Shown piece by piece: positions 1 through 32,000 of a stretch of 32,000 bases of DNA. This DNA is from Synechococcus sp. A15-28 (GTDB lineage: Bacteria; Cyanobacteriota; Cyanobacteriia; PCC-6307; Cyanobiaceae): NCBI RefSeq assembly GCF_014280175.1, contig NZ_CP047931.1, forward strand, positions 2,010,001-2,042,000. Direction: 5' to 3'. Below the pieces are notes generated by a model. It saw only the letters and a list, made by a program, of their open reading frames with translations, searched no databases and was not told the DNA's origin. The position numbers and the translations under genes are program-made. Each line of letters opens with the position of its first letter. Within the stretch, counting starts at the first letter, position 1.

Positions 1-335
1 ATCAGCTGCTGGGGGTGGAAGAGGACCCCGACTCGGCCAACCGCCAGATCGCCCGACTCAAAGGGGACCTTTACCTCGAAACCACGGTGACGGGTCGCCG
101 TCAGGAAAGTCCGACCGAGGACACCTTTCTGGCGGATGAATTGGTGCTGCAGATTCTGCACACCCCCGGCGCGCCCCGATTAAGCCGAATCGAAACCCTG
201 AGCCGCTACCACCGTTGCGGCGAAGACATCTGCGCCGAGCAGTGGCAGGCGCGGTACCCCGATCCAGGACAAACGATCACCAACAAAGCCGTCAGCGTTC
301 ACCGTTATCAACTCACCATGCGACCGCTCGAGTAA
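1..335 (+). CDS. 3' end of a CDS that starts upstream of the window; hypothetical protein, no family recognised
   Basis: Frame 3 is open from the window edge to TAA 333-335; track ORF 15..335 is only the part from an internal Met. GC-rich third codon positions resemble neighbouring core genes. No motif I can name. Confidence 0.45.
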   Translation, partial: QLLGVEEDPDSANRQIARLKGDLYLETTVTGRRQESPTEDTFLADELVLQILHTPGAPRLSRIETLSRYHRCGEDICAEQWQARYPDPGQTITNKAVSVHRYQLTMRPLE

Positions 336-364
336 GACAAAAGATTCAGAAGACTGAACAAAAA

Positions 365-1564
365 TCAAAACCCCTCGCAGAAATACAACCAGTCCTTTCT
401 GACTTGCATGGCATAGGATTTAGCGATTCTTGCTGTGAAAATCGCGAACTCTTCTTCTCGATCGCGGGCGATGCAGTTGATGGTTGCCTCAAACACATAT
501 TGGTCGACGGAGTGATTCAAACGCCTGGCAGCACGCAGATGCTTTGTGGCCATGATTTCTGCCCATTGAGCCGCCATCCGGTAGTAATTCTTCGTTTTCT
601 CCAACATCACCGTTGGGAAATCATTTTTAAATGGTGATCGCTCCCGAACCGAGAAACACTCCCCATCCATGCTCAGCCAGCCGAGGTGCTGATCCGGGTG
701 CTCAGCCAGGGCTTTGTAAGCCTCGGCATGGCGATGGGCATGATTCTCAAAATTATATTCATATTCTTTGACTTCCTCATCGCTCAGATAAGCGAATGCG
801 GTTGGATGTTTCTGCTGCTTGACGTCCAAAATCAAATCGTCATAAGCATGCTCAGTATTCCCAGCAATCAGAACGTAATAACGCCTCAAACCCAGCGAAC
901 CCTTTCCCGCTCCGCGACGCTCCGCGACATCAAGAATCTTGTTATGCAGCTCGTTCACCGAAGCAAATTCCTCAGGTATTGTACGCAAGTAGCCCTGAAA
1001 AGCCTGCGATATCTTCCTTCGTGTCTCTGCATCGACAGAAGACAATTTCCGTTCAATCACACGAAATTTTCGAACATTCCCGTCGCTCACTTCAGTCCAT
1101 TTACCGAGCATCCTCTCGCGACTGTATTTTTTTGATGTCTTAGCTAAAAACCTGGAAAGAGGCTTGCAAGTGTTGTGCTGATTGAAGGAGCATGAAAACA
1201 AATCAACGCGATCAAAAGACGTAATTGTTTTCAAATATGTCCTCGCAAAAACCCGAATGGCGTTGCTGAGCTCCTTATCATCAAATTTTTTATTTTGCCA
1301 TGCATCTAAAACCATACTGATACAAAAGCGCCAAATGTCGTACTGGTAATCGGCAACGAGTGCATCGTCATAATCATCAAAACCAAAGGCAACATGGCCA
1401 GCATTATTCAAGTAAGCACCCATGTTGTAAACATGGGAGTCGCCTTCAATCCAAGTTCGAGAGAAGGCACTGCCTCCAAAGCGATTGATCTGCCAATCCC
1501 CGGCAAAATCAGACCAGAAAAGATGGTTGGAACCTTTGAAAAATGAGTAAGGACCATTTTTCAT
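365..1564 (-). CDS. DUF2252 (COG4320) family protein
   Basis: 399-aa ORF. The blocks FFKGSNHLFWSDF, IEGDSHVYNMGAY, FGFDDYDDA and DIWRF match the FxRG / GDxHxxNxG / FDxNDFDE / WDxxR signature I associate with DUF2252. An in-frame TAG five codons upstream of ATG 1564 prevents extension. The gene sits in a strongly AT-rich islet. Confidence 0.75.
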   Translation of the reverse strand: MKNGPYSFFKGSNHLFWSDFAGDWQINRFGGSAFSRTWIEGDSHVYNMGAYLNNAGHVAFGFDDYDDALVADYQYDIWRFCISMVLDAWQNKKFDDKELSNAIRVFARTYLKTITSFDRVDLFSCSFNQHNTCKPLSRFLAKTSKKYSRERMLGKWTEVSDGNVRKFRVIERKLSSVDAETRRKISQAFQGYLRTIPEEFASVNELHNKILDVAERRGAGKGSLGLRRYYVLIAGNTEHAYDDLILDVKQQKHPTAFAYLSDEEVKEYEYNFENHAHRHAEAYKALAEHPDQHLGWLSMDGECFSVRERSPFKNDFPTVMLEKTKNYYRMAAQWAEIMATKHLRAARRLNHSVDQYVFEATINCIARDREEEFAIFTARIAKSYAMQVRKDWLYFCEGF

Positions 1565-1751
1565 CTTTTCGAACTTTTCCTACCGAAAAGGAGTTGCTAC
1601 ATCTCGGTTATGATGCTCGAGCGACTCGTAAACTTTGCCTTTCCTGTCGTAACTTTTAGAGGAAAAAATAATGTTCTTCACCCTCAAAAAGATGCGACTT
1701 TCCAATTTCTAGCGTCGCAAACCCCTACAGCTGAGGGCTAAAGATAAAGAG

Positions 1752-1773
1752 TGTCTTCAGAAGCACATGAAGA
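1752..1773 (-). terminator. Hairpin downstream of the GST gene (putative intrinsic terminator)
   Basis: GTCTTCA-N8-TGAAGAC inverted repeat begins 8 nt after the GST stop (1781). On the minus strand it is followed by a T-rich stretch (ACTCTTTATCTTT). Confidence 0.4.
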
Positions 1774-1780
1774 CTTCGTT

Positions 1781-2506
1781 TCACACCTCTTCGAGGGTTC
1801 TTTCCATCAATTTGAGCTCGATCTGGTCGCGCCACTGGAACAAGGGCTGCAATTTGGGATGGTCACTCAGACCTGGCACACCCTTGCCAGCCAGAGCAAC
1901 ACCGGCGGAGGAGGGGAAGCGCAGCAACGACAGCTGAGCTGCCACGGCGATGTCCGCCAGGGTCATGCTGTCGCCCACCAACCATGGGCTGGCCTGTACG
2001 GATGTGGCGAGCTGCTCCAGGCTCGCCAGCAGATCGGCCCGCTCCCCCTGGTTCACCAGTTCGGTCACGTTGTTGACCCAGCCGCCGGGGATCGCCCCCA
2101 TCACCGACCGCACGGGGTCGGGCAGATCGTCGGGCAGCAGGGCGACCCGCAGCTCCGGGTCCAATGCCGCCGCTTGCACCAGAGCCGTGCGACCGGCCAT
2201 GGCCAGGGTGGTGTCCGCCCAGTCCTCGAGCAGATGCATCTGGGACGCCTGGCGCGGGTCCGTTGGAATCAGGGCTGGATCGGGCTCCCGCTGCTCCAGA
2301 TGACGGGCGATGGCAGAGGAGTCCGCCAGCACCTGTTCCCCATCCACCAGCACCGGCACCTGCCGCTGTCCAGAGAGGCGGAACACCGCCACCTGGCCGA
2401 TGCCGGGGGTCACCTCCACCGTGCGGAAACTGAGGCCTTTGGCCTGCAGCGCCATGCGCACCTTCAGACAGAAGGCGGAATGGCGGAATTGATGGAGCTC
2501 CAGCAT
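1781..2506 (-). CDS. Glutathione S-transferase family protein
   Basis: N-terminal thioredoxin-like GST fold motif (MLELHQFRHSAFCLKVRMALQAKGLSFRTVEV ... QVPVLVDGEQVLADSSAIARHL) and a helical C-domain (LVGDSMTLADIAVAAQL). Start chosen at ATG 2506. In-frame alternatives at 2521 and 2551 would nearly abut the divergent gene. Confidence 0.8.
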   Translation of the reverse strand: MLELHQFRHSAFCLKVRMALQAKGLSFRTVEVTPGIGQVAVFRLSGQRQVPVLVDGEQVLADSSAIARHLEQREPDPALIPTDPRQASQMHLLEDWADTTLAMAGRTALVQAAALDPELRVALLPDDLPDPVRSVMGAIPGGWVNNVTELVNQGERADLLASLEQLATSVQASPWLVGDSMTLADIAVAAQLSLLRFPSSAGVALAGKGVPGLSDHPKLQPLFQWRDQIELKLMERTLEEV

Positions 2507-2564
2507 GGCCAATGGATCCATGGGCCCGGCAGAGTAGCCAGCAGATTCCAACCGCCGCTAGCCC

Positions 2565-2771
2565 ATGCGGGAGTTCTTTCTCAACGTCACCCGCTACCCC
2601 CGCTATCTGGTGGCCTTCACCCTCGGGGTGATGAATTCCGTCGCTGAGCCCCTGGCCCAGCGACGCAGCAATCCCGTGACCGCCGTGGCCTTGATCGGAG
2701 CGCTGATCAGCGGATTCATCAGCCTGAGCCTGGTGTTGCGTGCCATGGTGACCTCAGCACCGATGGCGTGA
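2565..2771 (+). CDS. Small conserved cyanobacterial membrane protein (DUF751-like)
   Basis: 68 aa. The opening [22 protein letters not shown] followed by [16 protein letters not shown] resembles the DUF751 family as I remember it. Two predicted TM segments. Its stop overlaps the rbfA start (TGATG). Confidence 0.65.
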
Positions 2772-3175
2772 TGGCACAGGGTCGTCGAGTCGAGCGGGTC
2801 GCGGCCCTGATCCGCAAGGAAACCAGTGAACTGCTGATCAATGGCATCCGCGATGAACGGGTGCACCAAGGGATGGTGAGCATCACCGACGTGGAAGTCT
2901 CTGGGGATCTGCAGCACTGCAAGATCTTCGTAAGCATTTTTGGTGATCAGGCCAGCCAGCCGCAGGTGATGGAGGGGTTGCAGGCCGCCAGCGGTTACCT
3001 GCGCGGTGAACTCGGCAGGAGGCTGCAGATGCGCCGCGCGCCGGAAGTGGTGTTCCAGCTGGACCGCGGCATCGAGAAGGGCACCTCCGTACTGGGTCTG
3101 CTCAACAAGCTCGAGGATGAGCGCAAGGAGCGAGGGGAGATTCCGGCGGGAAGCGATGAGCTGCCGTCCGAGTGA
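2771..3175 (+). CDS. rbfA: Ribosome-binding factor A
   Basis: [17 protein letters not shown] ... [21 protein letters not shown] ... [29 protein letters not shown] is the canonical RbfA pattern. ATG 2771 is preferred; GTG 2768 is possible. Confidence 0.9.
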
Positions 3176-4757
3176 TCCGCTGCAGCGGCAGGTGGCCGAA
3201 CTGCTGGTGGTGCGCGCCAGCGGCCACCTCGATGATCAGCAACGCCGCTACCCCCAGTGGGAGCTCAGCAACCGCGAACTGCAGCGGCTGTTGAACAGCG
3301 GAGTGGGCGGGGTGATCCTGCTGGGCGGCAGCGCCATGGAACTGCAGCAGCGCACCCGCCAGCTGCAGGGCTGGAGCGATCAGCCCCTGCTGCTGTGTGC
3401 CGATGTGGAGGAGGGCGTCGGTCAACGCTTTGAAGGGGCGAGCTGGCTGGTGCCCCCCCTGGCTCTGGGGCGACTGCATCAGAACGATCCGGAACAGGCC
3501 ATCGCCCTGGCGGAGAGTTACGGCCACTGCACCGCAGACCAGGCCAGGCTCTGCGGCTTGAACTGGGTGCTGGGCCCGGTCTGCGACGTCAACAACAATC
3601 CGGCCAACCCGGTGATCAACGTGCGGGCATGGGGTGAAGACCCCACAACCGCTGGCGCTCTGGCCGCTGCTTTTCAACGGGGTCTGAGCCGTGGCGGCGT
3701 GTTGGGCTGCGCCAAGCACTTCCCGGGCCATGGCGACACCTCCAGCGATTCCCACCTGGACCTGCCGGTGCTGCCCCACAGCCGTGAACGGCTGGAGCAG
3801 CTGGAGTTCCCGCCCTTCCGTGCCGCCATCGCCGCCGGGGTCGACAGCGTGATGACCGCCCATCTGCTGCTGCCGCAGCTGGATCCCGAGCAGCCCGCCA
3901 CCCTGTCGAGCGTCGTGCTCACCGACCTGCTGCGCGGCACGTTGGGCTTCAACGGATTGGTGGTGACGGATGCTCTGGTGATGGAGGCGATCACCGCGCG
4001 CCATGGCCCCGCGGAGGCTGCGGTGCTGGCCTTTGAAGCCGGCGCGGATCTCATCCTCATGCCCGCCGATGCCGATGCCGCCATCTCCGGCATCAGCCAG
4101 GCCATTGCCCAGGGACGGATCCCGATCCAACGGCTGCATCAGGCTCTGAAACGTCGTCGTGAAGCGCTGGCGAAGGTGCAGCCGCCAGCCCCGGCACTCC
4201 CCATACCCACCCCTGAGGAACGGCAGCTGGAGCAGCATTTGGTGGCCGCCAGCCTGGAACAGTCAGGTCCTGCCACCATCCCTGCCGCCGCAGGCATCAA
4301 CCTCATCCGGGTCGATGCGGCCTGGCCCTGCCCCGCGCTCAACGGTTCAGCCCCGGCCCTGCGCTTACCAGAACAGCAGGGATACCGCAGCGTGGTGGTG
4401 CATGGCCTGGGGGTCTCCCCCTGGCAGGACGACCCCGACGCCCCCTTGGCCCTGGAGCGCTTGGGCGATGGCCCGATCGTGCTGCAGCTGTTTTTGCGGG
4501 GAAATCCCTTCCGCGGGGAACGCGACCGGCAGGAGCCCTGGTGCGCGGCCGTGCAACAGCTGCAACGGCTGGATCGGCTGGCCGGCTTGATCGTCTATGG
4601 CAGTCCCTACCTCTGGGAGGCGCTCCGCTCGATGCTGCACCCCTCGATCCCGGCTGGATTCAGCCCGGGGCAGATGCCGGAAGCGCAGCGCCAACTGCTC
4701 AGCCGTCTGCTGCAATCCCAGGCTAAACGCCCTGCGAGCCGCGACTTCACCGACTGA
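3156..4757 (+). CDS. nagZ: Glycoside hydrolase family 3 beta-N-acetylhexosaminidase (NagZ-like) with C-terminal extension
   Basis: GH3 motifs are present: [61 protein letters not shown] and GLVVTDAL. Start set at ATG 3156, overlapping the rbfA end by 20 nt. The track extension back to 3006 lies inside rbfA in another frame. Confidence 0.8.
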
Positions 4758-4792
4758 GCGGCCTAACCTCCCGCCAACCCGAGCCGCCGGCG

Positions 4793-5995
4793 ATGCTCAG
4801 CTTCTCCATGATCGTGCGCAACGAGGAGGCGCGGCTGGCGGATTGCCTGGCCTCTGTGCGGGAGCTTGCGGACGAGATGGTTGTGGTGGATACCGGCTCC
4901 ACCGACGCCACCATCGCCGTGGCCGAAGCGGCCGGTGCTCGCGTGGAACAGGTTGAATGGCCAGGCGATTTCGCCCCCGCCCGCAACACAGCCCTCACCT
5001 TTCTCAACGGGGACTGGGTGCTGGTGCTGGATGCCGATGAACAGCTGCGACCGGAGGTGATCCCCAGCCTCAAGGCCTTGATGGCCCAGCCCGATGTGCT
5101 GGTGATCAATCTGCTGCGTTACGAGGTGGGGGCCGCCATGGCGCCCTACTCCAGTGTCAGCCGTCTGTTCCGCCGCCATCCCGCCATCCGCTGGAGCCGG
5201 CCGTATCACTCGATGATCGACGACAGCGTCGGCGAGCTGCTGGCCAGCGAACCCCAATGGCGCATCGCCGACTGCAGCGAACCAGCCATCCTTCACGACG
5301 GCTACCGGCCGGAACTGCTGGCCGGCACCGACAAAGCCGAGCGCTTGCGCCAGGCCATGCAGAGCGAATTGGACACCCGGCCTGGTGATCCCTACGCCAG
5401 CGCCAAGCTCGGTGGACTGATGATCAGCGAAGGACAGCACGACCAGGCCATCCCGCTGCTGCGCCGCGGCCTGGATCAAGCCACAGGCGACAGCGCGGAA
5501 CGGTACGAGTTGCTGCTGCACCTGGGTCTGGCCCTCACTCCCAGAGATCCGAGCGGTGCCGTGGCCTGTTATCGCCAGGCTCTGGACATTCCCCTCGATG
5601 CCCGGATCAGCCTCGGGGCACGCCTCAACCTGGCGGCCCGGCTGATGGAGCAAGGCGAGCTCGATGAAGCCATCGCTCTCACCCAGACCGCCACCCAGCG
5701 GGCCCCGGAAGTGGCCCTCGGTTGGTACAACCTCGGCCTGATGCTGCGCCGCCGCGGCGACATCGCAGCGGCCCTTGAGGCCTACAGCCGCGCTGTGGAG
5801 CTCGACCCCGATAACGCGGCCTGCCATCAGAACCGCGCCGTCGCGCTGCTGCTGGGGGGTGACATCGAAGGGGCGCGCGCCGCCTTCCGCACCGCGATCA
5901 CCCTGCTGGAGACCCAGGGGCGACCCGTCGATGCCCAGGCCCTGCGCAGCAAGGCCCAGGGCATCGTCAAGCTGGACATGGAGCCCATCGCTTGA
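4793..5995 (+). CDS. Family 2 glycosyltransferase with C-terminal TPR repeats
   Basis: N-terminal GT2 signature (SFSMIVRNEEARLADCL ... VVVDTGSTD ... ARN ... VLVLDADE). The C-terminal half shows repeated TPR-like A/L/Y/G spacing (WYNLGLMLRRRGDIAAALEAYSRAVELDPDNAACHQNRA). Confidence 0.8.
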   Translation: MLSFSMIVRNEEARLADCLASVRELADEMVVVDTGSTDATIAVAEAAGARVEQVEWPGDFAPARNTALTFLNGDWVLVLDADEQLRPEVIPSLKALMAQPDVLVINLLRYEVGAAMAPYSSVSRLFRRHPAIRWSRPYHSMIDDSVGELLASEPQWRIADCSEPAILHDGYRPELLAGTDKAERLRQAMQSELDTRPGDPYASAKLGGLMISEGQHDQAIPLLRRGLDQATGDSAERYELLLHLGLALTPRDPSGAVACYRQALDIPLDARISLGARLNLAARLMEQGELDEAIALTQTATQRAPEVALGWYNLGLMLRRRGDIAAALEAYSRAVELDPDNAACHQNRAVALLLGGDIEGARAAFRTAITLLETQGRPVDAQALRSKAQGIVKLDMEPIA

Positions 5996-6780
5996 GCCAG
6001 CCGCTGCAGAACTGCACGGTGGTGGTGACCCGCGCCGCCGACCAACAGGGAGAAGCCAGGCGCCTGCTGCAAGCCCAGGGTGCGCAGGTGCTCGACCTCC
6101 CCGCTCTGGTGATCGGCCCCCCGGACGACTGGCGCCCCCTGGACGATGCCCTGGCGGAGCTGGAGGAGTTTCACTGGCTGGTGGTATCCAGCGCCAATGG
6201 GGTGCAGGCGGTGGAACAGCGCTTGCAACGCCAGGGGGGCAGCCTGTTGCGGCGACCGGCCAACCTGCGCATCGCCGCCGTTGGTCGCAAAACCGCCAGA
6301 GCCCTTGACGATCTCGGCGCAGAGGCGGATTTCGTGCCGCCAAGCTTCGTGGCCGACAGCCTGATCGAACACTTTCCCGTGTCCGGCTATGGCCTGCGGA
6401 TGCTCCTGCCGAGGGTGCAAAGCGGTGGCAGAACCGTGCTGGCGGAGGCCTTCGGGGAAGCGGGGGTGAGGGTGGTTGAAGTGGCGGCCTATGAGTCCCG
6501 CTGCCCCGACGCCATGCCGGATGGCACCGCCGATGCCCTGGCGGCTGGAACCGTGGACGCGCTGCTGTTCAGCAGCGGCAAGACGGCCGCCCACACGGCA
6601 CAACTGCTGCTGCAGCGCTTCGGGCCAGGCTGGGAAGAGCGGCTGGCCTCGTCGAAGATCGTGTCCATCGGCCCCCAGACCAGCCAGAGCTGCCGCCAGT
6701 CGTTCGGTCGCGTCGATGGGGAAGCCGATCCCCATGACCTGGAGGGGCTGGTGGACGCCTGCTGCCGGCTACTGAGGTGA
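5992..6780 (+). CDS. hemD: Uroporphyrinogen-III synthase
   Basis: HemD-like pattern: VVVTRAADQ ... WLVVSSANGV ... IAAVGRKTA ... LLFSSGKTA ... IVSIGPQT. TTG start at 5992 overlaps the upstream stop (TTGA). Confidence 0.8.
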   Translation: MSQPLQNCTVVVTRAADQQGEARRLLQAQGAQVLDLPALVIGPPDDWRPLDDALAELEEFHWLVVSSANGVQAVEQRLQRQGGSLLRRPANLRIAAVGRKTARALDDLGAEADFVPPSFVADSLIEHFPVSGYGLRMLLPRVQSGGRTVLAEAFGEAGVRVVEVAAYESRCPDAMPDGTADALAAGTVDALLFSSGKTAAHTAQLLLQRFGPGWEERLASSKIVSIGPQTSQSCRQSFGRVDGEADPHDLEGLVDACCRLLR

Positions 6781-6786
6781 ACGGCA

Positions 6787-7305
6787 TCAGCCGAGGCAGA
6801 CGGCCTCCTGCGGTTCGCCATCCTGTGCCAGCTGCAGGCAGCCCCGCTGCACATCAATGTCCAGCACCGACCAGGTCTCCGGCAGCACCCGCAGATCATC
6901 CGCTGCACATCGGCCATCGATGCCGATGCAGAGCACGGCACTGCCGGAGGCGGACTGAACCAGAGCGCGGCGCTGTTGACCCACCAGCATCACGCCGGTC
7001 AGCGTCAGCCCGGAGTTTGTTGAAGCGGTTGCAGCGTCAGACAACCCTGGCAAAGGTTGGAAGGGATCCGGCCGGCCGGCCGGTGCCGCTTCACGGACCT
7101 GCTGCACCGATGGCAAGGGGATCAGACCCAGATCCGGGGGCGCCGTCGCGATCGGTGCGGGAGGCTCCATCTCAGGGGTTGCCGCTGGAGCCGGGGCGGT
7201 GCTGGACGTCGGAGGTTCAGACCCACCGAAGGCGGCCAGGGCCAGTACAGCAGCCAGCAGGCCTGCCTCAGCTCCCCTTTTCCACCAGATCCCGGAAACG
7301 ATCAA
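6787..7305 (-). CDS. Hypothetical exported or membrane-anchored protein (hydrophobic N-terminus, Pro/Ala-rich linker, C-terminal beta-rich domain)
   Basis: 172-aa ORF with a protein-like composition, whereas the opposite-strand ORF 6777..7388 is Arg/Pro-rich junk. The N-terminus LLAAVLALAAF is hydrophobic. The only available start is TTG 7305, overlapping the upstream gene by 38 nt, so the start is uncertain. Confidence 0.45.
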   Translation of the reverse strand: MIVSGIWWKRGAEAGLLAAVLALAAFGGSEPPTSSTAPAPAATPEMEPPAPIATAPPDLGLIPLPSVQQVREAAPAGRPDPFQPLPGLSDAATASTNSGLTLTGVMLVGQQRRALVQSASGSAVLCIGIDGRCAADDLRVLPETWSVLDIDVQRGCLQLAQDGEPQEAVCLG

Positions 7306-7705
7306 GGTTGGCCTGCAGCTCCTTCGTCACAATCCCCCCCAGGATGCTGGGCTCCATCAACGGTGCCAAGACCATCGGCAATTCGTAGCTGACGCTGAGC
7401 TTCACCACGGTGCGATCACCGGGCTCGGGATAGAAGCGAACTGCACCTTTGGTGGGAAGTCCGCCAACAGATTCCCAGTGCAGCTGCTGCGCCTCCACCC
7501 GCTGCGTGATCCGCGCTTTCCAGTGGAAGCGAAATCCCTGGGCCGCCAGGGTCCAGTCGGTGAGATCCGGATCCTCGAGGGTCTTCACCGATTCGATCCA
7601 GCGCATCCACTTGGGCATGGCCTCGAGATCGCTCCACACGGCCCAGACCCGATCCACAGGGGCCTGAACATCCGTGGTGACGGAGTGGTCGAGCCAGCGT
7701 CCCAT
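7268..7705 (-). CDS. SRPBCC (START / polyketide cyclase-dehydrase-like) family protein
   Basis: V.APVDRVWAVWSDLEAMPKWM ... W.A......HW.ARIT ... is typical of SRPBCC cyclase/dehydrase proteins. ATG 7705 shares one base with the crtQ stop (TGATG). A homolog sits next to crtQ in other cyanobacteria (from memory: slr0941 beside slr0940). Confidence 0.8.
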   Translation of the reverse strand: MGRWLDHSVTTDVQAPVDRVWAVWSDLEAMPKWMRWIESVKTLEDPDLTDWTLAAQGFRFHWKARITQRVEAQQLHWESVGGLPTKGAVRFYPEPGDRTVVKLSVSYELPMVLAPLMEPSILGGIVTKELQANLDRFRDLVEKGS

Positions 7706-9171
7706 CAAGCCACAGCTGCGTTGGTGGCGAGCCTAACTGGCTGATCCAGGATGGCGGCTGCCGCCAGATGGCCACTCATCGTGGCGCCTTCCATCGAATC
7801 GATGTAGTCCTGGCGGGTGTAACTGCCAGCCAGGAAGAAGTTCTGAATCGGCGTGCGCTGATCAGGGCGGTAGGGCTCCATGCCCGGAGCCTCGCGGTAG
7901 AGCGACTGCGCCAGCTTCACCACGTTGCTCCAGGTGAGCTTGAGATCGCGAGCAGAAGGGAACAAGGCACGCACCTGGCGATCGGTGTGGGCCACGATCT
8001 CGTCCACGGATTTGGGAATCCAGGGATCACCGGGGGTCAGCACACACTGCAGCAGGGACCCCTCTCCCTCCTTGCGGTAATCCTCCGGACTGGCCAGGGC
8101 CAGATCCGCAAAGCAGCTGAAATCCGCATCAGCGGTATACAGCAGATTGTTCAGACCGGTTGGCGTCGCCACATCCCGGCGCTGGGCGTCCTGCGATTCA
8201 CCCAGTTCCGTCACCCAGCCGTCGTAACGAAGCTGCACCGTGGCCACGGGAACCGCCTCCAGTTGATGGATGGCATCGAACTGGGGGAAGCGACGCCAGT
8301 CGTCCGGCAACAGCTTCTGGATCCCGGGCACATCGCAGGCGGCGAGATAGGCGTCAGCCTCCACACGGATGTCTCCCTCCGGTGTGCCCAGCTGCAGAGC
8401 GGTCACCTCGGGGGTGTCGCCATCGCTGTACTCCACCTGCTTCACCCGGTGGCGCAGATGCAAGGTGCCGCCGCGCTGCTGGATGTAATCGAGGATCGGA
8501 CCGGTGAGCCAACGGTGCGGCGATCCCTTGAGCAAATTGAGTTTGGAGGCTTCGGTCTTGGACGCAAACATCATGAAGATGGTGAGCATGCAGCGGGCCG
8601 AAATCGCCTCGCAATCGATGAACCCCAGCGCATAGGCGATCGGGTTCCACATGCGACGGATGCTTTCCGGGCTCCCGCCGTGGCCCACGAACCAATCCTG
8701 GAAGCTGACGGAATCCAACGCACGGATGGTGCGCATCGCCCCCTCGTAATCCACCAGGCCCCGCACGATCGGGCTCGTCCCCAGGGCCAGGGCATTGCGC
8801 AGCTTGTCGATCCAGCTGAGCTGTGGCGTGGTGAAGAACGCCTTGAGGCCGTTGAAGGGAGCCCCGATCGGGAAGCGGAAATCCAGTTCCCGCAGGTCAC
8901 CACCCTCGTTCACGAACAGGTGGGTGTGCTGCTTGGGCAGCAGGTTTTCAAAGGCGCCCACCTTCCGCATCAAGGCGAAGAGATTGGCGTAATTGAAAAA
9001 GAACACATGCAACCCCATTTCGATGTGGTTGCCGCCGTCATCAACCCAACTGCCCACCTTGCCGCCCATGAACGGGCGAGCCTCATAGAGATTCACCTTA
9101 TGCCCGGCATCCACCAGGTCCACCGCAGCGGAGAGGCCCGCGAGACCGGAACCGACAATCGCGACCCGCAC
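7705..9171 (-). CDS. crtQ: Zeta-carotene desaturase
   Basis: The N-terminus [24 protein letters not shown]...[23 protein letters not shown], together with [41 protein letters not shown] and [13 protein letters not shown]...[18 protein letters not shown], closely follows plant-type ZDS/CrtQ rather than PDS. Confidence 0.92.
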
Positions 9172-9243
9172 CTTGTGGTGTGCAACTGATGGCGACTCTA
9201 TGTATCAGGCTCCATAAAGTGAGGACATGAGCCTGCGTCATCA

Positions 9244-9636
9244 ATGACCTCAACCACCAGCCCAGCGCCGGCCCACACCGCCAAGGACGGCAAGGGCATC
9301 CTGATCACGGAACCCGCCATGCAGCAGCTGGCCAAGCTCTGTCGTGAGCAGGGCGATCAACAGGTGCTGCGGGTGGGGGTCCGCTCCGGGGGCTGCAGCG
9401 GCATGAGCTACACGATGGACTTCGTGCCGGCCTCCGACACCCTCGAAGACGACGAGACCTACGACTACGTCGCCGCCAACGGCCAGGGCTTCCGCGTGAT
9501 CTGCGACCCCAAGAGCCTGCTGTACATCTACGGCATGCAACTGGACTTCAGCACCGCTCTGATCGGCGGAGGCTTCAACTTCACCAACCCCAACGCCAGT
9601 CAGACCTGCGGTTGCGGCAGCTCCTTCGCGGTGTGA
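9244..9636 (+). CDS. Iron-sulfur cluster assembly accessory protein (HesB/IscA/SufA family)
   Basis: LRVGVRSGGCSGMSY and the C-terminal F.F.NPNA...CGCGSSF are the three-Cys HesB/IscA signature. Confidence 0.88.
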   Translation: MTSTTSPAPAHTAKDGKGILITEPAMQQLAKLCREQGDQQVLRVGVRSGGCSGMSYTMDFVPASDTLEDDETYDYVAANGQGFRVICDPKSLLYIYGMQLDFSTALIGGGFNFTNPNASQTCGCGSSFAV

Positions 9637-9684
9637 CCCAACGGCGCCGCGTGGGAATCTGAGGAGTGTTCAGCACGCGTCGCC

Positions 9685-10104
9685 ATGGAGTCCAGCCAGG
9701 AGAACCTGTTTGACCAGGCCATGGCCCGTTATCAGGCCGGAGCCAGAGCCGCCGAGATCCTGCCCGACTTCCTCAAGATCACCGAGATGGCGCCTCGCCA
9801 GGCCGCAGGCTGGACCTGCCTGGCCTGGCTGCAACTGCTCTGCGACCAACCCGAGGAGGCCCTGCGCTCGGCACGGTTCGCGGTGAAGCTCAGCCCCCAG
9901 GATCCCCAGGCCCGCATCAACCTGAGCCTGGCGTTGCTGGAGACGGATTCCAAGGGTGTGCGCGATCAGATCCAGATGGTGCAGCAGGTGCTGACCATGG
10001 CCCCCCAGATTTCCGATGACCTCAAAGGTGCCCTCGAGGACGGTCTGGTGCGGCGCCCGGGCTGGAAAGCGCTCGAAAAAGTGAAGTCCTGGCTCAACTT
10101 CTGA
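9685..10104 (+). CDS. TPR-repeat protein
   Basis: 139 aa with TPR-like repeats (GWTCLAWLQLLCDQPEEALRSARFAVKLSPQDPQARINLSLALL). Codon usage is consistent with neighbours. Confidence 0.6.
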   Translation: MESSQENLFDQAMARYQAGARAAEILPDFLKITEMAPRQAAGWTCLAWLQLLCDQPEEALRSARFAVKLSPQDPQARINLSLALLETDSKGVRDQIQMVQQVLTMAPQISDDLKGALEDGLVRRPGWKALEKVKSWLNF

Positions 10105-10131
10105 CCCATCTCGCGGCGGCGCATCCGATCC

Positions 10132-11301
10132 ATGGGACAGATCCTGCTGCTGAGCAACGGTCACGGTGAAGACGTCTCCGGCGCGCTGATCGGTCAGGCC
10201 CTTCAGTCCCTGGGGCATAGCGTTCAGGCCCTGCCACTGGCGGGGCTGGGCCGTCCCTACCAACAGGCCGGCATTGCCCTGCTGGGGCGCAGCCACGAAT
10301 TCAGCACCGGAGGCATCGGCTACACCAGCCTGCGCGGGCGGCTGACGGAACTGGTGCAAGGGCAGATCCTCTACCTGTTGCGACGCCTGCTGCGGCTGCT
10401 GCGCCACAGCCATCGCTTCGATCTGATCGTGGTGGTGGGGGATGTCATCCCGGTGATCGCCGCCTGGCTGACCCGCAGGCCGGTGGCCACCTATCTCGTG
10501 GCCTATTCGAGCCACTACGAAGGACGGCTGCGTTTGCCCTGGCCCTGCGGCGAACTCCTGGCCACCCCTCGCTTCCAGGCGGTGTTCAGCCGGGACCAGC
10601 TCACGGCGGACGACCTCACCACCCAGCTGCAACGTTCGGTGCGCTTCGTCGGAAACCCGTTCATGGACCCCGTGCTGGCGCCAGCCGCAGCGCTGCCCAC
10701 CGCCCGGCAACGCATCGGACTGCTGCCCGGCAGTCGCCGGCCGGAACTGGAGCACAACCTGCTGCTGCTGCTGCAATTGATCGAGAAGCTCCCCGTCGCT
10801 GCGGAGCTGAGCGTGGATCTGGCCCTGGTGGCGAGCCTGGAGGACACAGCCCTGCAGGCTCTGGCCGGCAGCGTCGGCTGGCGTCTGGAGCAGGGGGTGC
10901 TGAGCCGAGAAGACACCGTGCCGATCACCTTGCGGCGCGACGCCTTCCAATCCGTGCTGCAACACAGCGATCTGGTCATCGGCATGGCCGGCACAGCGAT
11001 TGAACAGGCCATCGGCCTGGCCAAACCCGCTCTGCAACTTCCAGGGGAAGGCCCCCAGTTCACCGCCCGGTTTGCGGAGGCACAGCGCCGGTTGCTGGGG
11101 CCAACGGTTTTCTGTGCCCCCGGCGACGCCGGTTCCCGCGACAACATCGCAGCCACAGCTGCGCTGGCGCTGGACTTGCTGAACCGCTCCCGCAGTGATC
11201 AGGAGCTGCACGAGCAGTGCCGCCGCGAAGCCAGCCGCCGTCTCGGAACAGCCGGGGGAGGCACAAGAATGGCAGCAGCCATCAGCGAACTCCTGCCATG
11301 A
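10132..11301 (+). CDS. Lipid-A-disaccharide synthase-related protein (LpxB-like GT-B glycosyltransferase)
   Basis: The opening ILLLSNGHGEDVSGALIGQAL, GLLPGSRRPE and the C-terminal GMAGTAIEQAIGLAKP resemble the cyanobacterial LpxB-related family as I recall it. The family call is from memory only. Confidence 0.65.
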   Translation: MGQILLLSNGHGEDVSGALIGQALQSLGHSVQALPLAGLGRPYQQAGIALLGRSHEFSTGGIGYTSLRGRLTELVQGQILYLLRRLLRLLRHSHRFDLIVVVGDVIPVIAAWLTRRPVATYLVAYSSHYEGRLRLPWPCGELLATPRFQAVFSRDQLTADDLTTQLQRSVRFVGNPFMDPVLAPAAALPTARQRIGLLPGSRRPELEHNLLLLLQLIEKLPVAAELSVDLALVASLEDTALQALAGSVGWRLEQGVLSREDTVPITLRRDAFQSVLQHSDLVIGMAGTAIEQAIGLAKPALQLPGEGPQFTARFAEAQRRLLGPTVFCAPGDAGSRDNIAATAALALDLLNRSRSDQELHEQCRREASRRLGTAGGGTRMAAAISELLP

Positions 11302-11570
11302 GTGCGTTCTCGGAACCGAGCTGGAAACGCTGGCTGGATCGGCTGCTGATGCTCAACGTGCTCGTGGTGATCCTCGGCGCCGGCTTCTTCGGGGTCGCCG
11401 TTGCGGCCCAGACCCAGGGCCGCAATGCACCGATGGATCTGTTTCAGACCCTGTGGCAGCCCCTGTTCACCCCGGCCATCAGCCTGCTGATCATGGCGGC
11501 CCTGGTGAGCGGAATTCTCAGCTGGTGGCAGCGGCGAGTGCTGAAGGCAGGTCGGGATAGCGGAAGTTGA
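11298..11570 (+). CDS. Small two-TM membrane protein (hypothetical)
   Basis: ATG 11298 overlaps the upstream stop (ATGA). 90 aa with two hydrophobic segments (LLMLNVLVVILGAGFFGVAVA; AISLLIMAALVSGILSWW). The track extension back to 11217 lies inside the previous gene. Confidence 0.5.
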   Translation: MSAFSEPSWKRWLDRLLMLNVLVVILGAGFFGVAVAAQTQGRNAPMDLFQTLWQPLFTPAISLLIMAALVSGILSWWQRRVLKAGRDSGS

Positions 11571-12447
11571 ACCCGAGGCTCTCCAGCCGCTCGGATTGCA
11601 CCTGCTGGCCCTCAAGCACCACCTTGGCGCCATCTCCGAGCAGCACCTGCAGCACCGGGCCCGGGACGGGCAACAGGCTGGGACGGCCCAGACTGCGGCC
11701 GAGTTCCCGGGCGAACGCCGTCATCGACACCGGCTCGGGGGCGACGCCATTGACCACACCGGACCAGGACGTGTCCTCCAGGCCCCGCTGAATCAGGGCG
11801 CAGAGGTCACTGCGATGAATCCAACTCATCCATTGCTGGCCGGAACCGATCGGCCCACCGAAGCCGGCGCGGAACACCGGCAGCATCTTGCCGAGGGCAC
11901 CACCACCGGCCGCGATCACGATGCCGATCCGCACGGTCACCAGACGGGTTGCGGCAGGAACCGCCGCAGCCGCTGCCTCCCAGCGTTCACACAACGACGC
12001 CAGAAAATCGGAACCGGCGGCACTGGACTCCTGGAAGCAGGCGTCGGGACTGGTGCCGTAAAACCCGATGGCGGACGCGTTCACCAGCACCTGGGGTGAA
12101 GCCGGCAGGGCGGCCATCGCCTCCACCAGCAGACGTGTGGTGTCCAGTCGACTGTTCTCGAGGAGCTTCAGGTGGGCGGCGGTCCAGCGCTGCTCGGCGA
12201 TCGGCTCCCCCGCCAGATTCACCACACCATCCGCCTGCGTGAGGGCGTCCTTCAGGGAGGGCTCCTGCCAGCTGGCGGGCTGGGCCGGGTCAAGCTGCAG
12301 CCAGGCCATGCGCCCATCGCTGCGTTCCGCCTCGTAACCCCGGGGAAGACGACGGCTGACGATGGTGACCTGATGGCCGGATTGAATCAGCTGAGGAACC
12401 AGTTCCCTGCCGACAAATCCAGTGCATCCCAGCAGCAGCAGTCGCAT
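11518..12447 (-). CDS. NAD-dependent epimerase/dehydratase, YfcH-like (TIGR01777 type, DUF1731 C-terminus)
   Basis: Rossmann motif LLLGCTGFVGREL is followed by VVNLAGEPIAEQRWT, GFYG, and GGPIGSGQQWMSWIHRSDL with ESLGFNFRYP at the C-terminal end. Confidence 0.8.
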   Translation of the reverse strand: MRLLLLGCTGFVGRELVPQLIQSGHQVTIVSRRLPRGYEAERSDGRMAWLQLDPAQPASWQEPSLKDALTQADGVVNLAGEPIAEQRWTAAHLKLLENSRLDTTRLLVEAMAALPASPQVLVNASAIGFYGTSPDACFQESSAAGSDFLASLCERWEAAAAAVPAATRLVTVRIGIVIAAGGGALGKMLPVFRAGFGGPIGSGQQWMSWIHRSDLCALIQRGLEDTSWSGVVNGVAPEPVSMTAFARELGRSLGRPSLLPVPGPVLQVLLGDGAKVVLEGQQVQSERLESLGFNFRYPDLPSALAAATS

Positions 12448-12531
12448 GGGTCCTTGAGATGTGCGTCGGGGAGGCTAGGGCGAATCGATCGTGTACGGGC
12501 TTTAGCCTGATCCCATTCCCTGCCTGCCCAG

Positions 12532-12786
12532 ATGGCCGAAACCGACACCAAGGCCCCCGCCAAGGCCAAACCGGCGGCTCTGCGCAAGGGCGCCCTGGTG
12601 AAAGTGAACCGTGCGGCCTACAGCGCCAGCCTGGAAGCCTCCGCCAGCGACTCGACAGCACCGGATTACATCTTTGAAGGTCCTGGGGAGCTGCTGCTGG
12701 TGAAAGGGGACTATGGCCAGGTGCGTTGGAACCGTCCGGTCCCGGATGTGTGGCTGCGCATGGATCAGTTGGAATCCTGCGGCTGA
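12532..12786 (+). CDS. ndhO: NAD(P)H-quinone oxidoreductase (NDH-1) subunit O
   Basis: [11 protein letters not shown]...[41 protein letters not shown] matches the NdhO pattern (KKGxLVRV ... SLEAxASD ... P.VWLRLDQLE). Confidence 0.85.
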
Positions 12787-14804
12787 GTCAGGGCACCCTC
12801 CACAAGCTTCACCGCCGTCGGCACGCTGCTGATGGCGGAGGGCAAACGCCAGACGGCACCGCCCAGAACTGCACTGAGGTCGGCCAGGGCCACCAGAACG
12901 CCGTTGTTCTGCTGGGAAGCGGCCTGATCCGCCACCGTTGAAGCGGCCCAGGGCATCCAGCCCGCGAGGAGCACCACGCTCCGGTACGCCGCAGGCCAGG
13001 GGCTCTGCGGGTCTAAACGCTGCAGAGCGGCGAACTGGTCAGCCGCTTCCCCGGGACGGTTGGCCAGCACCGCCAGGAGGGCCAGACTCCAGCGTGCCTG
13101 TGCATCTTCAGGGTTGATGGCGAGCTGCTGCTGCGCCTGCCCTGCCACCTGCTGCCGATAGAGAAAATGGCCATCCAGCATGTGCTCCACGGCCACAGCG
13201 GAGAAGACCGGATCCAGGCCGGAAGGACCTGCCGCCAGACCAGCGGCCAAAGCAGGAAACGCAGCGGCAAATCCAAGCGATGCCGGTCGATCCGAACGGC
13301 GGCGCCAAAGGGAATAACTGCCTCCTTTCGGGCGCGGGAAGCGCTGCACCTGCTCAAACACACCGCTGCTGCGAACGGCACGGTCCAGCTTGCGAGCTGC
13401 CTTGCGGACCGAGCCCTGATCCCCCTCCGACAGCACCACCCACTCGGCCCGCGCCAGGACCGGAGCCCGGTCACGGCGGCTGCCCCCCAGCTGGCGACCG
13501 ACGAGCCGGCCTCCGCCGCGACGGCCATAGAAGCTGACGTTGTGCTGGTTGAGATCCGGTGTGCTCGGCACCACGATCACCGTGCGGGGCTCCGCCGCAG
13601 GATCCGCACCACCGGCGGCCTGCACCAGGGCCTGCAGAGGCCCCCGCGGCCGATCCTGCAGGCGCTCCCACTGATGGCTCCACCCCGCCGGGACACAGGC
13701 CAGAAGCCCGATGCCCAGGAGGGGGCTGGTCCAGCGGGGACGCCACTGCCGCAACCAGAGCCCCCATTGCCACCAGCCGCGACTGAGCAGCAGCAGCAAC
13801 GCCGGCAGCAACGGCGCGATGTAGCGATCGCCCTTGTTGGGGCTGAGGCTGGTGAGCAGCCAGGCCGCCAGCAGGTTGATCACCAGCCAGCTCCAGCACC
13901 AGCCGTCGTCACCTGAAGTGCGGGAGCGCTGAACCCACCAGAGCACCAGGCCGGAGACGCCCACCACCAACAGCACCAGTCCCAGCTGCTCCGGCAACAG
14001 CCTCGGATACCACAACCAACCCTCCAGGCTCAGCAGTCCAGGGTCTCCCTCACGGGCGGCGGACTCGAACACCGCGCGATTGGTGCCTCCAAGGCTGGTG
14101 ATCCAGTTGTGCCGAAGCCAGGGCAAGACCATGGCTGATCCAAGCAGCGGCAGCACCAGGGCCTGTCGCCGCCACACCCCCCGGCGTCGCAAGGCGATCC
14201 AGGCAGCCCAGAGTCCAGCCGGTGCCAGCGCCAGCAGGGCGCTCTGCTTCACCAGCGCCGCCGCCAGGGCCGCAACGGTCGCCCAACACACCTGGCCCCA
14301 ACGTCCACCGGTGCTGGGATCACACCAGACGGCCAACCGCCAGAGCGCCAAGGTGACCATCGCCGCCAGGGGCATCTCCAGCACATAGTCCGTTCGGAGA
14401 TCCAGCAGCGCCGGCGTCAGAGCCGTCAGCAGACAGGCCAGCAGAGCCAGGCCTTCACCCCGAAGCCGATACCCCCAACCAGCCACGGCCAGTAGCAACA
14501 GTCCATGCCAGAGGCTGAGGCTCCAGGCGGCATCCGCCGGGGCATCGCCGCTCACGGCCATCACGGTGCCATTCACCAGGGAGGCCAGCGGTGGAATCTT
14601 GGGGGAGAGATCCAGCAGGGCCGACCAACCGTTCCAACCTCCGCCGGGCAGCAGCCCAAGGGCCCGGCCATGGTCGAGGGCACTGTTGAGATAGTCCGCC
14701 TGATCCCAGGCGGGGACACCGGTCTGCTGCATCCACCACAGACGATCAACCGCCGTGGCCAGCAGCCAGATCATGGCCACCCCAAGTCCGAGACGACGGC
14801 TCAT
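12765..14804 (-). CDS. GT39 / ArnT-PMT-like (GT-C) membrane glycosyltransferase with C-terminal TPR-like domain
   Basis: Multi-TM N-terminal half with the loop-1 motif PAWDQADY, comparable to the DxD/E motif of PMT/ArnT enzymes. The soluble C-terminal part has TPR-like repeats. ATG 14804 overlaps the upstream stop (ATGA). Confidence 0.75.
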
Positions 14805-15475
14805 GCGATCTCCAGGCGCCGGTGCTCATCCTGCAAGCGTTGGCGCCGCTGCTTGGCTTCCCGCAACATCTCCCGGCCATCGTGGAGGTAGTTGTCCACG
14901 TAACCCATGGTGTAGCGCTCCAGCTCCGCCAGGGCGTCCTCCACTTCCGAGAAGCAGTGGTAAATGCTCAAACCAAAGCCACGGGCCGCCGCAGGGGTGG
15001 GCAGGCTCTGAAACAGTTCCTTGACGCGTTCCATCCGACGGCTACTGCTTTCCAGGTAACGGCAGAAGTCCTCCATCAAGGCGTCGTCATAGGGATCAGC
15101 CGAGAGGGCCTTGAGCTGCTTGGGGAAGGGATTGATCACCTCACCCAGCAGCCGGTCGATGGGCGCATAAACCTGCCGTAACCAGCGCACCAGGGCGTCA
15201 TCGGCCTGAACCGCGCGGTCGTGGCCCGTTGCCGCCCGCCGCAGATCCCGGGCCGCTGTTCCAGCGGCGGCGGCGGCGGTGATCCGGCTGCGGTCGTGGG
15301 CGCGGCGCCGCTCCGGATCACCGAGAACCTCCCAGGCGGCATTGAGGGCGAGCATGCGCTGGTCGTCGCCACCGGCATCGGGGTGGTGCTGCTTCACCAG
15401 GCGTCGATAGGCCGCCTTGATCTCAGCGGCGCTGGCGCTGCTGCTCACCCCAAGCTCGGCATAGGGATCGGCCAT
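14801..15475 (-). CDS. J-domain (DnaJ-like) protein
   Basis: [34 protein letters not shown] is a J domain with the HPD tripeptide. The C-terminal part is not recognised. Confidence 0.8.
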
Positions 15476-15499
15476 CGGTTCCCGTCTCTGCTCCCATCG

Positions 15500-16468
15500 T
15501 CACAGCATCGGGTCCTGACGTGCGGGCATCGGGGCGGCGCCACTGAACATCGGTGTGGAGAGATAACGCTCGCCGTAGCTGGCGAGCATCACCACCACGC
15601 GCCGTCCCTGCAGCTCGGGCCGCTGTCCCAACCGCAGAGCCGCAGCCACGGCAGCACCACTGCTGATCCCACAGAGCAGGCCCTCCTCTCGGGCCAGCCG
15701 ACGGCCCACGTCCATGGCCTCCTCGTCGGACACGGTCATGACCGCATCGATCAGATCAAGATCGAGCACCGCAGGGACGAACCCGGCACCGATGCCCTGA
15801 ATGCGATGGGCGCCTGGCGCCTGGCCTGACAACACAGCACTACCAGCCGGCTCCACCGCCACCACCTGCAAATCCGGTTGGCGCTGCTTCAGCAACCGCG
15901 CACAACCGGTGATGGTGCCGCCGGTGCCGACGCCGGCCACCAGGGCATCCAGCTGGCCGTCACAGTCGTACCAGATCTCTTCAGCGGTGGTGCGCTCGTG
16001 CACCGCAGGGTTCGCCGGGTTGTCGAATTGCTGCAACAGATAGGCCTCAGGGATCTCCTCCACCAACTCCTTCGCCAGGGCAATGGCTCCAGCCATGCCC
16101 TGGGCACCATCGGTGAGCTGCAGCTCAGCGCCGTAGGCGCGCAGCATCGAACGCCGTTCAGTGCTCATCGTGTCCGGCATGGTGAGGATGAGCCGATAGC
16201 CCCGAGCGGCGGCGACCATCGCCAGGGCAATACCGGTGTTACCGCTGGTGGGCTCCACCAGCACGGTTCGTCCCGGCTGAATCGTGCCCTCCTGTTCCGC
16301 TGCCAGCACCATGGCGCTGGCAATTCGATCCTTCACCGAAGCCGAGGGATTGAAGCTTTCCAGCTTGGCGACCACATCGGCCCCACAGCCAAACTGCGCT
16401 GGAAGGCGGTTGAGACGAACCAGGGGCGTGCCTCCGATCAGGCCAGTGATATCGGAGGCGATGGCCAT
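15500..16468 (-). CDS. cysK: Cysteine synthase A (O-acetylserine sulfhydrylase)
   Basis: [11 protein letters not shown], the PLP-lysine motif [31 protein letters not shown] and GISSGAA are canonical CysK/CysM motifs. Confidence 0.92.
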
Positions 16469-16478
16469 GGCAGTGGGG

Positions 16479-18464
16479 TCAGAAACGGAAGACCGACTGA
16501 ATCAAACCGCCAAAAATGCCGAAGGTCGATGCGCCGTCCTGGTCCTGATCACCGCTGAGGTTGGCGGTGTAATGACCCAATGGACGCGACATCCAGAACA
16601 CCGATGGCGTGATCTGAATGTTGTCGGTGACCTGGAAGGAGGCGTAAAGCTCCACCAGATAGTTGGCATCGTTGGCGGTGTATCCACCAGCGAGCTCCGT
16701 CGCAAAGTTGGGCATGCCGAAGCTGACGCCGAGGTCGTTGCCGACATCAAACACGTCGTCCCATTTGAGGCCAACGAACCAGGATTGGCTGGCCACAGGG
16801 GAGTACTTGAAGAATCCCTTACCGGTGATGGCACTGCGGGCGTAGCCCACAGACACTGAGGGAACCCAGCCGGTCTCCTGGGGCACCCAATAACCATTCA
16901 AAGCGAAGTTGTGGCTGTTGCGCTCACTGCGCTCGGCGATGTAGTCGCCCTGATAGAGATCTTCTTCCGTCCAATTCCAGACGTCACGCCAACATTCATT
17001 GTTGAATGAATCATCCATCATGAAATTGGTGCCACGGCGCTGCCCCGTACCGCACTGGCCGTAGCGGTAAGCGAAGGCGACGCCGTATTCCTCTCCACCC
17101 CAGCCGGTCTGGATGAGGAAATTTCCGCGGGAGTTATTCGTGAACAGGCCACCGAGCACTGGATCACCGTCACCACCATCCTCAGCCACGTAGTTCATCG
17201 AGAGTGAGAAGGCCGGGTCACCCTTGTTTTCGGTCTTCTCCTTGTAAATCACTCCGAACAGCGCACCCGTGGCTTTGTTGTAAACGTTGGAAGCACCGGC
17301 CAGTCCGGTCCAATCGAGGATACGAGCACCGCCCCGGTTGTAGGCCGAGGGCCACATTCCCAGACTCTCGGTGTTTCTCGCCATCGGACCAACGATGAAG
17401 GTGAGCGAGTGATCAATCAATTCGTCATTCTTGAGAGGGAAGCGGTAATACAAACGACCCAAGCCAAGAATATCGTCCGTACAAGGTGCTGTACTGAGCT
17501 TCGTCAAAGCCACACCATCGCCAGCAAAGGCGTTATCGCAGAAGTTACCCGCCGTGAAACTTGCATAAAGAAGATCTTTCCCTGTGAAAGACGTCTTCAG
17601 GTTCAGCTTCTGTTCATAGTTAAAGGTGGCAGCGCCGTACTGACTGTTGTAAGCGCGGGTTCCTCCCCCTGAGCCATCTTTTTTCCAGGCTTTATGGTCC
17701 CGGAATTTACGGGAACGAATGTCTTTGTAGTGCTTCTCAAGCTTGGTCCCTTTGATGATCTCGGTACCGCTTTTGCCGTCTTTTTCCTTCAATGAACCAT
17801 CGCGGTTATGAACAGCCCGCCAGGCCTTGCGGGTCTTCTGCCATGAGCGGCTGTTCTGCGTCGAGCCGAGGGGCGACTCACGACCATCAATTTCGACAAT
17901 CTGGTGCTTCTGGTCGTAATCCCAGTAGTACTTGGAACCATCATTGGTGCCATAGGCCTTGGTGGAGCCCATGGTGAAGGTGCTCTTGCCCTTCAATTTG
18001 GTGGTGGTGGAGAACTGGCTGGCTTCCAGGGAGCCAACTCGATCCTCCAGCAGCATGATGCTGCCGGCCACAAAGTTGAGTTCGGATTCGAATTCCTTCA
18101 GCAGCTGCTCCACCTCTTCGGTCATCTCCGTGACGCGATCAAGGCAGGATGCCAACAGCGCCGCCGCTTCATAACGGGTGATCGGGATGTAGCCGCGGAA
18201 GCTGCCGTTGGGGTAGCCAGCCACACATCCATAGGTTTTTACCAACCTCACCAGGGCCTGATAGGCCCAGTCCGTGGGGTATACATCATTGAACTGATTA
18301 ACACTGGTGACCTGCTGGAGCAGTTGCTTGGCTTGTTCAAGATCGAGGGTCGCAGAGTAATCCGAAACCGAGTCAATGTTGAGGTCGGCAGCTTGTGCCG
18401 AAAGGGGAGCAATCAAAAACGTCAGTGCTGCTGGAGCGACCAAAAGGTGCTGGAGCAGTTTCAT
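16479..18464 (-). CDS. Outer-membrane porin 1 (SLH domain + coiled coil + OprB-like beta-barrel), with a unique 94-aa basic insertion
   Basis: Signal peptide [25 protein letters not shown]; SLH motif [28 protein letters not shown]; heptad-like linker; barrel ending ...[10 protein letters not shown]. Start at ATG 18464; the upstream track extension covers the 5'UTR. Confidence 0.88.
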
Positions 18465-18666
18465 ACCAATCCCCTCAACTTCCTGCAGGAAGCATTTCAA
18501 CAACAAACTGAAGGTACCGGACGTGGGGTGTGGTGCTAGTCCATTAACCCACCGTTAAACACAATAAAAAAGCCCCCCTGATAGGGGGGCTGATCTGTGT
18601 GAGGAACAAGTCTGAAAACCCGACCGAAGTCGGGCCGTTGAATCAGAACTTGAAGACGGTCTGAAC
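18375..18666. repeat. Repeat R1, copy A (porin-2 last codons + Yfr1-like module + porin-1 promoter/5'UTR + signal-peptide codons)
   Basis: Aligns by eye with 20418-20708 (offset about 2042-2044). The central 70 nt are nearly identical. The porin-1 5' part is roughly four-fifths identical. Confidence 0.85.
18563..18636 (-). ncRNA. Yfr1-like RNA module, copy 1 (also the terminator region of porin 2)
   Basis: Minus strand: GGCCCGAC-UUCG-GUCGGGUU hairpin, then UUCAGACUUGU-UCCUCACAC-AGAUC unpaired, then AGCCCCCC-UAUCA-GGGGGGCU hairpin plus UUUUU. The motif shares 9 of 11 nt with the Yfr1 core ACUCCUCACAC and the architecture is the same. Confidence 0.5.
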
Positions 18667-20148
18667 GACGCCACCCCACTGAGACGCATCATCCACACCC
18701 TGAGACTGCTCAGGAAGGTAGAAGACTGCAGGAATGACTGAGATTTTGTCAGCCACCTTCAGCTTGAGGGAAGCTTCGATAGCAAGTTCAGGGGAATCAG
18801 GGTCATCGCCCTTTTGAGAGACAACGTACTGGGGGGCACCGAATCCGACAGCAAGCTTATGGCTTGTCTTTGCCAGCTTGTCCCACTGGAAACCAACCAT
18901 CCAGCTAGCAAGTTCTTCAACGTCAGAACCCTCAAGGGAGGAGAATCCATAACCAGCGCTGATTGAAGGAATCAGACCAGTCTCAGAAGGCTTCCAGAAA
19001 CCGTTGAGAGCAAAGTTATTGGAGTAGACATCGGTGCCCTTAGCGCAACTTTGCTCCTTAAAGAAGCCAGTTCCAAAACCTGCTTTGCACTGACCGTAGC
19101 GATAGCCGAAGGCAACACCCCACTTTTTAGATCCGTAGCCAATCTGGGCAGTCGTATTAGCACGTGAGTTGGAGCCGAACATGCCACCCGCGGTGGGATC
19201 GCTGTTCTCTGCTTCTCCAGCATCGGCGACATAGTTCACGGCAACAGTGAACTTAGGGTCCCCTTTAGCTACCTTCTGCTTCCAGATCAAGCCAACCAAA
19301 CCGCCGGTTTCTTTGTTGTAGACACCAGGTGTGCCCCAGTGACCACCAAACATGTTGAGGGTCTTCACTTTGTAAGCCGAGGGCTTCATACCCAAGCTTT
19401 CAGTATTCCGAGCCAGAGGGCCTACAATCGCGGTCAGGCCTTTTGCAACAGGGAAGCGATAGTAGAGACGATCAACTTCCATGACGTTTCCAGACATTCC
19501 GGAAACATCCAGCTTGCGCAATCCACCGGAGAAAGCAGACCCATCCTTCATGTTGCCACCGCGCAGGCGGGTGAAGAGAAGATCCTTACCAGTGAAAGAA
19601 GTCTTCAGACCAAGACGCAAGTCATAAGAGAAACTCAAGGCGTCATAGGCAGATTTGTCTGCGTCAGCCTCAGAATTAATGGCACCTGTAACGAAGGTAG
19701 CCTTACCTTTCAGCTTGGTGGTGGTGGAGAACTGAGTGGCTTCCAGTTCGCCAACGCGAGCTTCCAGACCGTCCACGCGGCCGCGGATCACAGCCAGCTC
19801 GGTTTCGAATTCTTTGATCAGACGACGCAGCTGATCGGTCACCTCGGTGATGCGGTCGAGGCAAGCGTTCAGCAGGGCAGCCGCTTCATAGCGGGTCATG
19901 GCCCGGTTGCCACTGAAGGTGCCGTTGGGGTAACCGGCGACGCAGCCGTAACGCTCGATCAGGTTGGCGAGTGCCTGGTAGGCCCAGTCAGTCGGGTAGA
20001 CGTCGGAGAACTGGGTGATGCTGGTGACCTGCTCTTCGGATGCCGAGTAGTCGGACACACCGTTGATGTTCAGGTCTGCGGCGTTGGCGCCGGAGGCCAG
20101 GAGGCCTAGGGCGGCAGGCGCTACCAGCAGTTGCTGGAAGAGTTTCAT
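18643..20148 (-). CDS. Outer-membrane porin 2 (SLH + coiled coil + OprB-like barrel)
   Basis: Signal peptide [23 protein letters not shown]; SLH motif [28 protein letters not shown]; C-terminal ...VVQTVFKF. ATG 20148 has GAGGA 6 nt upstream. The GTG 20160 extension would begin inside the SD. Confidence 0.9.
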   Translation of the reverse strand: MKLFQQLLVAPAALGLLASGANAADLNINGVSDYSASEEQVTSITQFSDVYPTDWAYQALANLIERYGCVAGYPNGTFSGNRAMTRYEAAALLNACLDRITEVTDQLRRLIKEFETELAVIRGRVDGLEARVGELEATQFSTTTKLKGKATFVTGAINSEADADKSAYDALSFSYDLRLGLKTSFTGKDLLFTRLRGGNMKDGSAFSGGLRKLDVSGMSGNVMEVDRLYYRFPVAKGLTAIVGPLARNTESLGMKPSAYKVKTLNMFGGHWGTPGVYNKETGGLVGLIWKQKVAKGDPKFTVAVNYVADAGEAENSDPTAGGMFGSNSRANTTAQIGYGSKKWGVAFGYRYGQCKAGFGTGFFKEQSCAKGTDVYSNNFALNGFWKPSETGLIPSISAGYGFSSLEGSDVEELASWMVGFQWDKLAKTSHKLAVGFGAPQYVVSQKGDDPDSPELAIEASLKLKVADKISVIPAVFYLPEQSQGVDDASQWGGVVQTVFKF

Positions 20149-20225
20149 GAGATTCCTCACACCAAAATTGAGGGAAGTGGACAGAGAGTCCTACAGGAAA
20201 ATACTGGTGAAGGAAAAGTCTGCAC
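19707..20225. repeat. Repeat R2, copy A (porin 2 N-terminal third + 5'UTR)
   Basis: Identical to 21875-22393 at offset 2168 except G/A at 20002/22170, G/A at 20197/22365, and a few changes beyond 20210. Weaker similarity continues to about 20290. Confidence 0.92.
20152..20162 (-). promoter_or_regulatory. Porin 2 Shine-Dalgarno region with GUGUGAGGAAU box (predicted Yfr1 / Yfr1-like pairing site)
   Basis: mRNA sense is UUUUGGUGUGAGGAAUCUC-AUG. The box is complementary to GUUCCUCACAC of the modules at 18597-18607 and 20640-20650. Confidence 0.55.
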
Positions 20226-20376
20226 AGGAGGCCGCACTGTTATGTGTCCATTACTACGCCTTAACCAGTTTAAGCTTAGGTTAAATAACTAGGTTGAAGG
20301 TTGTTAGCCAAAGACAACCCAGCTCACAAAAGGTGGGTTGAGGAAGAAAGCACAAGTAGAGATTCTTCGTTGCTAA

Positions 20377-20506
20377 TTAGAAAATGAAGTTGGACTTCAC
20401 ATAAGCACCGTCAACATAATGTTGAGATCCGCAGCTTGTGCTATTTGAGACCAATCAAAAATGTCAGGGCTGCCGGTGCGACCAAAAGGTCCTGGAGAAG
20501 TTTCAT
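20377..20506 (-). pseudogene. Remnant of a fifth porin: porin-1-like signal-peptide codons fused to porin-4-like last 14 codons
   Basis: From ATG 20506 it reads [21 protein letters not shown]-stop, compared with porin 1 [30 protein letters not shown]. Out-of-frame AQAADLNI codons are then joined at about 20418-20421 to YVDGAYVKSNFIF-TAA, compared with porin 4 DYVQGAYVKTTFTF. A degenerate copy of the porin-4 terminator follows at about 20320-20345. Confidence 0.7.
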
Positions 20507-20708
20507 ACTCATCCCCTCAAATTCCTGCAGGAAGCATTACAACAACAAACTGAAGGCACCGAACTTGGGGAGTTGTGCTAGACCCCATTAACCCATTACT
20601 AAACACAATAAAAAAGCCCCCCTGACGGGGGGCTGATCTGTGTGAGGAACAAGTCTGAAAACCCGACCGAAGTCGGGTTATGAATCAGAACTTGAAGACG
20701 GTCTGAAC
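20418..20708. repeat. Repeat R1, copy B
   Basis: See copy A (18375-18666). Confidence 0.85.
20607..20680 (-). ncRNA. Yfr1-like RNA module, copy 2 (also the terminator region of porin 3)
   Basis: Minus strand: AACCCGAC-UUCG-GUCGGGUU, then UUCAGACUUGU-UCCUCACAC-AGAUC, then AGCCCCCC-GUCA-GGGGGGCU plus UUUUU. It differs from copy 1 only at the base of hairpin 1 (AA vs GG, both able to pair with UU) and in the loop of hairpin 2. Confidence 0.5.
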
Positions 20709-22316
20709 TACACCGCCGAACACACCAACGGACTTGTCGTCGGGAGTCTCGAATCCGTAAGGACGAGAAAGCCAGTAAATCGCAGGGGTTACAGCAATTT
20801 TGTTGGTGACCTGGAACTTGTACCAGAGCTCCATGGCATAGTTGCCATCGGCAACAAAATCACTTTCGCCTTTGCGATCAACCTTAGTCACGAACCGTGG
20901 CTGACCAATAGCAGCTCCAAGGGCGTTCTTCTTCTGGAAAACATCATTCCAAGTAAGACCCACCATCCAAGAGGCCATCTCACGGATTTCGGTCGCATCC
21001 TCCCAGTCATCGTTGCCATTGCTGTAGGAAGCACCAACACCCGCACTAATGGAAGGAATCATGCCTGATTCCTCAGGGCGCCAGAAGGCATGGAGTGACC
21101 AGTTGTGGCTATCGGCATCAGAACGAACTTCTTTGCCGTCTTTATTTTCAACGGTGCAAGAAGTGTCGCCCTTACCAGCGAACTCTGTACCAGTACGGAA
21201 TTTAGCTCCGCACTGTCCGTAGCGATAACCAGCGGCAAGGCCCCATCTCTTGGTTCCGTAGGCAATCTGGCTGGTAATGTTCGCTTCGGAGTTATCGGTC
21301 ATGAAGCCACCCGAATTGGGGTTGCTATCTTCACCCTCTCCGGAGTCAGCAATGTAGTTAGCGGCAAGAGTCCAGTAAGGATTGCCCTTTCCTGCGCTCT
21401 TCTTGTTGGTGTAGATCAGACCGAAGCCGCTGCCAGTTTCCTTGTTCCAAACGCCGGGGGTTCCCAGAGAACCACCGAAGAAGTCGAGAACCTTCTGGCC
21501 ACCCTTAGCATAAGCACTGGCCTTGTAGCCCATCATTTCGGTGTTGCGGGTCAGAGCACCGATCTGAGCCTTAAATCCGCTGCCCAGGGGGAATCGATAG
21601 TACAAACGATCAATCTCAACAGCGTTGCCGCCAGGAGCACCAGTGTCAAGCTTGTTCAAGCCAACACCGTTGCCATCCCAAACCGAGGCATCGCCCTGGT
21701 TGCCGACACGTAGGCGAGTGAAGAGCAAATCCTTACCAGTGAAGGACGTCTTCAGACCCAGGCGCAGGTCATAACTGAAGGTGAAAGCGCCGTACTCAGC
21801 GTTGTAGTCATCCTTCATATTGCCAGGGTTATCACCAAGAGCTTTGGTGGCACCCATGACGAAATTCGCCTTGCCTTTCAGCTTGGTGGTGGTGGAGAAC
21901 TGAGTGGCTTCCAGTTCGCCAACGCGAGCTTCCAGACCGTCCACGCGGCCGCGGATCACAGCCAGCTCGGTTTCGAATTCTTTGATCAGACGACGCAGCT
22001 GATCGGTCACCTCGGTGATGCGGTCGAGGCAAGCGTTCAGCAGGGCAGCCGCTTCATAGCGGGTCATGGCCCGGTTGCCACTGAAGGTGCCGTTGGGGTA
22101 ACCGGCGACGCAGCCGTAACGCTCGATCAGGTTGGCGAGTGCCTGGTAGGCCCAGTCAGTCGGGTAGACATCGGAGAACTGGGTGATGCTGGTGACCTGC
22201 TCTTCGGATGCCGAGTAGTCGGACACACCGTTGATGTTCAGGTCTGCGGCGTTGGCGCCGGAGGCCAGGAGGCCTAGGGCGGCAGGCGCTACCAGCAGTT
22301 GCTGGAAGAGTTTCAT
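20685..22316 (-). CDS. Outer-membrane porin 3 (SLH + coiled coil + OprB-like barrel)
   Basis: The first ~150 residues are identical to porin 2. The barrel is divergent and ends ...GGVVQTVFKF. ATG 22316 has GAGGA upstream. Confidence 0.9.
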   Translation of the reverse strand: MKLFQQLLVAPAALGLLASGANAADLNINGVSDYSASEEQVTSITQFSDVYPTDWAYQALANLIERYGCVAGYPNGTFSGNRAMTRYEAAALLNACLDRITEVTDQLRRLIKEFETELAVIRGRVDGLEARVGELEATQFSTTTKLKGKANFVMGATKALGDNPGNMKDDYNAEYGAFTFSYDLRLGLKTSFTGKDLLFTRLRVGNQGDASVWDGNGVGLNKLDTGAPGGNAVEIDRLYYRFPLGSGFKAQIGALTRNTEMMGYKASAYAKGGQKVLDFFGGSLGTPGVWNKETGSGFGLIYTNKKSAGKGNPYWTLAANYIADSGEGEDSNPNSGGFMTDNSEANITSQIAYGTKRWGLAAGYRYGQCGAKFRTGTEFAGKGDTSCTVENKDGKEVRSDADSHNWSLHAFWRPEESGMIPSISAGVGASYSNGNDDWEDATEIREMASWMVGLTWNDVFQKKNALGAAIGQPRFVTKVDRKGESDFVADGNYAMELWYKFQVTNKIAVTPAIYWLSRPYGFETPDDKSVGVFGGVVQTVFKF

Positions 22317-22393
22317 GAGATTCCTCACACCAAAATTGAGGGAAGTGGACAGAGAGTCCTACAGAAAAATACTGGTGAAGCAAAAGCGATCAC
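21875..22393. repeat. Repeat R2, copy B (porin 3 N-terminal third + 5'UTR)
   Basis: See copy A (19707-20225). Confidence 0.92.
22320..22330 (-). promoter_or_regulatory. Porin 3 Shine-Dalgarno region with GUGUGAGGAAU box
   Basis: Identical to the porin 2 site (part of repeat R2). Confidence 0.55.
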
Positions 22394-22475
22394 AAGGGTC
22401 CGCACAATTTTGTGTCTATTACTACACTTTAAACAATTTAAGGCAAGTTTAAAGGCCAAAGTGGCAGTTAAAGGC

Positions 22476-22505
22476 AAAAAAAACCCACCTCATAAGAGGT
22501 GGGTC
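22476..22505 (-). terminator. Intrinsic terminator of porin 4
   Basis: Minus strand: ACCCACCU-CUUAUG-AGGUGGGU followed by UUUUUUU, about 38 nt after the porin 4 stop (22543). Confidence 0.75.
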
Positions 22506-22542
22506 GGAAAAGAAAGAACTAGTGGAGGTTCTTCGTTGGCGA

Positions 22543-23994
22543 TCAGAAGGTAAATGTGGTCTTCACGTAAGCACCTTGGACGTAATCACTTGAAAGATCG
22601 CCGGAATACTCATCAATGATGAAGTAAGTCGGCGTGACGGTGATGTTGTCGGTAACGGCAAACTTATAGAAGATTTCCCACATCATGTTGTAGTCGTCTT
22701 CGATTTTAGGAGCCTGACCGATGGCTGTGCCGAATGAGTTACCTTCAATGCCAACATCAGACCACTCAAAACCGGCGTACCAGCTGGTGATCTCTTCGTC
22801 TGAATCTTCAGGGTTAGACAATGAGTAACCACCACTCACAGAAGGAATGATACCTGAATCTGCAGGTGCCCATGCTGCAGCAATGCTGAAGCCATGACGG
22901 CTGTCACCAGCTTCAGCAGCTGCCTTGTTGGTGCCGATGGTCAGGCCAACATTTTGCGCGTAGGCATAACCAACTTGAGCCAAGAAGCTACCTTCAGCGA
23001 CTTCACCTTCATAGAAAAGCTGCCAAGAAGATGTCGAACCGGTTTCATCACGGCCAATGCCCGTACTGCTTCCATCCCATGCGACGTAGTTGCCGCTGAG
23101 TTTGAAACCAGAGTCTCCAAGCGTATAAATACCACCCAAGCCGGCGCCGGTGCTAGCCAGGTTGTTGGTTGCCCAGGCACCGCCATAGGTGAAGAAGTCC
23201 AGCAGCAGGTCGGAGGGGTAGAAGGTTGCATAGCCGGCGTACATACCAGGGTCATCCGTCCTCACCACAGGACCAGCTGTCACCGTCAGGTTCTCACCAA
23301 CAGGGAAGGTGTAGAACAAGCGACCGATTTTGACGGTGTTACCGGAGGACATGGCGGTCTCAACAAAGGTGAGACCTTCATCCCAGACGGAGGGACCGAA
23401 GTTACCGGAACGCAGAACGGTCGTCAGCATGTCCTTACCCGTGAAGGACGTCTTCAGAGCAAGACGAAGGTCGTAGTTGAAGGTGAGTGCCTCACCCTCA
23501 TCATCGTCGAAACCTTCAGCAGCACCAAAGACCCAAGCGGAGTAACCCTTCAGCTTGGTGGTGGTGGAGAACTTGGTCGCTTCAAGTTTGCCGACGCGAG
23601 CCTCGAGACCGTCGACTTTGCCGGCGATCATTGCGAGTTCTTTCTCGAACTCAGAAATAAGACTCTTGAGTTGATCGGTCACCTCGGTGACGCGATCGAG
23701 GCAGGCATTCAGCAGGGCAGCCGCTTCATAGCGGGTCATGGCCCGGCCACCACGGAAGGTGCCGGTGGGGTAGCCGGCCACACAGCCGTACTGCTCCACC
23801 AGGTTGCTCAGAGCCTGGTAAGCCCAGTCGGTGGGATAAACGTCAGAAAACTGGGTGACGCTGGTGACCTGATCCTTCTTGGAAGAAGAGGAGTACTCAG
23901 CAACACCATTGATGTTGAGCTCGGCGGCATTGGCACCGGAGGCCAGAAGGCCAAGGGCGGCTGGAGCCACCAGCAATTGCTGGAAAAGCTTCAT
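22543..23994 (-). CDS. Outer-membrane porin 4 (SLH + coiled coil + OprB-like barrel)
   Basis: Signal peptide [23 protein letters not shown]; SLH motif [28 protein letters not shown]; the most divergent and acidic barrel, ending ...AYVKTTFTF. Confidence 0.9.
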   Translation of the reverse strand: MKLFQQLLVAPAALGLLASGANAAELNINGVAEYSSSSKKDQVTSVTQFSDVYPTDWAYQALSNLVEQYGCVAGYPTGTFRGGRAMTRYEAAALLNACLDRVTEVTDQLKSLISEFEKELAMIAGKVDGLEARVGKLEATKFSTTTKLKGYSAWVFGAAEGFDDDEGEALTFNYDLRLALKTSFTGKDMLTTVLRSGNFGPSVWDEGLTFVETAMSSGNTVKIGRLFYTFPVGENLTVTAGPVVRTDDPGMYAGYATFYPSDLLLDFFTYGGAWATNNLASTGAGLGGIYTLGDSGFKLSGNYVAWDGSSTGIGRDETGSTSSWQLFYEGEVAEGSFLAQVGYAYAQNVGLTIGTNKAAAEAGDSRHGFSIAAAWAPADSGIIPSVSGGYSLSNPEDSDEEITSWYAGFEWSDVGIEGNSFGTAIGQAPKIEDDYNMMWEIFYKFAVTDNITVTPTYFIIDEYSGDLSSDYVQGAYVKTTFTF

Positions 23995-24000
23995 GGGGGG

Positions 24001-24012
24001 TCCTCACACAGA
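24001..24012 (-). promoter_or_regulatory. Porin 4 Shine-Dalgarno region with UCUGUGUGAGGA box
   Basis: mRNA sense is UUUUCUGUGUGAGGACCCCCC-AUG. There are 12 contiguous Watson-Crick pairs with UCCUCACACAGA of the modules. Confidence 0.55.
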
Positions 24013-24198
24013 AAATGGGCGCAACAACGCCACTTAGACCTCATAAGGCTTTACTAAGCTTTAACCAAGCAATCCTGTGCCAGCTCCCTTAATGACTGGT
24101 AACAGGTGTCACAGAACACGCCTGAAAGCGTTCACTACGGACATGAAATTGATTCGTGCGGGCCTCCACCCACAGTGGGGCAGCCCCTTGTGCGCTCC

Positions 24199-25803
24199 AT
24201 GTCCCCTCGGGTCCTGCGCGTCGCCGTTCTCTTCGCAGCCGTCCTGCTGACGCTGCAGGCCTGGCGGTCCTGGGTGCTCCTGGCCAGTTACGACCAGGGA
24301 ATCTTTCAGCAAGTGCTCTGGAACTCTCTCCAGGGTCATCCGTTTGAAAGCACCCTCTCCTCGCAGCTCTCCACCAATGTGATTCACGCCGGGGAGCTGC
24401 CCTCGGTCGACTACGAGCGGCTTGGTCAGCATTTCACCCCCACTCTCCTGCTCTGGACACCCCTTTTGGGGCTGATCGGAGGTGCCGCCCTGCCGCTGGT
24501 GCAGGTGGGACTGATCACGGCGGCTGGCCTCACATTGCATCGACTGGCATTGGGTCTGCTGCCGGAACGCACTGCCAACTGGCTCACCTACGGCTTCTTT
24601 GCAGGTAATGCCCTGATCGGCCCCACGCTCGGGAACTACACCGACCTCTGCCAGCTGCCCCTGGCCGTGTTTGTCCTGATGCTCGGCCTGGTGGAGCGTC
24701 GCCGCTGGTGGATCACTGGAGCAGCCCTCTGGATCCCTTTGATCCGCGAGGACACCGGTGTGCTGCTGGTGGCCATCGGTCTGTGGCTGCTGCTGCGGCA
24801 ACGACAGCTCTGGCCATTGGCCATGGCCTTGATCGCCTGGGGTGGTGGCTGGGTGCTGATCTGCACCAACCTGCTGATGCCGCTGTTCTCCGACGACAAC
24901 GCCAAGCGGTTCATGGTGGAGAACTTCGGCCAGTACCTGGGGGACGAGAACAGCAGCTCAAGCCTCGGAATGGTGGGACACGCCCTGCGTCAGCCTCTGC
25001 TGCTGCTTCAGCAGTTGGTGGATCCACCGGGTCAAACCCTGCTGTATCTGCTCGGCCATGGCCTGCCCTTTCTGTTCGTCCCTCTGATCAGCCTCGACAC
25101 CTGGCTGCTGGCGGGGCCCAGTCTGCTCGGGCTGTTTCTGGCCCAGGGGGCCAACGACCCCCTCTCGATCACTATCCGCTACACGCTGCTGGTGGTACCC
25201 GGATTCGCCCTTGGCGCTCTGTTCTGGTGGCAGCGTCGGCCAAAACCCAACCCTGGAGCGCGAACCCGCCTGGCCTGGGGCGCTGCCCTCAGCCTGTCTC
25301 TGCTGCTGACAGTCAGCAGCAACCCACACCGCAGCCTGTCCTTCCTGATCCCTGACAGCATTGATCCCTGGGTGAACAGCCCCCCGTGGCGTCAGTGGCA
25401 TCATGGCGCTGCCGCTCGCCAGGCCCTGGCCGTCATCCCGGCCGATGGCAGCGTGGCCGCCAACACACCCCTGGTGCCGCTGCTAGCCAGACGCGCCGTG
25501 CTCGTGCGCTTCCCATTCGCCACGGGCTTTCTGGATCGATCCGGATCACCGCAGCAGGTCGACTGGATCGCCGTGGATCTCGAGCAGCTCGAGCAATACG
25601 GGGTTGCTTTCAGAGGCGACTGGAAGCAGCTGCGCAACGCTCGCCGCTGGCTGGCTGCCCACCGCGACAGCCATCGGGTGCAGGCCATCAACAGTGGTGT
25701 GGTGGTGCTGCAGCGCAATGGCGTTCAGCATCCCGACCTTGAAGCCGCCCTCGATCGGCAGCTGGATCGACCACTCCCTGCCGACCCCCGCCGGCGCTCC
25801 TGA
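24199..25803 (+). CDS. DUF2079 family integral membrane protein, paralog 1
   Basis: Multi-TM protein with YDQGIFQQVLWN after TM1, LGQHFTP, IPLIREDTG and LMPLFSDDNAKRFMVENFGQYL, which is the DUF2079 (COG3463) pattern as I remember it. ATG 24199 is preferred; GTG 24106 is possible. Confidence 0.75.
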   Translation: MSPRVLRVAVLFAAVLLTLQAWRSWVLLASYDQGIFQQVLWNSLQGHPFESTLSSQLSTNVIHAGELPSVDYERLGQHFTPTLLLWTPLLGLIGGAALPLVQVGLITAAGLTLHRLALGLLPERTANWLTYGFFAGNALIGPTLGNYTDLCQLPLAVFVLMLGLVERRRWWITGAALWIPLIREDTGVLLVAIGLWLLLRQRQLWPLAMALIAWGGGWVLICTNLLMPLFSDDNAKRFMVENFGQYLGDENSSSSLGMVGHALRQPLLLLQQLVDPPGQTLLYLLGHGLPFLFVPLISLDTWLLAGPSLLGLFLAQGANDPLSITIRYTLLVVPGFALGALFWWQRRPKPNPGARTRLAWGAALSLSLLLTVSSNPHRSLSFLIPDSIDPWVNSPPWRQWHHGAAARQALAVIPADGSVAANTPLVPLLARRAVLVRFPFATGFLDRSGSPQQVDWIAVDLEQLEQYGVAFRGDWKQLRNARRWLAAHRDSHRVQAINSGVVVLQRNGVQHPDLEAALDRQLDRPLPADPRRRS

Positions 25804-26079
25804 TCAGAACGATGCCCCCGATCGTAAGACCGACCGGGGGCTCTCGCCGAGTCCGTTTTTGCCGCGGAACCGGATGATCAGTTAGAGCGCGCCGTTCAGC
25901 CGGCGTTCTCCGCGATCAGCAGACCCTGCATGAAAGAACTGGATTGCATGGACACCTCCTCCTGAAAGGGTTAGTGAGCGCCGGTGATGCATTCGGTGGT
26001 GTCCAGGACCCGAAGGTCCGAAGATGCCACCACACCACTGCGGTCGGGACCCTTGAACCCTAACGGAGGTGTCAAAACT

Positions 26080-27576
26080 TTGGCGACATCGCTGGAACGG
26101 CAGCGCTGGCTGATGCCACTGCTGCTGTGGTTGCTCACGCTGGTGCTCTGGCTGCCGGGCCTGGGGAACCTGCCGCTGCGCGACTGGGACGAAGGTCGCG
26201 TGGCCACCGTGGCCCGCTCCAGCACCAGCCTGCTGCCAATGAAGTGGCAACAGCCATACCTCAACAAACCCCCGGGTCTTCACGCCCCGATGGGCCGGCT
26301 GATCCGTGCCCAGGGAGAGGATGAAACCCTGGTGCGCTTGCTGCCGGCGCTGCTCTCCACCCTGGCGGTCCCGCTGATTGTGCTGTTGCGGCGGGATCTG
26401 GGGGGCCCTGAACGGCAGCGGCGAGCCCTGCTGGCCGGCGTGGTGTTGATGACCCTTCTGCCCATGGCCCGTCACGGCCGGCTCGCGATGCTGGACGGCA
26501 CCCTCGTGAGTTGCAGCCTGCTGCTGTGGTGGGGCTGGCTTCGCGCCCGTCAGCACCCCCTCAGAGCACTGATCGCCGGGCTCGCTGGTAGTGGCGTGCT
26601 GCTGCTCAAACCACCGGCCCTGCTGGGATTGGCGCTCATCGCCCTCGTCGTTGGCGGCAGCAGCAGCTGGCCGCGCTGGCGCGGCTGGATCGCCCTCGGT
26701 CTGGGACTGCTGCCTGGGCTGAGCTGGCATCTCTGGCACTGGAGTGTGCGCGGCGACGCTGCGCTGCTGATGTGGGGCGGCCAGGGACTGGCGCGTCTCA
26801 CCAGCAGCGTCGGCGATGGCCATGGCTGGTGGACCCCATGGGTGGAGGTGCTGGAGGGAGGCTGGCCCTGGCTGCTGCTGCTACCCATCGGCCTTCACTG
26901 GGCCTGGCGGCACCGTCATCACACCGCAGGACGCTGGGAGCTGGGCCTGCTGATCGGCAGTGCCGCCCTAGTGCTGCCGCTCCGCACCCAGTTGCCCTGG
27001 TACAGCCACCTGCTCTGGCCGCCCCTGGCCCTGCTCTGCGCGGAAGGGCTGGATCAACTGCTGGCCGCCGGCACCCCCCGATGGGTGGGACGGTGCTGGC
27101 AGGGTCTTGGCCTGGCCTTGAGCTTGGCGGGACTAACCACGCTGATCATCCCGGCGCCACAACTGCCCGGCGTCAGCCTGCTACTGGCGGGGTTCGGGCT
27201 GCTGATGGGAGGCCAGGCCATCAGACATCCCCAACCCCGACGCCGCAGGCAGGGACTGGCGATCCTCGTGATCGGCTGGGGCCTGGCGCTGCTGGCCCTC
27301 TGGCACAGCCGCCTGTGGTTGTGGGAACTGAATGAAAGCTGGGATCCACGGCCTGTGGCCGCCCAGGTGCGGGCCCTGCCTGCCGATGCACCCGTCTGGC
27401 TGAAGGGGCCCACCCGGCCATCCCTCGGCTGGTATGCGGGTCGAAACCTGATGCAATACCGCAAGAGTGAACCCCCGCAGGGGCCCCACTGGTTGGTGAG
27501 CAACAAGCCGATGCCGGGCTGCCTGCCGAGCCAGGACCCGACCAGCGGTGCGTGGCAGCTCTGGCGATGCGAATGA
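26080..27576 (+). CDS. GT39 / ArnT-PMT-like (GT-C) membrane glycosyltransferase
   Basis: LPGLGNLPLRDWDEGRVATVAR loop-1 motif after TM1, then about 10 further hydrophobic segments. TTG 26080 has GGAGG 10 nt upstream; ATG 26113 is the alternative. The track start 25984 adds a non-membrane Arg/Ser/Thr-rich leader that I doubt. Confidence 0.75.
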   Translation: MATSLERQRWLMPLLLWLLTLVLWLPGLGNLPLRDWDEGRVATVARSSTSLLPMKWQQPYLNKPPGLHAPMGRLIRAQGEDETLVRLLPALLSTLAVPLIVLLRRDLGGPERQRRALLAGVVLMTLLPMARHGRLAMLDGTLVSCSLLLWWGWLRARQHPLRALIAGLAGSGVLLLKPPALLGLALIALVVGGSSSWPRWRGWIALGLGLLPGLSWHLWHWSVRGDAALLMWGGQGLARLTSSVGDGHGWWTPWVEVLEGGWPWLLLLPIGLHWAWRHRHHTAGRWELGLLIGSAALVLPLRTQLPWYSHLLWPPLALLCAEGLDQLLAAGTPRWVGRCWQGLGLALSLAGLTTLIIPAPQLPGVSLLLAGFGLLMGGQAIRHPQPRRRRQGLAILVIGWGLALLALWHSRLWLWELNESWDPRPVAAQVRALPADAPVWLKGPTRPSLGWYAGRNLMQYRKSEPPQGPHWLVSNKPMPGCLPSQDPTSGAWQLWRCE

Positions 27577-28979
27577 AACCACCCCGTCTGCTCTGGGGCC
27601 TGGCCATCGCCCTCGGGCTGCTCGGCTGGGGCTGCAGCGCCCTTCGCCATGGGCTGCTGCAAAGCAATGCCTATGACCTTGGATTGTTCGATCAGTGGGT
27701 CTGGCTGATCAGTCAGGGGCTGCCACCCATCTCCTCGATGGAGCACGTTCATGTGCTGGCGGATCACGGCGCCTGGCTGCTCTATGGCGCGGGTGCGCTC
27801 TACAAACTGCTGCCGTCGGTGCAGTGGCTGCTGGCGGGGCAGGCCCTGGCCCTGAGCCTCACCGCCATCCCGATCTGGTTGCTGGCCCAGCAGGCCGGGA
27901 TCTCCAGCAAAGGCCGATGGCTGGCCTGCGGGCTGTGGTGGCTGCAGCCCGTGGTCTTCAACGTTGTCCTGTTCGATGTCCACCCGGAGACCTGGGTGAT
28001 GCCAGCCCTCGCCCTGGCGTTCTGGGCCGAACGGGCGGACCGCCCTCGCCTCTGGTTGGTTCTGCTGCTGCTGCTGCTCGGAGCCCGGGATGGGCTGGTG
28101 CTGGTGATCGGGGGGATGGGGCTCGACCTGGCATGGCGCCGGCGCTGGCGCTGGAGTGCCGCTGCTGCCGGCCTGGCGACGGGCTGGTTGCTGCTGCTCA
28201 GCCGCTGGCTCTATCCCTGGCTGCGGGATGGCGAAGGGCCCAAGGCCGCTGCTCGCATGTTCAGTCACCTCAGTGGCGGGCCGATGCAGATCCTGCAGAA
28301 CCTCGACTGGAGCGGAGGTCTTCAGTACCTGCTGCTGCTCTGCCTGCCCTGCCTCTGGCTCTGGCGACGGCAATCGCTGCCGACGCTGCTGATCGGGCTG
28401 CCCCTGGTGCTGGTGAATCTGCTTTCAGCGTCTGCCAGCTACCGCACCCTGGTGCATCACTACAGCCTTCCTCTTGCGGTGGTGGCCGTCATCGCCGCCA
28501 TCGACGGTGGACTGGCGGCGGGCCGACTCCGCCGCGGACCAGCCCTGCCCCTGGTGTGGGCCACAGCCTGCTGGCTGGCCCTGGCCAAACCCTGGTTCTT
28601 CACAGGGCCCTACCTGCAACGTCTGCCCAGCCTCAAAACCACCCAGGCAGCGATCGCCATGGTGCAACCGGATGACGCGGTGCTCAGCACGAGCTATCTG
28701 GTGCCGCAGCTCAGCCAGCGTCAGCGGATCGCGTTTCCCAAAGCCTCGTTCAACCGTGCACTGAGCGAGCAAAGCTGGACGGTGCTGTTGCTCAACCCCA
28801 AGGATCCTGGCTGGGGCTCCAGCAGCAAGGTGCAGCGGCGGCTGATCGATCAGGCTGAAACGAATGGTTGGAGCTGCCGGGACTGGCCCTCGGGCCTGAC
28901 CCTCTGCAGGTCACCTGACCCTGAGCACACGGAACAATTCCATGGCCTCGCATCAGACCCCAGCCCCCCGTCCGGCTGA
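27573..28979 (+). CDS. DUF2079 family integral membrane protein, paralog 2 (shorter, divergent)
   Basis: AYDLGLFDQWVWL after TM1, then ADHGAW, and a multi-TM body with a C-terminal soluble part resembling paralogs 1 and 3 (LVPQLSQRQRIAFP versus LIPHLANREVLIRFP). ATG 27573 overlaps the upstream stop (ATGA). Confidence 0.7.
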   Translation: MKPPRLLWGLAIALGLLGWGCSALRHGLLQSNAYDLGLFDQWVWLISQGLPPISSMEHVHVLADHGAWLLYGAGALYKLLPSVQWLLAGQALALSLTAIPIWLLAQQAGISSKGRWLACGLWWLQPVVFNVVLFDVHPETWVMPALALAFWAERADRPRLWLVLLLLLLGARDGLVLVIGGMGLDLAWRRRWRWSAAAAGLATGWLLLLSRWLYPWLRDGEGPKAAARMFSHLSGGPMQILQNLDWSGGLQYLLLLCLPCLWLWRRQSLPTLLIGLPLVLVNLLSASASYRTLVHHYSLPLAVVAVIAAIDGGLAAGRLRRGPALPLVWATACWLALAKPWFFTGPYLQRLPSLKTTQAAIAMVQPDDAVLSTSYLVPQLSQRQRIAFPKASFNRALSEQSWTVLLLNPKDPGWGSSSKVQRRLIDQAETNGWSCRDWPSGLTLCRSPDPEHTEQFHGLASDPSPPSG

Positions 28980-30570
28980 GTCAGCTCAGCGGCGCGTGCT
29001 TCTGGCCGCCGCCCTGTTCCTGCTGATCGGCTGCGCGTTGCAGTGGTGGCGAATGCAATCCCTCACCGCCTCCATGGACCAGGGCATCCTCATGCAGGTG
29101 CTCTGGAACGGCCTGCGGGGGCACCCCTTCGAGAGCACGCTGTCGTCGCAGCTGTCCACCAACGTCATTCACAGCGGTGAGCTGCCTGCCCTCGGGTACC
29201 ACCGTCTCGGGCAACACTTCACCCCGATCCTGGCGTTATGGATTCCCCTGGTGGGGCTGCTGGGGAAATGGGCTCTGCCCATGCTGCAGGTGGTGCTGAT
29301 CACCGCTGCGGGACTGGTGCTGCACAGGCTTGCGCAACGGGAGCTCAAGCCAGAGCTGGCGGCCATGGTCACCATCGCCTTCTACGGCGCCAACGCAGTG
29401 ATCGCGCCCTGCATGCTCAGCAACTTCACTGATCTCAGTCAGCTGCCGTTGTGTGTGTTTCTGCTGCTGCTGGGGCTGGAACGCCAGCAGCGCTGGCTCA
29501 CCGCAGCAGCCGCTCTGGCCATTCCACTGATCCGGGAGGACACCGGCGTTGTGCTGATGGGAGTGGGGATCTGGCTGGGCCTGCGCCGGAAAGGGCGTTG
29601 GCCGATGGCCGTGACGCTGATCCTGTTCGGTGGCGGATGGGTGGCCCTGTCCACCAACGTTCTGATGCCGCTGTTCAGCGCAGACAACGCTCAGCGGTTC
29701 ATGGTGGAAAACTTCGGTCAGTACCTCGAAGGCCGCGACCAGGCCAGCAGCCTCGAGGTGCTCGGACTGGTGCTGCGCCAGCCCCTGGTTCTGCTGCGCG
29801 AACTGGTATCGCCACCGGGCAACACCATCACGTATCTCCTCGCCCAGGGCATACCGTTGATCCTGGTGCCCTTCATTTCGATCGACAGCTGGCTGTTGAT
29901 GGGTCTCCCCCTGCTGGGGTTGCTGCTGGCCCAGGGCTTCAACAATCCACTGTCCATCAGCATCCGATACACCTACCTGGTGGTGCCTGGCCTGTTTGCA
30001 GGAGCCGTGCTCTGGTGGCGAAACCATCAGAACCTGTTCGAATCTCGCCGTCTGCGACGGATCTGGGCTGGGGCCATTGCCCTGTCCTGTTTCTTCACCG
30101 TGACGGCCAACCCCAATCAGAGTCTGTCCTGGATGATTCCAGACAGCATCCAACCTTGGATCTACAGAGATCCCGTTGCCCAGCTCCGCCATGGCCAGAG
30201 AGCCCTTGATCTGATCAAGACCATTCCGGATCGCAGCACAGTCGCAGCCACCACAGGCCTGATCCCCCACCTGGCCAATCGCGAAGTTCTGATCCGCTTT
30301 CCGTACCACGATCGTTATCAGAACCAGGACGGCCAACCCTTTCCAGTGGATTGGGTTGTGGCCGATCTCCACAACCAGCGCCTGTTCCAGACATTCCGCA
30401 AACAGCGCCGAGGCCTGAAACGCAATCGCCGCAAGCTCGACGACCTCATCCGACAGGGGTATGGCGTTAAGGCATTTGACGATGGCGTTGTGCTGTTGCA
30501 ACGGAAGGGTCAAACCGATGCAGCCGCACAAAAGAAATTCAGAGCGTTTTCTGAATCATTGAATGTCTGA
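28942..30570 (+). CDS. DUF2079 family integral membrane protein, paralog 3
   Basis: Shares long identical blocks with paralog 1: GHPFESTLSSQLSTNVIH, LGQHFTP, IPLIREDTGV, RFMVENFGQYL and PLSI.IRYT.LVVPG. Overlaps the paralog 2 end by 38 nt. Confidence 0.78.
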   Translation: MASHQTPAPRPAESAQRRVLLAAALFLLIGCALQWWRMQSLTASMDQGILMQVLWNGLRGHPFESTLSSQLSTNVIHSGELPALGYHRLGQHFTPILALWIPLVGLLGKWALPMLQVVLITAAGLVLHRLAQRELKPELAAMVTIAFYGANAVIAPCMLSNFTDLSQLPLCVFLLLLGLERQQRWLTAAAALAIPLIREDTGVVLMGVGIWLGLRRKGRWPMAVTLILFGGGWVALSTNVLMPLFSADNAQRFMVENFGQYLEGRDQASSLEVLGLVLRQPLVLLRELVSPPGNTITYLLAQGIPLILVPFISIDSWLLMGLPLLGLLLAQGFNNPLSISIRYTYLVVPGLFAGAVLWWRNHQNLFESRRLRRIWAGAIALSCFFTVTANPNQSLSWMIPDSIQPWIYRDPVAQLRHGQRALDLIKTIPDRSTVAATTGLIPHLANREVLIRFPYHDRYQNQDGQPFPVDWVVADLHNQRLFQTFRKQRRGLKRNRRKLDDLIRQGYGVKAFDDGVVLLQRKGQTDAAAQKKFRAFSESLNV

Positions 30571-30584
30571 GTGGGTCAATCCAA

Positions 30585-30615
30585 TAAAAAAGCCCCCCCG
30601 GGACGGGGAGGCTTT
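30585..30615 (-). terminator. Intrinsic terminator of psbD (possibly bidirectional)
   Basis: Minus strand: AGCCUCCCCG-UCCC-GGGGGGGCU with one mismatch, followed by UUUUUAUU, about 25 nt after the psbD stop. On the plus strand the same hairpin is followed by only a short UUUG. Confidence 0.75.
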
Positions 30616-30639
30616 GAAAAAACAATTTGAACTTCGAAA

Positions 30640-31695
30640 TCAGAGGGCGTTGCCGCGGGGCAGAACCTCTTCAGGGAAGACGAAGTTTTCGTGCGGCTGG
30701 TCAGCCGGTGCCATCCAGGCACGCAGTCCTTCATTAAGAAGGATGTTCTTGGTGTAGAAGGTCTCGAATTCGGGATCTTCTGCAGCGCGGATTTCCTGTG
30801 ACACGAAGTCATAGGCGCGCAGGTTGAGGGCCAGGCCGATGATGCCGATGGAGCTGGTCCACAGGCCCATCACAGGAACGAACAGCATGAAGAAGTGCAG
30901 CCAGCGCTTGTTGGAGAAGGCGATACCGAAGATCTGACTCCAGAAGCGGTTGGCGGTGACCATGGAATAGGTCTCTTCTTCCTGCGTGGGCTCGAACGCC
31001 TTGAAGGTGTTGGCCTGCTCGCCGTCCTCAAACAGGGTGTTTTCCACGGTGGCGCCGTGAATGGCGCAGAGGAGTGCACCGCCGAGGATGCCGGCGACGC
31101 CCATCATGTGGAAGGGGTTCAGGGTCCAGTTATGGAAGCCCTGGAGGAAGAGAAGGAAGCGGAAGATCGCAGCCACACCGAAGGAGGGCGCGAAGAACCA
31201 GCTGCTCTGGCCGAGGGGGTACATCAGAAAGACACTGACGAACACCGCGATCGGACCGGAGAAGGCGATGGCGTTGTAAGGGCGGATGCCGACCAGACGG
31301 GCGATTTCGAACTGACGCAGCATGAAGCCGATCAGCGCGAAGGCGCCGTGCAGGGCCACGAAGGCCCAGAGGCCGCCGAGCTGACACCAGCGAACGAAGT
31401 CACCCTGGGCTTCAGGGCCCCAGAGCAGCAGGAGGCTGTGACCCATCGCATCAGCGGGGGTGGACACAGCGGCGGTGAGGAAGTTGCAACCTTCCAGGTA
31501 CGAGGAGGCGATGCCGTGGGTGTACCAGGAGGTGACAAAGGTGGTGCCTGTGAGCCAGCCACCGATGGCCAGATAGGCCGTGGGGAAGAGAAGAATGCCG
31601 GACCAGCCGACAAAAACGAAGCGGTCGCGCTTGAGCCAGTCATCGAGGATGTCAAACCATCCCCGCTGAGGCGCGCGTCCTACAGCGATCGTCAT
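30640..31695 (-). CDS. psbD: Photosystem II D2 reaction-centre protein
   Basis: 351 aa running [38 protein letters not shown] ... [12 protein letters not shown], essentially invariant D2 sequence. Confidence 0.98.
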
Positions 31696-31859
31696 GAGAA
31701 AGGCGCTTCATGAAGCGTTACACCACGAGCTTAGGTGGTGTTTTCCGTCCTGGAGCAAGAAATCCGAACCAGAGCGAAACGATGGGTAGAAATGCTCAGG
31801 CCTGAACAGTCAGGGGCGCTGCCGAGCCGCGAGAATATCCATAGTGTGAACCAAAAGCC

Positions 31860-32000
31860 GTGTACGTCATCGAACTGGCCCTGCGCATGAGCCCCGTCCC
31901 GGTGTCGGTGCAACGCAAGGAGGCCGAGGCCGCTGAAACCCTGTACCAGCAGATCCGGCAAGCCCTGGAAAGCGGTCAACCGCGCCTGCTGGAACTCACC
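31860..32000 (+). CDS. 5' end of a conserved hypothetical protein, running off the window
   Basis: GTG 31860 opens a frame reading [47 protein letters not shown] with no stop before the window edge. The composition is protein-like, unlike the opposite-strand ORF 31731..31979. It resembles small conserved picocyanobacterial proteins I vaguely recall; no family name. Confidence 0.45.

Follow-up and report, generated by a model that had tools for sequence, protein, structure and literature searches.

The question raised by this locus is why a hairpin, an unpaired motif and a terminator arranged as in the cyanobacterial sRNA Yfr1 lie directly behind the stop codon of a porin gene in Synechococcus sp. 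A15-28, and what such an element might do there. Few cyanobacterial sRNAs are as well conserved as Yfr1 and Yfr2. The element had been noticed in a reading of the sequence alone (referred to below as the sequence-only reading), which described the minus strand at 18563-18636 as a Yfr1-like RNA module joined to the 3' end of a porin gene. When this was checked against the window, i.e. the whole stretch of 32,000 nucleotides analysed here, the reading of the minus strand was found to match letter for letter.

The minus strand of the window carries three tandem porin genes of the SLH plus OprB type, in the order A, B' and B, whose nearest relatives are Synechococcus 'iron uptake porins'. The array is followed by a 661-aa SLH/OprB gene (16479-18464), and then by PALP (CysK-like), DnaJ and PMT genes. 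Its GC content is ~52-57%, compared with ~63-68% in the background. The coordinates of the genes, of both copies of the module and of the predicted targets are collected in Table 1.

Table 1. Porin genes, module copies and predicted target sites in the window.
Feature	Position	Strand	Basis or remark
Porin A, 483 aa, SLH + OprB	22543..23994	-	Pfam; 3' end is a plain terminator only, without module
Porin B', 543 aa, SLH + OprB, bears module copy 2	20685..22316	-	Pfam; mosaic identity to porin B
Porin B, 501 aa, SLH + OprB, bears module copy 1	18643..20148	-	Pfam; homologs named iron uptake porin or som
Module copy 1, whole: basal helix, hairpin 1, seed linker, terminator	18563..18652	-	sequence, folds; model R1 78.9 bits
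Copy 1 basal helix, 5' arm CAAGUUCUGA (last porin codons, K and F, plus stop)	18643..18652	-	MFE pairing with 18607-18615
Copy 1 hairpin 1, GGCCCGAC-UUCG-GUCGGGUU	18617..18636	-	covariation across 12 sequences
Copy 1 basal helix, 3' arm UCAGACUUG; UCAGAAC box in orthologs	18607..18615	-	MFE fold, box enrichment
Copy 1 exposed seed UUCCUCACACAGA; core UCCUCACAC at 18597-18605	18594..18606	-	P(unpaired) 0.80; complements three porin ribosome-binding sites
Copy 1 intrinsic terminator AGCCCCCCU-AUC-AGGGGGGCU (18591-18571) plus U-tract	18563..18591	-	terminator scan; conserved helix 2
Module copy 2, whole	20607..20694	-	sequence, fold, terminator scan; model R1 72.2 bits
Copy 2 basal helix arms	20685-20694 + 20650-20658	-	fold
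Copy 2 hairpin 1	20660-20679	-	
Copy 2 seed core	20640-20648	-	
Copy 2 terminator	20615-20634	-	
Predicted target, porin A ribosome-binding site, UCUGUGUGAGGA, 6 nt upstream of ATG 23994	24001..24012	-	12-nt perfect complement
Predicted target, porin B' ribosome-binding site, GUGUGAGGAA, upstream of ATG 22316	22321..22330	-	10-nt complement, -21.1 kcal/mol
Predicted target, porin B ribosome-binding site, GUGUGAGGAA, upstream of ATG 20148	20153..20162	-	10-nt complement, -21.1 kcal/mol

Past the stop codon of porin B (TGA 18645-18643), the sequence reads UUCAAC, then hairpin 1, a linker of 25 nt (UUCAGACUUGUUCCUCACACAGAUC, 18616-18592, minus strand), the terminator hairpin and UUUUUAUU, with the module starting 6 nt past the stop codon and ~72 nt being spanned from hairpin 1 through the U-tract. 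In the minimum free energy structure calculated with RNAfold, both hairpins were formed and the motif was unpaired (-35.3 kcal/mol, z = -4.6 against 200 shuffles). By sequence and fold, the claimed succession of hairpin, unpaired motif and terminator hairpin is thus real, and so is its unusual location in the 3'UTR behind a porin stop codon. Hairpin 1 was also found to sit atop a longer helix, in which CAAGU-UCUGA (18652-18643) is paired with UCAGACUUG (18615-18607). As this basal helix occupies part of the linker, the truly unpaired stretch is reduced to ~15 nt.

A second copy of the module lies behind the stop codon of porin B' (TGA 20687-20685), at ~20607-20679 on the minus strand, with a linker 100% identical to that of copy 1; downstream of this second copy, the start of the 661-aa gene is found in truncated form. 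The porin B and B' units form a mosaic, with 96-100% identity over the 5'UTR and the N-terminal SLH end, 33-77% in the barrel, 55% over the last ~90 nt of the coding sequence, 90% over the module and 86% over the next 100 nt downstream. Because both copies lie within this mosaic repeat, they are not independent inventions, so that of the earlier statement that the module 'occurs twice' the second copy stood, whereas its independent occurrence did not. Judging from the alignment, the identity of the module between paralogs could be due to selection on the module or to a gene-conversion tract; as both fit the mosaic pattern, the copy-to-copy identity was given little weight.

With respect to transcription, only hairpin 2 scored as a terminator in the terminator scan. 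The four U's after hairpin 1, which had been taken as part of a weak terminator allowing readthrough, are confined to the window, the orthologs reading GGGUCAUCAGAAC, GGGCCUUCAGAAC and similar at this point. Therefore, with a U-tract found in the window only and hairpin 2 as the sole scoring terminator, a weak first terminator is unsupported. A consensus scan of the minus strand, which is weak as evidence, revealed no sigma-70-like site that could serve as a promoter for the module. In the start-site tables of the clade II strain CC9605, none of the start sites listed falls at the 3' end of som, which is weakly expressed there, and the nearest among those listed is a cysteine-synthase gTSS ~115 nt downstream. 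In the same strain in situ, porin A (Syncc9605_2367) was among the top 50 start sites, whereas som (Syncc9605_2366) showed weak expression and no start site was detected for it. Therefore, the paralogs are differentially expressed, as a switch between porins would require. From its sequence, the module would resemble a type II sRNA in its 3'UTR position, its use of the mRNA's own intrinsic terminator, its lack of a promoter-like site and its predicted conserved, accessible seed complementary to targets.

The relation to Yfr1 itself was assayed with the corresponding Rfam model (RF01116, cited in PMC12873609), which matched nothing in the window when the gathering threshold (38 bits) was applied, nor anything over positions 18000-23000 even at E<=10, so the kinship with Yfr1 that the sequence-only reading had submitted to a covariance model was not confirmed. 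The top Rfam matches below threshold, JA04, RsmY and anti-hemB, were far below it and reflected the generic hairpin-linker-terminator shape, and a relative's porin 3'UTR element (locus L025, 5693-5747) gave a sub-threshold RF01116 match of 26 bits (E 0.55). The ultraconserved Yfr1 11-mer ACUCCUCACAC (PMC2190773) is not complete in the module, where the version GUUCCUCACAC holds the 9 of 11 nt that had been claimed; in some relatives the motif reaches 10/11, e.g. UCUCCUCACAC in L090. Compared with the two stem-loops, 16-20 unpaired nt between them and total length of 54-69 nt applied as criteria for Yfr1, the module has two stem-loops and an unpaired stretch of 25 nt without the basal helix or ~15 nt with it. 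Its placement also differs. Canonical yfr1 lies between guaB and trxA, as the sequence-only reading had stated, in nine of the nine marine Synechococcus strains examined (PMC2190773), and the module has no such free-standing guaB-yfr1-trxA position, the order at its locus being porin A, porin B, module, PALP and DnaJ. In CC9605, canonical Yfr1 is located at 1.766 Mb, far from the som pair at 2.176-2.180 Mb. With yfr1 at a separate locus, a porin-linked element in clade II would be an addition to yfr1 and not a relocated copy, and the coexistence of both would hold in this clade, as judged from CC9605 and Voss 2007 (PMC2190773). As a functional analogy, the label 'Yfr1-like' is correct; as an assignment to the family, it is not.

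The window-type scaffold was found in 12 sequences, all at the syntenic position described above. One of them belongs to the cultured clade II strain RS9907 (L093 7657-7747, corresponding to CP047944.1 2279892-2279982, minus strand), which makes the idea developed below directly testable. Hairpin 1 showed two-sided changes in 7/8 pairs over the 12 sequences, with 96% of the cells paired compared to 26-65% when the partners were slid, in an alignment that was fitted to the model and is thereby biased toward structure. Helix 2, the terminator, was also conserved (98% paired). After hairpin 1 comes a UCAGAAC box, the reverse complement of GUUCUGA, in which the last porin codon and the stop are joined; this GUUCUGA/UCAGAAC pairing was found in 11 orthologs, and the basal helix appeared beneath hairpin 1 in the MFE fold of every member. 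The box was enriched at porin 3' ends, being present in 12 of the 158 flanks where 1.15 would be expected, and was likewise seen on three unrelated scaffolds. The basal helix cannot form unless the coding nucleotides are on the same molecule, which makes the element part of the porin transcript. Model R1 matched many porin 3' ends; its weak matches owed their scores to the context of the stop codon and to the terminator, and hence were not counted as evidence.

The presence of the motif was then followed in 80 porin loci from species-representative genomes, plus loci of close relatives and cultured strains, by counting CCUCACAC in sense up to 120 nt past the stop codon. It was found between the stop and the terminator in 46 of 158 porin 3' flanks and in 40 of 89 loci (~45%), compared with a mean of 0.84 and a maximum of 4 in 200 dinucleotide shuffles of these flanks and with 2 for the antisense word. 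Terminator words aside, it was the commonest 8-mer of the porin 3' flanks. All other ORFs yielded 28/1717, many of these being antisense artefacts of porin ribosome-binding sites. The carriers are genomes and MAGs of Synechococcus, Cyanobium, Vulcanococcus and Aphanothece, and the conservation of the motif at porin 3' ends, proposed earlier as a check by alignment, was observed at both orthologous and non-orthologous ends. The instances are phylogenetically non-independent. The motif was missing from many porins of marine subcluster 5.1 and from the Prochlorococcus porins sampled, and in some orthologs it has decayed or disappeared (L003 CCUUACAC, L087 CCUCAAAC, KORDI-52 CCUCACCUACAC, none in L016). 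Therefore, given its loss in orthologs and its absence from many lineages, the motif is dispensable.

In 44 folded 3'UTRs, the mean probability of being unpaired was 0.91 for the motif vs 0.54 for the whole UTRs, with a median position of 34 nt past the stop codon and 32 nt ahead of the U-tract. At least three unrelated scaffolds present it: the linker between hairpin 1 and the terminator, as in the window (type I); the loop of a 7-13 bp hairpin, the stem sequence of which differs wholly by lineage (type II; L018, L023, L025, L032, L038, L012, L015, L021, L047, L064 and L080); and a bare single strand before the terminator (type III). The retention of one exposed 8-mer on scaffolds that cannot be aligned argues for selection at the RNA level. 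Spacers rich in (CA)n were seen after the motif.

The core of the seed, UCCUCACAC, is the exact complement of GUGUGAGGA, which lies directly upstream of the start codons of all three window porins. Of 137 porins, 106 have GUGUGAGGA no further than 25 nt from the ATG. Exact occurrences of UCCUCACAC in the window amount to 5, all of them porin-linked (2 in the 3' modules and 3 antisense to ribosome-binding sites); with up to one mismatch, the 9-mer is not rare there, with 7 matches vs 8.6 expected. When the linker was paired in silico with the 92 start regions of the window (mean -11.7, sd 4.2 kcal/mol), the porin duplexes took ranks 1-3, the first being that of UCCUCACACAGA on the porin A site UCUGUGUGAGGA (12 nt, -24.0 kcal/mol, rank 1/92). 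This complementarity is absent from the sequence-only reading. Its statement that Yfr1 represses som porins agrees with the literature, in which PMM1119 and PMM1121 are the targets and the ribosome-binding site is where Yfr1 acts on them (PMC2796815), and the tie to porin regulation that it had claimed is supported. In MED4, the repression of som through the Yfr1 seed is lost when UCCU is changed to AAAA or CC to GG (PMC2796815). A fold of the porin B 5'UTR sequestering its Shine-Dalgarno was also considered as a candidate and was statistically unsupported (z = -1.35).

The reading to which we give about an even chance is that a 3'UTR-embedded seed of the Yfr1/Yfr10 type, co-transcribed with the porin gene, acts in trans on porin ribosome-binding sites. 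According to this model, the module would be a structured piece of the porin B mRNA 3'UTR without a promoter of its own, produced each time that porin B transcription reaches hairpin 2 as the sole real terminator. The two-tier stem, in which the last codons and the stop would pair with the UCAGA(A)C box below hairpin 1, would together with the terminator expose ~15 nt holding UUCCUCACACAGA, the seed common to the sRNAs Yfr1 and Yfr10. Whether it stays in the intact mRNA or is released by processing as a 3' fragment, the seed would pair in trans with GUGUGAGGA, overlapping the Shine-Dalgarno of porin mRNAs, and translation would be lowered. The best predicted partner would be the upstream paralog porin A (12 bp) and, in the window, also the module's own mRNA (10 bp). 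The outcome would be negative feedback and cross-regulation among the paralogs, such that a rise in porin B transcript would bring porin A down. The action of the seed on som is taken from the literature, and from it we infer repression by the 3'UTR copy, which may or may not be cleaved from the mRNA. The basal helix, as it contains the stop codon, could couple the activity of the seed to porin translation. A constitutive self-repression seems costly, porins being abundant proteins, and this speaks against the model. The same holds for the dispensability of the motif, for the non-independence of its instances, for a possible gene-conversion tract behind the similarity of the paralogs and for the lack of co-evolution, outside the core, between a module and its own ribosome-binding site.

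A strictly cis-acting element, the seed of which would fold onto the Shine-Dalgarno of its own mRNA and block ribosomes or admit RNases, appears distinctly unlikely. It is true that the element is physically within the porin mRNA and that in the window the seed has a perfect 10-nt match in the ribosome-binding site of its own mRNA (-21.1 kcal/mol). However, in 8 module-bearing, window-type porin B orthologs the own site is weakened to GUGUGAGAAC, with 7 contiguous pairs, whereas the porin A gene upstream of them keeps GUGUGAGGAA intact, with a match of 11-12 nt to the module. A mismatched site in porin B beside a perfect one in porin A favours action in trans, with the paralog as the best target. 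No co-variation of the module with its own site was detected, nor any co-evolution of the two beyond the 8-9 nt core (8.8 nt with the own site vs 8.8 nt with those of unrelated loci), and the porin B 5'UTR already seems to contain a nearer internal anti-SD, UUCCUUCACCAG. Among the three options of the sequence-only reading, a regulator borne by the 3'UTR therefore fits best, and pure cis action is weakened by the mismatched own sites. An alternative of another kind, which we consider unlikely, is that the porin seed serves as a sponge or docking site for sRNAs of the Yfr2 family, so that the abundant porin mRNA would titrate Yfr2 or become more or less stable on binding it, which would tie porin mRNA levels to the Yfr1-Yfr2 network. 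Yfr2 has a 5' end that is similar to the ribosome-binding site of a porin and that binds and neutralises the Yfr1/Yfr10 seed; through the motif, Yfr2 binds both Yfr1 and Yfr10 and relieves the repression of PMM1121 (PMC6778093). The seed is exposed in porin 3'UTRs as well, and Synechococcus MIT S1220 (L007) has a genuine Cyano-1/Yfr2 gene (56 bits, which exceeds the threshold; 5' end GGUUGUGAGGAAA) adjoining an antisense Yfr10-like element with two motifs directly 3' of a porin gene. This clustering of porins, motif-bearing RNAs and Yfr2 makes the sponge a live rival, even though the 32-kb window contains no Yfr2 (Cyano-1) gene. Titration of Yfr2 is compatible with the trans model. Dual-function porin mRNAs in Synechococcus and Cyanobium, with a 3'UTR seed that both represses paralogs and competes with Yfr1 for Yfr2, are tentatively considered possible.

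That the module is a free-standing yfr1 or yfr10 paralog, transcribed from a promoter inside the end of the porin coding sequence as a primary sRNA of ~70 nt, is very improbable. The two hairpins around the seed and the ~72 nt in total resemble Yfr1, the L025 element described above gave its sub-threshold match of 26 bits to the Yfr1 model, and independent Yfr10-like genes adjoin porins in L007; against this, the minus strand has no sigma-70-like site, the sequence upstream (...UUCAAGUUCUGA) is the constrained end of the coding sequence, formation of the conserved basal helix requires coding nucleotides on the same molecule, none of the CC9605 start sites listed, at low coverage, is at the som 3' end, and RF01116 has no match. 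Scarcely credible is the absence of any regulatory role, with the C- and A-rich stretch arising from the composition near terminators or being inherited passively with porin duplications. The (CA)n-rich spacers, the decay of the motif in several lineages and the possibility that gene conversion made the window copies identical would fit such a reading, but not the 55-fold excess over dinucleotide shuffles, the strand bias of 46 vs 2 or the retention of a consistently unpaired motif on unalignable scaffolds. The exposed Yfr1-type sequence in porin mRNA tails across Synechococcus and Cyanobium suggests a mutual regulation of porin mRNAs.

The trans-acting 3'UTR seed can be compared with several known systems. 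OppZ and CarZ of Vibrio cholerae are 3'UTR-derived and pair with the ribosome-binding region in their own operon, providing feedback. The module is like them, and like ApcZ of Synechocystis (PMC8136909), in that a regulator lies in an mRNA 3' end, shares its terminator and has a conserved exposed seed. Unlike in these three, the seed of the module duplicates that of an existing global sRNA, and its processing, stability and activity are putative. The icaR mRNA of Staphylococcus aureus carries in its 3'UTR a C-rich anti-SD motif complementary to its own Shine-Dalgarno. The module is likewise a C-rich 3'UTR motif, which in the window complements its own Shine-Dalgarno over 10 nt, but most of its orthologs match the ribosome-binding site of the paralog better than their own. 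In the micF/ompC-ompF system of enterobacteria, a porin locus, when expressed, gives rise to an antisense RNA by which the ribosome-binding site of a second porin is blocked, and the same logic of reciprocal porin control is proposed here, although MicF is a divergently transcribed separate gene and not a 3'UTR, and the sequences are unrelated.

The closest likeness is to the sRNAs that share the seed. As in Yfr1, the core UCCUCACAC(AC) is left unpaired, with a 5' stem-loop on one side and a terminator hairpin on the other, and the validated targets of Yfr1 are som/OprB-type porin mRNAs at the ribosome-binding site (PMC2796815; PMC2190773); unlike Yfr1, which is a separate gene between guaB and trxA, the module is fused to a porin coding sequence that forms part of its 5' helix. 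The Yfr1 motif is also known in Yfr10, Yfr12 and Yfr18 of MED4, Yfr104 of MIT9313 and the 'Yfr10-like' RNAs of SS120 and WH8102, and RNAs of the Yfr10/12/18 type have the motif in common and little else alike in sequence, structure or synteny (PMC2518516; PMC6778093). They are described as free-standing and poorly conserved, and lie upstream of yfr2-5 in HL Prochlorococcus (PMC2518516; PMC6778093). The motif of Yfr10 is in a hairpin loop, as it is in the type II porin 3'UTR elements (L018, L023 and others). An exposed Yfr1 motif with otherwise free sequence and structure, the strictest definition of 'Yfr10-like' published (PMC6778093), describes the module too, and adjacency to a yfr2-family gene, absent from the window, is seen in L007. 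The difference is that the published Yfr10/12/18 and Yfr10-like sRNAs are free-standing, none being described as a porin 3'UTR. The probe sequence of the WH8102 Yfr10-like RNA was absent from the window and the 80 fetched loci. A metagenome scan with the same probe gave five matches, all of them chance matches in unrelated coding sequences. The WH8102 Yfr10-like RNA may itself be a porin 3'UTR, and free-standing Yfr10-like genes beside porins, as in L007, may have originated from porin 3'UTRs.

A full-text search that took in the main Yfr papers, with PMC3400404 (Gierga et al. 2012, on marine Synechococcus ncRNAs) outside its scope, found no published description of a Yfr1-type motif in porin 3'UTRs. 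What is new is the joining of the Yfr1/Yfr10 seed family with a 3'UTR-embedded regulator, both kinds being already known. A Yfr1 seed inside the 3'UTRs of Yfr1's own best-validated targets would point to an unrecognised layer of the Yfr1-Yfr2 network, and porin 3'UTRs would be a plausible evolutionary source of the poorly conserved Yfr10-like sRNAs. If the trans model is true, ApcZ would no longer be the only 3'-end-derived regulator reported in cyanobacteria, and this would be the second. In these globally abundant phototrophs, the uptake of nutrients and iron is governed by porins, which also serve as receptors for phages. If true, the seed would provide mRNA-borne feedback and cross-talk for their outer-membrane porins, a switch between porin types and a competing-RNA circuit built from some of the most abundant transcripts of the cell.

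The start regions of module-carrying porin B orthologs were compared (L002, L005, L006, L087-L091, L093 and L095, where L-numbers denote porin loci fetched from related picocyanobacterial genomes; the module consists of hairpin 1, an exposed Yfr1-type seed and a terminator in the porin 3′UTR). In most of them, a weakened GGUGUGAGAAC was present instead of the GUGUGAGGA site. Because their own site is mostly weakened in this way, these orthologs may not be repressed by Yfr1-type seeds, whereas porin A would remain sensitive.

When the porin B 5′UTR of the window (minus strand) was folded, the MFE structure paired positions 20200-20215 with 20153-20165, placing the upstream UUCCUUCACCAG against the ribosome-binding site GGUGUGAGGAA; in this model, UUCCUUCACCAG would be a cis anti-SD. 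The fold of the whole porin B 5′UTR was not significant (z = -1.35). In other lineages, CCCUCA…UGAGG or UCCUC…GAGGA pairs were detected upstream of the porin ribosome-binding site. The putative promoter listed in the table lies ~100 nt 5′ of the ATG in both porin B and porin B′, which would therefore give a 5′UTR of ~97 nt.

Features identified in the window and at related porin loci
Feature	Locus	Positions	Strand	Remark
Conserved putative promoter TTTAAA…GTAGTAAT	window	~20243-20262 and ~22412-22432	-	spotted by reading the sequence, not by scan
Extra 661-aa SLH/OprB-tail gene	window	16479-18464	-	between porin B and PALP gene
Truncated copy of the 661-aa gene start	window	20449-20584	-	3′ of module copy 2
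Yfr10-like element with two motifs	L007 (Synechococcus MIT S1220)	5917-6007	-	
Cyano-1/Yfr2 gene	L007 (Synechococcus MIT S1220)	6072-6138	+	
Porin 3′UTR with two UCCUCACAC motifs	L015 (Vulcanococcus)	~1976-2090	+	

When porin B and porin B′ were compared, the 5′UTR and N-terminal SLH region were 96-100% identical (19721-20220 versus 21889-22388), whereas identity in the beta-barrel (18647-19720 versus the porin B′ barrel) was 33-77%. This mosaic suggests that the two genes recombined or underwent gene conversion, or that the barrel is under diversifying selection, perhaps through phage or nutrient pressure. The GC content of the porin array (16000-24000) was ~52-57%, compared to ~63-68% in the surrounding genes.

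The 661-aa gene was missing in most syntenic relatives, and in RSCCF101 the equivalent position (L097 4935-6767) was occupied by an ORF of 490 aa and an OprB fragment of 100 aa. The ribosome-binding site of the 661-aa gene in the window is GAGGGGA, without a GUGUGAGGA site, and the motif was not found at the 3′ end of this gene. The partial copy, 88% identical to 18407-18542, covers the upstream region and the first ~20 codons of this gene and closes with a stop codon (…GGTCTCAAATAG); it is a truncated leftover of the duplication.

In L007, the Yfr10-like element was located directly 3′ of a porin gene, on the opposite strand, with motif 1 in a hairpin loop and motif 2 before a terminator. Divergent to it was a genuine Cyano-1/Yfr2 gene with a score of 56 bits, the 5′ end of which, GGUUGUGAGGAAA, is similar to a porin ribosome-binding site. 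In the L015 porin 3′UTR, the UCCUCACAC pair was spaced 21 nt, with the first motif held in the hairpin loop, and a degenerate CUCCUCACGCG…CACUCACACA form of the pair was present in the related L021, L022 and L050.

The scaffold was also observed without the seed at four loci. KORDI-52 (L095 4647-4760) had CCUCACCUACAC at the motif position with hairpin 1, the UCAGAAC box (the 3′ arm of the basal helix under hairpin 1) and the terminator all retained, L003 and L087 each had a single point change in the motif, and in L016 the terminator directly followed hairpin 1. These loci are natural 'mutants' of use for comparative expression studies.

Follow-up and report, generated by a model that had tools for sequence, protein, structure and literature searches.

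The Shine-Dalgarno (SD) sequences of Som-type porin mRNAs are overlapped by a conserved box that is probably a docking site for the Yfr1 seed. The main partner RNA is most likely Yfr1, and Yfr1-like modules in the 3' tails of certain porin genes probably join the network.

A box overlaps the Shine-Dalgarno element of three porin genes

The window, meaning the whole 32 kb stretch of DNA analysed, contains four porin genes on the minus strand. All encode SLH and OprB domains (Pfam) and fall in NCBIfam family NF033921 ('por_somb / iron uptake porin'). Porin 1 (16479-18464, ATG at 18464, 661 aa) is a long paralogue with a large insertion; a cysK-like gene (15500-16468) starts 10 nt past its stop codon. 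Porin 2 (18643-20148, ATG at 20148, 501 aa) and porin 3 (20685-22316, ATG at 22316, 543 aa) have class B 5'UTRs and bear modules A and B, respectively. Porin 4 (22543-23994, ATG at 23994, 483 aa) has a class A 5'UTR, and its 3' end is a plain terminator (22505-22482) without a module.

On the minus strand, the box GUGUGAGGA covers the SD of porin 2 at 20154-20162 and of porin 3 at 22322-22330, in each case 5 nt before the AUG. At porin 4 it occupies 24001-24009, 6 nt before the AUG. In each gene it overlaps the sole SD-like element. Upstream of the porin 1 ATG, where the sequence is CUUCCUGCAGGAAGUUGAGGGGAUUGGU, there is no box. An exact search therefore confirms the original prediction that porins 2, 3 and 4 carry the box and porin 1 does not. 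The predicted coordinates and pairings for porins 2-4 are also correct to the base. The extended match ATTCCTCACAC lies at 20152-20162 and 22320-22330 (in minus-strand mRNA sense, GUGUGAGGAAU), and the 12-nt match TCCTCACACAGA at 24001-24012 (in mRNA sense, UCUGUGUGAGGA). Module segment GUUCCUCACAC forms 10 Watson-Crick pairs and one G-U pair with porins 2 and 3, and segment UCCUCACACAGA forms 12 Watson-Crick pairs with porin 4.

Exhaustive searching of both strands of the window found five copies of GTGTGAGGA, compared to 0.31 expected. Five or more were reached in none of 100 shuffles of the window. These sites are the three boxes and the modules at 18597-18605 and 20640-20648, where the copies are reverse complements of the boxes and read UCCUCACAC as RNA. 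No further box or anti-box had been noticed originally, and the window holds none. The 7-mer sub-seeds GTGTGAG and TGTGAGG occur only at the same sites, save for one TGTGAGG at 24534. Hybrid energies with the module were -18.6 kcal/mol for porins 2 and 3, -21.8 for porin 4 and -10.0 for porin 1; with the bare Yfr1 undecamer they were -15.2, -14.9 and -10.7 kcal/mol. Note that a duplex-energy scan of the window, which is GC-rich, was non-discriminating, and some unrelated sites scored equal to the boxes. Hence, the case for the box rests on seed, position and conservation, not energy.

A hairpin, GGCGUUGUUGCGCC (24018-24031, minus strand), sits just upstream of the box in the class A 5'UTR of porin 4. 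By homology with CC9605, this stem-loop probably forms the 5' end of the mRNA. There, a mapped transcription start site (TSS) gives a 38-nt class A 5'UTR, with a 5' hairpin and then a single-stranded stretch containing the box. Porins 2 and 3, including their 5'UTRs and modules, are recent duplicates: the 45 nt before the ATG are identical, as is 98% of a 300-nt N-terminal coding stretch. Since these 5' regions are duplicated, the 'three of four' boxes amount to two independent cases in the window. Downstream of module B, the segment 20449-20584 (minus strand) is a dead copy, 88% identical, of the start of porin 1 (5'UTR and first codons), a scar left when tandem duplication gave rise to porins 2 and 3. 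Independent support for the box comes from other genomes.

The box is porin-specific and matches a validated Yfr1 site

Our comparison set was 80 picocyanobacterial porin loci, one per genome, with 134 porin genes and ~780 non-porin ORFs in 1.19 Mb. The exact 9-mer is found at the ribosome-binding site (RBS) of 101 of the 134 porin genes, from Synechococcus, Cyanobium, Vulcanococcus and a Prochlorococcus. Base composition predicts ~4 copies per strand; 104 were counted on the sense strand, 101 of them at porin RBSs. Among the rest, one belongs to a porin with a GTG start and one precedes a non-porin gene, the only one of the ~780 sampled non-porin ORFs to bear the box. About a quarter of the porin genes lack the exact box, and some of these have variants (e.g. 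GUGUGAGAA or GUGUGAGGU). Information content across 84 non-redundant porin 5'UTRs is 1.4-2.0 bits at the nine positions of the box and less than 1 bit in the flanks, and most spacers between box and ATG are 4-5 nt long. The original prediction had allowed that the 9-mer might be generic SD context. The exact count in these loci shows that it is porin-specific.

A validated Yfr1 site, in Prochlorococcus PMM1121, is UUGUGUGAGGCAAUUU-AUG, and Yfr1 blocks translation there (PMC2796815, PMC6778093). The reporter-validated 5'UTR, GUCCCUAAUAUUGUGUGAGGCAAUUU-AUG-AAGCUUUUC (oligo 17 of PMC6778093), has the same box and spacing as the window porins, and the protein start MKLF is common to both. Yfr1 represses PMM1119 3.0-fold and PMM1121 2.7-fold, an effect lost with the UCCU>AAAA change (PMC2796815), while Yfr2 brought expression back (PMC6778093). 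Porin homologues in Nostoc are likewise Yfr1 targets (PMC6974561). Because the box is homologous to the PMM1121 site, the predicted occlusion of initiation by an RNA bearing UCCUCACAC is well founded. The box, and repression by RBS occlusion, would thus be known biology in a new organism; we found no published experiment on box repression in this organism or any marine Synechococcus. What is observed directly is the sequence of the box, where it lies, its specificity, how deeply it is conserved, its predicted accessibility and its homology to a validated site. Canonical trans-encoded Yfr1 is not in the window and is assumed to be present elsewhere in this genome (Voss et al. 2007, PMC2190773). 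The window also has no copy of Cyano-1 (Yfr2); in locus L007, one adjoins a porin gene.

In porin 1, the translation-initiation region (18465-18492, minus strand) has the palindrome CUUCCUGCAGGAAG, then an SD, GAGGGG. A 7-pair partial match is retained (UGAGGGG with CUCCUCA, -10.7 kcal/mol). All six orthologous porin 1 lineages (the window, L003, L086, L087, L088/L089 and L090) are missing the box. Its absence, noted in the original prediction for this one gene, is a conserved trait of the paralogue. Porin 1 likely escapes box-based control.

Yfr1-like modules in porin 3'UTRs

Regulation of porins by Yfr1 is already known. The less expected part is the anti-box in the porins' own 3' tails, of which we found no description in the literature. 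Module A, in the 3'UTR of porin 2 (18565-18636, minus strand), consists of a stem-loop, SL1 (18636-18617, of the CCCGAC-UUCG-GUCGGG type), an unpaired UCCUCACAC (18605-18597) and an intrinsic terminator (18591-18571), then a U-run. Module B, in the 3'UTR of porin 3 (20609-20679, minus strand), has the same architecture, with SL1 at 20679-20660, the motif at 20648-20640 and the terminator at 20634-20615.

Such a module could itself be the main regulator, responsible for auto- and cross-regulation of porins 2-4, a reading that we hold to be possible but would back only tentatively. Transcribed from the porin promoter, the module might be cut out as an sRNA of ~70-85 nt (stem-loop, seed and terminator), which would act in trans to repress the porin mRNA that it came from and those of the paralogues, as feedback by a 3'UTR-derived sRNA. 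Otherwise, it might fold back onto the 5' box of the same transcript (5'-3' UTR pairing). Consistent with a regulatory role, UCCUCACAC is confined to porin 3'UTRs: each of the 32 sense-strand copies found across the 80 loci is 8-60 nt past a porin stop codon, ahead of a terminator. The motif occurs with at most one mismatch in 73 of 148 porin 3' regions, and CCUCACA is the commonest 7-mer of porin 3'UTRs (69 of 147 non-redundant, where the background rate is 0.009 per 90 nt). The motif is predicted to be unpaired with P = 0.91, compared to 0.53 elsewhere in the 3'UTR (p = 5e-12). Pairing in SL1 is maintained by compensatory changes in 8 marine copies and, by eye, no -10-like element was seen ahead of SL1, which is consistent with a 3'UTR origin. 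The window's modules also pair with their own boxes over 11-12 bp, compared to 9 bp for the Yfr1 undecamer.

Conservation of the modules is strong, and they are predicted to be accessible. However, this extended pairing is not conserved across loci. The flanks show no same-locus covariation (energy -16.1 own-locus, -16.15 cross-locus, p = 0.41), and most changes in the core lack compensation; L001, L005, L006 and CC9605, for instance, combine GUGUGAGAA boxes with UCCUCACAC modules. Porin 4, like most class A porins, has a box but lacks a module. Furthermore, conservation is stricter in the box than in the module. Hence, the box is constrained by something else, most likely Yfr1. In the part of the Red Sea dataset that was analysed, Syncc9605_2366 of CC9605 has no listed TSS and low reads, and we found no evidence for a module accumulating as RNA. 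The original prediction envisaged a two-tier circuit, with porins 2-4 regulated and porin 1 escaping. This is a reasonable hypothesis and not a result. Its Yfr1-porin half is already published; the half that casts modules as regulators is a proposal.

It is also conceivable, but on balance unlikely, that the 3'UTR motif is a Yfr2/Cyano-1 docking site or sponge, or a Yfr1 mimic, and not a regulator of the box. Porin mRNAs would then titrate Yfr2, or answer to it via their 3' ends, and the 5' boxes would belong to canonical Yfr1 only. Across 72 module copies, the consensus reads C-UCCUCACAC-AC, where C at -1 and C at +2 are each found in 44 copies and A at +1 in 37. It is complementary along its full length to the Cyano-1 consensus, GUGUGUGAGGAG; the Rfam Cyano-1 consensus begins uugUGUGUGAGGAGu. 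The C at -1 is unpairable with porin boxes, as just 3 of 120 offer a G at +1. The consensus flanks therefore seem better suited to Yfr2/Cyano-1 than to porin boxes, and Yfr2 has a higher affinity for Yfr1 and Yfr10 motifs than mRNA targets have (PMC6778093). Against this, the window's modules are off consensus, with U at -1 and AG at +1/+2, and match Yfr2-type sequence across 10 nt only. Peaks at the PMM1119 3' end in a MED4 Yfr2 pull-down were not reproducibly enriched (replicates 1.0 and 5.4), and the extended consensus could merely reflect shared descent from Yfr1.

We consider it very improbable that the box serves only as an extended ribosome-binding site, a translation enhancer or a site for protein binding, with incidental complementarity to Yfr1 and the module. 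GAGGA is a functional SD, and most porin 5'UTRs are pyrimidine-rich upstream of the box, as are some S1-dependent leaders. However, the anti-SD sequence of the 16S 3' end is CACCUCCUUU. Hence, pairing with the 16S 3' end does not explain the GUGUG half, which is invariant though non-complementary. The exact reverse complement of the box is enriched ~50-fold in the 3'UTRs of the same genes, and the box complement is the ultraconserved Yfr1 seed. At the homologous MED4 site, mutational evidence and compensatory mutations show pairing (PMC2796815). Finally, the matches could be a functionless by-product of the recent duplication that copied porins 2 and 3 together with their UTR elements, but this has next to no chance of being correct and is refuted by cross-genome conservation. 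Porin 4 has the same box despite its different 5'UTR class, and box and module recur across 80 genomes from several genera, amid unrelated flanks.

Discussion

How porins are repressed here, which RNA acts and what the module does are inferred as follows. Overlapping the SD of Som-type ('iron uptake') porin mRNAs, the box would be a conserved dock for RNAs with an exposed Yfr1 seed. This seed, UCCUCACAC, corresponds to positions 3-11 of the ultraconserved Yfr1 undecamer ACUCCUCACAC. Pairing would create 9-12 bp across the SD, 5-6 nt from the AUG, so that 30S subunit binding would be blocked and porin translation would drop. The primary partner is most likely canonical trans-encoded Yfr1. Yfr2/Cyano-1, with GUGUGAGGA at its 5' end, would compete with porin mRNAs for the seed and relieve repression. 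The Yfr1-like elements of the porin 2 and 3 3'UTRs probably feed a porin-derived seed into this network, and could act either once processed into a separate 3'UTR fragment or while the mRNA still carries them. Porin 1, a long boxless paralogue inserted between a module and cysK, would be outside such control.

The MED4 som genes PMM1119 and PMM1121, with Yfr1 (Richter et al. 2010, PMC2796815; Lambrecht et al. 2019, PMC6778093), resemble the window porins in several ways. Both sets are tandem paralogues with SLH and OprB domains and an MKLF... N-terminus. Both have the same box, GUGUGAGG, at the same distance from the AUG, and predicted RBS sequestration by an unpaired UCCUCACAC seed. In contrast, the window is from a marine Synechococcus and has four paralogues; porin 1 is boxless, and two paralogues have the seed in their own 3'UTRs.

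The module layout is that of Yfr1 and the Yfr10/Yfr1-motif sRNAs (PMC2190773; Steglich et al. 2008, PMC2518516; Lambrecht et al. 2019). A stem-loop at the 5' end is followed by an unpaired region, which holds the same seed, and then by a Rho-independent terminator. However, the modules are directly 3' of porin stop codons, whereas Yfr1 is between guaB and trxA. The window modules match 9 of 11 undecamer positions (GU for AC), have an unpaired region of 25-28 nt, compared to 16-20 in Yfr1, and are without an evident promoter of their own. Yfr10-like RNAs were described without conserved synteny, while the modules are constant in position, 3' of porin genes. The 5' single-stranded motif of Yfr2 (Rfam Cyano-1, RF01701), UGUGUGAGGAG, equals the porin box, and both partner the Yfr1 seed. 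Yet Yfr2 is a free-standing, anti-Yfr1 sRNA, and the box is part of an mRNA leader.

3'UTR-derived sRNAs and 5'-3' UTR pairing are exemplified by OppZ and CarZ of Vibrio cholerae and the icaR mRNA of Staphylococcus aureus. NarS and MalH of enterobacteria, and ApcZ of Synechocystis (PMC8136909), are further examples of this class. The likeness of the modules to these RNAs would be an analogy of design and not homology. In both cases, the seed is between a stop codon and its own terminator, and is complementary to the RBS of the same or a related mRNA. The predicted outcome for the modules is also the same: feedback or cross-regulation of functionally linked genes.

The box is specific to porin ribosome-binding sites in the sampled loci

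Four tandem genes occupy 16.4-24.0 kb of the window, on the minus strand: porin 4 (23994-22543), porin 3 (22316-20685), porin 2 (20148-18643) and porin 1 (18464-16479), a 661-aa paralogue with a large insertion. All four products combine an SLH domain with an OprB barrel (Pfam), and score 195-292 bits against the NCBIfam model NF033921 ('por_somb / iron uptake porin', cut-off 100). The box, GTGTGAGGA, was counted exactly on both strands. Five copies were found in the 32 kb, with 0.31 expected, and none of 100 shuffled sequences reached five. Three, in coding-strand orientation, precede the AUG of porins 2, 3 and 4 by 5-6 nt. The other two read UCCUCACAC on the coding strand, 36-37 nt past the porin 3 and porin 2 stop codons, within 3'UTR elements that we call modules. 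Shorter sub-seeds of the box are essentially limited to the same five sites in the window. At porins 2, 3 and 4, complementarity to UCCUCACAC is 9/9, covers the Shine-Dalgarno (SD) sequence and falls inside -39 to +19 of the start codon. The coordinates and pairings of the original prediction were exact on re-checking.

Logically, a 9-mer that merely reflects the context of ribosome-binding sites should be common at unrelated genes. We examined 80 picocyanobacterial porin loci plus the window (1.19 Mb), spanning Synechococcus of several subclusters, Cyanobium, Vulcanococcus and one Prochlorococcus. A search with a profile built from the window's own porins identified 150 porin ORFs, 134 with a resolved ATG; the exact 9-mer lies no more than 12 nt from the start in 101 of these. 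On the porin-sense strand there are 104 copies, 101 of them at porin ribosome-binding sites, while base composition predicts about 4 per strand. Hence, in this sample of porin loci, the box is not generic ribosome-binding site context. The remaining three sense copies are at a GTG-start porin, a DnaJ-domain gene (locus L018) and an intergenic site (locus L007). The L018 copy (4101-4109) is the sole exact 9-mer at a non-porin ribosome-binding site among about 780 non-porin ORFs sampled. It is 7 nt ahead of the ATG of the DnaJ-domain gene, which follows cysK and, in that lineage, may also be targeted. Across 84 non-redundant leaders, there is almost no variation at the nine box positions, and flanking positions hold less than 1 bit. 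Note that these leaders were chosen to have at most one mismatch to the box, as 119 of 134 do; it is therefore the difference from the flanks that carries information.

The three boxes of the window are not three independent events, since the 45 nt upstream of the ATG are identical in porins 2 and 3, and the coding sequences are 98% identical over 300 nt of the N-terminal region (19680-19979 compared with 21848-22147). The barrels diverge. Downstream of the porin 3 module, at positions 20449-20584, the leader of porin 1 with its first codons is present again as a dead copy (88% identity to 18407-18542). Together with the porin 2/3 identity, this copy points to recent tandem duplication, or gene conversion, of a unit comprising porin, module and porin 1 start. 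The nearest relatives found are open-ocean metagenome contigs, one from BATS. In one metagenome-assembled contig (L092), with a porin 85% identical to porin 4, a 124-aa cysK fragment (10675-11049) sits between two porins of the leader classes A and B described below. This is another sign of a locus prone to duplication and rearrangement.

The box is homologous to a validated Yfr1 target

The 9-mer and positions 3-11 of the Yfr1 undecamer, ACUCCUCACAC, are reverse complements of each other. Across 31 cyanobacterial genomes this undecamer shows no variation, and it lies unpaired with a stem-loop on either side (PMC2190773). In Prochlorococcus MED4, Yfr1 pairs at the ribosome-binding sites of the som porins PMM1119 and PMM1121, so that translation is repressed, and a UCCU mutation in Yfr1 abolishes this repression (PMC2796815). 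Yfr2 counteracts it (PMC6778093). Loss of Yfr1 repression on seed mutation comes from reporter fusions for MED4 (PMC2796815) and Nostoc (PMC6974561) only. The PMM1121 leader used in reporters is GTCCCTAATATTGTGTGAGGCAATTT-ATG-AAGCTTTTC (oligonucleotide table, PMC6778093). Comparison of the PMM1121 leader, GUCCCUAAUAUUGUGUGAGGCAAUUU-AUG, with the class B leader of the window, UUCCCUCAAUUUUGGUGUGAGGAAUCUC-AUG, indicates sequence homology: the box is the same, the spacing is essentially the same, the protein start MKLF is common and both have a pyrimidine-rich 5' end. By these shared features, the window boxes are homologous to a Yfr1 site that has been validated by experiment.

The view of the box as an sRNA site that occludes the ribosome-binding site is thus sound, and already published for the homologous MED4 genes. 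It extends a known sRNA-porin interaction from Prochlorococcus to marine Synechococcus, which is confirmation rather than something new in kind, at a site nearly invariant across the whole picocyanobacterial radiation. We know of no complement to the GUGUG half of the box in the 16S 3' end (anti-SD). Hence, the invariance of GUGUG is best explained by an sRNA seed. Sliding scans of duplex energy along the window, run with the module or MED4 Yfr1, lacked specificity in such GC-rich DNA and were dropped as evidence.

The boxes occur in two classes of leader. In class A, which includes porin 4, a hairpin, GGCGUUGUUGCGCC (24031-24018), is followed by a U-rich single strand and then the box. In Synechococcus CC9605, the orthologue Syncc9605_2367 has a mapped transcription start site 38 nt ahead of the ATG, 2 nt before the hairpin. 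The class A box therefore lies in an open region, flanked by a 5'-terminal stem-loop and the AUG. Class B leaders (porins 2 and 3) follow the pattern (U/C)CCUC(A/U)AUUUUGGUGUGAGGA. A cis-acting anti-SD hairpin in class B (CCUCA...UGAGG) is not supported beyond pyrimidine richness; the helix length was 4.82, against 4.82 in shuffled upstream sequence.

Porin 1 is a stably box-less paralogue

The porin 1 leader has no box and lacks the contiguous complementarity found at porins 2-4. Instead, it has a palindrome, CUUCCUGCAGGAAG, and an SD of GAGGGG, with a partial seed match of 7 pairs only. Hybrid energies are -10.0 to -10.7 kcal/mol for porin 1 versus -15 to -22 for porins 2-4. Orthologues of porin 1, at 96, 85, 71 and 66% identity and in locus L003, were also without a box. 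The absence of the box from porin 1 was therefore borne out, its escape from this control is likely, and, to judge from these orthologues, lacking the box is a stable trait of the paralogue.

Porin 1 had also been described as the head of the cysK operon. This is consistent with the 10 nt gap between its stop codon and a cysK-like gene; DnaJ-domain and PMT/TPR genes come next. The porin 1 paralogue is present in some lineages only. Most relatives have no porin 1, and cysK directly follows the module terminator (L091, L093). In relatives of this kind (L001, 9560-9625; L091, 9745-9801; L093, ~13390-13433), the module is held in a gap of 110-122 nt before cysK, and in L001 and L091 the cysK ATG is about 25 nt past the terminator U-run. 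Without porin 1, cysK, dnaJ and PMT probably depend on terminator read-through or a promoter internal to the module.

The porin 1 palindrome, beside the SD (18479-18492), is conserved between the window and two further contigs (L086 and L087). In the minimum free energy (MFE) fold, an upstream ACCUUC stretch (~18500-18520) pairs with the SD region, and the probability of being unpaired is near 0 over most of -20 to -1. This predicted fold may be a separate cis-regulatory structure. In one metagenome-assembled contig (L090; 2381-6703 and 8001-9983), a porin-1-like gene (66% identity) is beside a gene for a 1440-aa D5_N primase/DNA polymerase A protein. With several small ORFs also present, this context looks phage-like or mobile-element-like.

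Porin 3'UTRs carry a conserved anti-box motif

Both window modules are predicted to fold into a stable stem-loop (SL1) with a UUCG-type loop, an unpaired stretch of 25-28 nt and a strong intrinsic terminator. They begin 6-7 nt past the porin stop codons, and measure about 72 nt from SL1 to the end of the U-run. In MFE folds, the unpaired probability of UCCUCACAC is 0.78-0.82. No -10-like element was seen by eye ahead of the window modules, and no transcription start site is listed for the module-bearing gene Syncc9605_2366 in the part of the CC9605 mdRNA-seq table available.

The same arrangement recurs elsewhere, also in culturable strains: CC9605 (3'UTR of Syncc9605_2366, CP000110.1, about 2176107-2176189, minus strand), WH7803 and A15-62. 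All 32 sense-strand copies of UCCUCACAC in the 80 loci are 8-60 nt past a porin stop codon, ahead of a terminator, and the motif is present with at most one mismatch in 73 of 148 porin 3' regions. In an unbiased k-mer count across 147 non-redundant porin 3'UTRs, CCUCACA was the commonest 7-mer (about 50 times the background rate), with GCUUUUU of the terminator behind it. The predicted unpaired probability of the motif, over 63 non-redundant copies, is 0.91 versus 0.53 elsewhere in the 3'UTR. In a set of eight marine copies, compensatory changes keep SL1 paired and the terminator is conserved. The modules share one feature of 3'UTR-derived regulatory sRNAs, a conserved seed between the stop codon and the intrinsic terminator of the mRNA itself. 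Two loci (L004, 9676-9705; L017, 6001-6030) have a tandem pair of the CCUCACAC motif before the terminator. In the open-access literature, including the main Yfr1, Yfr2 and Yfr10 papers, we found no published account of porin 3'UTRs carrying a Yfr1 motif. This conserved anti-box, reciprocal to the box in many genomes, is the part that could matter and most deserves follow-up.

Possible roles of the modules

The consensus of 72 modules, from the 80 loci and the window, is C-UCCUCACAC-AC, which by its sequence is an extended Yfr1 motif. One of three candidate readings is that the module acts as a mimic of, or sponge for, Yfr2. The consensus has 12 nt of complementarity to the Rfam Cyano-1 (Yfr2) consensus, GUGUGUGAGGAG, and porin boxes offer no pairing partner for its C at -1, which would fit a Yfr2 partner. 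The window's own modules, however, depart from this Yfr2-complementary consensus, with U at -1 and AG at +1/+2. A Cyano-1 gene was found in Synechococcus MIT S1220 (L007, 10072-10138; 56 bits against a gathering score of 41), about 360 nt beyond the 3' end of a porin gene. The Cyano-1 5' end has UGUGAGGA, as in the porin box, and two more box-like copies, GUGUGUGAGGU and GUGUGAGGAGG, are about 100 nt upstream (9943-9985).

The other two candidate readings would have the module pair with boxes: as a processed 3'UTR sRNA acting in trans, or by folding back on the box of its own mRNA. The window modules fit boxes of their own window better than they fit Yfr2 (11 pairs at porins 2 and 3, 12 at porin 4). 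Across loci, module-specific pairing fares less well; same-locus module-box duplexes are no better in energy than cross-locus ones (p = 0.41) and core variants are mostly uncompensated. Flank extension, in the same co-evolution test, was 0.75 versus 0.67 pairs (p = 0.012), a tiny excess that we distrust given the relatedness of the loci.

The reading of the box as an RBS-occluding sRNA site and the conserved lack of a box in porin 1 stand. A role for the porin-borne modules is at the stage of hypothesis, if one well motivated by their strong conservation. We tentatively suggest, rating it at somewhat under an even chance, that Som-type porin mRNAs of marine and freshwater picocyanobacteria are not only targets of the Yfr1/Yfr2 seed network but also its sources or sponges. 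About half have a 3'UTR Yfr1-seed element (stem-loop, unpaired CCUCACAC, terminator) and more than three quarters an RBS box; box-less paralogues would be exempt. If so, there would be feedback on porin levels and cross-talk between paralogues, from which porin 1 and its box-less counterparts would be excluded. Were the module active, porin messages would regulate one another and communicate with Yfr1 and Yfr2, and an RNA circuit would set outer-membrane permeability in very abundant ocean phototrophs.

Comparison with Yfr1 and Yfr10-like RNAs

In a scan of the window, no Rfam family matched the modules or boxes at gathering score, though the presence of a Yfr1 model in Rfam 15 is unconfirmed. 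Weak matches to the modules at E <= 10 (JA04, anti-hemB and RsmY) are unrelated terminator look-alikes. The modules match the layout of canonical Yfr1, in which two stem-loops surround the unpaired motif and the second is the terminator. They differ in detail. Where Yfr1 has the undecamer ACUCCUCACAC, the window modules read GUUCCUCACAC (9/11). The unpaired spacer is 16-20 nt in Yfr1 and about 25-28 nt in the window modules, and total length is 54-69 nt compared with about 72 nt. Furthermore, canonical Yfr1 is an independent, abundant transcript between guaB and trxA, whereas the modules are in porin 3'UTRs.

Yfr10-like RNAs, sRNAs with the Yfr1 motif, present it in a loop atop a stem; in the window modules, the stem that surrounds the motif is weak, at 4+2 bp. 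The Northern probe for the Yfr10-like RNA of strain WH8102, CAGCCAGGGTTCGATCTCTTC (PMC6778093), had no match in the loci, and its five metagenome matches were all unrelated coding sequence. Porins of WH8102 were absent among the homologues listed. If the proposed network is real, 'Yfr10-like' elements, so far described without synteny, would gain a consistent genomic home. In four freshwater Cyanobium-type loci (L020, L023, L026 and L028), the motif is about 55 nt past the stop codon of a class A porin, where a long stem, CCAGCCAGAUCAAC...UUGAUCUGGCUGG, presents it in its loop. The loop has the full ACUCCUCACAC in L020, L023 and L028, and UCUCCUCACAC in L026. This is the structure described for Yfr10, here inside a porin 3'UTR.
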